Source: an uncultured virus (IMG/VR IMGVR_UViG_3300025000_000094) (Duplodnaviria; Heunggongvirae; Uroviricota; Caudoviricetes). From it: 64,000 nt of DNA. Both the position numbers and the translations under genes were made by a program. This document shows, in pieces, positions 1 through 64,000 of the stretch; positions within the stretch are counted from its first letter, which is position 1, and each line of letters opens with the position of its first letter. The stretch lies in IMG/VR virus record IMGVR_UViG_3300025000_000094, one strand, 5' to 3'. The notes beneath the pieces are model-generated. The model had not been told where the DNA came from. It saw only the letters and a list, made by a program, of their open reading frames with translations, and searched no databases.

Positions 1-2922
1 CTGTTTTCCCGAAAGAGCCGTAGTAACGGTAGACAAATCTACAGCAGAAGTTGGGACATGAACCACAGTCAGTGCGGTGGCCCCCGTAACATCTCCTGTG
101 TGGGTGGCATTAGTAACAAGACCACTATATTGTGTGTTGGTGGAGTTGTCCCCAGTATTTGTTCCAGATAGATTGGAGGCAGATATGGCCCCAGAGAAAA
201 CTGCCGTAGAGCCGCTTATCCCGTAGTTGGCGGTTATGGTTTTGGTGGACACATGGGAACCGAGGTTGTCACCTGCATTGATGCCAGTTAAAGCGGAGCC
301 GTCACCGTAATATTTAGTGGCAGTTACAGATGAAAGAGAAACAATGCTACCTTGTGTCCATTGGTTGCCGTAGGTTTTCAAGGAGTAGTCGTCTGGGTAA
401 ATCCCACCAGCAAGACCGTTTATCCCCATATTCCCATCATTAGCATTGATGTATATCTTGGGGGTAAAAGTTGTCCCAGTATGAGTACCAAATCTAAATT
501 GTCCACCCCCAACTACCGCAAGTTCCATATCGTAAAAAGGGGCTCTCCGTTTACGCCTAACAAAATTGTCGCCATCGTAGAATTTATAAGAGAAATCGTC
601 TGTGGCAGATGTGCTCCATAGTTTTACACTTTGTGGTCCTTGCAGAGTTTCAGCATCTGTAGTTGTGGCTCCGATAGCTACTGAGGTCATAGTTGTATAT
701 AGCACATCTCCTGCGCCAAGCACCCAACTACCAGCCGCACCAGCCGACTCCAATAATGAGCCATCATTAAACCGTATGCCAGAACCAGTGCCGTAAACAT
801 GGACCTCTGAATCCCTAACGTGAATATCACTTTGCGTCCTCAATCCATTTGCATCAAACGCAACTGAATTTCCAAGTATAACATCGCACAGCGGTCCACA
901 ACTAGAGGCATCTCCACCGCCAGTTATCCATATCGGATTTGTTGCCGTAAATGCAGTAGTTGAATCGTTGGCTATAAAAGATGAGCCAACATAAAACCTA
1001 GAGGCAGACATGCTGGAAGTGGTAGTAATATACGAGTTAGAGGTCAACCCACCCGTCATTGTATCTCCAGCTTTCAATACATAATTACTCCCTACTAAAA
1101 TAGGGAATGTTGACGGCGCTACTAAATAATCAGAAGTTTTAACCACATAGAACGTAGCTGGATTAGAAAGGTAATCAGATGTTTTTACCACATAAAATGT
1201 AGCAGGGGCCTGAAGAACCTCATCGTAATCAGGTTTAGCGTTAAGCGTGGAGCCAACCCAATCGTAAGAGGCAAACCCACCTGCGACATCGTAAGGATGC
1301 CCAGAAGCGGGCATAGTTAGGTCAGTGAGCGCATTATGAGAGGTAGCCACATACGTTCCAGATGGAAGATTTGAGATTGACCTCAAATCCTCTGTTTCAA
1401 CATATCTAGTGCCAACAGAAACAGTGTTCTGTAGGATAACACGATAAAGTATCTTCATCTCTGCAAACGGGAGTGTGCCAAGAGCAAGGGATTCATACTT
1501 ATTGTTCTCTCTGGCCTCAGCAATAGTTGTGTCTTCCCTCTGACCAATAAGTGAAACAATGGGCTGGTATGGGTCATTGGTTGCGAATATCCATACCGCA
1601 ACATATTTGTTGAGAGCGGCATCAGCCAAGGCGTTTACGTTGTTATAGCGTAGATTGGCCCCATTAACTAAATAGTAAGAAGTCTGGGCCGTGAGAAATT
1701 CAAAGTCAGCGGCCCCATTCTTGTAAAGAACCGCACAAGACGACGGAGCAACTATCGTATGCTCTATATCCTCGTCGTCAATCTTGCCACCTGTCATTGT
1801 AAAAGCGGTGTCGTCAAATACAGCAGTTAAACCTGATTCATACCTAACACCCACGCTGTGGTGAAGATACATATGGGTATCTCCGTCCATCTTCATGCCG
1901 TGGCGTTCATCACCGAGAAGACCTTTGTTAATGGTTGTGTTCCAGTATACAGAAGCTACCGTAGGAACAAAGAAGCCGGGGAATCCGTTGGTTGATAACG
2001 TCCCAGTAGCGTTATACCAAATGTAATGAAGCCCAGTGGTGTCTGCTATGGTTATGGAGGAAGTGGGTTTGGTTGTCCCAACTCCGTCTATGTAGATACC
2101 GTGGTCCCCTGTTATAGTGAATGTAAGGTTGGCATCGTTAAAAGATATGACGGCGTTTCTATCCACAAACCCTGTGGGGTCTCCCGATGTGGAATACAAT
2201 AATTTATGCGTCTGGTTATACCCAGTAGTTGAGGATATGTCGCCCCAGTATTCAGATGCTGATATTGAATCCACTAATATTGAGGATGCAGATACCAATT
2301 TTACTCCCGTAATTGAACCGGGGTTCACGAAGGCTATAGAGGAGCCACTCATGGTTAACTGGCCCGTCATTGTGTCGCCAGTTGTTTTTACATAAACCCC
2401 AGAATAGGGGTCAGTTGGTAGATTTGCAACAGGAACTTTGCCGGCGGTGTCAAGCTTTAAAAGTTTACTTGCTACGTTAAAAGTGTTCCCCTGTAAGGTT
2501 ACAGATGAAGTGTTAAGGGCCAAAGGAGAAGCGAGAGTACCATTTCCGGTAAACTGAAAGGCATTTGCCGATATTGCGGAAGAACCAACACCCGCCGACG
2601 TTTGACAACTGCCATCTGCGAAACATATTCCATATGAGCCACCAGTAGTAGAAGATAAAAATATGCTTGTGTCTACTATAGCTATTCTCTTATCATACTG
2701 ATTAACGCAAAACATTGGGCTAAATATACATTGCTGATATTCATTGGGAACCTCACCATCTGAAAGTAAATCCTTATTGTCAACCAAGTCCCTAAAGTTT
2801 TGGTTTACAGCTCCAATGTCCTGAGTTTTATCCGAAGTGGTGGTATAAAAAGGTACATCCTGCCCCATTACAGAGCAGGATAATGACGCTATAAGAAGTA
2901 TTAAGGATGTAATTTTTCCCAT
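1..2922 (-). CDS. Tail fibre / receptor-binding protein with N-terminal signal peptide (truncated by window edge)
   Basis: Absent from the ORF track because it runs off the edge. Read by hand: ATG at 2922, MGKITSLILLIASLSCSVMG-QDVPFY..., no stop in the stretches checked (1-1620 and about 2400-2922). S/T/G-rich, with YV(L/K)xxGDTMTG fibre motifs, SSVTLQGNTFN and VDLSTVTTALSGKQ. Confidence 0.8.
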   Translation of the reverse strand, partial: MGKITSLILLIASLSCSVMGQDVPFYTTTSDKTQDIGAVNQNFRDLVDNKDLLSDGEVPNEYQQCIFSPMFCVNQYDKRIAIVDTSIFLSSTTGGSYGICFADGSCQTSAGVGSSAISANAFQFTGNGTLASPLALNTSSVTLQGNTFNVASKLLKLDTAGKVPVANLPTDPYSGVYVKTTGDTMTGQLTMSGSSIAFVNPGSITGVKLVSASSILVDSISASEYWGDISSTTGYNQTHKLLYSTSGDPTGFVDRNAVISFNDANLTFTITGDHGIYIDGVGTTKPTSSITIADTTGLHYIWYNATGTLSTNGFPGFFVPTVASVYWNTTINKGLLGDERHGMKMDGDTHMYLHHSVGVRYESGLTAVFDDTAFTMTGGKIDDEDIEHTIVAPSSCAVLYKNGAADFEFLTAQTSYYLVNGANLRYNNVNALADAALNKYVAVWIFATNDPYQPIVSLIGQREDTTIAEARENNKYESLALGTLPFAEMKILYRVILQNTVSVGTRYVETEDLRSISNLPSGTYVATSHNALTDLTMPASGHPYDVAGGFASYDWVGSTLNAKPDYDEVLQAPATFYVVKTSDYLSNPATFYVVKTSDYLVAPSTFPILVGSNYVLKAGDTMTGGLTSNSYITTTSSMSASRFYVGSSFIANDSTTAFTATNPIWITGGGDASSCGPLCDVILGNSVAFDANGLRTQSDIHVRDSEVHVYGTGSGIRFNDGSLLESAGAAGSWVLGAGDVLYTTMTSVAIGATTTDAETLQGPQSVKLWSTSATDDFSYKFYDGDNFVRRKRRAPFYDMELAVVGGGQFRFGTHTGTTFTPKIYINANDGNMGINGLAGGIYPDDYSLKTYGNQWTQGSIVSLSSVTATKYYGDGSALTGINAGDNLGSHVSTKTITANYGISGSTAVFSGAISASNLSGTNTGDNSTNTQYSGLVTNATHTGDVTGATALTVVHVPTSAVDLSTVTTALSGKQ

Positions 2923-5879
2923 TGTTCTAAAACTCTATCAAGTTGCTCTTCCATCTGCCTCTCTGCAACTTCCATTTGATGTCTGCCAGCCTCAGTGTTT
3001 TCGTCTATGCCTTGGTCTCTAGCAGACTTCAATAATATATTTTTTGCGTCCTTTAGTCCAGCTTTTAAATCACTTACATCCATTTTTATTAACACGGATT
3101 CCTGAATTGGCTGAATACTAAGACCAAGAAAAACATCCAGTACAGCAAAAGGAACGCTTTTTGACGCGCCATAATATCCAGCCTTTTTAGCATTTATAGC
3201 TATAGCCAAAGATTCAGGTAGCACATTGGCAGAATACATCGCATCACCAAGTTTCTTGGCTTGATAACCAACTGAGTCTATGTTTTCTTCACCAGAAGTA
3301 CCAAAAGGTATAGGGTTAAGAGGCGGAGCGAAATCTCTCCAAATCTTAGCGCCTATTTGTAAAGGCACACTTTTGCCTTCTTTATAGACTTCTTTGCCGG
3401 AGAACATCTCCTTATTAAAGGCAATCTCCCCAGCTATTTTAACAACGCCTCCAGGCTGGATTGCAGAAGGTATATCAGATTTGCCCTGTGTTACTTCTTT
3501 TGCGTAATCATGATAATCAGCCCAAGGGATTATGCTCCTTAACGACATCCACATAGGGTCGCCATTCTCGTCTCTTTCAGGCATTAAAACTCCGATGCCC
3601 TTTTTAGACTTAATATACTTAAGGTCAGTTTCGTTCATTCCAATTGCTTGTGCAGATTGGTTATTAACTGCGTCTATAAACATGTTGTATTTATACAGTT
3701 TAAACGGATTTTTAAGTGCCGCTTCTGCAATCCTAGGAGTTGATTTCACGGCAAATGTTATAAATGGGATATTGTATACAGGGTTATCCCTAAAGAACTC
3801 CGTAGCTTTAGATACCTTATTGTAGTTAAATAGCCACTTCTCAGCCTCAGCAGCAGCCTCAAGTTGAGTTTTCCCACTCCTAACTTCGTGCATGTATTTG
3901 GCTATCTTAAATATTTCTTCCTCTGTTGCATATACATTACCGGCTGTTTCGTACATCCCTCTCCAGCCTTTAGATACTTTCTGACCAATGTTCATTCCAG
4001 AGAACTCATTGGTAGGAGGGAGGAATATATCAAGTTCTTTCTTAGAGAACCCAGAGCCTATAAGGTTATGCTGAACTGCCTCTTTGTAAATAGGCCCTTT
4101 CTTGAGAACTTGGTCAAGAGCCTCATTAAGTAACCCAGGAGTCTTATACAGAGGAACACCAGATAGGTCTAATAGTATGGAATTTGAAATTATGTTCCTA
4201 GCATGGGTAGCAGGAGAGAATAATATCTTATTAGCTTTCCATATCTTATTAGCTCTGCTTATAAACTTGTACACTCCATGTGCATTTGTTGTGTTCTGAT
4301 TGAGAGATACGATATCTTCAGCTATCTCTTTCCTAACCCACTTGCCTGATATGGCCCCAAATTTCTTGTCTTTCGGAATAGCCACCCAGTCTTCACCCAT
4401 TATGCCTTTAGGTTTAGCTACCCAATTGGGGTTCTCAGCTATTTCTCCAAAAAAGCGAAGATTCATGGCGGCTTCGCCAGTTTGCTGAACATGCTTGGTA
4501 GCAAGATACGCAGGGGTTTCTATGACTTTTCTGGCTTGTTGCTGGGCTATATCCAAGTCACCTTTCTTACGTAATGAATTTAACCAGCCAGTAGCGGGTT
4601 TCTTAAACGGCCCTTTCTTAGCAACTTCTCTACCCAAATCGGAAAGAATTTTATTCTGCTCTCTTTTCCCTAAAGCAGCAAAAGCGGTCACTTGGTCGTC
4701 TGTGTAACTGGCATGGTTCTTGAGGAAATCACCAACTTCCTCAATAGTTCCCATTGCATTTTCAAGACTCATCTTTCCAGAACGTATCTTATCCCTTAGT
4801 TGAGGGTTCTCAAATATTTCATACAACCTAGGAAGGTATTTTCCACGGTTATTCATTATTGTTTCAGCTGTCTTTTCACTTATAAACTTAGATTTTAGTC
4901 CTTCTTTTACAAATGTTTCAGACACTTCATCAACAATGCTCCTGGCCTTTTTTATATCAGAAAAGAACTTAGACGGGTCTTCTATGCCAAACTGCTTTTT
5001 AAAGTCAGTAGTCATTAAAGACATTCTCTCTATCTCATCAGCAGAGAACTTGCCTTCCATTATCTCTTTAGCAAACTTTTGAGCCTCTGGAGTAAGGCCA
5101 TCGTGTAAAAGATGTCCAGTATCGGAGCCTAAAGAAAGAAACCCCTTTACATCGCGCAGTTTCTTTTCTGCAAGTTCTATATACTCTTGCTTGTTAGGTA
5201 AACCAAATTTGTATGTAAATGGTTTCCTAATCCACTTGGGTATCTTCCCAGCCATGTAATCAATCGTAGCATCCATAGCGGGAACAAGAGTCTCTTTACC
5301 AAGTTGACTCTTCCCTACCATTGATACGCCTTTTCCGTAACCCATAGTACCTAAGCTAATAGGGTCTGCTAACATGCCTGTAAATTCAGCGGCAACTCCA
5401 GGAATCTCCCTGCCAATATTTAACACCATATTAGCAGAAACAGACTTTGTTTTAGCTTCATCCCAACCTATTTTATCTTGTACTGAGTGTACAGTATTAA
5501 CCAATTCATCGGTTATAACTTCTGAAGGTATAGAGGCATAGTCATATAAGTCTTTAAAAGGGCTCCATAATCCAGTAGGAGTCCTGCCTTGTATTTCAGA
5601 AAACTTATTTTCAGCTTCACCAAGCATCTTACGAAGTTTTCCTGTTAACGTATGGTCGTCTTCAAATTGAGCCAAAGGGTCTTGGTCAAATTGGGCAAGA
5701 GGGTCTTTATCCTCAAATTGTTCAAGAGGGTCAGACTGTTGCTCAGGTAAAGGAGAAGCAACCCCACCAGTGGGAGCCATTTGAGGAGTCTGTATTTGGG
5801 GGGGCTGTACAACTTTAGGAGTAGGAGGTTTTACAAGGTTCTCTACCTTGGCAACCTTATTTTCTTGTGATTCTGGCAT
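2901..5879 (-). CDS. Large internal virion (DNA ejection) protein, putative
   Basis: 992 aa, helical, N-terminal DPLAQF repeats, WLFNY...PFITF motif; follows the nozzle and small ejection proteins as in podoviruses. Confidence 0.6.
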   Translation of the reverse strand: MPESQENKVAKVENLVKPPTPKVVQPPQIQTPQMAPTGGVASPLPEQQSDPLEQFEDKDPLAQFDQDPLAQFEDDHTLTGKLRKMLGEAENKFSEIQGRTPTGLWSPFKDLYDYASIPSEVITDELVNTVHSVQDKIGWDEAKTKSVSANMVLNIGREIPGVAAEFTGMLADPISLGTMGYGKGVSMVGKSQLGKETLVPAMDATIDYMAGKIPKWIRKPFTYKFGLPNKQEYIELAEKKLRDVKGFLSLGSDTGHLLHDGLTPEAQKFAKEIMEGKFSADEIERMSLMTTDFKKQFGIEDPSKFFSDIKKARSIVDEVSETFVKEGLKSKFISEKTAETIMNNRGKYLPRLYEIFENPQLRDKIRSGKMSLENAMGTIEEVGDFLKNHASYTDDQVTAFAALGKREQNKILSDLGREVAKKGPFKKPATGWLNSLRKKGDLDIAQQQARKVIETPAYLATKHVQQTGEAAMNLRFFGEIAENPNWVAKPKGIMGEDWVAIPKDKKFGAISGKWVRKEIAEDIVSLNQNTTNAHGVYKFISRANKIWKANKILFSPATHARNIISNSILLDLSGVPLYKTPGLLNEALDQVLKKGPIYKEAVQHNLIGSGFSKKELDIFLPPTNEFSGMNIGQKVSKGWRGMYETAGNVYATEEEIFKIAKYMHEVRSGKTQLEAAAEAEKWLFNYNKVSKATEFFRDNPVYNIPFITFAVKSTPRIAEAALKNPFKLYKYNMFIDAVNNQSAQAIGMNETDLKYIKSKKGIGVLMPERDENGDPMWMSLRSIIPWADYHDYAKEVTQGKSDIPSAIQPGGVVKIAGEIAFNKEMFSGKEVYKEGKSVPLQIGAKIWRDFAPPLNPIPFGTSGEENIDSVGYQAKKLGDAMYSANVLPESLAIAINAKKAGYYGASKSVPFAVLDVFLGLSIQPIQESVLIKMDVSDLKAGLKDAKNILLKSARDQGIDENTEAGRHQMEVAERQMEEQLDRVLEQWEKLHP

Positions 5880-5880
5880 T

Positions 5881-6722
5881 CTACTCGCCTCTTATTTTTT
5901 TGACTTCTATTTCGGCCTGTGCATCGGTAAGTTCGGGCTTAACTTTCTTTATAGCTTTTATTGCCCTATTTATATCAGGAGTGCTTTTAATGGCATCAAA
6001 ATAGCTAACATCACTATTAGGAACCATAGTAGTTTGAAGGAGTTTAGTGAAATTAGCATCTAAATCGGCTTGTCTTTGAGGCACTTCTACTTTTGGTTTC
6101 GTTGTAGTAGCACCAAGAACCTTTTTAGACATCTCACCGGCCTTCTCTACGGCCTTCCTGGCCTCTCCTGTTGGCACAGCGGACAGCAACGCCTCTACTG
6201 ACTTTCCTTTAGCTGATAAAGCAGTTTTAATCCTATTTATTTCAGTCTCTACGCTGTTTATAGTCGGAGGAGCCTTCCTGTCTATTTTATACTCAGGAGC
6301 ATCAGGGTTCTCGTCTTTATCATATGCGTTACGAAGAGCCTCAAGACCTTTCATAAGCATTTCATCCGCAGGAAGATTGTACTTTGTCCCAGCTCCACCA
6401 CCAGAAGACTTCCTCTCTTCCTCAGGAATCCAGCGTTTAATAGCAAGACGTTTCGACTCTCCCGGTTTAAGAGTCTTTAAAACTTCAGGGTCAAGTTCAA
6501 GATAACCTTTTTCAATTAAATCAGATATTTGAGCTTCATCCGTGTCTGCGACTTTTTGTTCTCTAAGTTTTTTATCTGTTATTTCTTTATTTTTCCTATC
6601 AATATATTTACCACCAACAGAACCTAAAGTTGAAATAAGTTCTGCACCTATATTTGGCTTTTGCTGTTGAAGTTCAAGAACTTCTCTTGAGGATATCTAG
6701 CTTTAGGTATATATTCGGGCAT
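5881..6722 (-). CDS. Putative internal virion protein, apparently frameshifted near 6684
   Basis: Track ORF 5881-6360 stays open upstream to about 6696. ATG at 6722, just after the upstream stop, is in another frame and stops after 24 codons. Confidence 0.55.
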
Positions 6723-6724
6723 AA

Positions 6725-7378
6725 TTATCCTTCAGACTTTTTAGAAAATAAAGCATTACCTATCATTCCACCGACAGGCCCACCCATTATCCCACCACCA
6801 ATAGACCCAGCCGCACCTATAACAGAGGATAGTATGCTGGTTTTGCTGTTTTCTTTCATCTGTTTCTTAGCAAGAGCAAGTTGCTGTTCCATCATCTGAA
6901 TCTCTCTCTGTTGTGAAAGCTCTTGTCCTATGGCTTGAGCAAGGTTATTATACATCTGAGAATTTGACTGTATGTCCATCCCATACGCTTGCATTATATA
7001 CTGGGCCATCGTCTCTGACTGTTGCTGTGCAAGTTTACCAACAAGTTCAGCCTGTTGCTGTGTAGCGGTCTGTCTAGCTCCAGCCATACCAGCGGCCTCT
7101 ATATCAGAACCCCTCATCCCTCTAGCCCCAGCGTCACTCTGAGCCATAGCCGCCGCTTGTTCTCCACTTTGCTTAATAGCCGCAAGCTGAGGAGCAACAT
7201 TTTGAGAAGTCTGAGCAAACTGAGACTGAACGTATGGTAAAGCAGAAGTCATGCTCTGAGCTGTACTCATTTTTATTAAATCGAATATATTTTTAGAAGA
7301 AACATCAGTTTGAACATTCTGGTTCCCAGCCATTTTTACTTGAGGCAAACCGGGGACGCCTCCTGTACCTTCCGCCAT
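6725..7378 (-). CDS. Small internal virion / pilot (ejection) protein, putative
   Basis: Q/A/M-rich 217 aa with a Gly-rich C-terminal hydrophobic stretch (GAAGSIGGGIMGGPVGG); podovirus ejection-protein position. Confidence 0.6.
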   Translation of the reverse strand: MAEGTGGVPGLPQVKMAGNQNVQTDVSSKNIFDLIKMSTAQSMTSALPYVQSQFAQTSQNVAPQLAAIKQSGEQAAAMAQSDAGARGMRGSDIEAAGMAGARQTATQQQAELVGKLAQQQSETMAQYIMQAYGMDIQSNSQMYNNLAQAIGQELSQQREIQMMEQQLALAKKQMKENSKTSILSSVIGAAGSIGGGIMGGPVGGMIGNALFSKKSEG

Positions 7379-7380
7379 AG

Positions 7381-10305
7381 TTATTCCATCCTTATCGGTG
7401 AGTATATGGCCTTTATACCGTACAAATTAATAGGCCCTTGCGTACCGTCGTAAGAAATATCAAAATTTATCCAATTGAACGTCGAGGCTTGTTCGTTAAT
7501 AGCAGGGAACTTGGCTACGAAATATCCCGTCTCCACAGCCTCATTTAAATCAACACTGTTTAGTGTGTACTGCGTCGTGCTTCCGTTAATTGAATATTTT
7601 ACATTAATATCGATGTTTTGTCCAGTAACTTCTTCAGACTTTAACATTAGGTATACACGCTTAAGTTTCTTTTTTTCAACAGGATTACCGAAATCATAAT
7701 CTGAAGTCTTTATGTGGAAACTAAAGCTACTGCCATCATCATCTATGCCGATATCTTGTAGATGCATGTGCCCTGTATCACGACTGTCTCCAGTATATAA
7801 CTGGTTGTCATATATTACAGCTGAATAGGCATAAACATCGTCTATTGTGGACCAAATGTTATTCATGTCTAAAACTACGGCTTTGTCGTTTACAGACCCA
7901 GCGGCAGTATTTGTGGTATAGAACATGTAATACCTATCACGGTATACCGCAGAGGCTACCGGAGGACGCTCAGACCCTTCGTTCCACTCTACTGTAAGTC
8001 CATCAAGTCTAAGAGTATCTGTTGTTGTAACGGGAGTTTCAAAGACTCTTACGCCAAGATAATTGGAAGTTGAAGTAGCTATCGGAGCATTAGCATTTTG
8101 GGTAATCCATGTAGCAGTAGACCTAGTAACTTGGTTGCACGAGCTACCACCGTTTATGGCGTAGGATATATTTGAGCCGCCAGTTAGAATAGAATTTGGC
8201 CTAAAGTTACCCCAAGATGTTATCCCAGAGGAATTAATGCAATCACCTATATAATAGCCAGTCGTTGTTGCCTCAAGGTAAGTCATATTAACCACAGGGG
8301 TCTGGGTGCTATAAGAGGTTTCAAGACTGATTTTCTCTTGCCAGTATCTTTTTATAAGAGGCACACGAAACTCCCCACTGGTGGTTGTCGATACATTCAC
8401 CCAATCGGACCAAGTAGGAAGCGTTGTTGTTGAGGACTCCCGTACTTGGTAGGTTACAGTAGACCCAACTGGTACATATTCATCAAAGTAATATGGTCCA
8501 CCTATCGGAGTAGATAAATAAGTATCGAATACTGGAGAAACCCAATTTGAAGAATTTGAATATTCAGGGAATTTTATGTTATCAAAAGATATTGTATCAA
8601 CTCCACCACCATACCCTATTCCGACTCCAAAGTAAGGAGCAGAACTATATTCAGTATCAGTCATGCTGCATACTAGAGTATTATTTATAAAATAACTTAT
8701 AATACCACTTTTGTTAATTACTAATCTAGCATAAATTGGAGAAGAGTAACTAAGACCAGTATTTGAGCAACTTGTTTGTCCCAAAGAAGACCCATTTTTA
8801 AATTTTGATATCCCAGCAGATGTTCCTACTGAGCTAAAAGAATACGAATACCCATTTTTCAAAGAATAAATTGGTCCATATGAGTTTGATGTAATTGTGA
8901 AATCTCGTATTACTGCATTGCTTGCACTAAAAGAAACTCCTGGCGTAGTCCAAGAAATAGTGGTGTCATATACTCCATAGAATTCTCCATTATCTATATT
9001 TGCGAATATCCCTATAGAATAAGTACATTTTGCAGAGTTTGATACAATAGAGCAACCACCAAACGGAGAAATGCTTGTCTGAGTCCAAGTAGATGTTAGC
9101 ACTCCATAGCTAAAATCAGCAAATAATCTTGATGTTGTAGTTGATTTTCCAATTAATATGCTACCGTCTATTGTTGTAGAATCAATATTAATTAAAGTCC
9201 CATTATTCCAATCTGAAGCTTCTGTATTAACATGGCCCCAAGTAGAAGGAACCACCGAACCGGGGTATATAGTTGTAGAAGTAGGACCCTGATTAGGCAG
9301 CTGAGTCTGGTATAACCCAGTCTCCCATTCAGCTTGCGTGTCGTAGGTCTTGGAACGTGTGTTACCAGCAGACCGTATAACGCCATCGATAATGGTTCTG
9401 ACAGGGTCTGAGGCCCTTTCGGTCGTTGTGCCGCACCTTCGCTCAATACCGCGGTTTGAAAGCCATACAAGGCAATTATCCTTCTCTCTTACACTACGGC
9501 TGTCTTTTACGCCAATTTGGGATGAAATCTGCCTTAAAACAAAGTCTCTCCTATCGTTACCTGAAAGAGCCCAAAGTTCATCCTCTAGGCCAATGTGGTA
9601 CGCATTTTGATACTGGCCCATTAAAGCTATGACTTTTTTACCGTTTTCAAGACCAGAAATTGAAATAGAAGAAGGAGAAGTAGATACTCCAGGAATTTTA
9701 AGCGTCCAATCTGTACCATCACCCTCACCGGAAAGACGTATTCTGGAAGGTTCTCCGCTGATATCGGCAACCATTACCCTGTTTCTAAATGTGCCAATCT
9801 TGGTCCCCATAGGAATATTGGGTTGCAACGTGAAAGTACTAACTGTGGTTGAGAAAGGTACATCTATGCCATTAACACACCAAAGTTGACCAAGTGTCTG
9901 AACGCACTCATATTCAGCGGAAGCGTTAAGGTTATCTAACCCAACAATAGGATTACAGTCACCTTGGTTTTTTGTCCAAAAGAAAGACTGGCTAGAGAAT
10001 AAAACGATGTACCTTTGCCCGTCAACTGCATTATAGTTCCACATGCCCTTAATGGCTTTTTCGTCAGTGCAAGGAGTAGCGTTATACTCGCCATACCCAC
10101 GCCTACGATAGACAGAAAGGTCTTCGTCAAAATAGACGTTGTTAGCTGTTTGGAGGCACTCAGGAGGGATAGCATTAGAGGCCCAGCGGGTTACTAGTCC
10201 GCAGTTCCTAAACGGGGGGTAATTATATTCTTTTTCGTCTTGCGAAAGGTTCTGTCCAAAACAAACAGAAGGCCATAACGCAAGGGCTATTATGAGCCTT
10301 TTCAT
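7381..10305 (-). CDS. Tail nozzle / packaged-DNA stabilization protein (P22 gp10 / T7 gp12-like) with signal peptide and central insertion
   Basis: N-terminal ANNVYFDEDLSVYRRRG and C-terminal IKTSDYDFGNPVEKKKLKRVY motifs typical of podovirus nozzle proteins; MKRLIIALALWPSVCFG leader. Confidence 0.7.
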   Translation of the reverse strand: MKRLIIALALWPSVCFGQNLSQDEKEYNYPPFRNCGLVTRWASNAIPPECLQTANNVYFDEDLSVYRRRGYGEYNATPCTDEKAIKGMWNYNAVDGQRYIVLFSSQSFFWTKNQGDCNPIVGLDNLNASAEYECVQTLGQLWCVNGIDVPFSTTVSTFTLQPNIPMGTKIGTFRNRVMVADISGEPSRIRLSGEGDGTDWTLKIPGVSTSPSSISISGLENGKKVIALMGQYQNAYHIGLEDELWALSGNDRRDFVLRQISSQIGVKDSRSVREKDNCLVWLSNRGIERRCGTTTERASDPVRTIIDGVIRSAGNTRSKTYDTQAEWETGLYQTQLPNQGPTSTTIYPGSVVPSTWGHVNTEASDWNNGTLINIDSTTIDGSILIGKSTTTSRLFADFSYGVLTSTWTQTSISPFGGCSIVSNSAKCTYSIGIFANIDNGEFYGVYDTTISWTTPGVSFSASNAVIRDFTITSNSYGPIYSLKNGYSYSFSSVGTSAGISKFKNGSSLGQTSCSNTGLSYSSPIYARLVINKSGIISYFINNTLVCSMTDTEYSSAPYFGVGIGYGGGVDTISFDNIKFPEYSNSSNWVSPVFDTYLSTPIGGPYYFDEYVPVGSTVTYQVRESSTTTLPTWSDWVNVSTTTSGEFRVPLIKRYWQEKISLETSYSTQTPVVNMTYLEATTTGYYIGDCINSSGITSWGNFRPNSILTGGSNISYAINGGSSCNQVTRSTATWITQNANAPIATSTSNYLGVRVFETPVTTTDTLRLDGLTVEWNEGSERPPVASAVYRDRYYMFYTTNTAAGSVNDKAVVLDMNNIWSTIDDVYAYSAVIYDNQLYTGDSRDTGHMHLQDIGIDDDGSSFSFHIKTSDYDFGNPVEKKKLKRVYLMLKSEEVTGQNIDINVKYSINGSTTQYTLNSVDLNEAVETGYFVAKFPAINEQASTFNWINFDISYDGTQGPINLYGIKAIYSPIRME

Positions 10306-10307
10306 GG

Positions 10308-11006
10308 TTATTGTTTTCCGATTGCGCTAGGTAAATAATTTATTCGTTCAACACAACGTACTTTCATTAGGTCAGACATTACGTTGAAAGAGTCAAGGAA
10401 AACTTTTGCCTTGTCATACCTTTCATCCACTATGGATGCTTTATACGCACCGTAGTAGGTTAGTATATAATTAAAAGGCAGGAACTCAGAAATTGCATTA
10501 AACGGCACATCAGTATCATTAGTCAGTGCAGTAGACTGTGATATGTACTCAACCTTTATGGTAGCCAAATCAGAAGTAGCATTAGGGAAAGGCGCGAACC
10601 CTATCTTAGTGCGAGAAGAGAAGTTTAGGAAGTAGTACGTAGGAAGACCAGACTGATTCTCCCACTCAGCAGACCTTCCATCAAGCCCAGCCGGAGTCAT
10701 TTCTTGTATAGACAAAGCATCCCTAGTTACCCTACGGATATATATAAAATCACTAGGAAGCGAGTAATACGTTGTCCCCGATACAAGAGGGAAGACTGTA
10801 GACTTGTAGTTGCACAAAGTCTTAACATCTACAACTTTCTGCCCTTCATTTATCCACGCGTTTAATTCGCTGTCAGAGAATCTTTCTCTTGTTGAATGAG
10901 CGTCAGTGATGAGAGAACGAGCGTCTGCCCGCAACTCACTAAGAGTCGAAGCAGACGCTTGTCCAGCAAGGAGCAACAGTAAAGATACTTTAAACAGCAT
11001 TTTCAT
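10308..11006 (-). CDS. Head-tail adaptor (tail tubular protein A-like) with signal peptide
   Basis: TLSELR...FSDSELNAWINEG, YSLPSDF, GLPTYY motifs of podovirus adaptors; MKMLFKVSLLLLLAGQASA leader ending in A-S-A. Confidence 0.75.
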   Translation of the reverse strand: MKMLFKVSLLLLLAGQASASTLSELRADARSLITDAHSTRERFSDSELNAWINEGQKVVDVKTLCNYKSTVFPLVSGTTYYSLPSDFIYIRRVTRDALSIQEMTPAGLDGRSAEWENQSGLPTYYFLNFSSRTKIGFAPFPNATSDLATIKVEYISQSTALTNDTDVPFNAISEFLPFNYILTYYGAYKASIVDERYDKAKVFLDSFNVMSDLMKVRCVERINYLPSAIGKQ

Positions 11007-11008
11007 AG

Positions 11009-11437
11009 TTACTCGACAGTTGTGCTATCCTTGGAATCATAGTATTTGATTCCGTGTATAGTTTGAGCCGTTTGAGCGTCTAAAGTCCTGCAATATACCC
11101 CAGCTTCAGAATAATACTCGTACACAGACGGGCTTATTAACTTGTAGCTAGGGGCTGTCGCAGTGCAAAGATTACTATTAACTGAACCAGACGAAAGGCA
11201 GACTGTTTGCCCACCAGTAAGATTCTGAATAGTAATCCTGCGGGTCCTAAAGTCACTAGCTGATATAGCTGTCCATGTAGTAGATGAACACGAAGTAGCG
11301 AACGAAGACAGCGTATCACCATCATTTGAAGCAACTTTAGTAACCAACGGAGACTGCCTCGATGCGGCAAAAGCTATACCAACGAAGCCAAATATAGCCA
11401 CAAACAGCATTTTGGTATGTTTAGTATAGTTTTTCAT
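11009..11437 (-). CDS. Putative virion protein with signal peptide
   Basis: Basic n-region, hydrophobic core, AFA site; four Cys; RRITIQN beta-rich motif; lies between capsid and adaptor genes. Confidence 0.6.
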   Translation of the reverse strand: MKNYTKHTKMLFVAIFGFVGIAFAASRQSPLVTKVASNDGDTLSSFATSCSSTTWTAISASDFRTRRITIQNLTGGQTVCLSSGSVNSNLCTATAPSYKLISPSVYEYYSEAGVYCRTLDAQTAQTIHGIKYYDSKDSTTVE

Positions 11438-11440
11438 ATA

Positions 11441-11911
11441 TTACAGACAATGAGTCGCCGTATCTGTTATTACAGAGAAAGCACCACGACCAGTACCGGT
11501 AGATGTGCAGAAAGCAAAAGCCACACAATCCGAACACCCATACATCTGCCCTTTGGCAGTAGGGGTTATCGCATTGAGTTCAGCTATCGTTTTCTGGGCA
11601 GGGGTCATATACGCAGTAGATACCACGCCAGCACCCTGTACAATACCAGAACCAGTTACGGTTGTACCACTAACCGCGCCAGTTCCAGTTATAGTGCCAG
11701 CATAAATGGTCCTAACAGGAAGCACAGCGGTACCAATGTCGTATAGAGAAGCGGCTCCAGGAACGAAGTAGCCACTAGAATCTACACGCCAGTAAGAATA
11801 TCCACCGGAAGTGTTGAACCCAAGGGTGCTAAAATCACCCTGCTCAGCAACAACATAACCGACGAATCCTATAATGGCGAAAAACGCCGATATAATAAGA
11901 CTTTTTTTCAT
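11441..11911 (-). CDS. Putative head fibre / decoration protein with signal peptide
   Basis: MKKSLIISAFFAIIGFVGYVVA leader; G/T-rich shaft; C-terminal GQMYGCSDC...C...C knob; SD GGAGG upstream. Confidence 0.55.
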   Translation of the reverse strand: MKKSLIISAFFAIIGFVGYVVAEQGDFSTLGFNTSGGYSYWRVDSSGYFVPGAASLYDIGTAVLPVRTIYAGTITGTGAVSGTTVTGSGIVQGAGVVSTAYMTPAQKTIAELNAITPTAKGQMYGCSDCVAFAFCTSTGTGRGAFSVITDTATHCL

Positions 11912-11925
11912 TTTACCTCCCTAGA

Positions 11926-12465
11926 TTATTTCCGAAACTTATCTAGGCTATTTATAAACTGGTCGTCAGGCTCAAGCATGAGACCGATGCGCTTCCACTC
12001 AGATATGTAAGGCTCGTAACGAGGCCGTTCAAGAGCTTTCTTGTACGCAGGAGCCCAATCGGGGCTGTCCCTACGTATGACACCAAGGTCCTGCCAGCTC
12101 TCTATACACTCCCGAAACTTGTCTTCAAGTTCCTTCCGACGAGCATACAGCTGGTCACGCTTCCTAGGGTCAGTAACACGCTGATTTTTATGCTGTTCAA
12201 GTTGACGATTAAGCATATGAATCTTGCGATTTATAGCGTCCTTGTCAACACAGATATCATCTATTTGGGCGGTAGCAGAATACCCAGTATCCTTTACATC
12301 ACCAGCCCCAGCCATGTCCTTAAGGGTTTCCAAATCTCCCTTAAGCGCCTCAGCTTCCTGAGCAGTTATCATCGGGTTAGTTCTAGATGTATCATCCGTT
12401 TTACGTTTCATTAGTTGAGTCCTCCGACTAGTATTATAACCCCCTGCCCCCATTTCTGAGGGCAA
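11926..12465 (-). CDS. Hypothetical protein
   Basis: 179-aa ORF co-oriented in the late operon directly after the capsid gene. Confidence 0.6.
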   Translation of the reverse strand: MPSEMGAGGYNTSRRTQLMKRKTDDTSRTNPMITAQEAEALKGDLETLKDMAGAGDVKDTGYSATAQIDDICVDKDAINRKIHMLNRQLEQHKNQRVTDPRKRDQLYARRKELEDKFRECIESWQDLGVIRRDSPDWAPAYKKALERPRYEPYISEWKRIGLMLEPDDQFINSLDKFRK

Positions 12466-12478
12466 GGGATGAATCTAA

Positions 12479-13363
12479 TTAGGCCTGATGCCCGTATATC
12501 CAGCGCCACTCAACGGTTGACACCTCAAAAGACGCGTAACCAGCCATCTTAAGAACCATAGTGTCAAACTCGCCAGTGCGGAAGAACTGGACCGGCTCCC
12601 ACTCGCGCCATATGAGCTTCTGCTTCATCATCTTCGAGTTCATCATGAACCAGTTGGACGAAGAGGTCAGGAAGTTGTCCCATATAATGCACTTGTAGCG
12701 ACCTTCAAGATAGTTCCGGTTGTTGATATTGTAATCAACCTTACCAACAGAGCGGAGTATCTCAAACGCCTTTTCAGCGTGGTCCATAGGAATCAGCAGC
12801 GTGTCCGGAGCATTGTACATGATATTGTCACGGTTGGTCTTCAGTTTCTTGAAGGCCAGTTCCGTAGCAAACACGTTAGCCGCAGAGAACGCCAGAGAAC
12901 CCGCATTAGACTGATTCGCACCGCCAACCTTGGACGTATGCGCCGCGTTACAGAGGCTCAGACCATCACCAGTGGTGAAAGTACCGAACGCATTGTTAAA
13001 CGGATACGCACCGCGGCTTTCGCGCAGAGCACGGAAAGAATCCGCCAGAGAAGCGGTCTTATCCTGAATCACACCATACAGGTCGTTACGAAGCAGACGG
13101 CGGGTAATCTTAATACCGTAAGCGTACTCACGCTCAGACACCGACTTCTTGTAACCTTCCTGGATGTCGTCATAGGAAATCTCCCCGTTAAATTCGGGGA
13201 CGACACCACTATCACCAGTCTCCAGGTCATACTCTACAGCCTGTTCCGCATCTTTAAAGCGGTACAGGAGAGGAATCATCGAGGGGTAATCCCTATATTG
13301 GTCAAGAAAGACGCAAGAGAGGTCTTTCTGAACTATCGAGGGCCATTTGCCAGCAGTAAGCAT
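12479..13363 (-). CDS. Major capsid protein
   Basis: 294 aa; EYAYGIKITRRLLRNDLYG, TGDGLSLCNAAH, PDTLLIP and SNWFM motifs of a Mu gpT-like/podovirus capsid family; SD AAGGAG. Confidence 0.85.
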   Translation of the reverse strand: MLTAGKWPSIVQKDLSCVFLDQYRDYPSMIPLLYRFKDAEQAVEYDLETGDSGVVPEFNGEISYDDIQEGYKKSVSEREYAYGIKITRRLLRNDLYGVIQDKTASLADSFRALRESRGAYPFNNAFGTFTTGDGLSLCNAAHTSKVGGANQSNAGSLAFSAANVFATELAFKKLKTNRDNIMYNAPDTLLIPMDHAEKAFEILRSVGKVDYNINNRNYLEGRYKCIIWDNFLTSSSNWFMMNSKMMKQKLIWREWEPVQFFRTGEFDTMVLKMAGYASFEVSTVEWRWIYGHQA

Positions 13364-13386
13364 TTATTTTCTCCTTATACTTAAAA

Positions 13387-14214
13387 TTACGACAGCGGGC
13401 TGAACACAGTGGCGTTCATCGCGCAGACACCATAGAACTTCAGCTGAGCAAGGCTGTTAAGCCCAGACAGATTACCGTGCGTATAGGGGTCCATCATCTC
13501 ATCAAGACCGTTACGAACGATATGGCGCTCAAACTGCACCAGACGAGCCGCACCAGCCGCCGCAGTCGTACCAAGCTTTGTGGGAGTGGTAGTATTGGGG
13601 ACAGTCAGAACGAACAGGCCATGGAGCAGAGGCAGAATCTTCACAACAAGACCCGCACCAAGGGCATCACCAGCACCCATAGTTACGGAAGTTGTGCAAG
13701 AACCGGCGGCAGATGTATCAATGAAGCGGAGCATACCAACTACGCCATCATCAGTACCAGTCCCGGCAGTAGCCACATACAGGAAGCCAGTATCAATATT
13801 GTCTTCAAGAGAACCAACGGTAACAGTCGTACCATCGGAAGACGTAGCGGCAACACCAGTCAGGTCGTAATCAAGACGGCACATCGTCGCGCCCTCAGTC
13901 AGTTCAACAAGACGAGAGGGGAATATCTTGGAATCACCACCCTGCGGGGCGAACCAAGCAGCACCAGTGGCAGCGGCAATCACAGCAGAGTGCGCAGCAC
14001 CCGCCACAAGAGCAGAACCGCTAGTAGCGTAAACGTGAGGTTCCGCAAGGATACCTACGTAGTTAGCCGCAGACGCGGCAGCGTTTACAATCAGAGTACC
14101 GAGGTCGGTTTCGGCGGTAGCACCTTTAATCATCAGGCCACCAGCCACGACATCAGTAGCCGAGTGTATAGGGAGGCGAACCACCCTAGACTTCAGAGAC
14201 TGAATAACTTGCAT
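13387..14214 (-). CDS. Capsid decoration / cement protein, putative
   Basis: A/G/T-rich 275 aa immediately upstream of the capsid gene with similar codon style. Confidence 0.55.
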   Translation of the reverse strand: MQVIQSLKSRVVRLPIHSATDVVAGGLMIKGATAETDLGTLIVNAAASAANYVGILAEPHVYATSGSALVAGAAHSAVIAAATGAAWFAPQGGDSKIFPSRLVELTEGATMCRLDYDLTGVAATSSDGTTVTVGSLEDNIDTGFLYVATAGTGTDDGVVGMLRFIDTSAAGSCTTSVTMGAGDALGAGLVVKILPLLHGLFVLTVPNTTTPTKLGTTAAAGAARLVQFERHIVRNGLDEMMDPYTHGNLSGLNSLAQLKFYGVCAMNATVFSPLS

Positions 14215-14275
14215 TTATTATACCTCTTTAATTTTAATAAATCCGTTTGTGTAATTCTATGATGATGTCAAGTAG

Positions 14276-14737
14276 TTAGAACCCAACTTTGGGTCTAGGC
14301 GTGGGAGCCTGAGTGACATTAGTCACCTTGGAACTGTTCTTCGATAGACAAAAGGGACAACCAGCACCCTTCTTTAACGCTTGTTCCCCAACATTATGAG
14401 TATTGGGGTTCCCAACGTCGTCCGTCATACCAGAATCTGTGGTGTCACCATTATTCATGGTCCCAACATCAACACTCTGAGTTATGACTCCGCCAGCACC
14501 AGACCCATCAAAACTTCCACCACTATAATCAACCTTATTCAAATCAACCAGGAAACCGCATATCTGACACCTAACTTTCTTTTTGAACCCGCCCCTGCCT
14601 TGGGCCGCACCAGTGCGTGTGTTATTGGGCCTGAGAAGACCATCACCCTTGGTTTCAGAAGGAAACACATCAGAGAAACCCATAGGGTTTGTCTCTGGTA
14701 TGAACTTTGCATCTGAACCGTAGTCTTTTTCAGCCAT
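14276..14737 (-). CDS. Hypothetical Zn-ribbon protein
   Basis: CQICG and CPFC pairs. Confidence 0.6.
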   Translation of the reverse strand: MAEKDYGSDAKFIPETNPMGFSDVFPSETKGDGLLRPNNTRTGAAQGRGGFKKKVRCQICGFLVDLNKVDYSGGSFDGSGAGGVITQSVDVGTMNNGDTTDSGMTDDVGNPNTHNVGEQALKKGAGCPFCLSKNSSKVTNVTQAPTPRPKVGF

Positions 14738-14994
14738 TACTTTTTGTACTTCTTATAGTCTTCTATTCCGCTAATCTTCACGCTCTTGGCTATCGGCTTC
14801 TTTTCCATCTTGCTAAGTTGAGTGTAGTAATCCGGCCTCTCGTACACATGTTGTTTGGCTACTTTCTCAGCTTTCTTAGGGCTATTGGTATGTTCTTTTT
14901 CTACCTTTTTACCCATTTTTACCTGTTTGTCTATTACCTTTACAGGCACTTTACTCTTCTTAGCAAGTTTCTTGACAGGTTCTATCGGTTTCAT
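14737..14994 (-). CDS. DUF5661-like small protein
   Basis: MGKKVEKEHT...AKQH...PDYYTQL motif. Confidence 0.6.
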   Translation of the reverse strand: MKPIEPVKKLAKKSKVPVKVIDKQVKMGKKVEKEHTNSPKKAEKVAKQHVYERPDYYTQLSKMEKKPIAKSVKISGIEDYKKYKK

Positions 14995-15803
14995 TTCTTG
15001 TTATACTTGTCAAACTCTTCTTTAGCGCTTATCATAACCCCGCCATCACCCTTAAGGTCGTGACGATACTTGTTAAGCCTATCGAGTTTCTCGCGGTCAG
15101 GCACTATTTTCTCCATAGTGGCCCTCTCATGAGAACGAAGGTCAGAGAAATCGGTAGGCATCTCCTCACCGTTATCGCCTTCATCATCATTGCTCCCAAA
15201 ACGGGCAGAACCATTAGGAGTATTGCGCATATTCTTTTCTCCGACCTTACCCTTTATGTAAACTTCGGCTTTTTCAAGCAGTTTACCCATTTTCTCTTTA
15301 TCATTCTTAATGGTATCGGGGTAATCAGAGAGAAATTCATCTATTTCTTTCTCATACCTAGAGAATTGAGGCTTTTTGGCGAAGTATTCGCTCTTGGTAC
15401 GGTCATAGTTCTTGGATTTCTCAAGTTCAGCGTACCTGTCTTCGGTTTTCTTGGCCCTATCCTCAGCTTGCTTAACCCTTTCCTCAACAGAACGGTTAAT
15501 TTCGGCTATCTTAGCTCCCATTACGTTGTCGAGAGCCGCAAGACCTTCACGTTTCATGCCGGTTTTCTCTTCCCAAGCAGTCCACTGTTCCTCAGTCCAT
15601 TCAGGCGGCTTCTGCTGGGTGTTCTGTGTGCTTTTAAGGGCCTCTACCATACCCTCAGCCCTAGCCGCAGCTTCCCTAGCTTCCTGCGCCTTACGCCTTT
15701 CCTCTTCAATAGCCTTCTTGTTATCTTCCTCTAAACGAGCCCTTTCAGCTTCCTGCCGTTCAAGCTCTTTATCAATCTCTTCTTGTTTCTTTTTGGGGTC
15801 CAT
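14991..15803 (-). CDS. Capsid scaffolding protein, putative
   Basis: Highly charged coiled-coil 270 aa between portal and capsid genes. Confidence 0.7.
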   Translation of the reverse strand: MDPKKKQEEIDKELERQEAERARLEEDNKKAIEEERRKAQEAREAAARAEGMVEALKSTQNTQQKPPEWTEEQWTAWEEKTGMKREGLAALDNVMGAKIAEINRSVEERVKQAEDRAKKTEDRYAELEKSKNYDRTKSEYFAKKPQFSRYEKEIDEFLSDYPDTIKNDKEKMGKLLEKAEVYIKGKVGEKNMRNTPNGSARFGSNDDEGDNGEEMPTDFSDLRSHERATMEKIVPDREKLDRLNKYRHDLKGDGGVMISAKEEFDKYNKK

Positions 15804-15816
15804 TTTGTATCCTCCG

Positions 15817-16188
15817 TTATTGTTGCTCTAAGTTGGAAGTAATCTCAGTTTTGTACTGCTCAAGTTCTTTAAGTGCTGTATTTGCCTCAGCACATTTATC
15901 CGCATTCGCATCAACCATTGAAAGAATCTCGTCGTAAGCGGATATATTTCCAGCCATTGCTTTCACGGAACCGTAATGGCTCATGGGATGATTTATGTCG
16001 TTCTTTAAAAGCGCCGATATAATCATCTCCGACTGGGCGTCACGAGATTTCTTTATTATAGATTTAAGAGCTTTCCAAAACATGTCCTTGTCAGTAGTTT
16101 CAAGCTGAGACAAGCTGTTGGAATATTCCTTAACTCTACTTATTTTGTCAATGACCTGTATAAGAGTTTTCTCATTGTATTTATTCAT
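15817..16188 (-). CDS. Hypothetical protein
   Basis: 123 aa after the portal gene; SD AAGGAG; own promoter. Confidence 0.6.
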   Translation of the reverse strand: MNKYNEKTLIQVIDKISRVKEYSNSLSQLETTDKDMFWKALKSIIKKSRDAQSEMIISALLKNDINHPMSHYGSVKAMAGNISAYDEILSMVDANADKCAEANTALKELEQYKTEITSNLEQQ

Positions 16189-16207
16189 AGTTGCTCCTTA
16201 AGTACAT

Positions 16208-16236
16208 ATATTACCATTTATTTATTAATATGTCAA
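16208..16236 (-). promoter_or_regulatory. Sigma70-type promoter
   Basis: TTGACA-17 bp-TAATAT on the minus strand with TG extension. Confidence 0.65.
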
Positions 16237-16238
16237 CA

Positions 16239-18248
16239 CTAAACATTGTTTAGCGGGCTTTTAGGAGACGGAGTAACAGTAGACTGTGTTAAAGGCTGTG
16301 CCCCACCAGCCTGTGCCTTATTAAGCATTTGTTGTATAGGGTTCATTTGTTGCCCATCTGTTTGAATCATCAGCTTTTCTTTTTGAGGCTCACCAGAGGC
16401 TACAACCATCCTATTCCACATTTCTACAGCTTTCTGGTCATTAGCCTGTATAAGAGGAAGAAGTTGGGCGTAAGTCTGAAGTAATCCACCGAGTCTCTGC
16501 ATTGAAAATTCCGGGCTCAGGGTTACGCTCCGACGTTTAGCTCTCCATACTATAGAGTTGTCAAAGAACACCTTTTTATCAAGGCTTTTGACGGCGAGTT
16601 TCCCATCTTGCTCTATATTATACTTAACCCTATCAGGGCCAAACTGTGCAAGCAATGCACAATGAAGCTTTGCAAGGTCAGGCATAGAGCGCCTAAACTC
16701 GTCTAGATAGTCGTCTATACGCCCGTTCGCTTGCTGTAACAGGGCGATAGTCTTACCCATAGGGGCTCGAGGGTCTTGGACTGTTTCCTTGCCGGACATA
16801 GCCTGCGTGGGACCAAGGCAAAACTCGAGATACCTAACTATCTGGTTTTCCTCATCAAGGGAATCCCCACTGTTAGATAAATCATGCAACTGGAACTGCT
16901 TTATAGACTTATCGATGTCTTCAACGTAGAAAGCGGCTCCTGGCTTAATTATGTTCTCTGCCCTATAGAAATCAAGGTCTTCTTTGTACTTCTTGTCAAT
17001 AAGAAGTATCGGGCTTGTTGTAAGCATCCTAACGTTATTTCTGTTACGATGAATAGCATCAAGTAATTTAAATTTGTCTTGACCTTCGTTTAGAAGGGAT
17101 ATACCAAGGAACCTGTCTTCCCTAGACGCAAGCCTAAAGTCAACACAGAAATCTATGTTATTCCTTATGTGGTAGTTCTTAAAAGAAAGTACGATGTTGG
17201 GATGTTCAGCACTGAAGGTAACAAGATACTTTTCCGGTATACCATCACCATCCAAATCTTCTTTCCACACGGCGTCAATAATCTTAAAAGGCTTATCGTC
17301 GTCGGTAGGAGATATGACAAGTTTGTCTATGAAGTTCTTAGAAGCTGACCACCGGTCTTTTTCACCAGAAGGTTTCTTGGAGATTAATTCCTCAACCTTG
17401 TCCTTATAAAATTCATTCCTCTTGGCGGCCTCACGAAGCTTGTCCTTAGCCATGAAATATTCCCTGCCATACAGCTTCATATCGCAAATGCGAGTCTGAT
17501 AGGTAGGGTAATATACAAATCTAGCTAAAGGAATAATCTCGTAGGCGGGACCATCAAAAAGTATATTGTCAAACTGGTAGTTGGCTATTAACTCTACTTC
17601 TGGGTCTGTAATAAAAGCGTCGGCTATCTCTTGGTACTCTTCCTCTGTCATGCTGGCAGACATGTATGTAGGATAATCTGCCTGAAAATCAGCGTACTGC
17701 TTGTAAGTCTTACTGTCTGAACACTTCTCGATAGTCCGCTTCCAATAGCCGGATACTATAAGTGTGCCATCTCTAAGGCAAGGTATTGTACCCTGCTTAA
17801 GTATATCTAGTCCATTGCTCTCACTATGGAACGAATAGTTAGTGGCCTCTTCTATGCTAGGAAGTTGTTCTTTAACTTCGTCTTCCTTGCTAACGGCGGT
17901 AAATATATCAGGGTCTTGGTATGCTGTTAGCAAGGACGTGGATTTGAACGTTTTAGCCATACCAGAGGCATAAGATATGGTTACATTAGAAGAACCCTCA
18001 AACGGGAAATTGGTTACTTCTACCACGCCCTCAAGCATCTCATTCATCTCAATAAGATTCCTGCGGTTGTTGGTGGTTTGCTTTTCCCAAACCTTATACT
18101 CTTTATGAATTTTTGTACCAATAAAATCAAGCTTTTCTTTGCTCTTTTTTAAGTTCTTATCCTTCGTTATTTCCTTAACGCGTTCTATTTCTTTTTGAAT
18201 AGACTTGTCAAGACTAGGAGGAGGAGGTACAAATATATTTAACAGCAT
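16239..18248 (-). CDS. Portal protein
   Basis: 669 aa; FPFEGSSN, DLDGDGIPEKYLVT, DRFLGISL and LLQQANGRI motifs; position between terminase and scaffold. Confidence 0.85.
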   Translation of the reverse strand: MLLNIFVPPPPSLDKSIQKEIERVKEITKDKNLKKSKEKLDFIGTKIHKEYKVWEKQTTNNRRNLIEMNEMLEGVVEVTNFPFEGSSNVTISYASGMAKTFKSTSLLTAYQDPDIFTAVSKEDEVKEQLPSIEEATNYSFHSESNGLDILKQGTIPCLRDGTLIVSGYWKRTIEKCSDSKTYKQYADFQADYPTYMSASMTEEEYQEIADAFITDPEVELIANYQFDNILFDGPAYEIIPLARFVYYPTYQTRICDMKLYGREYFMAKDKLREAAKRNEFYKDKVEELISKKPSGEKDRWSASKNFIDKLVISPTDDDKPFKIIDAVWKEDLDGDGIPEKYLVTFSAEHPNIVLSFKNYHIRNNIDFCVDFRLASREDRFLGISLLNEGQDKFKLLDAIHRNRNNVRMLTTSPILLIDKKYKEDLDFYRAENIIKPGAAFYVEDIDKSIKQFQLHDLSNSGDSLDEENQIVRYLEFCLGPTQAMSGKETVQDPRAPMGKTIALLQQANGRIDDYLDEFRRSMPDLAKLHCALLAQFGPDRVKYNIEQDGKLAVKSLDKKVFFDNSIVWRAKRRSVTLSPEFSMQRLGGLLQTYAQLLPLIQANDQKAVEMWNRMVVASGEPQKEKLMIQTDGQQMNPIQQMLNKAQAGGAQPLTQSTVTPSPKSPLNNV

Positions 18249-18250
18249 GA

Positions 18251-18496
18251 TTATTTTTTGCCTTTCTTTCCACCATTCTTCATCTTCTTAAGAGGCTTAA
18301 CATTCTTGCTGGGGTTCTCAGTTTCCTTCTCATGCTCTTCGGCATCTTCAATATCGTCGTCGGGCTTTTCTTTCTTGGCAAACATCTGCTTAGAAACAAC
18401 CCTTTCGAACCTAGGGTCAGATACTGCGTGTGTGCGCATTACTTTCCCACCAGCAGACTTAATCTGCTTCTTTATGTTCTTTTCAATATTTTTCAT
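18251..18496 (-). CDS. Small basic hypothetical protein
   Basis: Tightly packed in the late operon. Confidence 0.55.
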   Translation of the reverse strand: MKNIEKNIKKQIKSAGGKVMRTHAVSDPRFERVVSKQMFAKKEKPDDDIEDAEEHEKETENPSKNVKPLKKMKNGGKKGKK

Positions 18497-18498
18497 AT

Positions 18499-18720
18499 CT
18501 AAGTCCTAGGTCTAAGCTCACCCATTGTTTTAGTCTCACATCTTGGGCAAACTATGCTTCTGTCTTCAAATAGTCTATGGCATTTAGAACACATGTACAT
18601 CTTTACATGCTCTCCATGCGCTTGTCTACCCTTCATCCGTTCCAAGTCAGACGCCCGGACCTCAGATTCAAATCTTGAGGCCCGAGCATCTTCCTCTTTC
18701 CTACGTTGGTAGGAAGGCAT
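18499..18720 (-). CDS. Small Zn-ribbon protein
   Basis: CSKC...CPRC. Confidence 0.6.
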   Translation of the reverse strand: MPSYQRRKEEDARASRFESEVRASDLERMKGRQAHGEHVKMYMCSKCHRLFEDRSIVCPRCETKTMGELRPRT

Positions 18721-18723
18721 CTT

Positions 18724-18870
18724 CTACTCCGCACCCTTAATCTGGGGGAGCTTGGGAACACTCACATTCGGGTTGGGGCCTTCTTTGTAGGCAGGAGCCT
18801 TGCGGTCATGCTTGCCTTTCTCACTCACATCGCCCTTCTTACCGGAACCCATAGAATTATAATCTTGCAT
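18724..18870 (-). CDS. Small hypothetical protein (48 aa)
   Basis: MQDYNSMGSGKKG...KGAE, read by hand; SD AGGAGG upstream. Confidence 0.5.
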   Translation of the reverse strand: MQDYNSMGSGKKGDVSEKGKHDRKAPAYKEGPNPNVSVPKLPQIKGAE

Positions 18871-18892
18871 AATTACCTCCTTTACATTAAAA

Positions 18893-19186
18893 TTATTTCT
18901 TGAACTTGTTTACAAAATTCTTCATCATGCTGCTATGCTCTTGAGGCGTAACTATCTTGCTCTTCCTTTCCTGCTCAGCCTTAATAAGAGTCATAACTGC
19001 TTTGAAATACTCAATCTTCATACTGTCCAAAAGTAGAGTAGCCTCAAGTACAGGAACCTTATTAACGGGTATACCAATCCAGAACATGCTTGTTTCCGGA
19101 TTGAACTCCATTACGGGACCATCTACACGAGGGAGAGAAAGCTTTATTTCTTCTTTGGCGGGGGCTTCAGTAGTTGTGTTTTCCAT
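18893..19186 (-). CDS. Hypothetical protein
   Basis: Translationally coupled to the GroES-like gene. Confidence 0.55.
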   Translation of the reverse strand: MENTTTEAPAKEEIKLSLPRVDGPVMEFNPETSMFWIGIPVNKVPVLEATLLLDSMKIEYFKAVMTLIKAEQERKSKIVTPQEHSSMMKNFVNKFKK

Positions 19187-19509
19187 TAGTTTACCTCGAC
19201 GGCAAGCATGTCTTCTTGTGTTATAATTATGTAAGTAGTACCGTCTTCAGTTACTATCTTAGGGCAATCTAAACTTACCGGAGAACACCACACTTTTTCG
19301 CCAATCTTAAGTTCATGCCTAATGTATTCAAAATCAATTTTGTCCCCGAGTATTACTACTTCGCCTTTCCAAGCGTCTGCCCTACGTTTTTTCTTTCTGT
19401 CTATAACGCTATCAGGGATATAAAAAGTGCCGACCTTATTTACATCATTCAACTGTTTAACAAGAATCCTGTCACCTTTCAAGTCAAGCCTCTTAATGTC
19501 ACAATTCAT
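19186..19509 (-). CDS. groES: Co-chaperonin GroES-like protein
   Basis: LKGDRILVK...FYIPDS...GEVVILG...LKIGEKV...YIIITQEDMLAV follows the Cpn10 pattern. Confidence 0.8.
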   Translation of the reverse strand: MNCDIKRLDLKGDRILVKQLNDVNKVGTFYIPDSVIDRKKKRRADAWKGEVVILGDKIDFEYIRHELKIGEKVWCSPVSLDCPKIVTEDGTTYIIITQEDMLAVEVN

Positions 19510-19535
19510 GTTGTTCTCCTTTACTATCAGCCTGT

Positions 19536-19564
19536 ATTATACTAAATAATCTACGTATTGTCAA
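19536..19564 (-). promoter_or_regulatory. Consensus sigma70 promoter
   Basis: TTGACA-17 bp-TATAAT on the minus strand upstream of groES. Confidence 0.8.
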
Positions 19565-19566
19565 TA

Positions 19567-19779
19567 TTAAAAATACTCAATAAAGGCAATCTCAGATGCC
19601 TTAACCTTAGACACAAGAGCAGATTTGTAATACAGGTCTACAAATCCAGCCCAAGTATCACTCTTTTCCATCTTGTCGCACAAGAAACAAGCGTTATGAG
19701 CTGAACCAAGATTAACAACTATTTCGCCTTTAGAACCTTTCATATAGTCTCCTTGTATATACTCCACCTTTCTGGGCAT
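19567..19779 (-). CDS. Hypothetical protein
   Basis: 70-aa ORF on the late strand. Confidence 0.5.
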   Translation of the reverse strand: MPRKVEYIQGDYMKGSKGEIVVNLGSAHNACFLCDKMEKSDTWAGFVDLYYKSALVSKVKASEIAFIEYF

Positions 19780-20039
19780 TGGCTTCCCCAGTTCAATGCT
19801 AACAACCAGCCAAGAGGTATCCTAGTTACATGCCCGAAGGTACTTGTTATCGTAGCGCCGCATAGTAGCGCAATCTCTTGAACTAAAAGCAATTTTTGTA
19901 TTACCTTGAAGTTGCTTTAGAACTTCTCCAGCGTTTTATTTAAGGAGTTAAACGGGGCTCAAAAAACTCCCCCCAATAGGAGGCACGTCCTAAAGGGGGG
20001 TTACAAAGCGAGTCTGTTGACCGTGCCGCCAACATAACT

Positions 20040-20068
20040 ATATTAGCACATTTACTTCTTTTTGTCAA
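20040..20068 (-). promoter_or_regulatory. Sigma70-type promoter
   Basis: TTGACA-17 bp-TAATAT with TG extension. Confidence 0.65.
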
Positions 20069-20167
20069 CACCTTTCTTTATTTCTTTTATTTTTTTGCGA
20101 AACCTTTCTTTCATTTCCTCGTCGAAGAGAGGGGTATTTATGGGCCTAAAAGAAGGAAGTTTTTTTA

Positions 20168-21790
20168 TCACGTAATTTTCCTCACACCGTATTTATCACC
20201 TTGAAAATTAGGGTTAAACACCATGCTACCGTTACCACGCATGTAAATATCTTTAAACGATTTCTCGCTAGGGTCTAGGTCTTGTGTGTACTTAGAAGCA
20301 ATAAACCAAGCTATTGCAAAGCCCATCACCCTGTCACTATAACAACCCTCTTGAGGCTCCATTGACTCGCCATCGTACACGAACGACCGCATTTCATCAA
20401 TTAGTGCACTTGAACGAATCTTGATTCTGAAATCCTTGATACCCTCAGAAAGCTTATGTATCATCAGAGGCTTTGTGCGTTTGGTTGTTTCCCAGCCGTA
20501 CAGTTGGTCTTTAGACTTGTAGGAGTAGTCTGACTTCTCACGCTTCCAAAGGTTAGAATACCCAAGCCCTATAAGTTTCTGCATGGTAACAGCGCCAACA
20601 CCGGGCCAAGACTCAGGTATAAGCAGGGCATTGTTATAATACCTTCCAAGTGTGGCTAAAGTATCACCGAACTCGTCAGGGGCAATATGACCGTGGTATT
20701 CACCTACCTGTTCCATTTCGTTGATGTCTATAATCTCAGCAGTAGAGAAGCAACCGTTTTTAATACCCTCAGCCACATCAGCGCCTATTACGTAGGTATG
20801 GTTCTGTGTAGGCATTTTCCAGATACGAAGGTTGCCATTGTCCACAGGCTTAAATCTAACCTCCTCACCAGCATCGATGAGCAATCCACGCCACCCCGGT
20901 TGCTTACAGAACTTTTCATGTTCCATAAGTGATATCCAGTCAAACACCATAGCAGAGGAAGATATGAAAGCTTCTTCAGCAGTAACAGGGTATTCCTGTG
21001 GGAAGAGTTCAACCTGTGACATATCCCTACGTTTCTTCCTTCGCCAAGCTATCTGCTCCATGTCGCAGTTGAATATGTCAACAAGGTCTTTTTCTTCCTT
21101 GCTTAAATCGTTAAACCCCTGTACGCCTTTGATACGGTAGGTATCGTCCAGCACCCAAGGTATAAATATGGCTTTATAGCGGGAGTTATTTTGTACTGCT
21201 TTCTTCCAAAGCTGGTGAGCGAAGTTAATACCGTTTGCGGTAGTCTCTATCACACCCTCTGCATCGTCCATCAGGGCTTCTTCTACGGCAGTCAGGACTT
21301 CTGGGTCGTCCCAGTGGGCAAACTCCGAAAGATGGTAGTCTGTTATGTCCGAACCCCGACCGAACTTCTTGCTGCCAGCTGTCCCGATGTAGAAAGTCGA
21401 ACCCGTGTCCAGGAACTCTATCATCCCTTCCGATTCCTTTATCTTCACGTTCATCGGCCATAAACAGTTCTTAACCATTGGCATAACACGCTCACGGAAC
21501 ATCTTAACAGTAGCGTCATCGTTCTGAGTTAACATGATGGCGCGCTTGTTCTCTTGGAAGTTACACTTGTGTATAAACCGTGCTATGTTAAAGGTAGACA
21601 TTCCTCCCTTGCGTGACTTTATGATGTAGTCAAACTTGGAGTGGTTCTCCCAGTAATACTTCTGAATTTTGTTTAGTTTAAACCTGACAAGCTTATTGGT
21701 AGACTTGTCTATAATTTGGTAAGCTTTCTCAGCAAAAAAGATTAAATCTTCCTTGCACCTTCGCAGGATTTCTTCTTTGGTGATTTCCAT
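20168..21790 (-). CDS. terL: Terminase large subunit
   Basis: IIKSRKGGMST Walker A, HLSEFAHW Walker B, IETTANG, IGADVAEG nuclease motif, DRVMGFAI. Confidence 0.92.
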   Translation of the reverse strand: MEITKEEILRRCKEDLIFFAEKAYQIIDKSTNKLVRFKLNKIQKYYWENHSKFDYIIKSRKGGMSTFNIARFIHKCNFQENKRAIMLTQNDDATVKMFRERVMPMVKNCLWPMNVKIKESEGMIEFLDTGSTFYIGTAGSKKFGRGSDITDYHLSEFAHWDDPEVLTAVEEALMDDAEGVIETTANGINFAHQLWKKAVQNNSRYKAIFIPWVLDDTYRIKGVQGFNDLSKEEKDLVDIFNCDMEQIAWRRKKRRDMSQVELFPQEYPVTAEEAFISSSAMVFDWISLMEHEKFCKQPGWRGLLIDAGEEVRFKPVDNGNLRIWKMPTQNHTYVIGADVAEGIKNGCFSTAEIIDINEMEQVGEYHGHIAPDEFGDTLATLGRYYNNALLIPESWPGVGAVTMQKLIGLGYSNLWKREKSDYSYKSKDQLYGWETTKRTKPLMIHKLSEGIKDFRIKIRSSALIDEMRSFVYDGESMEPQEGCYSDRVMGFAIAWFIASKYTQDLDPSEKSFKDIYMRGNGSMVFNPNFQGDKYGVRKIT

Positions 21791-21795
21791 GAGTG

Positions 21796-22065
21796 TTATG
21801 CTACTTCAGATTCAAGTTGACCGCGGTAAGCGTTTAGGATTGCCACTTCCATCTTCTTGCGGCATTCCTGATTGATAGGATGGCAGACATCATTATACTT
21901 TCCATCTTTGGATTTCATACTCGGCATACACACAACAAAGCCTTCTGGCTTGGATATGATACGGATTTTGCGGATACAGAACGCTTCGTCTATTACTATG
22001 GAACAGTAAGCCGCAACAGGGGGTTCTTCCTTGACGACTTTTATATTTATACTAGTGATATCCAT
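21796..22065 (-). CDS. spoVG: SpoVG family nucleic-acid-binding protein
   Basis: MDITSINI...AYCSIVIDEAFCIRKIRII...FVVCMPS...YNDVCHPINQECR; start refined to 22065. Confidence 0.85.
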   Translation of the reverse strand: MDITSINIKVVKEEPPVAAYCSIVIDEAFCIRKIRIISKPEGFVVCMPSMKSKDGKYNDVCHPINQECRKKMEVAILNAYRGQLESEVA

Positions 22066-22639
22066 GTTGTTTGTGTTCCTTTTTATGACAATCCACACAA
22101 AGAGTTTCTCCATTATTTATTTCCCACAAAGGGGAATACTTCATTGCGGACTCATATATATTATCTTTCCCAAATATTTCTTTTAAATTGTCTATAAGTT
22201 TTTTAAATCTTATTAAATGATGTGCATTAAGTTTTGGTTTAACCTTCCCACATTTTGCACACCTAAAACCGTCTCTTTGAAATACACTAATAATCCAGTC
22301 TTTATACTTTCTTGAATTTTTTATTAGTTTTATTTCATCAGTAATACCGCCTTTCCAATTAGTACTACCAGACCCAGACCTTTCTTTTTTATATGTTTCG
22401 CCCATGCATTTTCTTGAACAGTGTTTGCCAAAACCCCTATAAACCACATCTTTTCTAACAGAAAATTCTTTATTGCACACACAACACTTTGTTTTAACTA
22501 AAGAAATACATCCTGGTTTATACTCTTTTTTGCATTTTGTAGAACAAAAGTTATGCTTATTGTTTATTTTTTGGAATAAAGATGTTTTAAATTCTTTGCC
22601 ACAATAAAAACATACAACAGAAACTATTTTCTTTCGCAT
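22052..22639 (-). CDS. HNH endonuclease with N-terminal Cys repeats
   Basis: CFYCGKEF...FCSTKC repeats, NWKGG, VFQRDGFRCAKCG...AHH...NGETLCVDCH; start refined to MRKK. Confidence 0.85.
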   Translation of the reverse strand: MRKKIVSVVCFYCGKEFKTSLFQKINNKHNFCSTKCKKEYKPGCISLVKTKCCVCNKEFSVRKDVVYRGFGKHCSRKCMGETYKKERSGSGSTNWKGGITDEIKLIKNSRKYKDWIISVFQRDGFRCAKCGKVKPKLNAHHLIRFKKLIDNLKEIFGKDNIYESAMKYSPLWEINNGETLCVDCHKKEHKQHGYH

Positions 22640-22673
22640 AAAGTATTCACGCTGGTTATTTCCATGATGTCCT

Positions 22674-23165
22674 TTACTTCTTCCTACGTTTACCACCTTG
22701 GTCTTCAATCTTTTTACCTATCTGTTTACCACGGGAAGTGAAACCACGCTCAGTAGTTCCGAATGAGTCTGTTACATGTCCTTGCTTTTCTACCATTGAG
22801 TTATATACGTCTTTTGCTCTAAGGTTTTCAGTCTTTTTAATAATATCTTTGTTTTCTTTGTTTATAAACTTTTCAGACTTTTTAGGAAGAATAGATTTAA
22901 CTTTATTAAGACCTTTAGATTTTGCAATAGCGTCTATTTCATTCTTCTCTTTAACGTAAGACCTCATAGATTTTACTTTGTCAAATGCTTTAGAGCCTAC
23001 GTCTTTAAGTTTGCTAACAGCTCCGGTGCCACCTAGTTTATCAGCCGCCATCATACCAGAACCAGCACCGATAGCCATGTCTACGGCTTTCATTACTTCA
23101 GGATTCTTGGTAAACTTTTTATAATCAGCTTTCACTCTATCAAATTTTGATTCTTTTTTAGACAT
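22674..23165 (-). CDS. Hypothetical basic protein
   Basis: Coupled to the upstream ORF. Confidence 0.55.
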   Translation of the reverse strand: MSKKESKFDRVKADYKKFTKNPEVMKAVDMAIGAGSGMMAADKLGGTGAVSKLKDVGSKAFDKVKSMRSYVKEKNEIDAIAKSKGLNKVKSILPKKSEKFINKENKDIIKKTENLRAKDVYNSMVEKQGHVTDSFGTTERGFTSRGKQIGKKIEDQGGKRRKK

Positions 23166-23605
23166 TAGATTTCTCCGTCAGCTTTCATAGATTTAAGGAT
23201 GTTGTCTATTCCTATATTGACATTAACTTTACCATCGTCTTTCCCTTCTTCCTCAACAGACTTCATCCAGATGTTCATTCTGCCAGCGTCGCCTTCAAGC
23301 ATAAGCTTCTCATAGAACTTTCCAAGGACTCCAGGAGTAAGCCTCTTAGCCCAAGCCTTCCAGTTCTGTTTAATCCTAGACTGCATTTCAGGACATCTCT
23401 CCCAATCATGGAGCATGTCTTTAGTAATACAAAACTTCTCACCAAAGTCTTTCCTATACCTGAGTTGTACAAGTTCAATCAGGTCAGGACTAAAGCCTTT
23501 TTCTTCAAGCTGTTCTATAGTAAACTTTGAAAAATGCCTAGGAAGGGAAAGCCATTCTCCGAACTTATCAAAAGCTGCAAATAGCTTTGGGTCGTTGATT
23601 TCCAT
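23165..23605 (-). CDS. Terminase small subunit, putative
   Basis: 146 aa, HTH-like (FGEKFCITKDMLHDW), VNVNI tail; first gene of the operon leading to terL. Confidence 0.55.
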   Translation of the reverse strand: MEINDPKLFAAFDKFGEWLSLPRHFSKFTIEQLEEKGFSPDLIELVQLRYRKDFGEKFCITKDMLHDWERCPEMQSRIKQNWKAWAKRLTPGVLGKFYEKLMLEGDAGRMNIWMKSVEEEGKDDGKVNVNIGIDNILKSMKADGEI

Positions 23606-23612
23606 ATCACGA

Positions 23613-23641
23613 ATTATACTATATTATATACTCGTTGTCAA
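23613..23641 (-). promoter_or_regulatory. Consensus sigma70 promoter
   Basis: TTGACA-17 bp-TATAAT; ATG only 7 nt downstream. Confidence 0.8.
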
Positions 23642-24189
23642 TGTTGTTTATTGGTTTCAGGAAGGTCATTATATATGTTCATCAGTACGGTTGTAACCTG
23701 ACTTATCAAATCGTAGTTAAACCGAACACCCTTATACGTAAACCCTTCGTAAGAGTGCATCTGGTCTCTAACCCACTCTCTGATGTCTACACATACAGAA
23801 CCATTTGCTTTCGTGAGTGATACACATATGTCAATATTTGGATATTTGTTAATGCTGAAAAGCTTTTTGTTGCCAGTATCAGGAACATCAGAATCAGGTA
23901 CTTCAGGTAGGGATGTTAGGAAGTTAATAACCTCAAGTAAGAACCTATTTGAAATCGTAATACCTTTTTTGGAACTGTAATACTTGTTCTTGTCCACTGA
24001 ATAGGAACTGGCCCTCAAGTCAGTGTACATTCCCATCTTGCCATCAGACTTACGGAACTTAACCAGAGCAATAGCTATATTAGCCGTAGGGCCATTGCGT
24101 ATAGTGCCGTAGATTTTTGGGAAATAATTGGTTATGTACTCTCTATCTCTGTGCTCATGGAAGGCAGAATCAGGCTTATGTGGTATCAT
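23638..24189 (-). CDS. Tandem PC4/p15-like ssDNA-binding protein
   Basis: Two PC4-like units: YTDLR...KKGITI and VDIREW...KGVRF. Confidence 0.65.
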   Translation of the reverse strand: MIPHKPDSAFHEHRDREYITNYFPKIYGTIRNGPTANIAIALVKFRKSDGKMGMYTDLRASSYSVDKNKYYSSKKGITISNRFLLEVINFLTSLPEVPDSDVPDTGNKKLFSINKYPNIDICVSLTKANGSVCVDIREWVRDQMHSYEGFTYKGVRFNYDLISQVTTVLMNIYNDLPETNKQH

Positions 24190-24359
24190 GGTGACTCCTT
24201 AAAATTGACCCCCACATTTGAGCATAAACTATGTAGCTTAGAGGCTTAGGGGGTACTTAAAACGTCTAAAACGTGCTCTCAGGTCACGGTATCCCTAGAG
24301 CGTATCCAGCATTCCGACCATAACCACCAATTAGTGATGGGTAACTGGATTACACTATT

Positions 24360-24388
24360 AATATAGCAGATTCACAAATCATTGTCAA
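24360..24388 (-). promoter_or_regulatory. Sigma70-type promoter
   Basis: TTGACA-17 bp-TATATT with TG extension. Confidence 0.65.
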
Positions 24389-24696
24389 GTCCAAATTTGC
24401 ATTTTTGGGTGGTACTAGGAGGGGCCTAGGTATCATATCCCTGAGAGTCCAGATTCTAATTTCCTCCCCAGACCTGACATACCAAGGTACTTAACTTAGT
24501 GGCTTTTAAAACGCACACGCACTGACGAGATATAGGTACTTCACCTTATCTAATAAAGAATTGGAGGGTGGGTAGTCACATCAGAGCCATTATATATCTT
24601 TACATACGCGTTCGCATAGACTACATATAATAACCTATATATATCTGATACAGTTAATAGCGTCTTAATTATATATATAACTAATCCCGCCCCGTA

Positions 24697-24738
24697 TTGT
24701 TAATAACTTGTTAATAACCCGTTTATATTGTTAATAAC
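24697..24738. repeat. Three copies of TTGTTAATAAC
   Basis: Exact copies at 24697, 24708 and 24728 in an AT-rich non-coding region. Confidence 0.85.
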
Positions 24739-24915
24739 TCTATACTCATATTGCCTAATAATATATATATATAATATAGTCATCTATATGTTAAGTATAT
24801 CATATGGTAAATAGTATACACTCTTATTATATAGTCAACCAATCTAATGGATATCACAATAAGTCTTTAGAACTATTGTGTTATAACTATGTTTATCTAT
24901 TCAATGCCAGACGTA

Positions 24916-24953
24916 AAAGTTAGCCTTGCCTAACAAAGTTAGCCTTGCCTAAC
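24916..24953. repeat. Perfect 19-bp tandem duplication AAAGTTAGCCTTGCCTAAC
   Basis: Read directly. Confidence 0.9.
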
Positions 24954-25157
24954 ATTTTGCCATTTTTCCCATACTTACCGCTAGGTAGGTTTCACCGTTA
25001 CAAACCACAAAAGTAAATCTTGAGCAAAACTTGAGCGAAAGCTTAGGCCCTTGTAAATGCTATAGCCTTCCGCCGTTAAATTGCAACACTATAGCAAAAA
25101 GCAAGTAGCAAACATGTAAAAACCCCTTGTATTTCATCGTTACAAAAAACAAAACGC

Positions 25158-25187
25158 TTTACACAAAAACACGGCATTTGCTACACT
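25158..25187 (+). promoter_or_regulatory. Candidate early promoter
   Basis: TTTACA-18 bp-TACACT with TG extension upstream of the first rightward gene. Confidence 0.5.
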
Positions 25188-25312
25188 TAAAACATGGCAA
25201 AACACAACGGCGGCAACGGCAACACGGCCCACTTTAAACGCCATTATATATAATATATAGCAGATAAAAATAAGACAATTTAGTTAAATCAGATAGTCAT
25301 GGAGAAAATAAC

Positions 25313-25891
25313 ATGGAAAACGTGTCTAAAGTAGCGACAGTCGGAATGAGCGTGAAAAGCGCTGAGGAAATAGCGAAACAGAAGGAAATGGCTAAGACGG
25401 CATATAGCCTACTCGGAATGGAAATGCCCGAAAAGGCCGAAAAGGTGCGGAAAACGTCCACCGGGAGACGGTACAAGCTCGGATACCGTGACCTTGTTGA
25501 CAACGGCAAGAAGATAAACATAAGCGAGTTAATGCCGTATGAAGCGGGGGAACAGGGCATAGACTGCGAGAGCTTGTGTCGGACTGCGCGGGCCTATATA
25601 GCATATAAAATAGGCCATACTCTCAAAGAGTTAAATATTCAGGAAACGGGTCATACTAACTTTTATTTCAGGAACCGTATCACTGAAACAGATAAAAGCA
25701 TAGAAATAGAAGATATGAGCGCTTCTAACGCCTATGAGTTTATCTGGGCCTTTTACAAGGACTGTTTATCCGAAATTACGGATAAATGGGGCATACTTCA
25801 GACTGAAACGGGCGAAAAGGTTTTTTTAGCGGTCAAAAACGGGCACTATCACGTTGTGATGATAGCCGCTCCGGAAGCTAAACAAGCCTAA
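25313..25891 (+). CDS. Hypothetical early protein
   Basis: 192 aa, SD GGAG. Confidence 0.7.
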   Translation: MENVSKVATVGMSVKSAEEIAKQKEMAKTAYSLLGMEMPEKAEKVRKTSTGRRYKLGYRDLVDNGKKINISELMPYEAGEQGIDCESLCRTARAYIAYKIGHTLKELNIQETGHTNFYFRNRITETDKSIEIEDMSASNAYEFIWAFYKDCLSEITDKWGILQTETGEKVFLAVKNGHYHVVMIAAPEAKQA

Positions 25892-26152
25892 GACAAGCAC
25901 TAACGGCGGTCAGAAATGGCCGCCTGTTAGTCATATATATATAAGCATTGATAAACGCTTTTGTATATATGAGTAACAAATAATAAATCAGTATTTCGCA
26001 AGTATCATTCCTTAAAGCGGCGGCCTAGTGGCTTAGTTAGATTGATTATGCCAAATTACATGATTGTTAAGCAAATTTCAGCAGGATTGATTATATCTTT
26101 CATAGTGTCGTATGCTTACATAGTTTGCAACCTTTACTTATAGGATTAAACA

Positions 26153-26341
26153 ATGATTAAATCGATTAAAGTCCTTTACAATACGTACGGATTGACCAAA
26201 GAGGGAGAAGTGATTGTCTCCTTCATTAAGACTGATTTGTTCCAAAAATTGGGCGAATTAGGATGGCTATTCAATTCCATGGAGCTTATGGCTGAAACTC
26301 CTGAGTTTAGCACTTGGGAGATTGAGTTCACTGAGGATTAA
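26153..26341 (+). CDS. Hypothetical protein
   Basis: 62 aa, SD AGGA. Confidence 0.55.
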   Translation: MIKSIKVLYNTYGLTKEGEVIVSFIKTDLFQKLGELGWLFNSMELMAETPEFSTWEIEFTED

Positions 26342-26343
26342 CC

Positions 26344-26622
26344 ATGCAAATAAACATCGGAGACACTATCATCTGCTTTGAAAAGATCGACCCAGAAAAC
26401 TGTTGGACAGGAGTAGTTACTGAATTGCATGGAGAGCGTGGGATATTCAGAAAGGAACAAGGTCGCGATGGACACTGGTTCGGAGGGTTTAGGTCTTCTG
26501 ATATACTAGACATTGTTCACCGTTGGACTAACTGGAATTTCATTAAGCTAGATGATACAGGCAATACTCACAAACTTGAGCGCCTTGCTCCACAGATTAA
26601 CAAAAGAGTAATACGAGATTAA
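26344..26622 (+). CDS. RVIRD-tag family protein 1
   Basis: Starts MQINIGDTI; ends INKRVIRD*. Confidence 0.8.
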   Translation: MQINIGDTIICFEKIDPENCWTGVVTELHGERGIFRKEQGRDGHWFGGFRSSDILDIVHRWTNWNFIKLDDTGNTHKLERLAPQINKRVIRD

Positions 26623-26714
26623 GGAGGCTTATAGATTAAAACATAGTTTACCTAAAATTAGCACTCCGTAGACCTTCAATTAGCAGTTGAAGAATTAAGA
26701 CCGGTTAGGCAGAA

Positions 26715-26969
26715 ATGTCTAGCCGGTTTTATAAACTAAACAAATTTATGCCCATATCAGAATATATAGAAATAACTTGTAGATACTTAAACGAACAGAG
26801 AAGGACTTGCACGTTTCCGAATGGAGTAGGGTTTATAGTGTGTCCTCATCCTAGGTACAGAAGATACGATTGTTCTCGTCCCATTGGAACTAGCGGCTGT
26901 TGGGCATATGATAGCAATGGCAAATAAGTCGTAATTCCAAAAATAATTAAAAGGGTAGTAAGAGACTAA
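26715..26969 (+). pseudogene. RVIRD-tag family protein 2, tag separated by an in-frame TAA
   Basis: ...DSNGK TAA(26925-27) VVIPKIIKRVVRD TAA(26967-69), same frame. Confidence 0.65.
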
Positions 26970-26970
26970 T

Positions 26971-27180
26971 ATGATTAAAGTCGGCTCAATAGTTAAATAC
27001 ATAAACGTAGGCGGTTTATCTAAAGAAACCTACAAGATAGCCACGATTAAAGATGGCTATGTAACTCTTTGCAATGAATATAATAAGATTCATGCACCCA
27101 ACGCTGACCCAAATTATATAGGTAACATTAATTGGTTCAGAGATATTGGCCCTATAGAAAAGAGAGTGGTGAGAGACTAA
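26971..27180 (+). CDS. RVIRD-tag family protein 3
   Basis: Starts MIKVGSIV; ends IEKRVVRD*. Confidence 0.8.
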   Translation: MIKVGSIVKYINVGGLSKETYKIATIKDGYVTLCNEYNKIHAPNADPNYIGNINWFRDIGPIEKRVVRD

Positions 27181-27419
27181 TGAATACATATACCTGCGGA
27201 AACGCTGCTTGCGTAGGAGACTCTGTGCTAGTAATGAACTCTAGCCACCTACAAAGAGTAAGGCCAAGCTTTCTAATCGGACAAACCTTGGATGTCCTTA
27301 AGATTAACAGTAATGGCAATGTCTGTATAGATATCTCTGATGTCTTCTGGAACGCTAAAAGATTTAAGCTAGTATGCAGAAAGAAAGTACGCCCTGTTAT
27401 GAGGGTCGTTAAGGATTAA
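27180..27419 (+). CDS. RVIRD-tag family protein 4
   Basis: TAATG-coupled start MNTYTCG...VGDSV; ends VMRVVKD*. Confidence 0.75.
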   Translation: MNTYTCGNAACVGDSVLVMNSSHLQRVRPSFLIGQTLDVLKINSNGNVCIDISDVFWNAKRFKLVCRKKVRPVMRVVKD

Positions 27420-27420
27420 T

Positions 27421-27681
27421 ATGGAAATTAAAACCGGTGACAAAATAAGATTAGGCTCAGAAGTCGGCGTATACACTTGGCCTCTTCTTGTTATAAAACA
27501 AGACGAATACGGGTATTGCATGACTGAAGACGGGAACAATGTGTCTGGTCATGACGACAACATAGACGCTTTAATGTATGGTCATAAAAACTGGAAAGTT
27601 ATAGAAGTCAAAAGAGGCTCAGAATGGGTATCATTTAAGCCAACTTTGCCAAAGATTAAGAAGAGAGTAATCAGAGACTAA
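27421..27681 (+). CDS. RVIRD-tag family protein 5
   Basis: Starts MEIKTGDKI; ends IKKRVIRD*. Confidence 0.8.
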   Translation: MEIKTGDKIRLGSEVGVYTWPLLVIKQDEYGYCMTEDGNNVSGHDDNIDALMYGHKNWKVIEVKRGSEWVSFKPTLPKIKKRVIRD

Positions 27682-27690
27682 GGAGAAATC

Positions 27691-27930
27691 ATGGAAAGCG
27701 AGTTCAGCAAGGTAATGTATCAGTTGCAGGTAATCAGAGTTTCCGGTACGCCTACATTCTTAAAGCGCGTATCTGAGACTACCCTCACCACCGACACAAT
27801 CGGCGCTAGGCTGAGGACTGAAGCAAGGAAGAGCAACCCTAAAGTTATTAGGGAGTATTTTCCTTCTGACAAAAAGGGAACGATGTTAGTCAGATACAAG
27901 TGGAATACAGACTACGGGAGGGCAAAATGA
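27691..27930 (+). CDS. Hypothetical protein
   Basis: SD AAGGAG; no tag. Confidence 0.6.
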   Translation: MESEFSKVMYQLQVIRVSGTPTFLKRVSETTLTTDTIGARLRTEARKSNPKVIREYFPSDKKGTMLVRYKWNTDYGRAK

Positions 27931-28145
27931 AGGTTGGAGAATTAATCCGTATACTACAAACCCATGACCCGGTCTTAGATGTTGCGGTTCATGACGCTCA
28001 GGAAGAAAGCGTTAGCATGGCTTCCGGAGTTTTCACCGAAACAAAGGGAGAGGAAGATGAACATGTGTACGTCAAAGGCGACCATCCTTTCGACTATTGC
28101 AGAGACAAAGTTACAGATACAATATTAGTAATCACAGGAGGCTAA
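27927..28145 (+). CDS. Hypothetical protein (MKVGELIRILQ type)
   Basis: ATGA overlap with the upstream gene; common phage small-protein start. Confidence 0.6.
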   Translation: MKVGELIRILQTHDPVLDVAVHDAQEESVSMASGVFTETKGEEDEHVYVKGDHPFDYCRDKVTDTILVITGG

Positions 28146-28417
28146 ATGAACAAAGAACATCAGAAGCAGTTTAACTTCACGGTTAATCCGTGGCTTACGA
28201 TAGCCGTCTGGGCCAACCATAAGGCCGAGGCGCTTTCCAAGGCGTACAAGTTCGGCATTGCAGACCTGAAGGTAAAATAACAAGTCGGAGCCGGCCTAAT
28301 CCCATGACATTAGGTTCTGCATGTCAGACTGAAAGCGGCTCCGCACAATTCACATCCGATACGTTTAAAATCTATTATTAGATGGGCTTATGCCTCGTTA
28401 GAAGTCGGATACAATTT

Positions 28418-28708
28418 ATGATGAAAAACTTCCAAGATGGCGATAGAATTTACATAGGCCAAAAGATATATGGCAATGGCTCGTACCGTGGCACTTTAGG
28501 AAGCGGTAGAGAGTTGTTCGCTGATGGAGATGTTTACGTCGTCACAAAATGTTCACAGTCTACATTTGTTAATGACTCCATTTCTGTTAAATGTCTAAAT
28601 TTTCCATACCAAGATTCAGGTTGGTATAGGAAATGGTTTAAGTTTGACCCAGACAATATAGAAATCATGAAACCTGAACCAATGAAAAAGAGAGTAGTGA
28701 GGGATTAA
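28418..28708 (+). CDS. RVIRD-tag family protein 6
   Basis: Starts MMKNFQDGDRI (start refined); ends MKKRVVRD*. Confidence 0.75.
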   Translation: MMKNFQDGDRIYIGQKIYGNGSYRGTLGSGRELFADGDVYVVTKCSQSTFVNDSISVKCLNFPYQDSGWYRKWFKFDPDNIEIMKPEPMKKRVVRD

Positions 28709-28710
28709 TT

Positions 28711-28989
28711 ATGCCAGAAACAAAAATACTTCCTGAAGTCGGAGACCATTTACAGCTTTTCAATAACAAAGGAAAGCTAGAATACGACCTAACCATAAAG
28801 AAAGGTGCATCCGGGTACAAAGGCGATACCGGATGGGCTAATACTGCTTCCTATAAAACCATAGAAGAGTTATGCAACATCTCTTGGGCCGGGGTTAGGA
28901 TTAAGAAAATGGACGGGACACTATACTGGTGGAAAGAAGTTTTTGTTCCTGCTATGCCCAAGATACATAAACGGGTAATCAAAGATTAG
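28711..28989 (+). CDS. RVIRD-tag family protein 7
   Basis: PEVGDHL; ends IHKRVIKD*. Confidence 0.8.
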   Translation: MPETKILPEVGDHLQLFNNKGKLEYDLTIKKGASGYKGDTGWANTASYKTIEELCNISWAGVRIKKMDGTLYWWKEVFVPAMPKIHKRVIKD

Positions 28990-29015
28990 AAGTTAAAAGT
29001 CAAGGAGGATAGTAA

Positions 29016-29441
29016 ATGAAGAAAGTAAAGAAAGCGGTTGTTAGGATAGCGAAGAAGATGAAGAAGCCCGAAGTTAAGTTCTTCGGCTTTAAGGTGGTAG
29101 TCCGTGAGGGTGTGAAGCTGATGTCATGCACCAAGGCCGGACTTTCGGTTCAGTACATAACCGACAAGTTCGTGTCTCCCAGGATGTGGGGTGGCCCTCT
29201 GACTGTGTTCGAGAGCAAGTTCCTCGCGATAGGGTTCTGCGAGAAGCTTCTTTCGACCGTCAAAGAAGAAAACATCCGTGTCTATCGCTGCGAATACGTC
29301 CCGACGATGTGTCAGCATGTCTGGCGTTACCGTGACGGCGGACTGAAGTTCAAGAGCATCAACGAACTCCCCGAGAAGTCCATCCTCGCCAAGAGGGTGA
29401 AGCTTCTGAAGCGTGTAAGCAGTAAGATGTTAGAGACCTGA
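29016..29441 (+). CDS. Hypothetical basic protein
   Basis: SD AAGGAGG; GC-richer codons than its neighbours; no tag. Confidence 0.65.
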   Translation: MKKVKKAVVRIAKKMKKPEVKFFGFKVVVREGVKLMSCTKAGLSVQYITDKFVSPRMWGGPLTVFESKFLAIGFCEKLLSTVKEENIRVYRCEYVPTMCQHVWRYRDGGLKFKSINELPEKSILAKRVKLLKRVSSKMLET

Positions 29442-29564
29442 TAGTGCAGAAAAACAGCAACAGCAGACATCGCCTCGTGCATCGTCTGTGGAACCCGGTT
29501 AAAGTCCGAAGATGCTGTAAGACGGTTTTTGCCCATGTTCCGAGCAAAATGTGGGCTTAAATTT

Positions 29565-29803
29565 ATGAAATATAACACTTGTGATACAGTTAATGAAGTT
29601 TCTGAGACTTACCATTCCGGAGAAACTCCCCAAAGAGGGGATTATGTGGTAGTCATAACAAGAGACTCTTCATATTTTGGGAGATACTTTAAAGTTCTAA
29701 GTTTTGAAGGGTTTACTGCGCATTTCCAGGATAGAAAAACGTGTCTATTTTTGGATAAGCTACAAAAAAGACCAAGATACTACTGAGGGTAGTAAGAGAT
29801 TAA
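29565..29803 (+). pseudogene. RVIRD-tag family protein 8, tag in the -1 frame
   Basis: PQRGDYVVV domain; ORF stops at 29786, but the -1 frame reads KKTKILLRVVRD* to 29803; A6 run at 29764-29769. Confidence 0.6.
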
Positions 29804-29804
29804 C

Positions 29805-30143
29805 ATGACATTCCAAAACATACAACCCGGAGACTTTATTCTATTTGCCGCTTCTAATGGGACTAAGTATTACCATAAGATGTGTAAAGATGAAAGAGGG
29901 TGGTATACGTCAGTACATTCTAAGGGAAAGATAGGGAACGAGTCTTGGCCTTATGGATACATTACAATTCCAAATTGGTCTCCAACCCAAAACATATTCC
30001 CGTATTTTGAAATATGGAAATCAAACTGGGATATGTATTATTGCGGAGTAGAGAATGGGAACTCTTTAACTCATATAGATAACCCTTTACCGATTAGTAA
30101 ATTTTATCGTCCAAAAATGAAAAAAAGGGTTATTAGAGACTAA
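29805..30143 (+). CDS. RVIRD-tag family protein 9
   Basis: IQPGDFI; ends MKKRVIRD*. Confidence 0.8.
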   Translation: MTFQNIQPGDFILFAASNGTKYYHKMCKDERGWYTSVHSKGKIGNESWPYGYITIPNWSPTQNIFPYFEIWKSNWDMYYCGVENGNSLTHIDNPLPISKFYRPKMKKRVIRD

Positions 30144-30149
30144 ATTTAC

Positions 30150-30269
30150 CCGACCTAGTCAAACGAGTCCAAGCACCTAGTAAGTAAGAGCGAACGGTCT
30201 GTACGACAATTAGCCACTCCTGAAGAGTCATGGCAGAGTAGACGAAAAGGGTTAGACTCCTCTGGTCGG
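30150..30269 (+). ncRNA. Candidate structured RNA with a hammerhead-like core
   Basis: Closing helices CCGACC/GGTCGG and GAGTC/GACTC; CTGAAGA-GTC..GAC-GAAA core. Confidence 0.4.
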
Positions 30270-30277
30270 CATTTTAT

Positions 30278-30532
30278 ATGAATACATACATAAACGGTAG
30301 ACAACCAAAGATGGGTGATTGTGTTGTTATAGTCAGACATCCAAACGACCACCCATTATTTAAGATGTGGTTTAAATATGTAGTTATAAGAGCAGAAACT
30401 ACGTACGTAAAACTAAATAATAGATATTCTGTTTATTTAGACTATGTAAGTCATTACGACGATTTGACCGATGCTGAAAAAGAGCTGGTCGAAAAGAACT
30501 CAACAGTAGTTAAAAGAGTAATCAGAGACTAA
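30278..30532 (+). CDS. RVIRD-tag family protein 10
   Basis: MNTYING...KMGDCVV; ends VVKRVIRD*. Confidence 0.8.
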   Translation: MNTYINGRQPKMGDCVVIVRHPNDHPLFKMWFKYVVIRAETTYVKLNNRYSVYLDYVSHYDDLTDAEKELVEKNSTVVKRVIRD

Positions 30533-30541
30533 GGAGATAAC

Positions 30542-31018
30542 ATGGAAACTAAGACTAAAGGCGAAGAAATGGTTGCCAAGAGGAATCTGTGCAACTTCAA
30601 GATAAAGCGGGCTGTCGGTGGCGTGGAGATATTCATTAAGTCGGAACTTTACGAGGACTTCTTTAATAAGATTTCCTCCGGCAAGGCGATAAAGGCTCCG
30701 TCCGGTTCGTTCTTCGGAGAGGGCGAGAAGTATTACGACGTTAAGAAGTGCTCAGTACCTCGCTCAGACTACGAGTATGGCGTGTCTGTTGCGGATTACG
30801 GTCGCAGGGAGTTGATTAACCCCGACAACGCGTCTTATGACTTCTCGTTCATTAAGACTGTCGGCATCAAAGACGGAGTGAAGTTCACTGTAAACGGGAT
30901 GTTCCTGCAGGAAGACATCGAACGTCTTCAGAAAGACTTCACTAAGTTCACCAAAGCGTTCTTCATCAACTACGCTAAAGAGAACTCCATAGAAGTCACC
31001 ATAAGCGCGATAGCCTGA
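30542..31018 (+). CDS. Hypothetical protein upstream of the amidoligase
   Basis: 158 aa, SD AAGGAG. Confidence 0.7.
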   Translation: METKTKGEEMVAKRNLCNFKIKRAVGGVEIFIKSELYEDFFNKISSGKAIKAPSGSFFGEGEKYYDVKKCSVPRSDYEYGVSVADYGRRELINPDNASYDFSFIKTVGIKDGVKFTVNGMFLQEDIERLQKDFTKFTKAFFINYAKENSIEVTISAIA

Positions 31019-31032
31019 TACCGGGAGGTATA

Positions 31033-31719
31033 ATGGAAGAGAAGAAACTATACGACAAAAAGTTCGTCCATATAGACAAGGTGGGACTAGAATTAGAGGG
31101 AGGGTGGGAGAATCCCCCGTCTTTCCAGATAGCAGGTGATTCTAGCGTCCACTGTAACGGGAACGAACTGGGAGAGGCTAGGACAGTCCCGCAGGATAAC
31201 CTTAAAGACGTATTCAACGAGATAAACACAAAATATCCCGATGATATAGACGCTTCCTGCGGTATGCACATCCACATAAGTATAAAGAATGGGATGCTTT
31301 TTCAGGTAGCTGATAAGAAGTTCCGCGATTACTTCATATATCGCATGGGATTACTTGCCAAATACCTTAGACATTCCGGCAATGAGACAGACTATAAGCG
31401 GTTCATCGCTAGGTTCAACAATAGCAATACCTATTGCAAGAGAGAGTTCGCACCTAGGGAACAGCTCAGAGGTGGCAACTCTCGTAGGACTATGCTCAAC
31501 TTCTGTGCTTATAGGAAGTATAAGACTGTGGAGTGCCGTCTTCTGCCTATGTTTGAGAATCTTTCAAACGCTAGGATGGCCGCATATGAGGTAGTGGACA
31601 CGTTCGAGAGTTACCTTGAAAAAGAAAGCGTAAACTACGAGCCTGTTGAGGTGGATATAGAGGTTAACAACTCTTTCTTCGTACCCGACAATGTTTCAAT
31701 GGAGGTAATATGTGCGTAA
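31033..31719 (+). CDS. Putative amidoligase (COOH-NH2 ligase, glutamine-synthetase-like fold, Amidoligase_2 type)
   Basis: GLELE, GDSSV, E-x3-P, SCGMHIHIS, R-x2-LN and TVECR motifs in the expected order. Confidence 0.8.
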   Translation: MEEKKLYDKKFVHIDKVGLELEGGWENPPSFQIAGDSSVHCNGNELGEARTVPQDNLKDVFNEINTKYPDDIDASCGMHIHISIKNGMLFQVADKKFRDYFIYRMGLLAKYLRHSGNETDYKRFIARFNNSNTYCKREFAPREQLRGGNSRRTMLNFCAYRKYKTVECRLLPMFENLSNARMAAYEVVDTFESYLEKESVNYEPVEVDIEVNNSFFVPDNVSMEVICA

Positions 31720-32393
31720 TAGTCGCAATGGAAAGCAAGATACCTAGCCTTGAAACACTCAAGCTATGTGAGAAGAAGAACCCTCACGGTGGAGGCATCT
31801 CGTGGGTTCACAAAGATAAGGTGCATTTCAAGAAAGGCATCCAAGCTGAAGAGATACATTCTATCGCAGTAGAGTTCGGCCCGCCTTGTATCGCGCACTT
31901 CCGCATTTCTACAGTCGGAGGTGTACCCAAAAGTCTAGCGCATCCGTTCCCAATACAGAAAGTAATGACTGATGACCTTGAGGGAGAGGCTAGTTCTGTT
32001 CTCTTCCACAATGGTCACTGGAAAGATTGGGAAGAAGAGTGCTATCGCATGGTTCTTGCCAAAGGAGCCAACTTCACAGATGGGGATTGGTCTGATAGTA
32101 AGGCTATGGCATGGCTGACTGCGTGTTCGCATCATTCCTTCCTTGGATTCCTCAAATCACAGAGAGTTGCAATTCAGACCCCAAAAACCAGAATATACTA
32201 CGGTTCTTGGGAGAAGAAAGACGAAACGTGGTATAGTAACCTTAATTGGGAAGAAAAGGATTACTCCAAGTACCGCCACACCGGCAAAATGGATGATACG
32301 TGGTGGGAGAAACATGGTTGGACATATGAAGAAAGCGCCGACGGTGGTGGTGCGTGGATTCCTCCGAGCGAGAAAGTTGGTGATTCCAAATGA
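31710..32393 (+). CDS. Class II (Ntn) glutamine amidotransferase-like protein
   Basis: N-terminal MC nucleophile, NPHGGG, HFRISTVG, HPF, LFHNG, SDS. Confidence 0.88.
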   Translation: MCVIVAMESKIPSLETLKLCEKKNPHGGGISWVHKDKVHFKKGIQAEEIHSIAVEFGPPCIAHFRISTVGGVPKSLAHPFPIQKVMTDDLEGEASSVLFHNGHWKDWEEECYRMVLAKGANFTDGDWSDSKAMAWLTACSHHSFLGFLKSQRVAIQTPKTRIYYGSWEKKDETWYSNLNWEEKDYSKYRHTGKMDDTWWEKHGWTYEESADGGGAWIPPSEKVGDSK

Positions 32394-32608
32394 AAGGATA
32401 CCAGACTGGAACCGTGGTTGAAGTAAGCGGACAAGACGCTATTCTTTCTCAGGTTAATTACGGAGAGATATGCCTTATTGACATACAATCCGGAAATCGT
32501 TGGCATGACCCCATTCCTGTCGACTGTGCAGACACGATACCTATCTCTAAAATAAAGGAGGCGGCGGATTTTGAACCCATAAAGATAAAAATGGCTAGAT
32601 TTGCTTAA
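32390..32608 (+). CDS. Hypothetical protein
   Basis: ATGA-coupled; LIDIQSGNRW. Confidence 0.55.
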   Translation: MKGYQTGTVVEVSGQDAILSQVNYGEICLIDIQSGNRWHDPIPVDCADTIPISKIKEAADFEPIKIKMARFA

Positions 32609-33218
32609 TATGACAACACTTACAATCAAGGGAATAGAGTATAATATAGACTTTATTGAGGATTCGCACGAATACTATGTAAATGGTACAAAAGTTCCGT
32701 GTGTGTCCAACTATCTATCTGATGTTCTTTCCAACAATGAGCCAATCCCTGAGTACGCTATGCCCGCGGTCAAAAGGGGAGTTGTGTTCCATAAGATAAT
32801 AGCCCTTGATTTAACCTGTGGTGTAGATATTCAAAGTATAGATGAAGGTCTTAAGGGTTATTGGGATTCCTACCAGTTGTTTAAATCAGAACACACTTTA
32901 ATTCCTGATGCAGTTGAGGGTATAATTTACAACCCTGTAGAGAATGTCTGCATGACGTTGGATTACCGTGGCATATTAGATTGCTCAAAGAGCCTTGTGG
33001 ATTGGAAAACAGGCGGTATGTATGCAAAGTATAGGGCACAGCTTGGAGGATACTATCGAGGGGCCGTGGAGTGCTTTGGATTTATACCTGAATTACTTGC
33101 CGCGGTACAAATTTTTAAGAATGGTAAAAAAGCTAAAGTTCATGAGTACGACATAAATGACTGTTCCCATAGATGGGGGTCAATACATGAAGTTTATAAC
33201 ATGAGGAGAGAAAGATGA
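32601..33218 (+). CDS. PD-(D/E)XK exonuclease (Cas4/RecB-like)
   Basis: FIEDSHEYY..VPCVS, RGVVFH, TLD...LVDWKTG, QLGGY. Confidence 0.8.
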   Translation: MLNMTTLTIKGIEYNIDFIEDSHEYYVNGTKVPCVSNYLSDVLSNNEPIPEYAMPAVKRGVVFHKIIALDLTCGVDIQSIDEGLKGYWDSYQLFKSEHTLIPDAVEGIIYNPVENVCMTLDYRGILDCSKSLVDWKTGGMYAKYRAQLGGYYRGAVECFGFIPELLAAVQIFKNGKKAKVHEYDINDCSHRWGSIHEVYNMRRER

Positions 33219-33342
33219 AAATATACGCTTGCGACACTTGTCAGCATAAAGAGAACGCGACTTGTCCTTGGGCCATATATATATGGTTCAGATACAACAG
33301 AGAAGTTTGTTCTGATTATAGGAGATTTAAATAGGAGATAAT

Positions 33343-33792
33343 ATGACAGGCTTACAAAAACTGGTGAAACTTTTAGAGAGAGACCTAGATAAAATAACGG
33401 AGATAAGTTGCATTTCCGAGAGCAATAGAATAAAGGGGTATTTAGACTGTGCCCGCCTCCTCCTCTCCCAAGAGCGTGAGCAGACGGAGGGGTTGGTGGA
33501 GGAGTTTAAGAAGTGTGTGGATAGGCATAAAACACATTGGAATAGCCAATGGGCAATAAATACCATGGAAGAAATCCTCTCTCGCTACACCCCCACGGAG
33601 AGCATAGCGGAGAAGCCGCTGGTGATGACTTCCCAAGTATTCTGGCACGATGATGAGGATGGCGGTGGATGGGCGTTTACTGTTAGAAAAGGCAAGGAGG
33701 TTATCAGGCGTGGATGCGCGGACACAAAGGAAGATGCCGAAGCCAAGGCCCGCCAGTATTTAAATTCGTTACCCGACAAGGAGGTGAGATAG
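33343..33792 (+). CDS. Hypothetical protein
   Basis: 149 aa, SD AGGAG. Confidence 0.6.
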   Translation: MTGLQKLVKLLERDLDKITEISCISESNRIKGYLDCARLLLSQEREQTEGLVEEFKKCVDRHKTHWNSQWAINTMEEILSRYTPTESIAEKPLVMTSQVFWHDDEDGGGWAFTVRKGKEVIRRGCADTKEDAEAKARQYLNSLPDKEVR

Positions 33793-33970
33793 ATATGTTG
33801 TTTGGATTAGAGTTGGACAATTATGCCATAACCATTGCGCTTGTAGCTAGTTGCCTTAATTGGGTATTTCTTTGTTGGGCGATAGCCATAGACCCGAGTG
33901 AACACCATAAGGGGCATTGGACTACGAAAGATATATTTGAATACCGCCCCAAGGACAAAGGAGCCTCTAA

Positions 33971-34471
33971 ATGATAATCACGGAGAAAATGTTGAGCAAA
34001 GAAGAAAACCCATGTGATGATGGTCTGGCGTGGTTCAAGAAAGAACCCAACCACGATATGACGGCCTTGGTTAAGTCTGCCATAAAACAGGGTGGAGAAC
34101 CCATGAATTATGTCGGGTGGGGCCTGTGTGCTGTAATGACCAAAGAACAGCGCATAGAGTGGGGCATATTCTCGGCTTATCAGGTAGCGCACCTATGGAA
34201 AGACAAGTCCCCCAAAGAATACGCCATATGGGACGAGTGGGCGAGTGGTAGGGATAGGTCAAACGCCGCTAGGGCCGCCGCTAGGGACGCCGCTAGGGAC
34301 GCCGCTAGGGACGCCGCTTGGAACGCCGCTAGTGACGCCGCTAGGGACGCCGCTAGTGACGCCGCTTGGAACGCCGCTAGGGCCGCCGCTTGGAACGCCG
34401 CCCACAACAAAACGTTAGCCAAAATACTCCGTTACGGGGTTAAGATATTGAACGAGGGAGGGAGGAGATAA
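33971..34471 (+). CDS. Hypothetical protein with AA(R/W/S)(D/N/A) tetrapeptide repeats
   Basis: [11 protein letters not shown]-terminus and about 12 Ala-rich repeats, a common phage family. Confidence 0.7.
34262..34402 (+). repeat. Coding 12-bp tandem repeat (consensus GACGCCGCTAGG), about 12 units
   Basis: Read directly. Confidence 0.9.
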
Positions 34472-34472
34472 T

Positions 34473-36836
34473 ATGTTCGGAATAGACAAAATAAAACTAG
34501 ACCTCATACGCCTTTGGAACGCCATAGAGAGGGTGGATAAAACTGCTACTTGCGCTCTTAAAGATGGGGATGTCAGACACGAGGTTGTCCACAGGTTGAA
34601 TAAACAGGTGCAAGAACAGGGGCAAGCCATACACGCGCTATCTGAATATTTGGGGGTAACTTTTACGCACAAGAGCGTGCCAGACCCGTCTATGCTACCC
34701 CCCGCCCCTATCATGATGGAAGTAATGGTCTGTGTCCCCCGCCCGTCCACGACAGGCGAGGAAAAGGGGGAGAAATGAAAGCCAAGGCTTATCCAAGTTG
34801 TAAAGAGTTCCCTTGTGAAAGCATCTCCTGTGATGGTGCCAATATCCTACGGGAAATAGAAGTAGAAATACCCACCGCCGACCTTATCGCAGAACTGGAA
34901 CGGAGGAGGCCGTGTAAAAAATGCGTTACGCAATCCGATATGCGGTGCGTGTCTTGTGTATGGAGCGCAGTTTACTCTATGAATAAAAAAGACAACTTCA
35001 CACCCAAAAGCGAGGAGGTAAAATGAAAGCTAAAACCAAAGAGGCGATAGGGGCAGTAATAGAGGACTTATGCTCTAACGGAATTGGGGACCAGACAGCC
35101 CTCGCAAAAATCTGCGCCATAGTAGAACAGGAGAGGCAGGGGGAATTAGTGATAGCGAATGGACGGGTAGCGCGCAAAATCCACAAAGATAAATGGGCTT
35201 TGATGGTAGGGCGGTTAGGCCGTCTAATTTTCATCCCCGACGAGGTGACGAAATGAGGGCGAACGTGGATAAGGAATGGGCGTTTTTAGTGCTTTCTTTG
35301 GTGTGGGGGATTTTAACTGTGGGATGGTATATATTGGAGGCCAAATGAGCAAGTATATTGTGGAACTGGAAACCAACAATCCGAAGATGGCCGCAAATTA
35401 TACACGGGAAGAACTGGAAAAGATATTTGACAAAGCGCAAGAGGTGGTGGAGGTAGATGCCGTATCAATGCAATACTACGGCGAAACAGAGAATGGAAAG
35501 ATACACGATAAAGACGGGTGGCATGTAAAGTTGTACGCCGCTAAACTGGAGGAGAAGAAATGAAGTTCACACATAAAAGGGTTTTTATAGTTAATGTCCA
35601 CAGAAAATGGGAGGAGGTTGTTAAAAGCATGGAGGATAACGATTGGGAACTGTTCCAAGTAATAAGAGAAGGCGCGGAAGGCTTCTGGACATTCTGGAAA
35701 AAGGAGGCCAAATGACCAACAAAGAGAAGGTGCTAGAGAAAGCGTGGGATTTATCCTTAACGCATCAACTAAAACAAGGGTGGGGTTCGTGCTATGAAGT
35801 TAACTGTCCTAAACTACAGGACGGGCCATGCTTTGACCCTAAAGAGTATATGTGCCGCAGATATATTAAGGCACACTTCCTCTCCCTCGCCGCCAAGTCA
35901 ATAAAGGAGAAAACATGAAAGAGATTATGTTATACGACGGTGAAATAGTAAACGGCAGAATTGGCATATCTAGCGGAGTAGATTCAAGAAAATACCATTT
36001 AATAAAAGACAGAGTGCCTTGTATAATTATGGTGGAAAAGAAATATTTAAAACTGCCAAGAAATAATAAGAACTAATGTGTGGTTGCCACGGGCCAATGC
36101 CGGACATCAAGAATCCGTTACTGCAATACCCGTCTTGTGCATAGCATAGGTAAACACAAGGCCACACCCAATTAAAGGAGAAATAACTATGGCTAAAAAG
36201 AAGATGTGTCCGAAATGGATTAAGCCCTATATGCTTGGTGGCTTAAACTTGTCTGGGGTATGCGTAAATAAAGCATTAGACCCTAGTAGATGCCATAAAA
36301 ACGTAAACGAAAAGTGCGAAATAGTCCAGCCCCGTAAAAAGGATAAGGTTATTAAGGCGTGGGCTTTTAGATATAGGGATAGAGAGGGGTTGCTTAAATT
36401 GTATGCCAATGAGCATAAATCCTCAATGCCAGTAAAAAATATACCCTGTACAATAACCATAAAGGCCGATGCGTGGGATAAGATAAAGGGGGATAAATGA
36501 CATACGCATTATACGGAGTAATGGGAGTGGTTTTGGGGTTTATACTGGGCAGGGTGTCTTTTGAAGAGACAGGCTTATGGAAGTGCCCTATTTGCAAAAA
36601 CTCAACGAATGACAAGTACGAGTGCCCAATTTGCAATAAAAGGAGATATGATGACTAAGATTTTTATATCAGTTGGTTGGTTTTTCATTAATCTATACGG
36701 ATGGGCATATGTTTTACATAATACAGATTCGCGCTCATGGATTATTTTCCCACTTTCTTTAACTTCCGTTATATTTATGCTTTTTAGCTTAGCTATTTTT
36801 ATTTTGTCGGTAATAGAATATGAAGAAAAACACTAA
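34473..36836 (+). other. Run of small, tightly packed hypothetical early genes
   Basis: ORFs 34473, 34775, 35023, about 35345, about 35712, 36189 and about 36648 with SD-like GGAG/GAGG sites and overlapping stops and starts. Confidence 0.6.
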
Positions 36837-36842
36837 ATTAGC

Positions 36843-36872
36843 TTTACAGATTTGGTTGACTTGTAGTATAAT
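36843..36872 (+). promoter_or_regulatory. Candidate promoter for the recombination/replication block
   Basis: TTTACA-18 bp-TATAAT. Confidence 0.55.
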
Positions 36873-36917
36873 TACAAACATTATACTCATAGCCACCATT
36901 ATACTAAACACATAGAC

Positions 36918-37688
36918 ATGGAGAATAAAATGAAGATACAGATAGTTTCGTTGAAAACAAGGTCAAGCAGGAAATCTCCTGTTTCGTCCGCTAACATACT
37001 TAAGGTTGCAGAAGGGCTTTCTTTTAACAAGAAAATGCTTATCAAGAACTGTGAGAATAAGCTCATGGTTTGCGATAGGCTAAAGCACTATGCACTCAAT
37101 CATGGTCTAAACTTCAGTATAACGACCAAGCGTGGGACTAGGACCATAGAGATAGTTAAGGAGAAAAATGCCAAAGCCAAAAAAGATATCCATATTGACA
37201 TGTCCGCGTTGCCGTCAGTCTATTGAGGCTAAGAGCAAATTCTGTAATAGTTGCGGTAGAAGGATAGGTTTTGGCATAAGGTCCGAGAACGAAATAAGAG
37301 CAGCTATTAATAAGCTAGACAATACGTCATTTGTTATTAACGACTTAAGCCTAAAACCCGGTCTAATGTCGGATATTGGTCTTATCAACTATATCCTTCA
37401 TTGGGTCGTAGGAGAAGAAGAAACTGAGCCTACAGATATGTTGGCTAAAGGTCTTCAAAACGACGATAAAGTAAGAGGAAAACAAAAATGAATAAACATC
37501 AGAAGTTTTGGGGAATAGTAAACAATAAAACGTCAAGAGTTAGCAGGAACATGAGTGGGTATAACATATTCCCAACTCGTGAATCTGCTAGGCAGAATAT
37601 GAAGGCTCAGATGAAAAGCAAAAAAGGCAACTACCACGTTGAACTTTTATATGTTGAGGTTGAAACAGCGTCTGGTAAGGAGGAATAA
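36918..37688 (+). other. Three hypothetical genes (36918-37226, 37168-37491 with Zn ribbon, 37488-37688)
   Basis: Co-oriented, coupled ORFs; CPRC...CNSC in the second. Confidence 0.55.
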
Positions 37689-38335
37689 TGAGTGAATTAC
37701 ACGAAGCGTTGCTTGAGGTGCAGAAAGAGATAAAACCTGTTAAAAAGACAGTTAATAATCATTTCTTTAAGTCAAAGTACGCAGACCTTGAGTCGGTTGT
37801 AGAGGCTGTTATGCCTGTTTTATCCAAAAATGGCATAGCTTCCGAACAAACGACCTATGTCGAAAATGGCATAACTATTCTTAGGACTAAGCTTGTGTAT
37901 GCTAAGACAGGAGAGGAAATCCATAGCGATATGCCTCTTATATGCAAAGACCCAAATGACCCTCAGAAGGTTATAGCCAGTCTTACGTATATGAGACGGG
38001 CTTCTTTGACCACAATATGCGGCCTTGCAACACAGGATGATGATGGCAACACGGCATCCGGTAAAGAAGAGCCTAAAACTGGTCTTAAAGTACCTGCTCC
38101 GCTTAAGAAATTAACTGAAGATAAAATAGACAATACCAAATTAGTAACATTTGTGTCTTCTTCTTTTGATTCTCAGGCAGGAGTTTACATAATGAAGACA
38201 GTCCGTGGGGACGTTTATTATACCGAAAAGGAGGTACTAGCCAAGATAGTTCGCAACAGTTTCGGTAAAGCGTTGAAGATATCTATGACTGTCAACAACG
38301 AGATGCAAAACATCTTGCTAGAGGTTCTTGCATAG
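37688..38335 (+). CDS. erf: ERF family ssDNA-annealing protein
   Basis: NHFFKSKYADLESV...DPQKVIASLTYMRRASL...DDDGN. Confidence 0.9.
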   Translation: MSELHEALLEVQKEIKPVKKTVNNHFFKSKYADLESVVEAVMPVLSKNGIASEQTTYVENGITILRTKLVYAKTGEEIHSDMPLICKDPNDPQKVIASLTYMRRASLTTICGLATQDDDGNTASGKEEPKTGLKVPAPLKKLTEDKIDNTKLVTFVSSSFDSQAGVYIMKTVRGDVYYTEKEVLAKIVRNSFGKALKISMTVNNEMQNILLEVLA

Positions 38336-38453
38336 TGTCTTTGTTGTGGTGGTTGGTGTGCATATTGGTAATGATACTTGTAGCCGTTAATTGGGACGGC
38401 TGATTGACTGGAGGCTCAGATTGAGGGAGGTCTGGGCCTCTATAATTTATATT

Positions 38454-38999
38454 ATGAGATACTTTATAAGTGATACCCATTTTAACCACAAAAACGTAAT
38501 AAAATATGACAAAAGGCCATTCGATTCTTTAGAAGAAATGGAATGGGAAATTATAAAAAGGTGGAATAATACTGTGTCTAACAAAGACATAGTTTATCAC
38601 CTTGGAGATTTTGGCTTTGGTAATCCCAAAAGATTCAGGGAAATAATAAAGTGCCTAAATGGGGAAATAAACCTAATACGTGGGAACCATGACCTACAAA
38701 ATGCTTTTACAGCGAAAAGGTGCGTAATGGATGATGGAACTCCCATGTTCAACGACTTGGGAGATTTGGATGTTATAGTTATAGATGGGATACAATGCAC
38801 TCTGTCCCATTACCCGTACAAAGAAGACAGGTTCCCTCAGTATTGTCCACAAAACGTAGGGAATGTATTAATACATGGTCATAGCCATAACTACGTCCCG
38901 GTATACCACGATGGTCAAATAAACGTTTCCTGTTGTTTATGGGATTACACACCTGTTTCTGAAAAGCAGATTATAAAAATGATAATGGAGAACCTATAA
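38454..38999 (+). CDS. Calcineurin-like metallophosphoesterase
   Basis: ISDTHFNH, HLGDF, RGNHD, LSHYP, HGHSH; start refined. Confidence 0.9.
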   Translation: MRYFISDTHFNHKNVIKYDKRPFDSLEEMEWEIIKRWNNTVSNKDIVYHLGDFGFGNPKRFREIIKCLNGEINLIRGNHDLQNAFTAKRCVMDDGTPMFNDLGDLDVIVIDGIQCTLSHYPYKEDRFPQYCPQNVGNVLIHGHSHNYVPVYHDGQINVSCCLWDYTPVSEKQIIKMIMENL

Positions 39000-39682
39000 T
39001 GGAACAAAACTACTATATCGTTATACCCGCCCCTGTTTTTATGGATAGGAGGTTATCTTCAAGTGCTATGGTATTATACGGTCAGATATCTTCTCTCTGC
39101 AATCAGAGTGGATACTGTTGGGCAACAAACTCTTATTTTGCAAAAATAAATGATGTTAGCAAAAACACAATAAGCTCTATTGTTTCAAAACTTGAAGAAT
39201 GTGGTCATATTTCTTCTGATATTAAAAAAGATGAAAATGGGGCTATTATAGCCAGAAACATAAAAATAGCTATACCTATCCCGTTTATTCCACAGGCACC
39301 TATAGCAGAAAACTTGGAGAATAATATTAAAGCAGAGAATACTAAAGAAGATACTACTTGTGCAACAGGCGCTAGTGCGCCACAAAACAAGGTTAATTTC
39401 AGTAACCCAAAGTCAGAACTGCAAGCTTTTATGGTGTATTACATAGAGAAGTGCAATCCTGCAATGTACAAGGAAGCAGACCCTAAACAGGTTTCGGGCT
39501 TCTTTAGACAGTATGGCAAAATGTTCAGTGCTATGTTAGCTACTGCCGGCAGCGTAGACCGCGCAAAGATAGCCGTAGACGAGGCTATTGTGTTTTTTGG
39601 TAGTAAGGGCTACCAATGGGGTTTAAAGGCCCTTTCGACCAATTGGGAGCAGTTTGTAGGTAAAGCTATGGAGAAGAAATAA
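38999..39682 (+). CDS. Replication initiator with N-terminal HTH
   Basis: YYIVIPA...LYGQISSL...GYCWATNSYFA...LEECGHI. Confidence 0.8.
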   Translation: MEQNYYIVIPAPVFMDRRLSSSAMVLYGQISSLCNQSGYCWATNSYFAKINDVSKNTISSIVSKLEECGHISSDIKKDENGAIIARNIKIAIPIPFIPQAPIAENLENNIKAENTKEDTTCATGASAPQNKVNFSNPKSELQAFMVYYIEKCNPAMYKEADPKQVSGFFRQYGKMFSAMLATAGSVDRAKIAVDEAIVFFGSKGYQWGLKALSTNWEQFVGKAMEKK

Positions 39683-39683
39683 T

Positions 39684-39929
39684 ATGCCTAAATATATGTT
39701 CTCTGGTAAATATATAACCAAACAGTTTAGGAAAGGTAGTAAATGCCCATATTGGCCTATAAATAGATGTGACTGCGTTATTGATGAAATAAGTAGTTCA
39801 GAGCATTTCCAAATAGCAGATAAGTTTTGTAGTAGATTTGTTGAATACTGCAAATCTCCATTATCTTTTACTGATACGTATCCAGAGATTGTTGTTGAAG
39901 TATTCCATGGTAGAGTAATAAAGGACTAA
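39684..39929 (+). CDS. RVIRD-tag family protein 11 (outlier)
   Basis: Cys-rich body; ends FHGRVIKD*. Confidence 0.65.
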   Translation: MPKYMFSGKYITKQFRKGSKCPYWPINRCDCVIDEISSSEHFQIADKFCSRFVEYCKSPLSFTDTYPEIVVEVFHGRVIKD

Positions 39930-39930
39930 A

Positions 39931-40721
39931 ATGCTATATAAAAAACAAGAGGAAACACCTCAAACGGTTTCGTGCTTTACGGGGTATAGCGTTAAAGAAC
40001 GAATTTTGGTATATAAACCAAACGAAACTCCTACTGAACTTGGGTTTAAAACATTCCATTGTATACGAAGATTTACTGTTGACTATCTAGCGGGTAAATG
40101 CAACCTTTGCACCAAAGACATAAACAAAGAATCCTTTTACATACACAAGCAGTATTATAGCCAAGAAATGTTGCTTTTGATGATAAGAGTGTATGAGAAA
40201 GGAGTTAAAGAAAGGTTTTCTGGAGCAATTTGGCCCGATAACCAGTATTTTAATGATATAATAAAGTGTATGGCTAAGCCTATGCCTATGAATATGGGGC
40301 CTAAGCCAATTAAAAAAGATTACTTCCAGGAAATGGAAGAGAAAAAAGATAGAATTGAGGAGGTACCTTTCTAATGAATCCATGGGAAGAAGGTGAAGAA
40401 GTTATACCGCCACAGGTAAAATTGAGTATTAATAGATGGAAACCAAAAGACGAAGAAGATGCTTTTGAAAGACTAGCTAGGTGGGCACAGTATGCAACAT
40501 CTTCTAATGGTAGTTCACGTCCTAGTGCTACAGCTAATGCTTTGTATGAACAAGCCTCATCTCGTCTAGCACAATACACACAACGAGAAGCTTCTATAGC
40601 ACAAACCGCGGCACAACAGGAAACTGCTATGCAAGCAATACGTGGAATGCAGGAACGACAGGCTCAAGGAGTATGGCGCAATATTTCGTCAATAATGGGT
40701 GAAGGAGATATACCTTTTTAA
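39931..40721 (+). other. Two hypothetical genes (39931-40374, 40374-40721), both ending in acidic-x-P-F
   Basis: C-termini IEEVPF and EGDIPF. Confidence 0.6.
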
Positions 40722-40723
40722 AT

Positions 40724-41662
40724 ATGCCAAAAAATATACTTTTAATTGACATCGACAGCGTTATCCCGAACTTAGCGCTTGAAAAATGTAAAATATACCA
40801 TAAAGGAATAGGAGATTATGTTGAAACAACACCAATGTTTGAAACTTGGGCTGATAGGATTTACGTTAGCTCGGTATTTGAATGGTCAAGAGAAGCTACT
40901 TCGCACTGGAGTAATAATAAAAGAGCCCTCATCGGCGGAACTGGGTGGGATTATAAAGTTAAGCTTGATAAAGAGATTGATGCAATCACGCCACGAATCA
41001 ACGTTGGTTTTACGACTAGAGGATGTGTCAGGAAATGTGACTTCTGTTTCGTTCCAAAAATGGAAGGGCTCATTCACCCTGTCGCAAACGTCGTTGATAT
41101 ATGGGATGGCAAAAGCAAAGATATTATGCTCCTTGACAACAACATTCTTGCTTTACCTGAACACTTTAGGAAACAGTGCGATTTTATCCGCAAAAACAAA
41201 ATTAAAGTAGATTTTAACCAAGGGATGGACTTAAGGATATTATATGTTAATCAAAGCTTGGTACAGGAACTCCAGACTATCAGACACCCTGAATATAAGT
41301 TCGCTTGGGATTTGGACGACGACAGCATGGTTGGAAAGCTTGAGTGGCTCCACGACAACCTTGGGCGGTGTACAATATACGTATACACTGACGGGGTTAA
41401 TCTCTCCATGGAAAAGTTGATGTGGAAGCTAAACGAACTTAAAAGAATGGGGCACAACGCTCATTTAATGCTTAATATATGCCTAAGAGACGATATTAGG
41501 TATAAGAAACTTCGTTCTTGGGTTAACGCCCATGCCGTATATCAGGCCATGTCTTTTGACGAGTACATAGCAAGCAACGGGAAGATAGATAGTTCAAGAA
41601 GTGAAATTACAAGAAAGTCCCATAAAGAGGAGGCTGTTGACGAAACACCAACATTATTTTAA
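40724..41662 (+). CDS. Radical SAM protein
   Basis: TTRGCVRKCDFC (CX3CX2C), LLDNN, DFNQGMD; PNLAL N-terminus. Confidence 0.88.
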   Translation: MPKNILLIDIDSVIPNLALEKCKIYHKGIGDYVETTPMFETWADRIYVSSVFEWSREATSHWSNNKRALIGGTGWDYKVKLDKEIDAITPRINVGFTTRGCVRKCDFCFVPKMEGLIHPVANVVDIWDGKSKDIMLLDNNILALPEHFRKQCDFIRKNKIKVDFNQGMDLRILYVNQSLVQELQTIRHPEYKFAWDLDDDSMVGKLEWLHDNLGRCTIYVYTDGVNLSMEKLMWKLNELKRMGHNAHLMLNICLRDDIRYKKLRSWVNAHAVYQAMSFDEYIASNGKIDSSRSEITRKSHKEEAVDETPTLF

Positions 41663-42037
41663 TGAAACGAAGCTCATGTATAAATTGGAATTATGGGAAA
41701 GCAAAAGGCCCAATTGGGTGTACACTGAAAATGACATGTGAACAACCTTGCGGGAGTTATTATATGAGGAGTGCGGCTAAAAAAGCAATAAAAAAGATTG
41801 AAATGATGAAAAGAAAAATAGTATACTACACAATAAAGCTAAGGAGAGAACAATGACATTTAAACTGAACGCTTCGCTTGGAGCAGTACGGCTTAGTAAT
41901 GGAGGGTGGAAGATTACGTTCGATGTGCCGCAAAGTGACAGTATAGAAATGGCTAAAATATGTGCCGCTTGTCAGGACGAACTGCTTAAGATTACTGTGG
42001 ATACTGAACAGAACGAGCCTATAGGCCAACAGTCTTA

Positions 42038-42433
42038 ATGGCTAAATCACCTAGAGCAAAATTAGTTAAACTCCTTGATTCGGTGTGGAGTAAAGCTATA
42101 CGTAAAAAATACGGTAGGTGTGTAGTGTGTGGTAGCAAAGACAATCTACATTCTCATCATTGTATTGTACGTAAAGCACAGAGTCAAGGAGTTAGGTGGT
42201 TGGAATTTAACGGGGTGCCCCTCTGCTGTGGGTGTCATCTTTACAAATACCATGGTCAACAGGCAGACAAAGAATGGCACGAGAAGTTCATAGAGATATT
42301 AAATTCACTCATACCGCACGAAAAACAGGAAGAAATAAGGAAAATCGGTCATGGAATCACAAAATACTCAATCGACGACCTCAGAGAACTCGTTACCAAA
42401 GGCTGGTGGGCTAAAAAAGAAGTACAACAGTAA
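42038..42433 (+). CDS. NinG/HNH-like nuclease
   Basis: LDSVWSKAIR...CVVCG...HSHH...RW..NGVPLCCGCH. Confidence 0.75.
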   Translation: MAKSPRAKLVKLLDSVWSKAIRKKYGRCVVCGSKDNLHSHHCIVRKAQSQGVRWLEFNGVPLCCGCHLYKYHGQQADKEWHEKFIEILNSLIPHEKQEEIRKIGHGITKYSIDDLRELVTKGWWAKKEVQQ

Positions 42434-42673
42434 TGCGGAGTGGAGAAAAGGACAAAAGTCAGTATCAATGGAATTAGGTTGGGGCAGGTCTAAAGAAGGG
42501 TGTAACCTAAAAAGAAAGCATTCAACATACTCAGAGCATAAAAGCGTTATGGAGTGCCCAATTTGTGGCAATCATATGGCTAACGATATAATTGACAGAA
42601 GGGCTGATTACTTAGAGTGTAGAAAGTGTGGCTACGAAAGTGATATAGACAATTGGGATTTTAGTTAAGTTTT

Positions 42674-42745
42674 GCCCTCAAAGCTTTGGTAGTGAAGCAC
42701 AGGTTTTGTAAACCTGAAAATCTGGTGCAATTCCAGATGAGGGCT
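42674..42745 (+). tRNA. tRNA-Thr(TGT)
   Basis: Acceptor GCCCTCA/TGAGGGC; anticodon arm CAGGT-TTTGTAA-ACCTG; T arm TCTGG-TGCAATT-CCAGA (atypical T loop); no encoded CCA. Confidence 0.8.
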
Positions 42746-42850
42746 GATATAAGGACTCCGTTACCATCGAACAATCCGAACTTAATAGTGATTGTATGGT
42801 CGCAATACGGGTGGACTGCCTCCAAAAACGTAAAGTGAGGCCCAGTTTCT

Positions 42851-42924
42851 GCCGGTTTAGTGTAGAGGAAACACGTCTCTCTTTGAAAGAGAAATCATAG
42901 GTTCAATTCCTATAACCGGTGCCA
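42851..42924 (+). tRNA. tRNA-Gln(TTG)
   Basis: Acceptor GCCGGTT/AACCGGT; anticodon arm TCTCT-CTTTGAA-AGAGA; T arm ATAGG-TTCAATT-CCTAT; encoded CCA. Confidence 0.85.
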
Positions 42925-42928
42925 ATTT

Positions 42929-43067
42929 AAACTCCAGAATCGTCAGGGATTAGCCTGAACTTATTCATGCGCAGACCTTCAATATTTAATTATTGGGGAC
43001 AAGCCGTCGGCGTTAAGAACCCAAGCCGCGTAATTGGGAATACGGTTAAAATCCGTGTCTGGAGTTT
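42929..43067 (+). ncRNA. Candidate tRNA-like structured RNA
   Basis: 10-bp closing stem AAACTCCAGA/TCTGGAGTTT with an adjacent T-arm-like TACGG-TTAAAAT-CCGTG and three internal hairpins. Confidence 0.4.
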
Positions 43068-43929
43068 ATATTAATTCGCCTGTGATATTTATCCTAAAAG
43101 ACAACTTGTTTGTCCTTGATTTATCACAAGATAGATGAATAACTGGGAATTTATGAGCAGTAGCGGCGTAATTTCTCTTTTCAGCGTAGTCAGTAGTGCC
43201 CTTAACGAACCCTGTCCTAAATGACGGAGTGTTTACTAACCAAATATCTCTCTGCATTATCTCATCTCTAAGATGGGGAACGTAGTATTTAGAAATTGGG
43301 AATATAAAGCCCTTATGAGAGTGACCCCTTACAAATATATCAACTCCATCCCAAGCGTTAGCAGTATCCTCTAGCTTGTTCACACCTGTACCAGACCTAC
43401 CACCACCACCTATACCATGCTGAGCGTGAATAATGATGTTCGCCCTTGCGCCATTTGAGTTTTTGCTATATACATAGTGGAACTTTAGTATAGCCTGTCC
43501 ATCTCCAAGATACGGAACTTTAAGCTTCGAGCATATATACTGAGTAGAAGTAAGCCCATTAGCCATCATAAGATAATGGTCTCCATCCATCATACCTAAA
43601 CACCTATCAGGGGATTTGATTATCCGCCTAAGCCTAGGGAGTATCTCCTGTTCAATCCAAACCTCATTCCTTCTATCTTCTTGTTCGTATTCTTCTGGCC
43701 TGTCATGATAAGCCATTTTCTTTATTTCTCTGGTAGAAGGACGATTTGAGTCCAAAACATCACCTTGGAATAAAACTTTCGCAAGAGGGTCTTTTTCTAT
43801 TATCTCAGCAAGTCTTTCAAACTCATCTTCTAGGAATGCTGGGCTACCAAAGTGGCAATCCGGGATAACATATACGTTGGAAATAGGGCCTAACTTTGTT
43901 ACGTGATAGAAGTAGTCTTTTATTCTCAT
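43066..43929 (-). CDS. Metallophosphoesterase
   Basis: PDCHFG, QGDVLD, DGDH, HG, RGHSH, NTPSF. Confidence 0.8.
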   Translation of the reverse strand: MRIKDYFYHVTKLGPISNVYVIPDCHFGSPAFLEDEFERLAEIIEKDPLAKVLFQGDVLDSNRPSTREIKKMAYHDRPEEYEQEDRRNEVWIEQEILPRLRRIIKSPDRCLGMMDGDHYLMMANGLTSTQYICSKLKVPYLGDGQAILKFHYVYSKNSNGARANIIIHAQHGIGGGGRSGTGVNKLEDTANAWDGVDIFVRGHSHKGFIFPISKYYVPHLRDEIMQRDIWLVNTPSFRTGFVKGTTDYAEKRNYAATAHKFPVIHLSCDKSRTNKLSFRINITGELI

Positions 43930-44352
43930 GGGTATATGTCCAATTTTGGAGGAAGGTCTTCAGATATTACAGCTGGGCTATTCCCTAGCGCTCGTTGTTT
44001 TTTCTCTGCTAGTATTATAAACAAGATTCCAGTGGGCCATCTATAAGCTGAGTCGTTAGGATTTAATCTTAATATCAACTTTGTGGCTATCAGTGTTAAG
44101 ACCCAACGAATATACGATATATTCAAGCAGTTTAACATTTTCTTCTGGTACATGTTTTATAAATATAGTGTCTTTCTTGTCTACCGTTACGGTAAATGTA
44201 ATGTCGTCTTGGTTGATTTTAATCATAAAAGAGTTGGGCCGGTATATCGCATATACTACGCTAGTTTGTCTGGAGTACGCATTGCCGAATATCATATAAC
44301 GGCTAGAGGCGCAGACTGGTTGCGTAAGGGTGCTATCCCACAGCCCTGTAGA

Positions 44353-44682
44353 CTATTTATCTTCTGTCTTTATACCCATTTTGGAAAGGATTGTTTTTTC
44401 AACCATAGCCAAAATTTCATCATCTTTTGTGGTAGCTGTTTTTTTTACAACTGTACGGCTTATGCTGTATGCAGGTATCACAATAGCCATAATAAACGCA
44501 AAGGTCTCAGGAGACAGTTTCCCAAGGAAAAAAGCCGCCATAGACCCTATAACGCCAAGAACTGTAATAAAAAACTCTGAACTAAAGAACCCTTTTTTTG
44601 TTTCCATACATTTCCTCCAACATTCTTTTATTTCTGAAAGTATTGCTAAAATTTTATATATATATTTAATTTTTTTAAACAT
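44353..44682 (-). CDS. Holin-like membrane protein
   Basis: KKGFFSSEF followed by two hydrophobic segments; next to the endolysin; true start may be 44607. Confidence 0.6.
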   Translation of the reverse strand: MFKKIKYIYKILAILSEIKECWRKCMETKKGFFSSEFFITVLGVIGSMAAFFLGKLSPETFAFIMAIVIPAYSISRTVVKKTATTKDDEILAMVEKTILSKMGIKTEDK

Positions 44683-44832
44683 CTTTTTTTATCTCTTTAA
44701 GTAACATTTTACGTTTTTTAATGTCAAGAGTCAACAGTTTTCTCGCCAATAGGTTTATGTGTCTTTTTATTAAGTCTTTCATACCCTGTCCACCAGAACC
44801 TTATAGTAAAAGATATTTTACCACCGATGAGA

Positions 44833-45288
44833 TTAAGCAAGCTTTTTATAGACACCGGCTATCCCCTCAAGAAGACTTAATTCTTTATCCTTGTTAACGT
44901 GAATCCAAAATACACCTCTAGATGCCTCAATTATTATCTTGGCTGATATAGACCTTTTAATAAATTCTGTATATATTTTATGACCAATTTCGTTAACCGC
45001 GGCGAAATCCCACTCTGGCTTAAAGATATCAGCAGCTATCCCAAATGAATGCTTTGAAGTTGGAACGCCGCCTACCCACCTGTTAAGTTTCTGACACCTA
45101 AATCCGGAAGAAACTATGTACGGTCCTATTAATTCACGAATTGGGTCCAAAATACTTGTAGTAAAATTAATTGTATCTACCAAAAAAGGCACTGATTCTT
45201 CTCTATTCTCAACTAAAAGTCCTACATTACGGGTATTTGTGAACTCGTAAAATCCTATATATTTGCTTAGTTTAAAATCTGGTATCAT
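44833..45288 (-). CDS. Endolysin, peptidase M15A family
   Basis: SSGFRC..LN..VGG..TSKH..GIAAD...WIHV. Confidence 0.88.
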   Translation of the reverse strand: MIPDFKLSKYIGFYEFTNTRNVGLLVENREESVPFLVDTINFTTSILDPIRELIGPYIVSSGFRCQKLNRWVGGVPTSKHSFGIAADIFKPEWDFAAVNEIGHKIYTEFIKRSISAKIIIEASRGVFWIHVNKDKELSLLEGIAGVYKKLA

Positions 45289-45289
45289 A

Positions 45290-45559
45290 TTATCTACGAA
45301 TAAGAGCGTTCTCTATCCTGGCAAGCCTATCATCTATGGATTGGGATATTGCCTCAATTCGCACAACCTTGGCTTCTACGGCCTTTACCCTCTCGGGAAG
45401 CCCTTGGTATCCAAAAGACATTGCTCCTGCCGTAAACGCAATTCCTAACAGTAAGAATAGCTGTTTAACGTGTTGCCAATCGTTAACGCACGATGTCTTA
45501 TCGGACCCATTGGGTTTTGCCCCAAAAGCCCTCATTATTGCCTTACTCACCTTTTCCAT
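45290..45559 (-). CDS. Single-TM coiled-coil protein (lysis cassette)
   Basis: One hydrophobic segment then IDDRLARIE coil; upstream of the endolysin. Confidence 0.55.
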   Translation of the reverse strand: MEKVSKAIMRAFGAKPNGSDKTSCVNDWQHVKQLFLLLGIAFTAGAMSFGYQGLPERVKAVEAKVVRIEAISQSIDDRLARIENALIRR

Positions 45560-46110
45560 TAACTTCTCCTTTTCATTACATCAATCTCAAACCTGCTTGC
45601 TCCGTTCCCTAGCTTATTCCCACGAAGCCACCCAATCTGGTTCCACCTACCGAATAGCCAAAACTCGCAGTAGGGCCGGCGGGCGTGCTCGTAGGTGCGC
45701 GTGACGTAGAAGTTGCGCTTGCCGTCGTGGGGTTCTTCGGACAGGAAGCGGCCTAACTTCATGGCGGCGTAGTTGTTCCAGTTCACGCAGGAATTGCGGA
45801 TGGCGCTCCACCAGTATGCTTTGAGGAAGTCGGAGCCGGAGGCCCACACGAAGGCCGGGAAGTATTTCTCCCTGTTGCCGTAGTCCACGCCGAACTCTAT
45901 GAACACGCTGTCGTCGAGGAGCAGCCACAAGGGCCACCAGTAGCCGTGCAGGGGCAGGCGCAAGTAGTCGCGCCAGTCTATCGGCGTGAGCGTCTGGTAG
46001 CGCACCTTGTGGCGCAGGGCGTAGGCCACGGGATAAAGCACCGCCGACAGCACGCGCTTGACGGGTTCCAGGAGGAGGTAGGCGAGGAGGTGAAGCATAT
46101 CAGTATTCAA
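45559..46110 (-). CDS. Hypothetical Trp-rich protein spanning the GC breakpoint
   Basis: 183 aa, YWWSAIRN motif; codon style switches near 45,660. Confidence 0.65.
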   Translation of the reverse strand: MNTDMLHLLAYLLLEPVKRVLSAVLYPVAYALRHKVRYQTLTPIDWRDYLRLPLHGYWWPLWLLLDDSVFIEFGVDYGNREKYFPAFVWASGSDFLKAYWWSAIRNSCVNWNNYAAMKLGRFLSEEPHDGKRNFYVTRTYEHARRPYCEFWLFGRWNQIGWLRGNKLGNGASRFEIDVMKRRS

Positions 46111-48286
46111 TTATTACGGCACCTTTCCCACCGCTAGCTGCGCCTGTTCCGCCGCCACCCCCGCCGCCATAATCACCGCCAGCGGTGCCGGTACCGTTAT
46201 TCACGCCTGTTCCGCCGCCGCCAAAGACAGATGCCCCACCGCTACCGCTTTGGACACCTACTGCGGCGATATCTCCACCAGTTGCGCCTCCATTGCCAGA
46301 CATCAAAAGATCCCCGGTCAGCCCTACGCCATACGGCCCGCCGTTAGTGTACTGGCCATTTCCACCGGCCGACCCACCGCTAGCAGAACAATACGAGCCA
46401 AAAGTAGACGTTCCACCATTTCCGCCAGCCGCTCCTGCCGCTCCGACTGTGTATGCTATTTGTGAGGACACCGCCACCCCATAAACGTATTTTATTGCTG
46501 TGCCTCCGCCGCCACCGCCACCGCCGGCGGCATTTGTTCCACCAGCGCCGCCGCCGCCAATGCACGTCACTTTAAACATTCCCACACCGGCAGGAACTGT
46601 CCAGGTATAGTTTCCTGCCGTGGATGACACATGCACGCGCGACATAGGCCACACCCCGCTAGGCTGTGCCCCGATAGTCACGGAACTGCTGAACGTATTC
46701 GCACCCGTGAAAGTCTGCGTCGAAGCAAGCACCGCGCCGCCCGACGTAGACGGCAGATTCGTCAACTGCGAACCGTCCACGGCCGGCAACTTCGACAGCG
46801 CGTCCAGTTTCACAAGCTGCGACGCCCCGTTGAACGTGTTGCCCTGCAACGTCACCGAGGACGACTTCGCGCTGAACGTCGCCCCCGTCAGCGCAAGCGA
46901 CACGCCGTCGGCCAGGTAGGACGTGGTGGCGATATTGATGTTGGCCGAGCCGTCAAAGGCCACGCCGTTGATGTTCCGCGCCGTGGCGAGCTTGGTGGCC
47001 GTGGCCGAGTTCCCGGTAACGTCCGAGGGCTGGGCGCAAGCCGCCGCGCCCGAAGCCGCCACGCCCCGCGCAAAGTTCACCCCCGAGCAGTCCGCCGGGT
47101 CAGCCGCCAGCGCCGTCGCCGTCGCCGCGTTGCCGGTGGTGTTCTGGTTGAGCGTGGGGAAGCTCGTCAGCGAAGCCGCCGAGCCGTTGGTGTCCAGCTT
47201 GCCGGATAGCGCAGTAGTCACCGTGGACAGATTCACGGCCGACTGCGGCACGCTCACTATCGTAGCCGCCGCCGCGCCAGGCCCGGAAGCCGTCACGGCC
47301 CCCGTCAGCGAGGTGATGTAGTTCCCCGTGGCCTGCTTGCCCGCCAGCGCCGTGGTGACGGTCGAGAGGTCCACCAGCGTGGCCGGCACGGTGGCCGTGT
47401 TGGACAGCTTCCCCGCCAGCGCCGTAGTCACGGTCGAAAGGTTGACCGCCGTCTGCGGCACCGAGACAATGGTGACCGCCGCCGCGCCCGGGCCGCTGGC
47501 CGTAGCCGCGCCGGTAAGGGACGTTATGTAGTTGCCGGTGTCCTGCTTGCCGGAAAGGGCGGTAGTCACGGTGGACAGGTTCACCGCGCTCTGCGGCACG
47601 GACACGATGGTGGCCGCCACGGAGCCGGGACCGCTGGCTGTTACGTTGCCCGTCAGCGCCGTAATATAGTTGCCGGCCGCCTGCTTGCCGTTGAACGTGC
47701 TCCAATCGGTGGAGGTCAGGAAGCCCTTTGCGCCCGAGCCGGCCGCCTGGCCGTTGGTGTAGTCCAGGGATACCACGCCCGCCGCCACGTTGAAGTCGTT
47801 GGCCGTCAGGTCGGCCTCCTTAACAATGGTCGCGTCGGCGGTCTCCTTGCCGGCCAGCGCGGTGGTCACCGTGGACAGGTCTATCTTGGCCGTGGCCAGG
47901 CTGGTGATCCAGGCCGGGTTGGCGTAGGAGCCGCTGGTGTAGACCCCGTTGGTCACCGTGCCGGCGTTGCCGGTAATGGAGTGCGGATAGGTGCCGGTCG
48001 CGGTGGACTGGATGATGCCGGTGAGGTTTGAGCCGGAGCCGTAGAAGCCCGTGGCCGAGATGGTGGACACGCTCGCGCCGTCGCGCACGGTCAGCTGCTT
48101 GTTGATGCCGTCGAGCATTATGGCCGGCGCGGCGGCCGCGCTGGTGGTGCTCGGGTATATCTTCAGCACGCCCGACAGGTAGCCGGTGCCGTAGGGCGTG
48201 GTGCTCACCATGGGCGGCATCCAGGTGGGGACGCCGGCCTGGGCGGCGCTGGTCAGGAACAAGAGAATGGTCAGTATGGTCTTCAT
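46100..48286 (-). CDS. Tail fibre with signal peptide, internal repeats and C-terminal Gly-rich domain
   Basis: MKTILTILLFLTSAAQA leader; KLATARNINGVAFDGSANI motif; WTVPAGV...GGGG Gly-rich C-terminus. Confidence 0.8.
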   Translation of the reverse strand: MKTILTILLFLTSAAQAGVPTWMPPMVSTTPYGTGYLSGVLKIYPSTTSAAAAPAIMLDGINKQLTVRDGASVSTISATGFYGSGSNLTGIIQSTATGTYPHSITGNAGTVTNGVYTSGSYANPAWITSLATAKIDLSTVTTALAGKETADATIVKEADLTANDFNVAAGVVSLDYTNGQAAGSGAKGFLTSTDWSTFNGKQAAGNYITALTGNVTASGPGSVAATIVSVPQSAVNLSTVTTALSGKQDTGNYITSLTGAATASGPGAAAVTIVSVPQTAVNLSTVTTALAGKLSNTATVPATLVDLSTVTTALAGKQATGNYITSLTGAVTASGPGAAAATIVSVPQSAVNLSTVTTALSGKLDTNGSAASLTSFPTLNQNTTGNAATATALAADPADCSGVNFARGVAASGAAACAQPSDVTGNSATATKLATARNINGVAFDGSANINIATTSYLADGVSLALTGATFSAKSSSVTLQGNTFNGASQLVKLDALSKLPAVDGSQLTNLPSTSGGAVLASTQTFTGANTFSSSVTIGAQPSGVWPMSRVHVSSTAGNYTWTVPAGVGMFKVTCIGGGGAGGTNAAGGGGGGGGTAIKYVYGVAVSSQIAYTVGAAGAAGGNGGTSTFGSYCSASGGSAGGNGQYTNGGPYGVGLTGDLLMSGNGGATGGDIAAVGVQSGSGGASVFGGGGTGVNNGTGTAGGDYGGGGGGGTGAASGGKGAVIIEY
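47190..47690 (-). repeat. About 46-aa coding repeat (GNYITxLTGxxTASGPG...VPQxAVNLSTVTTALxGK), three full copies plus a partial
   Basis: Visible in the translation and in DNA; boundaries approximate. Confidence 0.85.
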
Positions 48287-48302
48287 GGTATTTATCCCTC
48301 CG

Positions 48303-48581
48303 TTAGGAAATTGTCTCCCAGCTCGCCAGCGTTACGAAGCCGTCGGCGTTCTGCCCCGCCGTGGCCACGCCGGTATAAATCATCAGCGCCGGCAGGTCCG
48401 ACGGGATGCACAGGAAGGCCACCGTGGGCGCTGCCGCCGCGGCAACCTTCAGCTGCGCCATCGTGGAGCCGGTCTTGATGCCGGCGCCGCCCGCCACCAG
48501 GGCCAGCACGTAGTCGAAATTCGCCTGCACTTTATCGCCGTCAGGATCTCCGCCGTTGGCTATCGTGTTCGGGTACACCAT
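48303..48581 (-). CDS. Small tail-associated protein
   Basis: DGDKVQANFD resembles fibre N-terminal attachment motifs. Confidence 0.5.
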   Translation of the reverse strand: MVYPNTIANGGDPDGDKVQANFDYVLALVAGGAGIKTGSTMAQLKVAAAAAPTVAFLCIPSDLPALMIYTGVATAGQNADGFVTLASWETIS

Positions 48582-50999
48582 TTAAACCACCTCCACCAGG
48601 TCAAAGATTGTCGCCCACCGCTTCCACCATTCCAGCTCTATGCCCTCAATGCGCATCACCGTCTTCCAGAAAGAGATGCGCAGCGCCTTGGTGGTGTCAT
48701 TCCAGTACTCAATATCTGGGTCGCCCCATTTAACATGTGTGTCGCCCCACTTCCAGGGCTTCAGGGCTGTGGGCTCCTCATAGGACAGACGCACCGTGTC
48801 GGCCAGTTCCAGGTGGGGCAGGAAGATGGTCTCCGCCTGGCACCGCCGACGCTTCACCTTTACGTAGGCCAGGATGGTGGGCGCGATGGCCTCGGCCAGG
48901 TAGACATTCTCCTCAGGCAAGAGCGAGCTGGACTGCACTTTGTACTTTATCTTGCGGCCGTTAAGGCCGTAGATGCCGGGCGTATTGGCGCTGTCGTCTG
49001 ATATTTTGGTGTAGTCTCCGTAGACGGCCTCCACGTAGTTGCTCAGCCGGTCGGTGCCGTCCGTCACGTTGCGCACGTCAATCACGTTGAGCGCGCTGGT
49101 AAGGTCCATCACCGGAGTGAGCGTGGTGCTGCGCGGCTGGAACAAGAATTTTCCCTCCGCGTTGAAGCCCATCTCGTAACAGCATTTCTCGGCAAGGTCC
49201 TTTAAAAGCTGCAGGCAGTTCATGCCGGTCAGGTTGACCAGGGAGATAGTTGTGTTAGACGTGTAATATTTGAAGGTGAGCTGGTCCAGTATGGGAGAAT
49301 AGGCCCCAAGCGTGTCAGAATAAAGCAGACAGCGTATCTGGATATAGCGTTTTGCCGTAAGGTGCGCCGGCAGGCCGGTATTAAGGACCGCCAACCAGTC
49401 CCCCCAGGTGGAGTTATCGTCAGAGTTGCGGGTCTCTATCACGTAAGACGTACCGGCCGGCAGGGTCTGAATGGGGGTTATAGCGCCGTAGCTGGCCACA
49501 GCAATGCTGGTATCTATGCTGCCGAAAGTTAGGCTGCCGGCGGCAACGTAGCGGGCCGTTATTGAACCCACCATACAGTCAAAGGTGTTGTTCTGTTCCA
49601 CGTACAAGGTGATGTAGTTTAGGTCTGAGTAATAGGACAGGCCGTCCATGGTGCCCAGGAGAACATCGTTCTTGTAGAAGTTCAGCTTATTATCGCTGGT
49701 GGTCTCCATGCGGAAAGATGCCAGAGAGAAACCCGGGCTCACCAAGCCGAGGTCCAGCACTTCGTGAGTGGTATTCGGAGGTGTGTCATAGCCGTTACAC
49801 ACATACACGTGACCGTTCGGCTTGAACTTAAAGAAAAGGCCGGAACCCACAGAGCCGTCGGACGTGCTGGTAAGGCCCAAATAAGCCGTGCGCACTGTGC
49901 CGTCTATTAGCGACCCCATGGCCGTGGTGATCTCGAACACACCCATAAAGCGCGTGGGTCGGGAACATTTGTTCACCCCCACGGACAGAGGACGCCAGTA
50001 CGGTGCGTCCATTCCCCAGCCGCTATTGTAGGTCCAGCCATCCTCTATCACGCCGGCGATAGCGGCAGAGTCAAGCAACGCGGAGCCAGAATAGCGCACC
50101 GTATCTATATTGGATTTTGTGCTGGCGTCCCAGTCTGCCTTGCTGGTATAGGTCACCAGGTTCAGGATACTGTTCGAATATACCGCCGGAGAGATGGCAT
50201 AGCTGGTAATGCCGCACAACGTCATCACGCGCTGCACAACATCTTCCAGCGGCTTATCCTGGAACCAGTAGCTGTAAGCGCCATAGAGATTTTCTCCGGC
50301 GGTCAGCGCGTCCACCAGGGTTATGGTGGCGCCGGCGGTCTTAACGTTCAGGCCGGTGACAGAATAATCTATCTTTGGAATGAGCGCGGCGGCGGTCTCA
50401 TAAGTGCTGCCGCGGCGTACGTCCCATATACGGCCCACGCCGCCCATACCGCCCACCGTGAACTCTGAGCCAGAGTCCTCTCCGAATATGACGTAAGCAG
50501 ACGGCGGGTGTGCTTCCACTGTGGTGGAGATATCCTCGGCGTTAAACTGCTCGAAGAACGACATGGCGCCGGACACGGTAATGACGGCGGTCTTCTTCTT
50601 CAGGCTGCAGACCGGGTCAGTATTGATGTAGCCCAGGAAGACGTATGGCTTCTCGTAGGTGCCGTCGGCCAGCTGCGCGCCTACCTTTATGCGGATCTTG
50701 CTGCCGCGCAGAACATAGCTGCCGGAGAAGTAGCCTTTTGTGTTGCCAGGCTTCCACTGCTGCCGGTCGTTGCGCATGGTCAGCGTGGTGTTGTCTATGG
50801 TCCAGGAGTTGAAGGCCTCCTTGTCGAACTTCCACATGATCTTGCCGGCGTCTATGATCTGAGCCGTGATGTCCACCGGGGTAGCGTCGAAGGTATAGGA
50901 CGTGCCGTTCCAGATGCGGCGATAAAGTTCCACGGTCTTGGAGTAGACCGGGTTCTGGCGAGCCAGAGAGGCTTTAAGGTTATCTGTTGCGGCTGGCAT
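48582..50999 (-). CDS. Tail tip / hub protein with inserted module
   Basis: 805 aa downstream of the tape measure; LKDLAEKCCYEMGFNAEGKFLF and PHLELADTV hub-like motifs. Confidence 0.65.
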   Translation of the reverse strand: MPAATDNLKASLARQNPVYSKTVELYRRIWNGTSYTFDATPVDITAQIIDAGKIMWKFDKEAFNSWTIDNTTLTMRNDRQQWKPGNTKGYFSGSYVLRGSKIRIKVGAQLADGTYEKPYVFLGYINTDPVCSLKKKTAVITVSGAMSFFEQFNAEDISTTVEAHPPSAYVIFGEDSGSEFTVGGMGGVGRIWDVRRGSTYETAAALIPKIDYSVTGLNVKTAGATITLVDALTAGENLYGAYSYWFQDKPLEDVVQRVMTLCGITSYAISPAVYSNSILNLVTYTSKADWDASTKSNIDTVRYSGSALLDSAAIAGVIEDGWTYNSGWGMDAPYWRPLSVGVNKCSRPTRFMGVFEITTAMGSLIDGTVRTAYLGLTSTSDGSVGSGLFFKFKPNGHVYVCNGYDTPPNTTHEVLDLGLVSPGFSLASFRMETTSDNKLNFYKNDVLLGTMDGLSYYSDLNYITLYVEQNNTFDCMVGSITARYVAAGSLTFGSIDTSIAVASYGAITPIQTLPAGTSYVIETRNSDDNSTWGDWLAVLNTGLPAHLTAKRYIQIRCLLYSDTLGAYSPILDQLTFKYYTSNTTISLVNLTGMNCLQLLKDLAEKCCYEMGFNAEGKFLFQPRSTTLTPVMDLTSALNVIDVRNVTDGTDRLSNYVEAVYGDYTKISDDSANTPGIYGLNGRKIKYKVQSSSLLPEENVYLAEAIAPTILAYVKVKRRRCQAETIFLPHLELADTVRLSYEEPTALKPWKWGDTHVKWGDPDIEYWNDTTKALRISFWKTVMRIEGIELEWWKRWATIFDLVEVV

Positions 51000-51000
51000 T

Positions 51001-51759
51001 TTAGCGTTCCTGCAACTCCAGGCTTATCTCGTAAAGGCCCGTTTTACGGTTGATGTCGCGCCTGGGCGCATTGACTATGGCGCACTCAAAGCAATCCTCG
51101 GGCGCGTGGTCCTCGTAGAAAACGATGGTAATGAACTCAGCCGCCTTCATGTAGGGCAGCAGCAGGTCGTGGTCGGCCTTGGCTACGTCGTAGAGCTGAC
51201 CTGATGCGGCGAACTTGGTCCACTCCCGGTAGAATACCAGGCGGCCGTCGCCGGTACGCTCGTAGCCGGAGCGCTGCTCGTCCTGCCGGGGCAGGGAACT
51301 ACGCCACAGCTGGGTGCCGTCCAGGATTGACAGGCAGAACTTAAGCTCGCCGATGAACTTCTGCGCGTTGGCTGTCTGGGTGGTGCTCAGGCGCATACGC
51401 ACACGAGAAGCGCTGATGGCGCTGGCAACCGAGACATACTTATAGGCCGTGGTCTCCGCAGTCATGGCGGCTTCCGGGATGGCTACCCAGGCGCTGCCGT
51501 TCCAATAGTCCGCGCCGCCGGACTTAACGTTGTGGTTAAGCATTATGATGCGGTCGAAGGTGCGCGAGATCTCCGTGCCCTGCCAGTTCTTGAAGATAAT
51601 CTCTATGGTCTCTTCGGTGGCGTCGTCAGAGCCGGAGCTGGAATACTTGGTCTCCTGGTTCTGGTCGTAAAGATACGCCTTCAGCGCGTCGCCGCTAAGG
51701 CAGGTGATAGCGCAGTTCTCGTCCAGCCAGTTCTGCGAGTATATTTTTAAGCCGTTCAT
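51001..51759 (-). CDS. Distal tail / baseplate protein, putative
   Basis: Immediately after the tape measure; ends SLELQER. Confidence 0.55.
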   Translation of the reverse strand: MNGLKIYSQNWLDENCAITCLSGDALKAYLYDQNQETKYSSSGSDDATEETIEIIFKNWQGTEISRTFDRIIMLNHNVKSGGADYWNGSAWVAIPEAAMTAETTAYKYVSVASAISASRVRMRLSTTQTANAQKFIGELKFCLSILDGTQLWRSSLPRQDEQRSGYERTGDGRLVFYREWTKFAASGQLYDVAKADHDLLLPYMKAAEFITIVFYEDHAPEDCFECAIVNAPRRDINRKTGLYEISLELQER

Positions 51760-53648
51760 AGTGCGGTGTTCCCCGCTTTCATCCCACCGACCTTGCTGAC
51801 AACGTTGGACAGCTCGCCTGCGGCCCGGTCACCCTGGCGCGCGGACTCGGAGATCCTGTCGCAGAGTGCGTCCACGCTGTCCACTATACCGGAGATGTAG
51901 AAGTTGTTGATAACACTGCCGCCCCCTCCGCCGGCCGCCGAAGCACCGGCAAAGGCAGGCGCGAGAGACGGGGCAGGGCGGCCTTTCATCAGGTTGCTGG
52001 TGGTGTCAGCGTCCAGCACAAACTCGCCGCGGTGGACCACGCCGGCCACCTCGTTGGGGTCGCCGTCCCCGGTGTAACCGCCCTGGGAGAAACCCAGGAA
52101 CTTCAGCAAGCCGCCGCCTTTGTTGCTGAACATGGAGAAGATGCCGTAAACGGCCGCCTTGGCCAGCATCTCCTCGGCCATGTCCAGGAAGGCTTTCAGG
52201 ATACCGTTAAAGACCTTCTTGGCCAGCGCTTCGAGGTTCAAGAAATCCTTGCTGCTGGAGGTGAAGAAGTCGTGGAAGGCGGCCTTAGCCGGCCCCACGG
52301 AGCCGCCGATGACCTTCAGCCAGTTATCCCTGAAGTTCTCGGTCTTTTCGTGCATCACTATCAGCGCCTGCTGCAGGCCGCCGGAAATAGACTGCGAACC
52401 CTCTTCCCAGGCTACCTGCATCTCTTCGACCGTAGCCTTGTTCTTCTGCTCGGCGTCTTTCCAGTTTCGCTCTATCTGCTTCCAGGTCTCGGTGTTCACC
52501 CTGGCGCGCAGCTCTTCGGTGGGGCGGATGGCGCTGACAAACGTGGCGCTATGCCCGGCCCAGGCGGTATAGTAATCCTGCATGGCCCGGTTGTTGCGCA
52601 ACCAGGCTACGGTGGCCGTGTCTATTTCGCCGGCCTGCTTGGGCATGTTGATCTGAGTATTCTCCGGGGTGGTGTCCCCGGGCGGAGTGGTGGTGCCGCC
52701 GCCGCCCTGCCCCATCTTAGCCTTGAGCAGATCTATCTGCACCATCAGGCTGTGGATATCCTTCTTGGCCAGATTGATGGCCGCGGGGCTGCGGTCCAGC
52801 CAGTCAAAAAAACCGCTCTTGGGGCTTTCCAGTTTCTTCAGGTGGACCTGTATACGCTCAAGCATTTCCTCAAGAGCTTTAACCCGGTGCTCCTTCGTCT
52901 CCGGGCCCAGCACGGAAAGCGCCCTGGTCACCTTGGTCAGGGCCGTCACCACAAGTGTGGCTGCCGGAGTAAGGCGCTCGCCCCAGGTCTTTACCAGGTC
53001 GTCCCATTCCAGCCCAAGCAGATGCACCTGCCCGGAGTAGCCCTTCATCTCGGCCGCGGCCGCTCCGGAGAAGCGCGCCTGGATCTGCTTGTGGACTTCC
53101 GCGAAGATCTGCGCCTTGGGCAGGCTTTCGTCTATCTGAATGCCGAGCAGATTAAGGCCCTTGGTCTGTCCCTGGAAGGCTTTGCCCAGAATGTCGGCCG
53201 CGCTGGCCAGGTCCCCGGTCTTGGTGCGCAGATCCAGGGAGTCCCGGATGGCCTGCTTAAGCGCGTCACCCCACAGGCCGCGCTGCACCAGGGAGCGCTC
53301 GGCCGCTATAATCTCTTCATCCGTGGCCATGCTCACGCGCGCCTGGGCCTTGGCGAACTCCACCAGGTCCTGCGTGACGGCCCTGTTGGTGATCCCCAAG
53401 TTGGCTAACGCATTGGAAAGCTGGTTAATGCTTTTCTCTTCCTCGGCGAACGCCTGCACGGCGTCCTTGGCGAAGGTGTAAATGCCGGCCCCGATGCCGC
53501 CGGCGCCCAGGAGCCCCATGAACTTGGTCATGCCGCGGCTGACGCGGCCCACTTCCCGGTCTATGGAGTTGACCGAGTTAATGGCCGCGTCTACGCTTTT
53601 GGCGTCTACGTTGAAACCGAAGGATGTAACAAGTTTTTGAAGGCTCAT
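51756..53648 (-). CDS. Tape measure protein
   Basis: 630 aa helical; FSQGGYTGDG...AGVVHRGEFV C-terminal motif. Confidence 0.88.
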   Translation of the reverse strand: MSLQKLVTSFGFNVDAKSVDAAINSVNSIDREVGRVSRGMTKFMGLLGAGGIGAGIYTFAKDAVQAFAEEEKSINQLSNALANLGITNRAVTQDLVEFAKAQARVSMATDEEIIAAERSLVQRGLWGDALKQAIRDSLDLRTKTGDLASAADILGKAFQGQTKGLNLLGIQIDESLPKAQIFAEVHKQIQARFSGAAAAEMKGYSGQVHLLGLEWDDLVKTWGERLTPAATLVVTALTKVTRALSVLGPETKEHRVKALEEMLERIQVHLKKLESPKSGFFDWLDRSPAAINLAKKDIHSLMVQIDLLKAKMGQGGGGTTTPPGDTTPENTQINMPKQAGEIDTATVAWLRNNRAMQDYYTAWAGHSATFVSAIRPTEELRARVNTETWKQIERNWKDAEQKNKATVEEMQVAWEEGSQSISGGLQQALIVMHEKTENFRDNWLKVIGGSVGPAKAAFHDFFTSSSKDFLNLEALAKKVFNGILKAFLDMAEEMLAKAAVYGIFSMFSNKGGGLLKFLGFSQGGYTGDGDPNEVAGVVHRGEFVLDADTTSNLMKGRPAPSLAPAFAGASAAGGGGGSVINNFYISGIVDSVDALCDRISESARQGDRAAGELSNVVSKVGGMKAGNTAL

Positions 53649-53655
53649 GATAACC

Positions 53656-53913
53656 TCAGCCCAGGCCCCAACTTCGAAGTTTATCCGCTTGTTTCTGGGG
53701 GGCGGGCGGCCCGGAATTTATCCCTTGCGCCAGGCGCACCATGGTATCGCGCTTAATGGCCTGTTTGACGGCCCAGCGAATCCACCTCGGACTTTTATCT
53801 AAAAGGGCTTCAAAAGTATAAGCTGGGAACACTGACGCTATGAGAGCTAAGGCACTGGAAAGTGCGTCTTCTATTTCTTCGGCTTGGACAGTTCCAGTAC
53901 CCTTATGAAATTT
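53656..53913 (-). CDS. Tail assembly chaperone, -1 frameshift extension (gpT-like)
   Basis: In-frame slippery heptamer A AAT TTC at 53913-53907; the -1 frame is open to TGA at 53658-53656, just before the tape measure. Confidence 0.75.
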   Translation of the reverse strand, partial: KFHKGTGTVQAEEIEDALSSALALIASVFPAYTFEALLDKSPRWIRWAVKQAIKRDTMVRLAQGINSGPPAPQKQADKLRSWGLG

Positions 53914-54245
53914 GAGAATATCTCACCGAAGTCGTTGGTCTCACAGATGGCCACGGCCAGGCGAGAAAGTTCTCCCAGACTCACCTCTGATGTTACTTCA
54001 GGAGGCAGGCCGGTAATGATGGCTACCAGGTCCCCCACGTTTTCATCCAGGTCCTGGAATATTTTGAGCACGAAATCCGCGTCAGAGCCTACCGGCCCCT
54101 GCGAAATTTTAACGGCGCTAAGCTGCAAAAACTTAAGGGCGCGGTTCAACCGCTTGCAGGATAATTCTCCGATCTCTACCTTGTGCCTCTGGATGACCAC
54201 TATTCTGGTCACTGGATCAATAACTTGCATAGCTGATGGTTCCAT
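53871..54245 (-). CDS. Tail assembly chaperone (gpG-like)
   Basis: Between tail tube and tape measure; start refined to MEPSA behind SD AAGGAGG. Confidence 0.75.
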   Translation of the reverse strand: MEPSAMQVIDPVTRIVVIQRHKVEIGELSCKRLNRALKFLQLSAVKISQGPVGSDADFVLKIFQDLDENVGDLVAIITGLPPEVTSEVSLGELSRLAVAICETNDFGEIFSNFIRVLELSKPKK

Positions 54246-54306
54246 TGTTCCCTCCTTATTATCCCCGGCGGCCGCCACTGCACCGCCGGGGTTACTGCGC
54301 GCCTCT

Positions 54307-55176
54307 TTAGGCGGTGACGCTGAACTGCTCTATCTTCGGGGCCGCCAGCCGGTTGCCCGCTTTGTCCTTCAGGCCGGTGCTGATGATGGCCTGCAGGCTG
54401 TCCGAGGCCGTCCAGTTGGCGGTCGGGGTGAACAGTATCTTCTTGGTGGCCGCGTTGTAGCTTATGGCGCCGGCAACCAGGGCCGCCGCTGCGGGCACGG
54501 TGGTGTTGATTATCTGCACGGTGTCGCCGTACACTATGCTGTTCTCGTCCATCGGGTTGGCCTCGGTGATGGTCCACTCCACGGTGGTCTTGGCGTCCTT
54601 GACTACGGTGCCGCCGTCAACGGGCGAGCTCAGGGCCACGGTAGGCGGGGTTGTGTCGCTGGTGCCGGGGTCGAAGTGGCCGAAGCGCTGCTCGTCGGTC
54701 TTGGTGGTATCCACCAGCACATCGAACTCCACGTCTATGACGGTTTCCTTGCCCTTGGTGTAGGCCGGGCTGGTCTTGCCGGTGGGCACGCACTTCCAGA
54801 TGGTCAGCTTGGCGTTGCCGCCGCCGATGCCCTTGGGGTTGATGAAAAGGGTGCGCTCCGTCACGCTGGTCTTGCCGCCGAAGTAGAACACCCCGTCCAC
54901 TACGGCGGTGGTCGGATAGCCGAACGCCAATGCCATCTTGGCCGCGGTGATCTCTATCATAGAGAGCGTGATCTTCATGCCCTCGTCCGTGATGAACTTC
55001 TTCACGGTGCCTATCACCTGGTCCGGCTTAACGTCGTACTGCGTCTCTTCGTGTGAGATCTTAACGCCGCCCGTTATAAAGCCCACGTCCACCGCGTCCG
55101 CCTCAACGGCGCCGTAGTTGCCCACCTTAAGGCTGTTCGCCGCCTGCAAACCCACTACTATGTTTTCCGCGTCCAT
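54307..55176 (-). CDS. Major tail tube protein with C-terminal Ig-like domain
   Basis: DVGFITGGVKI tube motif; DTTPPTV...FTP...GLKDKAGNRL Ig-like tail. Confidence 0.85.
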   Translation of the reverse strand: MDAENIVVGLQAANSLKVGNYGAVEADAVDVGFITGGVKISHEETQYDVKPDQVIGTVKKFITDEGMKITLSMIEITAAKMALAFGYPTTAVVDGVFYFGGKTSVTERTLFINPKGIGGGNAKLTIWKCVPTGKTSPAYTKGKETVIDVEFDVLVDTTKTDEQRFGHFDPGTSDTTPPTVALSSPVDGGTVVKDAKTTVEWTITEANPMDENSIVYGDTVQIINTTVPAAAALVAGAISYNAATKKILFTPTANWTASDSLQAIISTGLKDKAGNRLAAPKIEQFSVTA

Positions 55177-55189
55177 GGTTATTCTCCTC

Positions 55190-55594
55190 TTACTTGAGTT
55201 TGAACTTAAAGGCGAACATCGCCGCCCTGTGATACTCTCGCGGCTTCTCCGCGAAATTGGAAACCCCGCCCACGTGCTTGCCCCAGAATATCCGGTGCGT
55301 GGTAGACGGGATGGAAATCTCGTCCTGCTTGTCGAGCATGGCCTTCAGCCTGTTGATAATATTATTGGCTGCCACCTGCTCGAACTCGCCTACGAAGACG
55401 GAGACCTGGATGGTCATTTTGTCCATGACCTCTTCCATGCTGCCCTCGGAGACCGGGCCGAAGATCAGGTAGGGCGCCGCGGTGTCCGGAGGCGCCTCCT
55501 CGGGGTAGATGCGCGGATCTAAAACGGTAGCGCCGGCTATAAGGCCGCGCAGGGTGGCGTCTCCCGCCAGGTAAGCGTAAAAATCGGTCAGCAT
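55190..55594 (-). CDS. Tail terminator / completion protein (DUF3168-like)
   Basis: RIYPEEAP...PYLIF...IQVSVF. Confidence 0.8.
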   Translation of the reverse strand: MLTDFYAYLAGDATLRGLIAGATVLDPRIYPEEAPPDTAAPYLIFGPVSEGSMEEVMDKMTIQVSVFVGEFEQVAANNIINRLKAMLDKQDEISIPSTTHRIFWGKHVGGVSNFAEKPREYHRAAMFAFKFKLK

Positions 55595-55595
55595 G

Positions 55596-56204
55596 TCATT
55601 CTTTCCCGAAAGGCTTAAAGTCGTACTGCTGCTCGAACTTGTCTATCTTTGCGCCGGTGTAAGGGTCATAGTTGTACTGCTTGGCGTATTTGCTTAAAAC
55701 CTTCTCGATGGCTATCTCCACCTTGATGGGCGCTTTGGCCCAGAAGGCCTCCAGGGTGTCCCAGAACCACGGACGGGGCAGCACGCGCGCCTCATTAGTC
55801 TGCACGTCCTGCAGGCGGTCGTACTTGTACTCGCGGTTCCCAGCGAAGTTGGTGCCCTTCTTTACGAAGCGCGTTCGGTGCTTCTTGGTGCCGTACTCGA
55901 GCATGAAAGCGTAAAAGGCTTTCGTGGCGAAGCCCACGGTCAGCAGGATCTCTTTGCCTAGGTGCTTGGGCTCCAGCTTGGCGTAGATGCTGGAGCGCAG
56001 CGTGCCGCTTTGGGAGTTGGGCGCCTCACCCGGCTCGGACGAAAAACCGTTTCCGTCCTGTACCTGGGCCCGGAGTGCCGCCTGCGCCTCTTTGCCCACG
56101 TTCTTTAAGACGTCCTCTACGCTGCTCTCAACGTCCAGGCCGATACCCTGCAGCTGGGAGATAAGCTCGTCCTTGCCCTCAAGGCGAAAGTAGGTCTCGT
56201 TCAT
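55596..56204 (-). CDS. HK97 gp10-like tail component
   Basis: SGTLRSSI, YAFMLEYGT, PRPW; start refined to MNETYF. Confidence 0.8.
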   Translation of the reverse strand: MNETYFRLEGKDELISQLQGIGLDVESSVEDVLKNVGKEAQAALRAQVQDGNGFSSEPGEAPNSQSGTLRSSIYAKLEPKHLGKEILLTVGFATKAFYAFMLEYGTKKHRTRFVKKGTNFAGNREYKYDRLQDVQTNEARVLPRPWFWDTLEAFWAKAPIKVEIAIEKVLSKYAKQYNYDPYTGAKIDKFEQQYDFKPFGKE

Positions 56205-56545
56205 GACCCGGCCTCCATGATCTCCTTGCACATTAAGTCCAGGAAGATCTTGCGCATTTCGGGGTCTATCACGGAAACGATAACGAAGTACCTCGGGGAG
56301 GTGGTTCCCCAAGCCACGCGCCAGCCCGGCCGCACGCCGGCGTGATAGCGTATCCGCACCTTCACGTCCACAACGGAGAGCATCTGCTGGCCAGCCAGGT
56401 ACTGATCGCCGCGCAGCGGGCGGATCTCCGCGCGCACGTTGGAGAACTGCGTGGTCCAGGTGTTCGCGGGCGCGCCCAGCGAATTAGGGCCGGTGGAGAC
56501 CGGCTTCTGCAGGACCACAACGTGGCGGAGGGCGCCCGCGTGCAT
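56201..56545 (-). CDS. Head closure protein (SPP1 gp16-like)
   Basis: MHAGALRHVVVLQ...VRAEIRPLRG...IRY. Confidence 0.85.
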   Translation of the reverse strand: MHAGALRHVVVLQKPVSTGPNSLGAPANTWTTQFSNVRAEIRPLRGDQYLAGQQMLSVVDVKVRIRYHAGVRPGWRVAWGTTSPRYFVIVSVIDPEMRKIFLDLMCKEIMEAGS

Positions 56546-57144
56546 TAGTCCCCCCTCTGGTACATGTCTATCTGACTCAGGATATCCTGCAGGGTGAGCG
56601 GTAACTGCTTTATGTCGGTGTTTCCTACCGCGCCGGCGGTGGCGTCACGGTTCTCGTACCAGTAGGAGGCCAGCATGTTGACCGCCAGCCTTACCTCTTC
56701 AGGCACGGCCGCTGCGGCGCCGTAGCCCGCAGTAAACTCTATGTCTACGCCGTTGACCTCCTTGAGGTCGTCGGAAGGCCAGGCGTACCCGTCCTTTAGC
56801 TTTATGCGGGCCGGCAGGGATACCAAGTCGGTTACATAGCTGCTCGCGGCCAGGGTCCGCACGTTTCCCTCAACGTCGGTGTACTTAACACTGGACACAG
56901 CCGACACAGGGCCTATCGGCAGCTTTACCACGTCCGCGGCCGGGAACTCATCCAGGTAGTAGTTCCATGTCTGGGTCACCATGCGTATGCCGGTCACCCC
57001 CTCTATCCAGCGCCGGGCGGCCTTAACCAGGGCGCCTATAAGCGTGTCGTCTTCGCTTATGTCCACGCGCATGTGGGCCTTGGCCTCCGCGGTGGTCACA
57101 GGTTCCGCCGCCGGTGCTGTCTTAAGATAGAGGGTTCCTTTCAT
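56545..57144 (-). CDS. Head-tail connector (gp6-like)
   Basis: EPVTTAEAKAHMRVD..DDTLI...WYENR. Confidence 0.88.
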   Translation of the reverse strand: MKGTLYLKTAPAAEPVTTAEAKAHMRVDISEDDTLIGALVKAARRWIEGVTGIRMVTQTWNYYLDEFPAADVVKLPIGPVSAVSSVKYTDVEGNVRTLAASSYVTDLVSLPARIKLKDGYAWPSDDLKEVNGVDIEFTAGYGAAAAVPEEVRLAVNMLASYWYENRDATAGAVGNTDIKQLPLTLQDILSQIDMYQRGD

Positions 57145-57153
57145 GGCGGTCTC

Positions 57154-57471
57154 TTACTCCTGCGCGGGCTTCTCCAGCAGGGCCTTCATGGCGGCTTTGG
57201 CCTCGGCCACGGCTTTACCGGCGGCAGCCTTCTCCTGCTTGTTGCCGGCCTTTTTAAGGGCTTCCTGGGCATCGGCCAGCACCTTCTCGGCGGCCACTAC
57301 CTCCGGGGCTTTGGCGGCCTCTTCGGGCGCCGGCGCGGGCTTCTCCTGCACGGGCGCGGCGTAGCCGCCGTCTATGAAGGCTTTAGCCTCGGCTTCGGGC
57401 AGGTTGTACTCCTGCCCGGCCAGCAGCACGCCGGCGGGACCGGCGGCAAGGGTTATCATTTTTACTTTCAT
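57154..57471 (-). CDS. Small capsid-associated hypothetical protein
   Basis: MKVKM...AGP.G...EAKAFIDGGYA, Ala/Lys-rich tail. Confidence 0.6.
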   Translation of the reverse strand: MKVKMITLAAGPAGVLLAGQEYNLPEAEAKAFIDGGYAAPVQEKPAPAPEEAAKAPEVVAAEKVLADAQEALKKAGNKQEKAAAGKAVAEAKAAMKALLEKPAQE

Positions 57472-57483
57472 GGTGTTGTCTCC

Positions 57484-58068
57484 TTACTGTGCCCCAACCT
57501 TAACCCAAGACTGATCCCCGGCCGGAGCCTCGGTAGAGATGTAGAGCGCATTGTCGCTGGTGAGCACGGCCAGGCAGTTCTTGGCATAGCCGCTGGCCGG
57601 CAGGGCCGCCACGGCGCCTATCAGGCAGAAGGACTGCGAAGATGTGACGGACGTGGACACTGTGACGGTAGCCGCGGTATGGGTAACAGCCCCGGTAAAA
57701 GCGGCGGTAGTGCTGATAAGGCCGCCGTTAAAGGTGGCCACGCCGGTCCACGCCTGCGCGCCGCTAGCCGCGGTAAACGTGGATTTGTAGTTGGACGCGC
57801 CGTAGTAGGCGTTGCCGGTCTGGGTAAGCACGCCAGACTGCGTTAAGGCCGCGGCGTTGGTAAACACGGCGCCGGCCTGGATGTCCAGGATGGCCCCGCT
57901 CAGCAACTCCATCTCGCCGCCGCTGGTTATCACTTTCTTGGCGCCGCCCTGCTCCGTGTATATCTTGGTGTTATACTGGGCGAACACCGGCGAAGCGGCG
58001 GCCATGATCCCGATTATAAGCACCACCACCAGCAGCTCTAAAAACGTAAATCCTTTTCTGATGTTCAT
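57484..58068 (-). CDS. Head fibre-like protein with type IV prepilin-like N-terminus
   Basis: MNIRKG-FTFLELLVVVLIIGIMAA (G-1/F+1/E+5), then YNTKIYTEQGG head-fibre-like start; SD GGAGG; start refined. Confidence 0.7.
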   Translation of the reverse strand: MNIRKGFTFLELLVVVLIIGIMAAASPVFAQYNTKIYTEQGGAKKVITSGGEMELLSGAILDIQAGAVFTNAAALTQSGVLTQTGNAYYGASNYKSTFTAASGAQAWTGVATFNGGLISTTAAFTGAVTHTAATVTVSTSVTSSQSFCLIGAVAALPASGYAKNCLAVLTSDNALYISTEAPAGDQSWVKVGAQ

Positions 58069-58086
58069 CATTCCTCCTTGGTTAGT

Positions 58087-58120
58087 AAAAAGGCCCCGGC
58101 CATGTTTCAGACCGGGGCCT
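58087..58120 (-). terminator. Intrinsic terminator after the capsid/decoration genes
   Basis: AGGCCCCGG..CCGGGGCCT hairpin followed by a T run on the minus strand. Confidence 0.7.
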
Positions 58121-58141
58121 CCGGTCATTTAGCAGTTCCGC

Positions 58142-58591
58142 TTAGGCGGTGCCCTCGGCGGGGCCCACGTGCTGCTCGCTACCGTCCACGTTGGCGGGCT
58201 GGGTGACGGGCAGTTTCCTGGAACCGAACTTGATCACCAGGATGCTGTCTATCTCCACGTTCTGCGCGGCGCGGGTGGCGATGAGCTTCAGGTAGCGCTT
58301 GCCGGGGTTTATCACCTCGATAGCCTGCACCTTCTCGGCGGCTTCGTCGCCGGAGTTCACCAGCGAGGTGCCTTCCAGGTCGCCGTAGGCGTCCGCGGAG
58401 CCGTCGTCCGAGGACTGCTGCACCTTGCAGGTGTTGGTGCCGCCCGACACTATGGCGCCCAGTTCCACCAGGAACAGCGCGCCCTCGTAGCCGGCCATGT
58501 CCACGGGGTCCGAGGTGACAGCCCCGGTGCCCGCGGCCTGGCTGACTTTTATGCGGTCCACGACCGCGTTGCTAAGCAGTGACTTAATCAT
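58142..58591 (-). CDS. Capsid decoration protein, putative
   Basis: VDMAGYEG...KVQQS.D...KRYLKL jelly-roll-type protein directly after the capsid gene. Confidence 0.65.
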   Translation of the reverse strand: MIKSLLSNAVVDRIKVSQAAGTGAVTSDPVDMAGYEGALFLVELGAIVSGGTNTCKVQQSSDDGSADAYGDLEGTSLVNSGDEAAEKVQAIEVINPGKRYLKLIATRAAQNVEIDSILVIKFGSRKLPVTQPANVDGSEQHVGPAEGTA

Positions 58592-58618
58592 CTTGTTTTC
58601 TCCTTTTCTCCGGTATCG

Positions 58619-59815
58619 TTACGCGCCCATCTTTATGCGGGCGAAGGCCTCTTCCAGCACAGGCATACCGTCCACTTCCTGCCGGCCGATAAAGCCCACC
58701 TTGTTGTTGCGGGCGTTCAGTTCGTTCAGGCGCTGCACGCTGTAGTTCTGTCCGTCGGCGATCCAGTAGTTGGACAGGTCGCCATACAGGCCGACGTACT
58801 GGTTGGCGGTCATGGTGCTGGGGCAGTACTCGCTCATGTCCACCGGCTTGTTGAGCAGCATGTCCGTCTCCGGGTCCCAGATGTACTTGCCGTCGGCGTA
58901 CTTCAGCAACGCGATGGCGGCCAGGATGTCGCGGTGGATCATCCAGCGGCAGTTCTTCTGGTACTGCTGCTTGACGGAGAACTTCACCTTCTTGAGGTTA
59001 TCGAAGGAGATAACCGTGGCCGTGTTGTGCGTGGCGATGTCGCGGGTGGTGCTGATGCCCTGGGCGGACGCGGTGAACAGGCCCAGCGGCTGGCCGTTGC
59101 CGGTGCCGGTCAGGAAAGCTTTCTCCTGCGGCAGGGCGAACTTATAGGCCAGGCGGTCCATCACCAGGTTCTCCACCGGGAGGGCGCTGATGCGCAGCAG
59201 CTTCATGCTGACCTGCACTTCTTTGGACAGCAGGTGCGGCTTCAGGTCGCGGCCGCCGAACTTCATGGCCGTGTCGGAGTTAACCGCGCCCACCTCGGCG
59301 GTCCAGTCCGCGTCGGACGGGTCGCTTTCGATAGTGGGGCAGCCCAGGCTGTCGCTCTCGGTGACGGGGATCACCGTGGCGTGCTGGCGCACGAACAGCA
59401 GGTCGTCGAGCTTCTTGATCAGGCGTGTCAGCGCCTGGGCCGGGGTCACTATGTACCCGCCGGACTCGGGGGCGTCGGCCTGCAGGGTGCGCAGCTCGGG
59501 GGCCAGGCGGCCGGTCTTAAGGTACGTGCGGTAGGCCACCAGTTCTTTCTCGGTGTCCTTGTTAGCGGGGGCGGGCGCGGCGCCGCCGGCGGTCTCCACC
59601 TTGCCGTCCGCGGTGCGCAGCTCGGTTTCCAGGAGTTCCATCTTCTCCAGCCGGTCTATGGACGTGCGGGTTTCCTTCACGTCGTTCATCATGGTGTCGT
59701 ACTTGGCCTTCTGCTCGTCGTTAAACTTGCCGTCGGCGGCGTTGTCCAGCATGGAGCGGGCTTCGTTTACGGTGCGCACCATGGTGGCGCGCAGTTTGGC
59801 AATCTTCTCTTTCAT
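58619..59815 (-). CDS. Major capsid protein, HK97 family
   Basis: N-terminal coiled-coil delta domain, GGYIVTP, FLTGTGNGQPLG, YGDLSNY. Confidence 0.93.
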   Translation of the reverse strand: MKEKIAKLRATMVRTVNEARSMLDNAADGKFNDEQKAKYDTMMNDVKETRTSIDRLEKMELLETELRTADGKVETAGGAAPAPANKDTEKELVAYRTYLKTGRLAPELRTLQADAPESGGYIVTPAQALTRLIKKLDDLLFVRQHATVIPVTESDSLGCPTIESDPSDADWTAEVGAVNSDTAMKFGGRDLKPHLLSKEVQVSMKLLRISALPVENLVMDRLAYKFALPQEKAFLTGTGNGQPLGLFTASAQGISTTRDIATHNTATVISFDNLKKVKFSVKQQYQKNCRWMIHRDILAAIALLKYADGKYIWDPETDMLLNKPVDMSEYCPSTMTANQYVGLYGDLSNYWIADGQNYSVQRLNELNARNNKVGFIGRQEVDGMPVLEEAFARIKMGA

Positions 59816-59817
59816 GT

Positions 59818-60585
59818 TTACAGTCCTCCGTTAATTTCAATTTCTACCAGGTCCAGTCTCTTCCTCAGCACCTCTACCGAGTGCCTGACTTCAGGCGGCT
59901 TGGGGGCTTCGGAGTGGGCGGGGCCCGGCTCCGGCGGTTTCAACTGTTTCTGCAGGTTTCCTGCAAAATCCATCAGCAGGGCGCGTTCCTCGTCGCGCAG
60001 TTCCTCGCCGCGCTTGAGGCGCATCAGCGCCTTAAAAAGGGTCTCGTCCGTCTTGCCGGCCACGTCTGTGGCGGCCTGCGCTATGGCGCGGGCGGACACG
60101 CTGGTGCCCTCGTAGGCGGGGAAGGTGGCCGGAGAAACTTCCAGCAGGCGCACTTCAAGCAGCTCGCGGCACAGCACGCCGCCCTGGGCGTCGTCTATAA
60201 ACCAGTTGTCTTTGATGGTGCGGAAGCGGAAAGAGGACTGGTTAACGTCGCCGCGCTTAACGCTCTCGCAGCAGTCGTTGCCTGCGGTGCTGTTGGGCAG
60301 GTCTATGTCGTAGGCCAGGCCCTGCTCGTCCTCGGCCAGGCGCAGCGTGCCGGCCTTGTTGCGGCCAAGCACCATGTCGGAGTTGTGGTTCCACAGGGCG
60401 CGGATGTCTGACTCTTTAAGGGTCTTGGTGAAAGCGCCCGGCCGAATGACCTCCATGAACCCCAGATCAGGGGAGGAGTACATGTTGAAGACCGCGGCGT
60501 AGCCGGAAAGTTTGCGCTCTGCCATCTTGGCCGAGCCTGCCTTGGCCACGCGGAACTCTATGCTGTCCAGGATGGGCTTTTTCAT
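59818..60585 (-). CDS. Prohead protease, HK97 family
   Basis: GYAAVFN, EVIRPGAF, ALWNHN, QSSFRF, LLEVSPATFPAY. Confidence 0.93.
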   Translation of the reverse strand: MKKPILDSIEFRVAKAGSAKMAERKLSGYAAVFNMYSSPDLGFMEVIRPGAFTKTLKESDIRALWNHNSDMVLGRNKAGTLRLAEDEQGLAYDIDLPNSTAGNDCCESVKRGDVNQSSFRFRTIKDNWFIDDAQGGVLCRELLEVRLLEVSPATFPAYEGTSVSARAIAQAATDVAGKTDETLFKALMRLKRGEELRDEERALLMDFAGNLQKQLKPPEPGPAHSEAPKPPEVRHSVEVLRKRLDLVEIEINGGL

Positions 60586-61787
60586 TTCTTGTGTTCTCCT
60601 TGCGGCCCGTTGATAGGGGCCAGGTTAAGGGCTTTGTAGTACTGCTCGCCGCCCTCCACTTCGTTCATGTCTTCCATGCGGCGCACGTCGTTGACGCACA
60701 GGAAGCCGCGGTCCAGGCCCACGCCGTAGGCGTCGTAGCGGGTCTTTATGTCTCCCCTCAGCAGGCCGCTCACCAGGAACTTGGCGAAGATCTCTTTGCG
60801 CTCGTACTGCGGCACCACGCGGCGCAGGATGGCCTGCTCGTACTTCACCACCCAGGGGAGTATGCAGTGCGTCAGGAACTCTATGCTCAGGTGCTCGATG
60901 TTGCTGAAAGTGGCGCGGTCCAGGTCGCCTATGATATGCGGCGGCACCCGGAACATGCGCGCTATGTCGTTAACCGAGAACTTGCGCTCCTCAAGGAGCT
61001 GCGAGTCCTGCGGGGAAAGGCCCATCTTGTCGGGCTTGATGCCGTCCTGCAACAGCAGAATGCGGAACTTTTTATCAAGGCCGGAGCGCATTTCCTCTAT
61101 CTCGCTCTTCATGCGGTCGTGAGCTTCTTTGCCCAGGCGCCCAGGGTGAGAGAGAATAAGGCCGCCGCTGGCGTCGTGTTTAAAGTAGCGCCCGCCGTGT
61201 TCTTGCGTGGCCAGGGCCATGCCGAAGGCCTCCCGGCTCTTCTGTATGGGGGTTATGCCCTCAATGCCATTAAAGGACAGGCCCGGCACGTGAAAGATGC
61301 GGTCCGCCGGCAGGCGGGCAGTCTTGGTGTCCAGGTACACGTCGTAGAAAAGTTCCTTGCCTATCAGCTTGGGCTTTACGCGGCTGGCGTGGATGGGCCA
61401 GAAGGCCAGCGGCCGACCGGCATTGTCGAACTCTATCTCGGCGTAGCCGTTGCCCCAGGTCAGGACGTTGGTCATGATGGTTTCCTGGAACGTGGCCGGC
61501 AGGATATTGGGGTTGGGGTTGTCGTGCAGGAGGTCGTACAGGTAATGCTTGGGGAAACGTTCTTTTCCGTTACCCACGCGCTTGTACAGGATCACCGGCA
61601 GGGAGCCAATGGTCTGGGCTATAGCGTTGACGCAGGCGTAAACCACCGACAGGCTATAAACGCTCTCCTCGTCCACGTTGACGCCGGTGATGGTGGACTC
61701 CCCGGAGCGTATCCACCGCGAGAACTTCTCGCTGAAGATAAGTTTGCGCATGGCGCTTTTAATTTTTGCTTTAGCCGTTTCAAACAT
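60582..61787 (-). CDS. Portal protein, HK97 family
   Basis: VYACVNAIA, WGNGYA, IARMFRVPPHIIG, NDVRRMEDM. Confidence 0.93.
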   Translation of the reverse strand: MFETAKAKIKSAMRKLIFSEKFSRWIRSGESTITGVNVDEESVYSLSVVYACVNAIAQTIGSLPVILYKRVGNGKERFPKHYLYDLLHDNPNPNILPATFQETIMTNVLTWGNGYAEIEFDNAGRPLAFWPIHASRVKPKLIGKELFYDVYLDTKTARLPADRIFHVPGLSFNGIEGITPIQKSREAFGMALATQEHGGRYFKHDASGGLILSHPGRLGKEAHDRMKSEIEEMRSGLDKKFRILLLQDGIKPDKMGLSPQDSQLLEERKFSVNDIARMFRVPPHIIGDLDRATFSNIEHLSIEFLTHCILPWVVKYEQAILRRVVPQYERKEIFAKFLVSGLLRGDIKTRYDAYGVGLDRGFLCVNDVRRMEDMNEVEGGEQYYKALNLAPINGPQGEHKK

Positions 61788-63407
61788 TTATAAAGCCTGT
61801 ACCGAAGACCCGCTGTCTGCCGGAGTGTCCGGCATTCTTAAAACCCTGTCCTGCGCTATGATCAGCGAAACCACGCCGTCTATCCTCTTCTGTTTGCCCG
61901 CGGCCTCTTTGGGCTTGTTGGGCGCCACTACTCCGTTGGGGCCGTGCCGCACTTCAATGTTGTCAGCGTTCCAGTTAAGAGCTGAGTTGTTAGGATGCGC
62001 GAATGTTCCCGCCATCCAGCGCCGCTCCATTTCTTTGGTGGGCTGGCTGATGGTGCTGAAGTTCTGCGACACAGGCACCATTTTTATTCCCAGCGCTTCC
62101 GCTTTCTGCACCGCCATGGTGGCGTTGTAGGGGTCGTACCCTACTTCCTGAAGGCTGAACAGTTTACTGGCTTCCTCCATCTTGCCCACCACCGCGGCGT
62201 AGTCCACCACGTTGCCGGGGGTGGCTATTATGTGCCCCTCGGCTACCCAGCGGCTGTAAGGCACCTTGTCGCGCTCCTCGGCCAGGGCCACGCGGTCAGC
62301 CGGCATGAACAGGTAAACCCAGGCGTACAGCATGTCAGGCTCCGGAAACAGCAGGCCAAAGGCCGTAAGGTCCAGCGTGCTCGACAGGTCCAGGCCGCCG
62401 TAGGCTATCTTGCCGCGCAGATCCGCTTCGGTGTACCTGCGCGCAGCGGCGGCCCATTTCTCGCTCGGTATCCAGCGTGTTACCTGGCTGGTCCACAAGT
62501 TAAGACGCAGACGCTTGAACAAGTTCTCCTGGCGCGGTATCTTCTTGGCCTTCTCACATTCTTGCGCCAGGTCGTACTCTTTAAGCGTTATGCCCAGGCT
62601 GGGGTTCACCTTCGCCCACACGCGGGGGTCGCGCCAGTCGTCGCCTTTCTCCGGTTCAAAGATCACCGCCAGGGTTTGCTCGTCCACCTTCTCGTTGGCC
62701 AACACAGTCTTGGCATGTTCGTATTCCTCGTAGCAGATGCTGTTCTTGTCGGCGCCGGCCGTGGTGATGGTGATCTGCAAGGGCTGGTTGCGCGCCGCGC
62801 CCGAGCCGCTGGTCATTACCTCGTACAGCTCAGGGTCCTTCAGCGCGTGCAACTCGTCGAAGATAACGCAGTGCGCGTTGATGCCGTGGCGGCCCTTGGT
62901 CTCTTTGGATACCGGGATAAAGCTCGCCTTCATCTCCGGCACCGAGATCAGGTGCTTGCCTTCCACCACCTTAAACACCTCCGAGAGTTCCTCGGACATG
63001 TCTATGATGGTGCGGGCTTCCTCGTGCACCATGTCGGCCTGCTCTTTCTCCGTGGCAGCGCAGTACACCTTGGCGCGGAACTCGCCGTCCATGCCGGTCA
63101 TGTAAAGGCCCACGCCGCCGCACATGGTGGTCTTGCCGTTCTTCTTCGGTATGAAGATGAACGCCTTGCGGAACCGGCGGTAGCCATCGTCCTTGCGCTT
63201 CCAGCCGAACAGCGGACGCAGTACCAGGTCCTTCTGCCAGTCCATCAGCCTGATGGGCGTGCCGGCCTTGTCACCGACCGTGTAGACTACATAGGTTTCA
63301 AAGAACTCTACTGCGCGGTCCGCGGCTTCGCGGTCGTAGTAGTATTTCCCGTTGCAGTCAGTAATGACCTGTTGCGGGCAGGACTTAACTTCCTTTCTGC
63401 TGGCCAT
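61788..63407 (-). CDS. terL: Terminase large subunit
   Basis: IPKKNGKT Walker A, IFDELH Walker B, ITTAG, GGLDLS, RIDG. Confidence 0.95.
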   Translation of the reverse strand: MASRKEVKSCPQQVITDCNGKYYYDREAADRAVEFFETYVVYTVGDKAGTPIRLMDWQKDLVLRPLFGWKRKDDGYRRFRKAFIFIPKKNGKTTMCGGVGLYMTGMDGEFRAKVYCAATEKEQADMVHEEARTIIDMSEELSEVFKVVEGKHLISVPEMKASFIPVSKETKGRHGINAHCVIFDELHALKDPELYEVMTSGSGAARNQPLQITITTAGADKNSICYEEYEHAKTVLANEKVDEQTLAVIFEPEKGDDWRDPRVWAKVNPSLGITLKEYDLAQECEKAKKIPRQENLFKRLRLNLWTSQVTRWIPSEKWAAAARRYTEADLRGKIAYGGLDLSSTLDLTAFGLLFPEPDMLYAWVYLFMPADRVALAEERDKVPYSRWVAEGHIIATPGNVVDYAAVVGKMEEASKLFSLQEVGYDPYNATMAVQKAEALGIKMVPVSQNFSTISQPTKEMERRWMAGTFAHPNNSALNWNADNIEVRHGPNGVVAPNKPKEAAGKQKRIDGVVSLIIAQDRVLRMPDTPADSGSSVQAL

Positions 63408-63891
63408 TTCTCAGGCCTCGTAGCATGAAATCCGATATCTTCTTGCCGGGGCCGCCCTTTTCGCCCACCAGCCGGCCGCGCGAGCTGGGCGTAAGGCCAA
63501 GGGCCTCGGCGTACTTTATCTGCAAACCCATACGCTGGTTTAATGTGGTCTGCTCCGGGCGGGGCTGCTGGTGGCCGGAAGGCGTCATAGTGTTGTATTT
63601 GTCCTGTCCGGCGGCGGCCACGTCTTTCAGGCGGGTGTTAAGTTCGTCTATGGACTCGCAGATACTGCAATAGTTTTTGAGGGTTTCTCGGTCGGTCTTC
63701 TTGAGCACGCCGGTGTTGCGTAGCTCGGAATAGATAAGCCGCCATACCTGGCGGCCGTATTCCCCCAGGGTGGCCGGGGGCTTGGGATTCTTGTCGGAAG
63801 AAAACTCGGGGGCCGCCTCGTTAATGCGCGAGGGGCGTACGCCTTCCAGCTTTTTAAGCTCGTTAGGTTTTGCTTTTCTTCCCTGGCTCAT
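63385..63891 (-). CDS. terS: Terminase small subunit, P27 family
   Basis: GRKAKP..LKKLEG, PPATL, LGLTPSSR. Confidence 0.9.
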   Translation of the reverse strand: MSQGRKAKPNELKKLEGVRPSRINEAAPEFSSDKNPKPPATLGEYGRQVWRLIYSELRNTGVLKKTDRETLKNYCSICESIDELNTRLKDVAAAGQDKYNTMTPSGHQQPRPEQTTLNQRMGLQIKYAEALGLTPSSRGRLVGEKGGPGKKISDFMLRGLRNGQQKGS

Positions 63892-64000
63892 TTTAAATTT
63901 CCGAATCCTCCGTTTTCCGTTGCGGTCTTCCGCGAGTGGCAGCTATGGCACAGGCCCTGGTGGTTTGTGGGCTCCCAGAACAGCGGGTCTTCCGGGCCGC

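What the first reader, a model, noticed from the sequence alone, without database searches (positions are those of the whole stretch)
1..11911. Podovirus tail and head-accessory proteins carry Sec-type signal peptides
Seen: five late-operon proteins begin with a basic n-region, a hydrophobic core and a small-residue cleavage site. They are the tail fibre (MGKITSLILLIASLSCSVMG|QD), nozzle (MKRLIIALALWPSVCFG|QN), adaptor (MKMLFKVSLLLLLAGQASA|STLSELR), 11009-11437 (...MLFVAIFGFVGIAFA|AS) and 11441-11911 (MKKSLIISAFFAIIGFVGYVVA|EQ). All contain multiple Cys. Portal, scaffold, capsid, terminase and the ejection proteins lack such leaders. In the adaptor, the predicted cut exposes the xTLSELR start at which ordinary adaptors begin. 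Established: in model phages (T7, P22) these parts assemble in the cytoplasm. Inference: external virion parts are exported, folded and possibly disulfide-bonded outside the cytoplasm, and join filled heads at or after inner-membrane permeabilisation. That would be a compartmentalised assembly route.
Basis: partly seen in the sequence, partly recalled or inferred. Interest (0 to 1): 0.85.

Follow-up and report, generated by a model that had tools for sequence, protein, structure and literature searches.

The report
Phage tail proteins carrying secretion signals
In this uncultured short-tailed phage and dozens of relatives, every tail and neck protein from the head-docking adaptor outward starts with an ordinary bacterial export signal while the head proteins do not. 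This suggests, without proving, that the tail is made outside the cytoplasm and meets the DNA-filled head only late.

Summary
Five late genes begin with a basic start, a hydrophobic core and a small-residue cut site: fibre 1-2922, nozzle 7381-10305, adaptor 10308-11006, and the 142-aa and 156-aa proteins. Seventeen other late proteins lack such a leader.

The leaders are translated and under selection:
- Genes are packed 2-14 nt apart.
- 36 of 37 adaptor homologues with an N-terminus carry diverged leaders.
- All 38 nozzle homologues carry a hydrophobic leader.
- At the boundary with the conserved adaptor domain, position -1 is A, S or G in 37 of 38 sequences.
- Leaderless relatives, and solved adaptors, start exactly at that boundary.

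Identities check out. The adaptor matches PF24175. The nozzle model matches Pa223, T7, SU10 and P22 nozzles.

Cysteines in the leader-bearing proteins appear and vanish in pairs. Those in head proteins vary singly.

Best reading (0.6): Sec export, cleavage and disulfide folding outside the cytoplasm, with head-tail joining after the membrane is breached. The joining step is inference. The host is unknown. Five literature searches found no such route for tailed phages. This scan noted the same pattern in eight other windows.

The parts
1..2922 (-). Tail fibre, running off the left edge of the window. Its leader is the first 20 codons (2863-2922) and the predicted cut leaves Gln at +1.
   Evidence: Homologues in L007, L009 and L015 all carry different leaders before a shared INQNFR-type mature start.
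2901..5879 (-). 992-aa internal/ejection-type protein with no leader and no Cys.
   Evidence: The L015 homologue also has no leader. No family hit, so the role is inferred from position.
5881..6360 (-). 159-aa ORF with no leader. The frame stays open upstream to about 6700 without ATG, GTG or TTG.
6725..7378 (-). 217-aa protein with a Gly-rich hydrophobic C-terminal segment and no leader. Probably an ejection protein.
   Evidence: Four homologues lack leaders.
7381..10305 (-). Nozzle (tail hub), 974 aa. The leader is codons 1-17 (10255-10305). The mature start is Gln-18, and the mature part has 14 Cys.
   Evidence: AF2 model with pLDDT 80.5. Top Foldseek matches are the Pa223, VP1, LME-1, A4, Carin-1, T7, crAss001, SU10, P22 and GP4 tail hubs, E 1.7e-18 to 3e-9. 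All 38 homologues carry leaders. The match to the leaderless L005 nozzle starts at mature residue 7.
10308..11006 (-). Head-to-tail adaptor, 232 aa. The leader is codons 1-19 (10950-11006). It carries the Cys pair C65/C218.
   Evidence: PF24175 SU10_adaptor, E 6.2e-23, residues 21-207 against profile positions 2-174. PDB adaptors 8jov_2, 9gb5_I and 7wmp_m align from their residues 3-10. Boundary statistics. Cys pair.
11009..11437 (-). 142-aa protein: a leader (codons 1-24, 11366-11437), a roughly 16-residue flexible linker, then an eight-strand beta-sandwich with 4 Cys.
   Evidence: Model pLDDT 71.6. Only weak fold matches: Ena spore-appendage subunits at E 1.3e-3, cupins and jelly-roll coats. 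Seven of seven locus homologues have leaders. Cys are lost in pairs.
11441..11911 (-). 156-aa protein: a leader (codons 1-22, 11846-11911), a fibre-type repeat, then a C-terminal 4-Cys knob.
   Evidence: Strong SD box before the leader ATG. The repeat recurs up to 11 times in long proteins and the knob ends many proteins. 73 of 82 short family members pass my signal rule.
11926..12465 (-). Roughly 160-aa helical protein between the capsid gene and the leader-bearing genes, with no leader. Role unknown.
   Evidence: 5 homologues, none with a leader. No family or Atlas lead.
12479..13363 (-). Major capsid protein, no leader.
   Evidence: PF25209, E 2.5e-7. PHROG major head hits. Six homologues without a leader and with a conserved N-terminus.
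16239..18248 (-). Portal protein, no leader.
   Evidence: PF23899 SU10_portal, E 1.7e-11..
20168..21790 (-). Large terminase, no leader.
   Evidence: phrog_2, E 3e-20..
44353..45559 (-). Lysis region. It holds a two-TM small protein (44353-44682), an M15 peptidase endolysin without any signal (44833-45288), and a TM-plus-coiled-coil 89-aa protein (45290-45559).
   Evidence: PF08291, E 9.3e-11. phrog_894 endolysin. Sequences. No lipoprotein spanin found.
46100..48286 (-). 728-aa fibre of the neighbouring 60% GC siphovirus-type module. It also starts with a 17-residue Sec-type leader (48236-48286).
   Evidence: Gly_rich_2 domain. Shares fibre motifs with the podovirus fibre at protein level only.

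Best explanation
The five leaders are working type I Sec signal peptides.

Proposed route:
1. The fibre, nozzle, adaptor and two small tail/neck proteins are threaded through the host Sec channel.
2. Signal peptidase I cuts them at the conserved small-residue site. This creates the same N-termini that leaderless relatives have by default.
3. They fold, and form disulfide bonds, outside the reducing cytoplasm.
4. Heads are built and filled with DNA in the cytoplasm from leaderless portal, scaffold, capsid, terminase and ejection proteins.
5. The two halves can meet only when the inner membrane is breached, most simply by the phage's own holin at the end of infection. The exported tail then docks on the portal.

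Shown here: the leaders exist, are translated, are conserved as a feature across the clade, obey the cut-site rule at the homologous boundary, and mark exactly the tail side of the virion.

Inferred: export, cleavage, disulfide formation in the periplasm, and late joining.
For: 1. Canonical anatomy on 5 of 22 late proteins. No mature part has a second hydrophobic segment (highest 19-residue Kyte-Doolittle mean 1.31), so nothing would stop transfer.

2. The starts are fixed by 2-14 nt gene spacing and an SD box.

3. The feature is conserved while the sequence is not. Leaders are present in 36 of 37 adaptor homologues with an N-terminus, at 35-100% identity. A hydrophobic leader is present in 38 of 38 nozzle homologues, at 21-100% identity. 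In eight distinct related loci, every fibre (3), nozzle (7), adaptor (7), 142-aa (7) and 156-aa (7) homologue has one. No capsid, portal, scaffold, terminase or ejection homologue does.

4. At the alignment column where the conserved adaptor domain begins, position -1 is A 31, S 5, G 1 and Q 1. Position -3 is A, C, V, S, G, L or I in 37 of 38.

5. Leaderless relatives start at that very column: P0040 and L005, Pfam profile position 2, and residues 3-10 of solved adaptors. The leaderless L005 nozzle aligns from its residue 8 to mature residue 7 here.

6. Gln directly follows the cut in about 30 of 38 nozzles by eye, and in 22 of 38 by a strict mechanical rule. A conserved residue at +1 makes sense only if a new N-terminus is made there.

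7. Cysteines come and go in pairs:
- Adaptor C65/C218: both present in 32, neither in 7, one alone in 0.
- 142-aa protein: outer pair present in 3, absent in 5, inner pair always present.
- 156-aa protein: second pair present in 5, absent in 3, with a new pair in L009.
- Nozzle: a block of six Cys is present in 7 and wholly absent in L009, and two further pairs are gained or lost together.
- Mature Cys counts are even in 8 of 8, 8 of 8 and 4 of 6 full-length sequences.
- In the controls, capsid, portal and the 275-aa protein vary singly, with even counts in 4 of 7, 3 of 5 and 3 of 6.

8. The endolysin has no signal, so the phage should rely on a holin that opens the inner membrane.

9. In phage SU10 the fibre N-termini bind the adaptor (PMC9509320, passages read). 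A retained hydrophobic leader would therefore be in the way.
Against: - No dedicated predictor (SignalP, DeepTMHMM) could be run. My strict rule missed 8 of 38 nozzle and 2 of 36 leader-bearing adaptor homologues. Most misses have no Lys or Arg before the hydrophobic core as the genes were called.
- Nothing shows export or cleavage.
- The host is unknown. There are no prophage relatives in 185,579 species genomes, and no lipoprotein spanin that would show an outer membrane.
- From general knowledge (recalled, not from a call): in P22 and T7, heads without adaptor and tail proteins lose their DNA. A tail-less filled head would therefore need another way to stay closed. Joining in the seconds around lysis, or after dilution, should also be inefficient.
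- The phage encodes no Dsb-like or signal-peptidase-like helper.
- Paired cysteines could also oxidise after release.
- The homologues are related to one another, so counts of sequences overstate the number of independent events.
Confidence: 0.6

Rival explanations
1. The leaders are only membrane-targeting tethers. They bring tail proteins to the inner membrane, where they stay as signal-anchors or only partly inserted. The tail is built at the membrane and picked up by heads without full export.
For: This avoids the problem of heads and tails sitting in different compartments. Some homologues, as called, lack a basic start (8 of 38 nozzles fail the strict rule). The 156-aa homologue in L009 has a long core and an unclear cut site.
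Against: A basic start before the core predicts N-in, C-out topology, which puts the body of the protein outside. The small-residue cut site is kept at the homologous boundary in 37 of 38 adaptors. Gln is kept at +1 in most nozzles. The cores are short (leaders of 17-24 residues) and strongly hydrophobic, unlike Gly/Ala-rich release-type anchors. A retained leader would sit where leaderless relatives begin.
Confidence: 0.15
2. The exported protein pool has a second job outside the virion, such as masking receptors from within or blocking superinfection. Virions are built from a minor pool that escapes export.
For: Fibres and nozzles touch the cell envelope, so exported copies could bind envelope parts. 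The neighbouring phage has a leader only on its fibre.
Against: The adaptor has no business at the envelope, yet it carries a leader in 36 of 37 homologues. There is one gene copy per protein here. No inner start codon follows the leaders, apart from Met-19 of the fibre, which relatives lack. A pool that escaped export would keep a hydrophobic leader at assembly interfaces.
Confidence: 0.08
3. Host-specific cell architecture makes the place of head assembly reachable by exported proteins. The signals then mean something different in this unknown host.
For: The host is unknown. The clade spans low-GC and high-GC members and has no cultured relative.
Against: DNA packaging needs cytoplasmic DNA and ATP. 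The M15 endolysin points to an ordinary peptidoglycan wall. Nothing in the genome hints at a special compartment.
Confidence: 0.05
4. Artefact: mis-called starts or chance hydrophobic N-termini.
For: My lenient scan also flags wrong-frame ORFs (16 of 167 ORFs of at least 60 aa in all six frames). Gene callers chose Met-3 for the adaptor and Met-10 for the 142-aa protein.
Against: Gene packing and the SD box fix the starts. Even the shorter calls still contain the core and the cut site. Conservation across dozens of diverged homologues, and strict restriction to tail-side proteins, rule out chance.
Confidence: 0.02

Closest known systems
Tail of Escherichia phage SU10 (Kuravirus) and T7-type podoviruses: portal, adaptor dodecamer, nozzle hexamer and fibres docking on the adaptor
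   Same: Same parts and same gene logic. The adaptor is a PF24175 member, the portal matches SU10_portal, and the nozzle model matches SU10, T7, P22 and Pa223 hubs. In SU10 the fibre N-termini bind the adaptor (PMC9509320, passages read).
   Different: The SU10 paper never mentions a signal peptide (0 occurrences). Solved adaptors and the Pfam profile begin where the leaders here end. Here every tail-side protein has a Sec leader and paired cysteines.
Filamentous phages (Ff/M13): coat proteins pIII and pVIII made with Sec leaders and assembled at the membrane
   Same: Virion proteins made as pre-proteins with cleavable signal sequences and assembled outside the cytoplasm (abstracts of PMC8310372 and PMC4823517 in the listings; otherwise general knowledge).
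   Different: Ff phages have no head, no packaging motor and no lysis, and their DNA is extruded through the envelope. Here a cytoplasmic DNA-filled icosahedral head must meet exported parts.
Exported phage lysis proteins: T4 antiholin RI with a cleavable signal peptide, and SAR endolysins
   Same: Tailed-phage proteins that use the host Sec system (PMC8385771, abstract seen in the listing).
   Different: Those are regulators or enzymes of lysis, not virion parts. SAR domains are weakly hydrophobic and uncut (recalled). The leaders here are strongly hydrophobic and followed by a cut site.
Separate head and tail assembly lines of long-tailed phages (lambda, T4), joined at the end
   Same: Complete tails and filled heads are made independently and join spontaneously (general knowledge, recalled).
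   Different: In those phages both lines run in the cytoplasm. Here the two lines would be separated by the inner membrane.

Membership tests
Type I (signal peptidase I) Sec signal peptide | Short basic n-region | tested here: met
   All five start with Lys or Arg within the first 3-9 residues. The strict rule passes 34 of 36 leader-bearing adaptor homologues and 30 of 38 nozzle homologues. Seven of the eight nozzle misses lack K/R as called.
Type I (signal peptidase I) Sec signal peptide | Hydrophobic h-region of about 7-15 residues | tested here: met
   The best 8-residue Kyte-Doolittle means are 2.8-3.2 in all five. All 38 nozzle homologues have an uncharged run of at least 9 residues.
Type I (signal peptidase I) Sec signal peptide | Small neutral residues at -3 and -1 before the mature part | tested here: met
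   The sites here are VMG, CFG, ASA, AFA and VVA. At the homologous adaptor boundary -1 is A, S or G in 37 of 38, and -3 is small or aliphatic in 37 of 38.
Type I (signal peptidase I) Sec signal peptide | Not a lipoprotein signal (no lipobox Cys at +1) and not a Tat signal (no twin-arginine motif) | tested here: met
   The +1 residues are Q, Q, S, A and E. None of the five n-regions contains RR.
Type I (signal peptidase I) Sec signal peptide | Call by a trained predictor (SignalP 6, DeepTMHMM) | not testable with these tools
   No such tool was on hand.
Type I (signal peptidase I) Sec signal peptide | Export and cleavage shown in cells | not testable with these tools
   This needs fusions or N-terminal proteomics.
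SU10-type head-to-tail adaptor (PF24175) | Profile match above the curated cut-off over most of the domain | tested here: met
   82.7 bits against a cut-off of 27, E 6.2e-23, profile positions 2-174 of 194. All 40 homologues carry PF24175 in the precomputed column.
Podovirus nozzle / tail hub (T7 gp12, SU10 gp17, P22 gp10 type) | Beta-propeller-centred fold like solved nozzles, encoded directly after the adaptor gene | tested here: met
   Ten of the top ten Foldseek matches are phage tail hubs, with E 1.7e-18 to 6e-11. Whole-chain TM scores are low (0.18-0.47) because the protein has several domains. The gene lies 2 nt after the adaptor gene. Sequence searches alone found nothing.
SAR (signal-anchor-release) domain | Weakly hydrophobic, Gly/Ala/Ser-rich N-terminal helix without a cut site (definition recalled) | tested here: not met
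   The cores are rich in Leu, Ile and Phe and are followed by conserved cut sites.

The most novel reading that the evidence does not exclude
A large clade of uncultured short-tailed phages runs a two-compartment assembly line. The complete tail (adaptor, nozzle, fibres and small accessory parts) is exported by Sec, trimmed by signal peptidase and stapled by disulfides in the periplasm. It docks on cytoplasmic DNA-filled heads only through the lesions made by the holin. The filled heads would therefore have to hold their DNA without an adaptor until that moment.
Probability: 0.45. Interest if true: 0.9.

Novelty: new variant of a known kind. Interest (0 to 1): 0.78.

Why it matters
Textbook tailed-phage assembly takes place entirely in the cytoplasm. 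If the tail of these phages is exported, several consequences follow.
- Virion assembly would be split across the inner membrane.
- Head-tail joining would be tied to lysis timing.
- Filled heads would have to keep their DNA without an adaptor.
- Tail proteins could use the host's disulfide machinery for stability.

It also has practical weight. Recombinant tail fibres or nozzles of such phages may need periplasmic expression to fold. Annotation pipelines that treat signal peptides as evidence against a virion role would mislabel them.

The question is directly testable once one member is cultured.

Tried and rejected
- **Whole genome of the window:** none is held.
- **Cultured relatives:** the terminase reaches only 32% identity (Roseobacter phage CRP-7). 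The adaptor finds nothing in 50,697 phage records.
- **Prophage relatives, to name a host:** the first alignment was too diverse for the tool. A narrower one found none in the species genomes.
- **Host lead from the phage's SpoVG gene:** one short, uninformative match.
- **Records behind L011 and L015:** not held, so I could not test whether the 45.6-kb GC junction is real.
- **Spanin search, as a sign of an outer membrane:** no convincing lipoprotein ORF.
- **Phage-encoded Dsb, signal peptidase or Sec helper:** none.
- **Nozzle by sequence:** nothing in PDB or PHROGs. Only the fold search identified it.
- **142-aa protein:** only weak fold matches.
- **Leaderless protein 11926-12465, as a possible portal plug:** no family, feature or structure lead.
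- **My stricter signal rule:** it places cut sites badly, so I did not use its +1 and parity tallies. I used alignment-anchored boundaries instead.
- **A Bacteroidota host, suggested by Gln at +1:** rejected as unsupported. Only the abstract of PMC10653852 was seen, only 2 of the 5 proteins here have Gln at +1, and several genes have strong Shine-Dalgarno boxes.
- **Literature:** five full-text searches gave no paper describing Sec leaders on tail proteins of tailed phages. PMC5723332 only counts signal peptides in two Bacteroides phages (passages).
- **Not used:** Complex prediction, sequencing-run tools and RNA tools.
Full report
**What is in the window**

Positions 1 to about 45,600 (about 41% GC) are a short-tailed phage.
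- The late operon lies on the minus strand from 21,790 down to 1.
- Early genes lie on the plus strand (25-42 kb).
- Two tRNA genes lie at 42,674-42,924.
- A lysis region lies at 44.3-45.6 kb.

Family scans identify:
- large terminase: phrog_2, E 3e-20
- portal: PF23899 SU10_portal, E 1.7e-11
- major capsid protein: PF25209, E 2.5e-7
- adaptor: PF24175 SU10_adaptor, E 6.2e-23

The fibre, nozzle, the 142-aa protein and the 156-aa protein have no family hit. From 46.1 kb onward the window holds a different, 60% GC, HK97-type long-tailed phage module.

**Check of the observation**

Each has Lys or Arg near the start, a strongly hydrophobic core and a small-residue site. The best 8-residue hydropathy means are 2.8-3.2. 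The sites are VMG, CFG, ASA, AFA and VVA.

None has Cys at +1, so these are not lipoprotein signals. None has a twin arginine, so these are not Tat signals.

Of 22 late proteins, my rule-based scan flags these five and one weak case, the 275-aa protein. That protein's relatives show no leader-like conservation. The scan is lenient: it also flags wrong-frame ORFs (16 of 167 six-frame ORFs). It therefore cannot carry the argument alone, and no trained predictor was available.

The starts are secure. The four upstream genes end 2, 2, 3 and 14 nt before the leader ATGs. The fibre ATG overlaps the upstream gene by 22 nt. The 156-aa gene has GGGAGG in front of its ATG.

**Conservation**

This is the main evidence.

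A search with the adaptor returned 40 proteins. Three are N-terminally truncated. Of the 37 with an N-terminus, 36 (35-100% identity) begin with a leader whose sequence is almost unalignable between members. It is followed by a conserved xLxxxR-type start. The one leaderless hit, P0040 (29% identity), begins with Met at that very start.

I anchored the cut on the alignment rather than on a predictor. Among 38 leader-bearing adaptors (36 proteins plus two paralogues from locus L009):
- Position -1 is A 31, S 5, G 1 and Q 1. The Q case is P0022, which is one residue out of register.
- Position -3 is A, C, V, S, G, L or I in 37 of 38.
- Leaderless P0040 and L005 place their initiator Met in the +1 column.

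The Pfam profile starts at residue 21 of the window protein. A profile of the clade aligns to solved adaptors (8jov_2 at E 1e-4, with 9gb5_I and 7wmp_m weaker) from their residues 3-10.

The nozzle search returned 38 proteins at 21-100% identity. All 38 start with a hydrophobic leader. My strict rule passes 30. Seven of the eight misses have the core and the small-residue site but no Lys or Arg before it as the genes were called. One has a Lys in the c-region.

Eight distinct related loci from viral and metagenome collections (L003, L004, L006, L007, L009, L012, L015, L016) show the same split:
- Leaders on every fibre (3), nozzle (7, one read), adaptor (7), 142-aa (7) and 156-aa (7) homologue.
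- No leader on any capsid, 275-aa, 153-aa, scaffold, portal, terminase, 217-aa or 992-aa homologue, nor on any homologue of 11926-12465.

Two rows were left out. The L007 adaptor was not recovered as an intact ATG ORF. L016 holds only the adaptor's C-terminal end.

A more distant relative, L005 (adaptor 30% identical), has no leader on any tail protein. Its nozzle aligns from residue 8 to residue 24 of the window nozzle, which is mature residue 7 (hhalign E 5.4e-5, probability 67%).

**Identity of the parts**

- **Adaptor:** a clear family member.
- **Nozzle:** modelled from the 38-sequence alignment (pLDDT 80.5, pTM 0.63). Its ten best Foldseek matches are all phage tail hubs: Pa223, VP1, LME-1, cyanophage A4, Carin-1, T7, crAss001 (two entries), SU10 and Pan3. 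P22 gp10 and GP4 follow. Whole-chain TM scores are low (0.18-0.47), as expected for a multi-domain protein with two poorly modelled inserts.
- **156-aa protein:** has two modules. One is a repeat that recurs up to 11 times in proteins of up to 2,955 residues. The other is a Cys-bearing C-terminal domain that ends many proteins of all sizes. Of the 82 family members of 270 residues or fewer, 73 pass my signal rule. It looks like a short fibre with a knob.
- **142-aa protein:** models as a leader helix, a flexible linker and an eight-strand sandwich (pLDDT 71.6). Only weak matches appear (Ena spore-appendage subunits at E 1.3e-3, cupins, jelly-roll coats). Its place in the virion is unknown, so the label 'head-accessory' is not supported.

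**Cysteines**

Mature Cys counts are 14 (nozzle), 2 (adaptor), 4 and 4. The fibre is incomplete, with 7. No mature part has a membrane-like segment.

Across relatives the cysteines come and go in pairs.
- **Adaptor:** the two Cys are both present in 32 sequences, both absent in 7, and never alone in the leader clade. Leaderless P0040 has only one.
- **142-aa protein:** the outer pair is present in 3 and absent in 5, and the inner pair is invariant.
- **156-aa protein:** the second pair is present in 5 and absent in 3, and L009 has a new pair elsewhere.
- **Nozzle:** a block of six Cys is present in seven sequences and wholly replaced in L009. Columns 237+276 and 288+301 are each gained or lost together.

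In the controls, Cys in the capsid, portal, 275-aa protein and 11926-12465 protein vary one at a time, with mixed parity. The 153-aa protein has an invariant CxxC...CxxC pattern, typical of zinc binding.

This pattern fits disulfide bonds. Before lysis, disulfides can form only outside the reducing cytoplasm. It does not prove where they form, and the sequences are related, so the independent events are fewer than the counts.

**A residue at +1**

Gln follows the predicted cut in about 30 of 38 nozzles by eye, and in 22 of 38 by a strict mechanical rule. It also follows the cut in the fibre here and in L015. Selection on the first mature residue is hard to explain unless a new N-terminus is made there. 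N-terminal Gln can cyclise to pyroglutamate. A 'Q-rule' is described for exported Bacteroidetes proteins (PMC10653852, abstract only). I do not infer a Bacteroidota host, because only two of the five proteins follow the rule and the phage uses strong Shine-Dalgarno boxes.

**How it most likely works**

The simplest reading takes the signals at face value. The tail-side proteins are exported by Sec, cut by signal peptidase I and folded with disulfides outside the cytoplasm. Heads are filled in the cytoplasm.

The endolysin (PF08291, E 9.3e-11) has no signal. It is flanked by small membrane proteins, so a holin that opens the inner membrane is expected. That event is the obvious moment for heads and tails to meet.

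In SU10 the fibre N-termini bind the adaptor and the adaptor embraces the portal (PMC9509320, passages). Trimmed N-termini would therefore matter.

Open problems, from general knowledge rather than any call:
- How a filled head keeps its DNA before an adaptor binds.
- How efficient joining can be around lysis.

The leaderless protein 11926-12465, which sits between the capsid gene and the exported set, could be looked at as a plug. I found no evidence for that.

**Rivals**

A tether-only role, a second non-virion job for the exported pool, unusual host architecture, and artefact are weighed in the Rival explanations section. The conserved cut site at the homologous boundary counts against the first two. 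The M15 endolysin and an ordinary gene set count against the third. Searches count against the last.

**Novelty**

Five full-text searches found Sec leaders on filamentous-phage coat proteins and on lysis regulators. None found them on tail proteins of tailed phages. The SU10 paper has no occurrence of 'signal peptide'. The library lacks most subscription journals, so this is absence in what was searched, not proof.

This scan has noted the same pattern on other DNA in eight earlier windows. None is look-alike sequence to this adaptor. Those notes are unchecked and were not used as evidence.

**Verdict**

The export reading is well supported by sequence logic but untested. The late-joining model is inference.

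Noticed in passing
window 45,560-46,110 and 46,100-64,000: GC jumps from about 0.43 to 0.60 within 100 nt near 45,600. Beyond it lies a complete, different HK97-type siphovirus module: small and large terminase, portal, S78 protease, capsid, connector, tail completion, tape measure and fibres. A 183-aa ORF bridges the junction and overlaps the next gene's start by one base. A 57,530-bp metagenome contig with the identical adaptor would end at about window 45.8 kb. The podovirus genome therefore probably ends there and extends about 11.7 kb left of the window. Whether the junction is a natural neighbourhood or an assembly chimera is unresolved.
   Followed up: partly
window 46,100-48,286 (-): The 728-aa fibre of the second phage also starts with a 17-residue Sec-type leader, and its other tail proteins do not. 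It shares two short fibre motifs with the podovirus fibre at protein level but has no DNA similarity. It ends in a Gly_rich_2 domain.
   Followed up: partly
window 57,484-58,128 (-): A 214-aa protein inside the second phage's head/connector gene block carries a type IV pilin N-terminal methylation motif (PF07963, E 3e-6). This looks like a pilin-like pre-protein among virion genes.
   Followed up: no
window 5,881-6,700 (-): The frame of the 159-aa ORF stays open, with protein-like sequence, for about 113 codons upstream and contains no ATG, GTG or TTG. The real gene is probably about 270 aa with an unusual start codon. Relatives have a 324-aa gene at this place (L007).
   Followed up: partly
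window 7,381-10,305 (-) and homologues P0041-P0078: Gln is the first mature residue in most nozzle homologues, although the surrounding residues vary. This may be a pyroglutamate cap.
   Followed up: partly
L009 9,273-10,693: One distant relative has two adaptor paralogues in tandem (240 and 233 aa). Both have leaders and both have the Cys pair.
   Followed up: no
window 14,276-14,737 (-): A 153-aa protein between the scaffold and the 275-aa protein has an invariant CxxC...CxxC pattern in all six relatives. It is probably a zinc ribbon in the head module.
   Followed up: no
window 19,186-19,509 (-) and 21,796-22,113 (-): The phage encodes a Cpn10/GroES-like protein (PF00166, E 1.8e-5) next to the portal region. 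It also encodes a SpoVG homologue (PF04026, E 2.8e-26) beside the terminase.
   Followed up: no
window 11,441-11,911 (-) family, P0079-P0228: The 156-aa protein belongs to a large family of small exported proteins. Its N-terminal repeat also builds giant fibre-like proteins, and its Cys knob caps many unrelated-length proteins. No Pfam or PHROG family covers it.
   Followed up: partly
window 34,245-34,418 (+): An alternative-frame ORF inside the 33,971-34,471 gene reads as a run of PLGT-type four-residue repeats, which reflects a 12-nt tandem repeat in the DNA.
   Followed up: no

Follow-up and report, generated by a model that had tools for sequence, protein, structure and literature searches.

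A C-terminal peptide common to eleven dissimilar small early proteins of an uncultured groundwater phage looks like a shared docking handle

Phage Amidoligase_2 genes reportedly occur in neighbourhoods with class-II-GATase-like and AIG2/GGACT genes, as described by Iyer, Abhiman, Burroughs and Aravind in 2009. The protein Pup ends G-G-Q/E. In the LysW system a biosynthetic operon encodes a single zinc-ribbon protein, LysW, whose C-terminal acidic residue is the attachment point for the ATP-dependent amide ligase LysX, an ATP-grasp enzyme; downstream enzymes recognise this carrier. HK97-fold encapsulins load unrelated cargo via a common C-terminal peptide. The amidoligase enzyme set is present in table rows for UFV-P2 and LUZ24-type phages (PMC3890496). 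Passages on PafA, a ligase of the same superfamily, describe how it acts on the C-terminal Glu of Pup, which is disordered (PMC3511204), and LysW-type amino-group carrier proteins are named and referenced in PMC11726168. The E. coli XB peptide of SspB is given as RGGRPALRVVK-COOH in passages of PMC8808172 and PMC3983244. A literature search found no description of a substrate or partner of a phage amidoligase module, nor of tail-tagged mini-proteins.

The shared tail and the genes that carry it

The window analyzed here is the whole 64,000-nucleotide record IMGVR_UViG_3300025000_000094. Eleven otherwise dissimilar small early proteins encoded in it share a short C-terminal peptide ending in Asp. 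Ten are encoded on the + strand in one array, and all ten tags were present with the peptides and at the places given in an earlier note made from the sequence alone. Genes 1 (26344..26622, 92 aa), 3 (26971..27180, 69 aa) and 4 (27180..27419, 79 aa from ATG 27180) end NKRVIRD, EKRVVRD and VMRVVKD. Read from TTG 27132, gene 4 encodes 95 aa. Genes 5 (27421..27681, 86 aa), 6 (28382..28708, 108 aa, or 95 aa from ATG 28421) and 7 (28711..28989, 92 aa) end KKRVIRD, KKRVVRD and HKRVIKD, and genes 9 (29805..30143, 112 aa) and 10 (30278..30532, 84 aa) end KKRVIRD and VKRVIRD. A linker containing proline usually precedes the tag, as had been noted: a proline lies within 8 residues ahead of the Arg in 8/10 tags.

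The second and eighth tags had been called uncoupled from their bodies. Gene 2 (26715..26969) is indeed a 70-codon ORF, a TAA and 13 codons ending IKRVVRD before the stop, and the in-frame TAA (26925-26927) is also found in contigs of three runs (X1, X6 and X8). For gene 8 (29529..29803, tag LLRVVRD) the description holds in the window only, where the absence of 25 nt at 29764 puts body and tag in separate frames; sister contig L001 and all covering runs have the gene intact. To these ten we add an 11th gene (39684..39929, +), which sits among replication genes and encodes an 81-aa protein with a different body ending HGRVIKD. No Pfam family was found in the tagged proteins, and relatives of the family were found in one related phage fragment only, L054.

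The tag is real and non-random. Six-frame translation of the window gave 13 matches to R[VI][VI][RK]D. A stop codon follows directly in 12/12 matches on the + strand and does not follow the lone minus-strand match. Other phage DNA (2.15 Mb from 199 loci, likewise read in six frames) gave 12 matches, 0/12 with a stop directly after. Ten of the + strand matches lie in the array and the eleventh ends ORF 39684-39929. The twelfth (42936-42950) lies 12 nt past tRNA-Gln where there is no ORF of at least 30 aa, and is taken as non-coding chance. The terminal residue is Asp in 14/14 tags of the window and L054.

Untagged genes are interspersed and, as first described, are GC-richer (0.44-0.51 vs 0.33-0.42) with strong Shine-Dalgarno sequences. 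Three such small genes on the + strand (27691-27930, 27927-28145 and 28146-28280) had no family match. Also inside the array, in both phages, is the gene for an untagged 141-aa protein, p141 (29016..29441, +), the best-conserved protein of the block (74.6% identical to the L054 copy). Its C-terminus reads AKRVKLLKRVI in L001 and L054; in the window it is altered by a private 27-nt deletion.

Selection on the peptide and on the DNA

Minor alleles in the tags are distributed 8/4/27 by codon position (chi-square p=9e-6), and Arg is encoded as AGA, AGG, CGG and CGA. The synonymous variation on which the earlier note relied is thus confirmed, and its concentration at wobble positions shows selection on the peptide. 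The third position of the Val and Ile/Val codons takes all four bases, Arg is retained through both CGN and AGR codons, and no radical replacement occurs in the tag core across 50 codons. L054 tags show the pattern 1/0/6 and use all three stop codons.

Tag conservation mainly at the DNA or RNA level, as an embedded ribosome-binding site, a translational-coupling element or a recombination joint, is very improbable as an explanation. Such an element would take in the stop codon, so that its translation would always give one and the same peptide. The [RK]-D codons do double as the Shine-Dalgarno of the next gene at six junctions: five tagged genes, and also the gene that follows ORF 39684-39929, begin at most 2 nt from the preceding tag's stop, and the sole Shine-Dalgarno-like run ahead of them is AGAGAY, AGGGAT or AAGGAY. 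The pure effect exists in control locus L124, where many overlapping genes end EVEE or VEE, and in 4/4 cases the tail R-E-L-P-stop of locus L048 contains the start of the following gene as well as an AGGGAG-like run. Within the array, the junctions past tags 5 and 10 are near-identical over ~30 nt, and both window-private deletions sit at C-terminal ends. However, neither R-V-[IV] nor the wobble pattern is explained by such an element. The conserved block is only ~18 nt long, with a mean pairwise identity of 0.71 vs 0.39 and 0.26 upstream and 0.28 downstream. Tags 1, 5, 7, 9 and 10 are retained although the next gene has its own Shine-Dalgarno or is 134 nt off, and L054 tails are identical peptides despite differing downstream contexts. 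Wobble variation, the conserved R-V-[IV] and tags lacking a coupled downstream gene set this array apart from known embedded-site motifs and together show selection on the peptide itself; nucleotide-level conservation as the main cause is already largely refuted.

Variable bodies and one common reader

The bodies had been called unalignable, and this comes close: once the tags are taken off, the top-scoring pair in the window reaches 25.8 bits, and all other pairs stay at or below 20.4 bits. Common to the tagged proteins is a Gly near the N-terminus, mostly in Gly-Asp. The AlphaFold model of the gene 5 protein (pLDDT 85) is a small beta-barrel with a disordered tail. Strands fall within residues 8-72 and residues 73-86 are without structure; pLDDT is ~90 in the barrel, then 72 and 58 in the last two blocks. 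The constant free C-terminal handle proposed earlier agrees with this model, in which the tail is predicted to be an unstructured extension of a folded variable domain. Carriers of the tails differ, and include small barrels, a beta-solenoid in L054 and the different 81-aa protein.

Orthologous bodies in L054 bear a different, uniform tail, FKGCTIRD, which ends I-R-D like the tails of the window. Compared without their tags, genes 5 and 10 of the window are reciprocal best matches of the L054 genes at 1372-1626 (42.7 bits) and 742-1005 (36.6 bits), scores above those of all within-window pairs. As these bodies are orthologous and each phage has its own uniform tail, the tag changes in concert across a genome. 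Tails that are uniform in one phage and differ between two related phages point to one common partner that would read all tag copies of one phage.

Candidate readers of the tail

Enzyme genes and tagged genes are interleaved in the window's phage and in L054; since these phages are related, their common gene order is a single observation. A 158-aa protein, p158 (30542..31018, +; 41.6% identical in L054), is encoded ahead of the ligase gene in both. Searches assigned neither a family nor a fold to p141 or p158. The ligase (31033..31719, +) is a 228-aa amidoligase of the glutamine-synthetase/GCS2 type. It scores 19.0 bits against Pfam Amidoligase_2, under the 22-bit cut-off, is assigned to phrog_2443 and has the conserved motifs. 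Its model (pLDDT 86.9) has a glutamine-synthetase fold, with a best match to glutamine-synthetase chains at Z 10.8 (rmsd 3.5, 166 residues aligned) and 148/655 chains at Z >= 8. The next gene (31710..32393, +) encodes a 227-aa protein that starts Met-Cys and is class-II glutamine amidotransferase-like (Ntn type); GATase_6 matched only the copy in L054 (E 0.09), and an Atlas match is a lead. L054 has a GGACT enzyme (E 2e-16), and no GGACT gene was found among the window ORFs scanned with Pfam.

Capsid loading, another option of the earlier note, would have the tail place mini-proteins for co-injection, like the C-terminal cargo peptides of encapsulins. A shared C-terminal peptide on unrelated cargo fits this, but the tagged genes lie in the early/replication arm, with the structural module on the other strand and no link to head genes, and the option is highly unlikely.

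The reading we prefer makes the tail a handle for enzymes of amide bonds encoded in the same co-oriented gene block. The peptide [K]-R-V-[IV]-[RK]-D-COOH would be a short linear motif for docking, carried on a flexible linker (often rich in Pro and Lys) that follows small, mutually dissimilar early proteins. Its partners would be the glutamine-synthetase-fold ATP-dependent carboxylate-amine ligase, the Cys1 amidotransferase/amidohydrolase-like protein and, in L054, the GGACT cyclotransferase. The ligase would bind the tail, activate a carboxylate of the terminal Asp and join it to an amine (a lysine, a small molecule or ammonia), and the amidotransferase-like protein and the cyclotransferase would provide this amine or break the bond again. 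We infer the contact and the chemistry, and put the probability of this reading at roughly 0.35.

Like described phage amidoligase neighbourhoods, the block has the enzyme trio in a phage early region (GGACT in L054), a ligase with a glutamine-synthetase-like fold and a neighbour beginning Met-Cys; unlike them, its ligase is a minimal form below the Pfam cut-off. In the Pup/PafA/Dop system, too, a small protein whose disordered C-terminus has a final acidic residue is found beside a ligase of the glutamine-synthetase/carboxylate-amine superfamily. Here the tail ends R-D rather than G-G-Q/E, eleven different folded proteins take the place of a single disordered carrier, the ligase is half as large and lacks a Dop paralog, and conjugation is a proposal. 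LysW/LysX resembles the proposal in that an ATP-dependent amide ligase uses the acidic residue at the C-terminus of a small protein, and differs in its ATP-grasp ligase and single carrier; no biosynthetic enzymes are evident here.

Several results count against the amide-bond reading. Shared tails were not enriched near amidoligases: at least three genes sharing 5 of 7 tail residues were found in 3/79 amidoligase loci vs 2/80 random viral loci. One of the three, L048, is explicable by an embedded ribosome-binding site and start overlap. No shared tails were found in the cultured amidoligase phages Porphyromonas phage019b and Bacillus 035JT001, so most amidoligase modules would work without such tags. 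A cell-wall role has also been suggested, second-hand, for amidoligases and amidotransferases. Both also travel with thymidine-hypermodification genes in passages of PMC8989533. The ligase's score under the Pfam cut-off and the lack of a GGACT match among the scanned window ORFs weigh against the reading as well.

The main rival, possible though doubtful, is docking of the mini-proteins on a host hub by way of the tail. The most concrete candidate is the N-terminal zinc-binding domain of ClpX, on which the adaptor SspB docks through its C-terminal XB peptide. In that case the variable barrels would be adaptors made by the phage to bring different host proteins to ClpXP, or blockers of the site. 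The XB core RVVK fits the tag core RV[VI][RK] in 11/11 tags, tags 8 and 4 read LRVVRD and MRVVKD, and the modeled architecture of folded domain, flexible linker and extreme C-terminal peptide matches that of SspB. XB fused to a binder suffices to send an untagged target to ClpXP in passages of PMC12373786, which also describe the SspB-ClpX contact as highly conserved, a poor fit with a tag that differs between related phages. Moreover, every tag carries a terminal Asp that XB lacks, most have Lys where XB has Leu, and L054's tail retains only the [TV]-I-R part. No homology of the tagged proteins to SspB was found with Pfam or among the fold matches listed. A four-residue likeness found after comparison with many known motifs is weak evidence.

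Rather unlikely is some other single partner: p141, p158, another host protein or the mini-proteins themselves, which may pair through strand exchange into mixed oligomers. Uniform tails that change in step require one reader but no particular one. The conservation of p141 and its place inside the array, and the position of p158 ahead of the ligase, would suit such a role, though position alone points to these two.

The effector interpretation in the earlier note is supported in part, by selection on the peptide, a predicted free tail, varied bodies and tails whose uniformity in each phage and difference between relatives point to one common reader. For two of its options, covalent ligation and docking on a host protease or hub, concrete candidate readers of the tail were found, and the peptide common to these small early proteins looks like a shared docking handle.

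Setting of the array and conservation of its tail

The first phage occupies ~45.7 kb of the window at 40% GC. Its structural module is on the minus strand, with head (12479–13363), portal (16239–18248), and terminase (20168–21790) genes, and its early/replication arm runs on the plus strand from ~25.3 kb to 43 kb. This arm encodes Erf, a phosphoesterase, a replication initiator, a radical-SAM protein, and an HNH protein. The array of ten tagged genes (26344–30532) lies at its start, and tRNA-Thr(TGT) and tRNA-Gln(TTG) are found at its end (42674–42924). Promoter and terminator scans of window positions 24000–34000 gave results at or below chance. From ~45.7 kb onward (45650–64000), GC content is 60% and the DNA carries another structural module, from an unrelated phage, with terminase (61788–63407), portal (60582–61787), protease (59818–60585), head protein (58619–59815), tape measure, and tail fibre genes. 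The window is a join of two phages. The 57.5-kb contig of L053, a locus of the first phage, stops at about window position 45764, by arithmetic from contig ranges.

The earlier note had listed ten small proteins with C-terminal R[VI][VI][RK]D tags, and all ten peptides were recovered by six-frame regex search. The window yielded 13 matches, and all 12 on the plus strand directly precede a stop. The eleventh, HGRVIKD, closes an ORF of 81 aa (39684–39929) located within the replication genes. The twelfth (42936–42950) lies 12 nt behind tRNA-Gln, just past the second tRNA and outside any ORF, and is treated as chance. Asp is the last residue in 11 of 11 window tags and in all three tags of L054, a contig from a related phage. 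In 199 other loci (2.15 Mb), the motif was matched 12 times and never before a stop, and the exact tag gave three internal matches in 52 other loci, none preceding a stop. Counts of exact last-four and reduced-alphabet last-five tails found nothing outside the window and L054. The array is genuine, its tags are under selection as peptides, and the best reading is of a common docking handle on a free tail. Two adjacent proteins following the eleventh tagged ORF end ...EEVPF (39931–40374) and ...GEGDIPF (40374–40721). Both ends look similar to the acidic I-P-F tip that bacterial SSB uses to recruit partner proteins; they may be a second type of C-terminal docking tail in this phage.

When minor alleles are counted across all six codons of the tag in the ten array genes, 8 fall at codon position 1, 4 at position 2, and 27 at position 3 (chi-square p=9e-6). 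The Val and Ile/Val codons use all four bases at the wobble position, and within the five core codons, any change at the first or second position is synonymous or conservative (I/V, R/K). Conserved DNA covers ~18 nt, with mean pairwise identity of 0.71 in the tag vs 0.39 and 0.26 upstream and 0.28 downstream. Because variation falls at wobble positions and conservation is confined to this short stretch, selection acts on the peptide. This agrees with the earlier proposal, as does retention of Arg across AGA, AGG, CGG, and CGA. In L054, tag DNA likewise shows synonymous variation, at 1/0/6 by codon position; Arg is encoded by AGA, CGG, or AGG, and each of the three stop codons occurs.

Conservation mainly at the nucleotide level, as a ribosome binding site or translational-coupling element, is very improbable. 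It would be expected to be independent of codon position, which was found neither in the window nor in L054. A purine-rich run does lie at Shine-Dalgarno distance from the next start in 6 of 11 tags (junctions before 26971, 27180, 27421, 28711, 29805, and 39931). Six genes, five of them tagged and the sixth following ORF 39684–39929, begin ≤2 nt past the preceding tag's stop, and at those six starts the [RK]-D codons (AGAGAY, AGGGAT, AAGGAY) are the sole Shine-Dalgarno-like run. The remaining five tags retain the motif even though the following gene carries a separate Shine-Dalgarno sequence or is not near (134 nt off). The ribosome-binding alternative raised earlier thus describes a function of the [RK]-D codons at six junctions, but as the cause of conservation it is opposed by the wobble pattern and these five tags.

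As also described earlier, untagged neighbors are GC-richer (0.44–0.51, with strong Shine-Dalgarno sequences) than tagged genes (0.33–0.42). The junctions after tags 5 and 10 (27664–27700 and 30515–30551) are near-identical over ~30 nt (tag, TAA, GGAGA, ATGGAAA), and each lies ahead of a GC-richer untagged gene. They may be a recombination joint.

The second and eighth tags had been called uncoupled, which holds for both in the window. A 25-nt deletion in the window at 29764 is the sole cause of the frame break at tag 8. In L001, a sister contig 99.5% identical over 12.6 kb, the 25 nt are present and gene 8 is intact, ending LLRVVRD, so its uncoupling does not extend beyond the window copy. 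The same 25 nt occur in contigs of runs X1 and X6, with a loose end in X10. The window has a second private deletion at 29417, and the 27 nt missing there are present in X1, X6, and X8. In gene 2 (26715–26969), an in-frame TAA at 26925, 13 codons ahead of the tag, splits tag 2 from a 70-codon ORF and is fixed in contigs of X1, X6, and X8. This copy may be truncated, read through, or decaying. The 70-aa gene 2 body is Cys/Arg-rich and unlike other tagged bodies.

Tagged proteins and a related phage

The tagged bodies had been described as unalignable, and this is nearly right. With tags removed, the best within-window pair scores 25.8 bits and all others ≤20.4 bits; only a Gly, mostly Gly-Asp, near the N-terminus is common to the bodies. 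Gene 5 was modeled with AlphaFold from an alignment of 11 sequences; the model has a mean pLDDT of 85, with five strands and one short helix in residues 8–72. The last 14 residues are without secondary structure, with block pLDDT falling to 72 and then 58. The model thus places an accessible, disordered C-terminal end with a final acidic residue on a small protein. Foldseek found no PDB match to it at E 1e-3 or better. A wide VIA-align search with a tagged protein gave weak matches only, at Z ≤4.0, to assorted small barrels (Rpp29, FeoA, Tudor, and SH3b domains).

Pfam and PHROGs gave nothing significant for the tagged proteins. A profile of eight tagged proteins recovered six proteins among 139 candidates from a 5.8-billion-protein collection, and seven from 1.84 billion representatives, all the phage's own. 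An 11-sequence profile at E up to 10 recovered six among 159 candidates, adding only P0038 (L054-type) and P0039 (the intact gene 8 product). Window positions 26300–32400 had no DNA match in the cultured-phage collection, a genome-contig search gave one weak match and no close relative, and the tagged-protein family was not matched in the nearest virus record, G001.

Downstream of the array lie p158 (30542–31018), a putative ligase (31033–31719), and a protein termed Cys1 (31710–32393). The ligase has 29 relatives with E ≤1e-3 in a set of 73 candidates; six share 51–66% identity with it, the range that holds P0010–P0014. One relative is encoded by L054, a 3.9-kb metagenome contig syntenic with the window. 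L054 encodes homologs of p141 (74.6% identical), p158 (41.6%), the ligase (50.5%), and the Cys1 protein (60.5%), and a GGACT gene (PF06094, E 2.1e-16). Untagged p141 is the most conserved block protein (window 29016–29441; L001 5932–6339; L054 274–657). It ends AKRVKLLKRVI in L001 and L054, resembling the first four residues of the window tag even though the L054 tag differs; in the window, the private 27-nt deletion leaves p141 with another end. Searches of Pfam, NCBIfam, PADLOC, and PDB yielded nothing for p141 or p158, Atlas yielded nothing usable for them, and an IMG/VR scan with p141 returned the phage's own contig only.

Three complete small genes in L054 end FKGCTIRD and are interleaved with the block genes; a fourth is cut by the contig end. 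A beta-solenoid protein with the YdcK repeat (L054 1–240, E 2e-9, 5′ end cut) bears the same tail as the small barrels, so the tail is attached to unrelated folds. With tags removed, window gene 5 and L054 1372–1626 are reciprocal best hits (42.7 bits, E 4e-11), as are window gene 10 and L054 742–1005 (36.6 bits); the paralogs must therefore have arisen before the two phages diverged. Tails are uniform within each phage and different between them, and both end I-R-D. This change in step is the strongest sign that all copies have one common reader. Two database variants differ from the window and L054 copies at 5 of 88 and 3 of 112 residues, none in the last 12, which fits tails that change in step.

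Candidate readers of the tail

Shared terminal peptides send many proteins to one machine, as protease adaptor tails, compartment cargo peptides, and ligase carrier tails do. The leading candidate for the reader is the phage's own block of amide-bond enzymes, at a probability of roughly one in three. The ligase matches Pfam Amidoligase_2 (PF12224) at 19.0 bits, under the 22-bit cut-off (E 1.4e-3; L054 copy 19.6 bits), and phrog_2443 "amidoligase enzyme" at E 3.2e-4. Its structural model (pLDDT 86.9) aligned by VIA-align to glutamine synthetase chain 9nlr_S (Z 10.8, rmsd 3.5, 166 residues) and to the YbdK-like GCS2 chain 1tt4 (Z 9.0). Z was ≥8 for 148 of 655 chains, and the 50 listed are all glutamine synthetases except 1tt4. 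The best Foldseek match was YbdK (E 0.024). The model thus predicts a glutamine synthetase/GCS2 catalytic fold, and E20, E22, E48, H79, H81, E167, and R169, invariant in 17 ligase sequences, are candidate active-site residues. The ligase profile found nothing among PDB sequences, tblastn found no match in the cultured-phage collection, and IMG/VR scans with ligase alignments returned, besides the phage's own contig, only ligases ≤35% identical.

The Cys1 protein keeps a Met-Cys start and H-N-G in both phages. Pfam gave nothing for the window copy and a weak GATase_6 match for the L054 copy (E 0.09). The Atlas clusters closest to it are viral, and 13–19% of their members carry GATase_4/6. GGACT was not among the 41 window ORFs scanned. 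The trio of ligase, Cys1 GATase-like protein, and GGACT is the phage amidoligase neighborhood of Iyer et al. 2009. Genes of this neighborhood are listed for LUZ24-type phages in PMC3890496, and PMC8989533 places amidoligase/amidotransferase enzymes beside thymidine-hypermodification genes. A cell-wall role has been suggested for the neighborhood, as relayed second-hand by a citing paper. The literature searched described no substrate for the phage amidoligase module.

According to PMC3511204 on PafA, a member of the same ligase superfamily, the C-terminal Glu of disordered Pup enters the site where glutamine synthetase binds glutamate. By analogy, this ligase could use the always-Asp-ended tail encoded beside it as a substrate or a carrier handle. 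Sequence kinship of the tagged proteins to Pup or LysW was not detected by Pfam or by profile search of the 1.84 billion representatives. We propose, as a rather improbable extension, a phage protein-tail ligation system in which the ligase would conjugate about eleven mini-proteins through the phage-specific tail. The minimal glutamine-synthetase-fold enzyme would recognize one phage-specific C-terminal peptide, activate the terminal Asp on about eleven different mini-proteins, and allow these to be coupled to host lysines or a small amine. Providing the amine or undoing the bond would fall to GGACT and the Cys1 amidohydrolase-like protein. If true, this would be a multi-modifier counterpart of pupylation.

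Association of shared tails with amidoligases was examined more widely using greedy gene calls per locus, which replaced a stop-to-stop tail test that was noisy in GC-rich loci. A tail cluster was defined as ≥3 genes sharing five of seven residues within the last 12. Loci of the same phage (L001, L002, and L053) and second copies of one contig (L015 and L065) were dropped before counting. Clusters were found in 3 of 79 amidoligase loci (1.13 Mb, 2,237 genes), namely L054, L048, and the weak case L080, and in 2 of 80 random viral loci (0.93 Mb, 1,574 genes). An internal-position control gave no clusters in the amidoligase set plus window. Such tails are real features, with no enrichment near amidoligases in this small, low-power test, in which L048 is ambiguous. 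Two cultured amidoligase phages (Porphyromonas phage019b and Bacillus 035JT001) had no shared tails.

At L048 2402–5095, four small genes lying upstream of a large LUZ24-type module (amidoligase, GATase, and ATP-grasp) end P-[RK]-N-[YT]-[RK]-[EM]-L-[PVE]. The tail R-E-L-P-stop contains the Shine-Dalgarno sequence and start of the next gene in four of four cases. An AGGGAG-like run and the following ATGA/GTGTGA start overlap the final codons, so peptide and ribosome-binding readings are inseparable there. In random control locus L124 (1448–5952), about nine consecutive overlapping genes end ...EVEE, ...VEE, or ...EE, the simplest reading being that each upstream gene contains the Shine-Dalgarno sequence of the next. 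This pattern is a caution for any tail-tag scan.

A ClpX-type host hub is a possible reader, if a doubtful one. The C-terminal XB peptide of adaptor SspB, RGGRPALRVVK-COOH, binds the ClpX N-domain (PMC8808172 and PMC3983244). Its core matches the tag core RV[VI][RK] in 11 of 11 tags, including LRVVRD of tag 8 and MRVVKD of tag 4. SspB has a plan like that of the tagged proteins, with a folded domain, flexible linker, and tail, and according to PMC12373786, XB fusion suffices to tether an untagged target to ClpXP. Terminal Asp, however, follows the core in 11 of 11 tags and is absent from XB, and Leu or Met precedes the core in only 2 of 11 tags, with mostly Lys where XB has Leu. The tail of the related phage, FKGCTIRD, also departs from XB, and PMC12373786 calls the SspB–ClpX contact highly conserved, a poor fit with a tag that changes between related phages. 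In the 199 loci, 7 of 456 matches to R[VI][VI][RK] lie at the stop or one residue before it (frame ≥40 codons), and these seven XB-like ends do not recur within any locus. The SspB family was not found in G001, and its search gave no control loci.

Another single partner, for which the change in step of the tails would serve equally, is an unlikely reader, and a capsid-loading signal is a highly improbable meaning of the tag. One peptide on at least 11 early proteins, with one presumed reader and two concrete candidates, makes a clean, testable case. If the reader is ClpX, the tagged proteins would represent a natural equivalent of engineered bacterial degraders. If the neighboring amide-bond enzymes are the reader, the tagged proteins would be the first substrates for a widespread phage amidoligase module whose function has been obscure since 2009.

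Follow-up and report, generated by a model that had tools for sequence, protein, structure and literature searches.

A phage amidoligase–amidotransferase module preceded by small proteins with a common C-terminal tail, candidate clients of the ligase

The window, as we call the whole 64,000-nucleotide stretch of DNA from an uncultured virus of the Caudoviricetes analysed here (IMG/VR IMGVR_UViG_3300025000_000094), carries a module of three genes, hereafter the trio, directly preceded by an array of small proteins (tags) that share one C-terminal tail. The trio encodes a 158-aa protein, a minimal ligase of the glutamine synthetase fold, and a class-II glutamine-amidotransferase (GATase)-like protein. 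The reading that we favour, to which we give a probability of about one in three, is that the tails expose a free C-terminus which the ligase, using ATP, amidates or ligates. That the tags and the trio are functionally linked in some way is clearly probable, because arrays abut the trio in three lineages and the tail is docked on the ligase in a structural model. The tail peptide, together with the tail-ligase pairs of the window and of loci L053 and L070, would be the first testable substrate candidate for the phage amidoligase cassette. Should the tails prove to be substrates, a new type of enzyme-catalysed change to protein C-termini would be known from viruses; should they prove to be adaptors, the tags would be a modular family that directs a protein- or metabolite-modifying enzyme to its targets. 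Either outcome would help to explain a common phage early-gene block.

A three-gene phage module with a divergent amidoligase

The three ORFs of the trio are present on the plus strand with the coordinates, orientation and overlap proposed earlier from the sequence alone. The first gene (30542..31018) encodes the 158-aa alpha/beta protein, for which we obtained a confident model but no recognised fold. The second (31033..31719) encodes the carboxylate-amine ligase of 228 aa, assigned by its motifs and fold model, and the third (31710..32393) the GATase-like protein of 227 aa, which starts MCVIV, has the N-terminal Cys of the class and was assigned by its conserved residues. The last two ORFs share 10 nt. 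In the viral and metagenome loci examined, 72 distinct adjacent ligase-GATase pairs were found, with the family of the 158-aa protein directly upstream in 25. The best explanation is that the ligase and the class-II GATase are translationally coupled and belong to a three-gene phage module. This trio is the core of a known, functionally uncharacterised phage amidoligase/GATase cassette.

Against the Pfam family Amidoligase_2 (PF12224) the window ligase scored 19 bits (E 0.0014) and did not reach the gathering cut-off of 22; the family was matched by 10/29 of the ligase homologues (E <= 0.01; best 3.2e-5). PHROG 2443, 'amidoligase enzyme', matched the window protein with an E of 3.2e-4. The ligase is a divergent relative of Amidoligase_2 and not a scored member. 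An AlphaFold2 model of the protein (pLDDT 88.4) was compared with 48,161 chains by VIA-align, and the top 19 rows were all glutamine synthetase, glutamate-cysteine ligase (GCL), YbdK, Dop or PafA (Z 9.5 to 6.8), ahead of an unrelated row at Z 5.2. The matches include 11zs_A (Z 9.5, rmsd 3.3, 171 aligned), 1tt4_A (Z 9.2), Dop 9cku_G (Z 8.4) and PafA 4bjr_A (Z 8.0). Foldseek gave weak matches (best E 0.034), with the same families heading its list. The glutamine-synthetase/PafA fold suggested from the sequence is borne out by the VIA-align comparison, and the catalytic fold is of the glutamine-synthetase/GCL type.

The motifs on which that suggestion was based are also present, and their key residues G18, E20, L21 and E22 (GLELE), G77, H79 and H81 (CGMHIH), and T165, E167 and R169 (TVECR) are invariant in the 29 homologues, as are D36, S38 and E48. 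Residues E20, E22, H79, H81, E167 and R169 form an ExE/HxH/ExR set on the sheet, which we take to be the metal- and nucleotide-binding set by analogy with their roles in glutamine synthetase. The five close homologues (P0002-P0006) are 51-66% identical to the window ligase. Among the matches listed by the genome and metagenome scans there were, apart from distant relatives, just L053 and L052, the latter from the phage of the window itself. Neither the ligase protein nor a 10-kb piece of the region matched any GenBank phage record. The nearest virus record, G001, lacks a ligase, and six proteins from this part of the window were without an NCBIfam family.

For the GATase-like protein, M1-C2 is near-invariant (>= 90%) in 35 sequences, the Cys directly following the initiator Met, while R65, N101, G102 and D129, located in the HFR, HNG and SDS motifs, are invariant. 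The hallmarks of a class-II GATase claimed for the partner of the ligase are thus present. The window protein had no Pfam hit of its own; PF13522 (GATase_6) was matched by 7/35 relatives (best E 1.1e-5), and a profile search of PDB sequences returned just 1te5_A, weakly (E 0.17). The family names given by the sequence-only reading are weaker than it implied, the ligase lying under the Pfam cut-off and the GATase-like protein having no hit. We tentatively equate R65, N101-G102 and D129 with the glutamine pocket of PurF/GlmS (Arg73, the Asn-Gly oxyanion hole and Asp), and this mapping presumably suits a glutamine or gamma-glutamyl pocket better than an isopeptidase. Finally, the model of the 158-aa protein (pLDDT 90.5) had no outstanding fold match by VIA-align (best Z 3.4, AHSA1-like; type III secretion chaperones at Z ~3) and nothing under E 0.3 by Foldseek; ESM Atlas, whose model had a pLDDT of 0.40, gave no usable lead.

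Small proteins sharing a C-terminal tail

Read in six frames, the window has 12 matches to R[VI][VI][RK]D plus stop, every one of them on the plus strand, and 10 of these fall within 26344-30532. In 300 block shuffles the mean was 0.013 and the maximum 1, so that the array upstream of the trio is real. The following tail-tagged small proteins, all on the plus strand, were located: the first, of 92 aa (26344..26622), ending INKRVIRD; one of 69 aa (26971..27180), ending EKRVVRD; one of 79 aa from its ATG (27183..27419; P0050), ending VMRVVKD; one of 86 aa (27421..27681), ending PKIKKRVIRD, the copy used for the complex model described below; one of 108 aa as listed (28382..28708), ending KKRVVRD; one of 92 aa (28711..28989), ending HKRVIKD; one of 112 aa (29805..30143), ending KKRVIRD; and one of 84 aa (30278..30532), ending VKRVIRD. 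Moreover, a 13-codon tail remnant, VVIPKIIKRVVRD (26928..26969, plus strand), lies past the in-frame TAA that closes ORF 26715..26927, and is identical in L001. Comparison with L001 also identified a broken tag gene (29529..29803, plus strand), in which a 25-bp deletion between AAAAAG repeats has left the tail (29759..29803) out of frame; in L001 the gene is intact and encodes 99 aa ending LRVVRD. A 141-aa protein is encoded inside the array (29016..29441, plus strand). It is the best-conserved gene common to the arrays of the window and L053 (75% identity to L053 274..657) and had no match in GenBank phage records. An 81-aa ORF ending GRVIKD (39684..39929, plus strand), 7 kb downstream of the trio, is a possible outlying member.

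The tail of the window array reads KRV[IV][RK]D in its 10 copies, with Asp as the last residue in 10/10, and the common ten-residue end is P-x-hydrophobic-x-K-R-V-[IV]-[RK]-D-COOH. Identity between tail codons is 81% at position 1, 88% at position 2 and 44% at position 3, and among 270 codon pairs 122 were synonymous but different and 58 non-synonymous. The conservation of the tail acts on the peptide and not on the DNA. A repeated DNA element as the origin of the tails was rejected, because third codon positions vary freely. The cores of the tags are 21-37% identical to each other, in contrast to the nearly invariant tails. The tags are too divergent for BLAST among the small ORFs of a locus to connect them, and an ESM Atlas search with a tag returned only matches with TM < 0.5. 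By eye, the cores have an SH3-like look. Within-locus BLAST of small ORFs also detected a different array, of eight paralogues, in locus L144.

In three lineages the trio is immediately preceded, on its own strand, by an array whose members share a tail, and this tail differs from lineage to lineage. In L053, whose ligase is 51% identical to that of the window, the tail is FKGCTIRD in three copies (terminal Asp in 3/3). In L070, whose ligase is 32% identical, six tails of the form E[VI]x[FL]P are found, all ending in Pro. Without exception (19/19), the tails of the three lineages form the extreme C-terminus, immediately before the stop codon, and each lineage has a single terminal residue. The sequence-only reading had taken an invariant terminal Asp to be the carboxylate donor; with the six L070 tails ending in Pro, a side-chain carboxylate is not general and this part of the reading is not supported.

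Among 162 loci, only the window, L053 and L070 carry arrays of at least five members or identical tails; a shuffle control on the first 81 loci gave 0.68 loci with at least three weakly alike tails. No tail array is detectable in 69/72 of the distinct ligase-GATase pairs by a test that needs at least three copies. It follows that the enzymes do not need the tags, and that the tags are not the general substrate of the trio, unless single clients escape the three-copy test. A tag profile gave 6 hits in the word-indexed collection and 10 among 1.84 billion representatives, all of them window-type or L053-type tags except one of the 10, an unrelated 2567-aa repeat protein. Searched as DNA patterns in IMG/VR, FKGCTIRD plus stop gave 0 hits, and KKRVIRD plus stop found only the phage of the window and one 8-codon chance frame. 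No tags apart from a ligase were found in these IMG/VR pattern searches, for a tail type that just two lineages have. A literature search found no paper describing tail-sharing arrays beside the cassette.

Predicted docking of the tail and the reaction proposed

The complex was modelled with three chains: the ligase, the 158-aa protein and the 86-aa tag (27421..27681). The tag-ligase pair had ipSAE values of 0.71, 0.67 and 0.71 in three runs and 0.00 in all three controls; with the ligase replaced, the value was 0.00. This score is the confidence of the model, and the mark was attained by 116/157 solved complexes against 2/215 mismatched pairs, a calibration that is only roughly valid here because author-made alignments and three chains were used. 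Between runs at least 93% of the contacts agree; the pLDDT of the partner was at least 61, and that of the tag was 86 in two of the three runs. The modelled interface consists of tag residues 50 and 76-86 with ligase residues 24, 26-27, 41-44, 65, 68-73, 117 and 175-178, and no contact between the tag and the 158-aa protein is listed in the three-chain output. We consider it fairly probable that the tail of the window proteins docks, as modelled, on an acidic patch (E26, D70, D71, D73 and E175) at the rim of the catalytic sheet. A search for a solved complex of this kind, made with a profile against PDB sequences, was empty.

The sequences of the ligases are consistent with such docking. The motif YPDD[ITV][DN] occurs in 7/7 close-clade ligases and in 0/10 of the other aligned ligases. 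In L053, tail position -5 is C instead of R and the ligase has I-K instead of E175-N176, while in L070 the tails carry Glu and the ligase has K-R at positions 177-178. These three lineages point to a clade-specific charge complementarity between tail and ligase.

We propose that at least ten small upstream proteins in the lineage of the window are clients of the ligase. Their shared tail would dock on the acidic patch, and its free C-terminal carboxylate would then be activated with ATP. Most likely, it would be amidated by ammonia that the GATase frees from glutamine; alternatively, another small amine would be joined to it. We infer the C-terminal carboxylate as the reacting group and ammonia as the nucleophile, as well as the purpose of the modification, and chemistry of any kind at the C-terminus of the tags, conjugation to proteins included, has in our estimate somewhat less than an even chance. 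The L053 array contains a GGACT gene, and in fuller cassettes GGACT is found along with an ATP-grasp enzyme and a second ligase; these genes speak more for gamma-glutamyl chemistry than for a simple transfer of ammonia.

The position of the modelled interface bears on this proposal. The catalytic residues E20, E22, H79, H81, E167 and R169 are absent from it. Docking on a surface patch beside rather than in the active site suits an adaptor or regulator equally well. In that case the tails would dock unmodified, and the hypervariable cores would fetch different host or phage targets, much as substrate receptors with a common docking motif do, or switch the enzyme on or off. The chemistry of the tail varies by lineage (basic with a terminal Asp, or Glu with hydrophobics and a terminal Pro), as would be expected of co-evolving docking motifs, the divergence of the cores behind near-invariant tails fits as well, and the many cassettes lacking arrays are in keeping with add-on specificity factors. 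However, the strict C-terminal ending of all 19 tails and their invariant last residue are unneeded for docking and would be explained by an enzyme that uses the carboxylate; no target of an adaptor is known, and the cores had Atlas matches only at TM < 0.5. We regard adaptors as a doubtful, though serious, alternative.

Unlikely, in our view, is that the two sets of genes are unlinked, with the trio acting on a small molecule, a cell-wall precursor, a nucleotide, a DNA base or one host protein, and the tags being unrelated early-gene paralogues with another partner. The 69 array-free pairs would fit, and a short basic peptide on an acidic patch can be over-predicted. Moreover, PMC10580990, in a passage citing Iyer et al. 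2009, gives a cell-wall modification blocking superinfection as proposed for phiEco32, and PMC8989533, where it treats thymidine hypermodification, has amidoligase/amidotransferase genes of unknown role adjoining the hypermodification genes. An absence of any link would nevertheless leave unexplained that arrays and trio are contiguous and co-oriented in all three lineages, with no comparable array elsewhere in the 162 loci, that the complex model gave 0.71 against 0.00 in three controls, and that the charges of tail and ligase appear to match clade by clade. In addition, a Pfam scan of 42 proteins (37 from the window) found no hydroxymethylase, kinase or aGPT-type DNA-modification family.

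Relation to known systems

Iyer, Abhiman, Burroughs and Aravind reportedly described the phiEco32/LUZ24/PaP3-type phage amidoligase cassette in 2009. This cassette combines Amidoligase_2 (PF12224) with a class-II GATase (PF13522), often together with COOH-NH2_lig (PF14395), ATP-grasp and GGACT. Like it, the window has a ligase gene next to a Cys1 GATase-like gene, in a phage early/replication region and with the same invariant ligase motifs. The relatives L015 and L021 have the fuller set of GGACT, PF14395 and ATP-grasp (in L015, GGACT at 7e-28, PF14395 at 2.6e-11 and a weak RimK match), and GGACT was also matched in L053 (2e-16). In contrast, the window has the trio alone, and PF14395, ATP-grasp and GGACT were found neither among its 37 proteins scanned with Pfam nor in a separate scan of 14 proteins. 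It also differs in that its ligase is just 228 aa and below the Pfam cut-off, in that the module includes a conserved first gene of ~160 aa, and in that this module comes after an array with one C-terminal tail, predicted to dock on the ligase. A cassette of the phiEco32 type appears in the gene table of PMC3890496; genome papers since 2009 record amidoligase/GATase cassettes widely in phages, and the parts of PMC3890496, PMC10580990 and PMC8989533 that concern them name no substrate.

Glutamine synthetase, GCL and YbdK are the best structural matches of the window ligase (Z 9.5-9.2), with which it has the invariant ExE, HxH and ExR in common. In the carboxylate-amine ligase superfamily, an acyl phosphate is attacked by ammonia or an amine. 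Unlike these enzymes, the window ligase consists of the catalytic core only (228 vs 350-470 aa) and has a separate Ntn GATase joined to it by gene overlap, and its candidate substrate is the end of a protein and not free glutamate.

The PafA/Dop/Pup system likewise has a glutamine-synthetase-fold ligase, and in both cases the C-terminal segment of a small protein is placed on the ligase, in the window by prediction. Pup is disordered and ends GGQ/GGE, the side chain of its Glu being the donor. In contrast, the cores here are predicted to be folded (pLDDT 86 for the modelled tag), the tails end [RK]D or [FL]P, only one glutamine-synthetase-fold gene, with an Ntn-type partner, is found in the region, and there are ten different small proteins instead of one. 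A pupylation-like system, as put forward in the sequence-only reading, in which the ligase would join the terminal Asp of the tags to host lysines or cell-wall amines and the Ntn enzyme would amidate or deconjugate, would draw on the fold common to PafA and Dop, the predicted docking and the terminal Asp of the window and L053 tails, but is very improbable given the Pro ends in L070, a ligase at least as near in structure to glutamine synthetase and YbdK as to PafA, the lack of a GGQ/GGE end, of a Dop homologue and, in the Pfam scan, of any proteasome or Mpa-type family, a set of ten modifiers in one system that would be without known precedent, and a GATase-like protein that keeps residues which we take to bind free glutamine. 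We give just as slim a chance to many-modifier protein tagging, a conjugation of the ubiquitin or Pup kind in which the ligase would recognise the lineage-specific tail and join at least ten hypervariable small proteins to host targets through the tail carboxylate, and the Ntn enzyme, with GGACT in the relatives, would edit or reverse the bond.

Finally, RimK acting on ribosomal protein S6, LysX acting on the carrier LysW, and tubulin-tyrosine ligase modify the C-terminal carboxylate of a protein. They have the ATP-grasp fold and one client each, and have no GATase partner, unlike the window ligase; the idea that they share with the amidation or ligation that we favour is that an enzyme recognises a particular C-terminal tail and, at the expense of ATP, carries out a ligation there.

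Tail-sharing proteins of the window array

The block at 26344-32393, all on the plus strand, opens at 26344 with a run of small ORFs (69-112 aa) and closes with a trio of genes. A 158-aa ORF (30542..31018) directly follows the run, then come the 228-aa ligase ORF (31033..31719) and the 227-aa GATase-like ORF, which starts MCVIV (31710..32393) and overlaps the ligase gene by 10 nt. The sequence-only reading had described this order and orientation correctly. The block is found in the early/replication half of a phage of ~40% GC, with an ERF recombinase, an HTH protein and a metallophosphatase downstream. Upstream on the opposite strand are an SU10-type portal (16239..18248) and a terminase-like gene (20168..21790).

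The small proteins, or tags, share a C-terminal tail. The window contains R[VI][VI][RK]D plus a stop at 12 sites, always on the plus strand, with 10 of the 12 within 26344-30532; in 300 shuffles the whole window averaged 0.013 and never exceeded 1. In its extended form the motif reads P-x-[IM]-x-K-R-V-[IV]-[RK]-D. Outside the tail, the tags are 21-37% identical to the first tag. Identity at the third codon position of the tails is 44%, compared with 81% and 88% at positions 1 and 2, and 122 of 270 codon pairs are synonymous but different, against 58 non-synonymous. The tail is thus conserved as a peptide. An origin of the tail as half of a DNA palindrome was tested with the codon data and rejected.

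Two array members are damaged. At 26715..26969 (+), a 70-aa ORF is followed by an in-frame TAA and 13 codons that make a perfect tail (VVIPKIIKRVVRD), indicating either a decayed member or stop read-through; L001, a near-identical phage contig, is the same here. By comparison with L001 8472..8771, where the gene is intact (99 aa), the tag gene at 29529..29803 (+) has lost its tail to a deletion of 25 bp between short AAAAAG repeats; L001 is otherwise identical. Two tail-like ends lie outside the array on the plus strand: an 81-aa ORF ending GRVIKD (39684..39929) and an SRIVRD-stop (42936..42953) just 3' of a tRNA-Gln (42851..42924). Three genes past the former, in the early region, is a radical-SAM protein (40724..41662; phrog_9298, E 6.5e-51).

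A 141-aa protein is also encoded inside the array (29016..29441, +). It is 75% identical to the product of 274..657 in L053, a 3.9-kb metagenome contig, and is thus better conserved between the two than the ligase (51%); in L053 it again lies inside an array. Its C-terminal region holds two KRV repeats (AKRVKLLKRV). No family was found for it in Pfam or NCBIfam and no match in GenBank phage records; a weak PHROG match (E 0.005) is to a group of no assigned function.

The window holds two distinct phage structural modules, 1..46000 (~40% GC) and 46100..64000 (~60% GC). The latter, all on the minus strand, encodes small and large terminase, portal, protease, major capsid protein, tape measure and tail fibre. 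No host genes were seen between this module and the ~40% GC one, to which the SU10-type portal and terminase-like gene belong. Either the contig is chimeric or two phages adjoin here.

The ligase, GATase-like and 158-aa proteins

The ligase scores 19 bits against Pfam Amidoligase_2, below the cut-off of 22, and matches a PHROGs 'amidoligase enzyme' (E 3.2e-4). A collection of 5.8 billion proteins yielded 29 relatives at E <=1e-3, of which 10 reach PF12224 at E <=0.01. Invariant in their alignment are G18, E20, L21, E22, G23, W25, D36, S38, E48, P69, G77, H79, H81, T165, E167, R169, P172 and M173. A profile search with this alignment gave no match among PDB sequences. The AlphaFold2 model built from it (pLDDT 88.4, pTM 0.83) gave weak Foldseek results (best E 0.034), with glutamine synthetase and YbdK heading the list. 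In VIA-align (48,161 chains), every one of the top 19 rows is a glutamine synthetase, a glutamate-cysteine ligase, a YbdK-like protein, Dop or PafA (for example, 11zs_A, Z 9.5, rmsd 3.3 over 171 residues; 1tt4_A, Z 9.2; Dop 9cku_G, Z 8.4; PafA 4bjr_A, Z 8.0), after which Z falls to 5.2. The protein is thus a minimal carboxylate-amine ligase core. The glutamine-synthetase fold proposed from sequence holds; by Z, glutamine synthetase is at least as near as PafA.

The GATase-like protein itself has no Pfam match. The collection contains 15 relatives, and an alignment of 35 sequences (these plus ORFs of related loci) has a near-invariant M1-C2 and invariant H63, R65, H78-P79-F80, N101-G102 and D129. 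PF13522 GATase_6 is matched by 7/35, and the profile aligns weakly with the class-II-like protein 1te5_A (E 0.17). In PurF and GlmS, glutamine binding and catalysis depend on Cys1, Arg, Asn-Gly and Asp, with which we tentatively equate the conserved residues here; catalytic roles are likewise presumed for the ligase residues. If this mapping holds, the ligand of the protein would be glutamine, or a gamma-glutamyl group whose alpha groups are free, which makes a glutaminase or a gamma-glutamyl hydrolase more likely than a general isopeptidase.

The 162 related loci contain 72 distinct adjacent ligase-GATase pairs. An iterative HMM search of the ORFs of the first 81 loci gave 39 members of the 158-aa family, the majority with a ligase directly downstream, and in 25/72 pairs a member lies <=700 nt upstream. 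From this neighbourhood, we count the 158-aa protein as part of the module. The family is weakly conserved, with just R23 and E38 near-invariant; the model (pLDDT 90.5) matched no solved fold in structure searches (best Z 3.4).

The enzymes of the trio are a known orphan cassette. Cell-wall modification against superinfection was proposed by Iyer et al. 2009, as told in a passage of PMC10580990, where the function 'remains to be explored', and a section of PMC8989533 describes amidoligase and amidotransferase genes of unassigned role adjoining thymidine-hypermodification genes.

Tail arrays in other lineages

Tail clustering across the 162 loci flagged three lineages: the window, L053 and L070. 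When tails of the first 81 loci were shuffled, 0.68 loci were flagged per shuffle (maximum 3). Weak three-member sets at L018/L121 (one contig), L060 and L133 were also flagged and were taken as chance.

L053 has the gene order of the window, with a GATase 61% identical. Three copies of small proteins ending FKGCTIRD precede the trio, a GGACT gene lies within the array, and an additional tag-like ORF begins past the GATase. L070 is a viral contig of 40.6 kb, and its ligase shares 32% identity with that of the window. Directly upstream of its trio lie six small ORFs that overlap one another and end ETVFP, EEVFP, HEVMFP, REVILP, VEVLP and NEIIFP. Their third codon positions are again free (36% identity versus 67% and 79% at the other two). 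Within each lineage the last residue never varies, but it is not the same in all three (Asp, Asp and Pro in the window, L053 and L070), and 19/19 tails end exactly at the stop codon.

Just upstream of the L070 array, an AAYAA-repeat protein (6265..6732) resembles a 166-aa window protein with an AARDAA/AAWNAA repeat run (33971..34471). In L144, a distant GATase-like gene has eight tightly packed small paralogues (5343..7756) 2.2 kb upstream; all begin in MIKYxIxQ fashion and carry AIxEYN close to the end, without a common extreme tail.

Predicted docking and possible chemistry

Modelling the ligase with the tail had been suggested from the sequence, and the tail is indeed predicted to dock. In a single prediction we combined the ligase, the 158-aa protein and the 86-aa tag (27421-27681), each with its own alignment, and obtained ipSAE values of 0.71, 0.67 and 0.71, versus 0.00 in 3/3 controls (two with an unrelated protein for the tag, one with the ligase replaced). 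The calibration, in which 116/157 solved complexes and 2/215 mismatched pairs reach the mark, is rough for three chains with custom alignments. Contact agreement between runs was at least 93% and partner pLDDT at least 61.

On the tag side, the modelled interface comprises residues 50 and 76-86 (LPKIKKRVIRD), and on the ligase side G24, E26, N27, C41-N44, N65, Y68-D73, N117 and E175-S178. V83 and I84 pack on Y68, P69 and L177, while K81 and R82 face E26, D70, D71, D73 and E175. The ligase positions named here border the ends of the strands bearing E20/E22, E48, H79/H81 and E167/R169, which would place the tail on the catalytic sheet's rim; the listed interface includes no catalytic residues. 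YPDD[ITV][DN] is present in 7/7 close-clade ligases and 0/10 others. In L053, tail position -5 is C for R and the ligase has I-K at the window's E175-N176; in L070, with Glu-bearing tails, D71 and D73 are absent from the ligase and its positions 177-178 are K-R. The alignment fits the docking picture, with co-variation that covers three lineages only.

Enzymes of the ligase fold form an ATP-dependent acyl phosphate on a carboxylate, which ammonia or an amine then attacks. The tail would dock a client protein on the ligase, its C-terminal alpha-carboxylate would be activated with ATP, and glutamine-derived ammonia from the GATase would be the nucleophile, as suggested by the gene overlap of the two enzymes. 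The exact tail ends suggest that a free C-terminus matters, and the alpha-carboxylate is the sole carboxylate common to Asp-ending and Pro-ending tails. On these grounds we tentatively favour C-terminal amidation, or small-amine ligation, of docked clients, at a probability of about one in three. Somewhat less probable is that tails dock unmodified and the tags are adaptors or regulators; the rim position is compatible with this. Slightly weaker again is the possibility that tags and trio have no physical link: 69/72 pairs have no array, yet in the other 3/72 the arrays adjoin the trio in the same orientation in every case, and docking is predicted. Pupylation-like conjugation through an invariant terminal Asp, as the sequence-only reading had it, is improbable, for the Asp holds in the window and L053 but is Pro in L070.

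Our literature search found no published account of tail-sharing small proteins with an amidoligase cassette; what is new is this association, together with the docking predicted between tail and ligase and with tails that are specific to a lineage. The cassettes of related loci such as L015 and L021 also have a GGACT cyclotransferase, a PF14395 'phiEco32-like COOH-NH2 ligase type 2' and an enzyme of the ATP-grasp type, which is the complement listed for the LUZ24/phiEco32-type set in the gene table of PMC3890496. Given the GGACT genes in L053 and these fuller cassettes, gamma-glutamyl bonds may be the real currency of the cassette. Finally, some contigs carry two to four tandem trios. On two large viral contigs, L065 (6166..15991; L004 and L016 belong to that contig too) has three tandem trios and a fourth ligase, and L002 (7652..15313) has two trios and an extra ligase, suggesting several parallel substrate lines.
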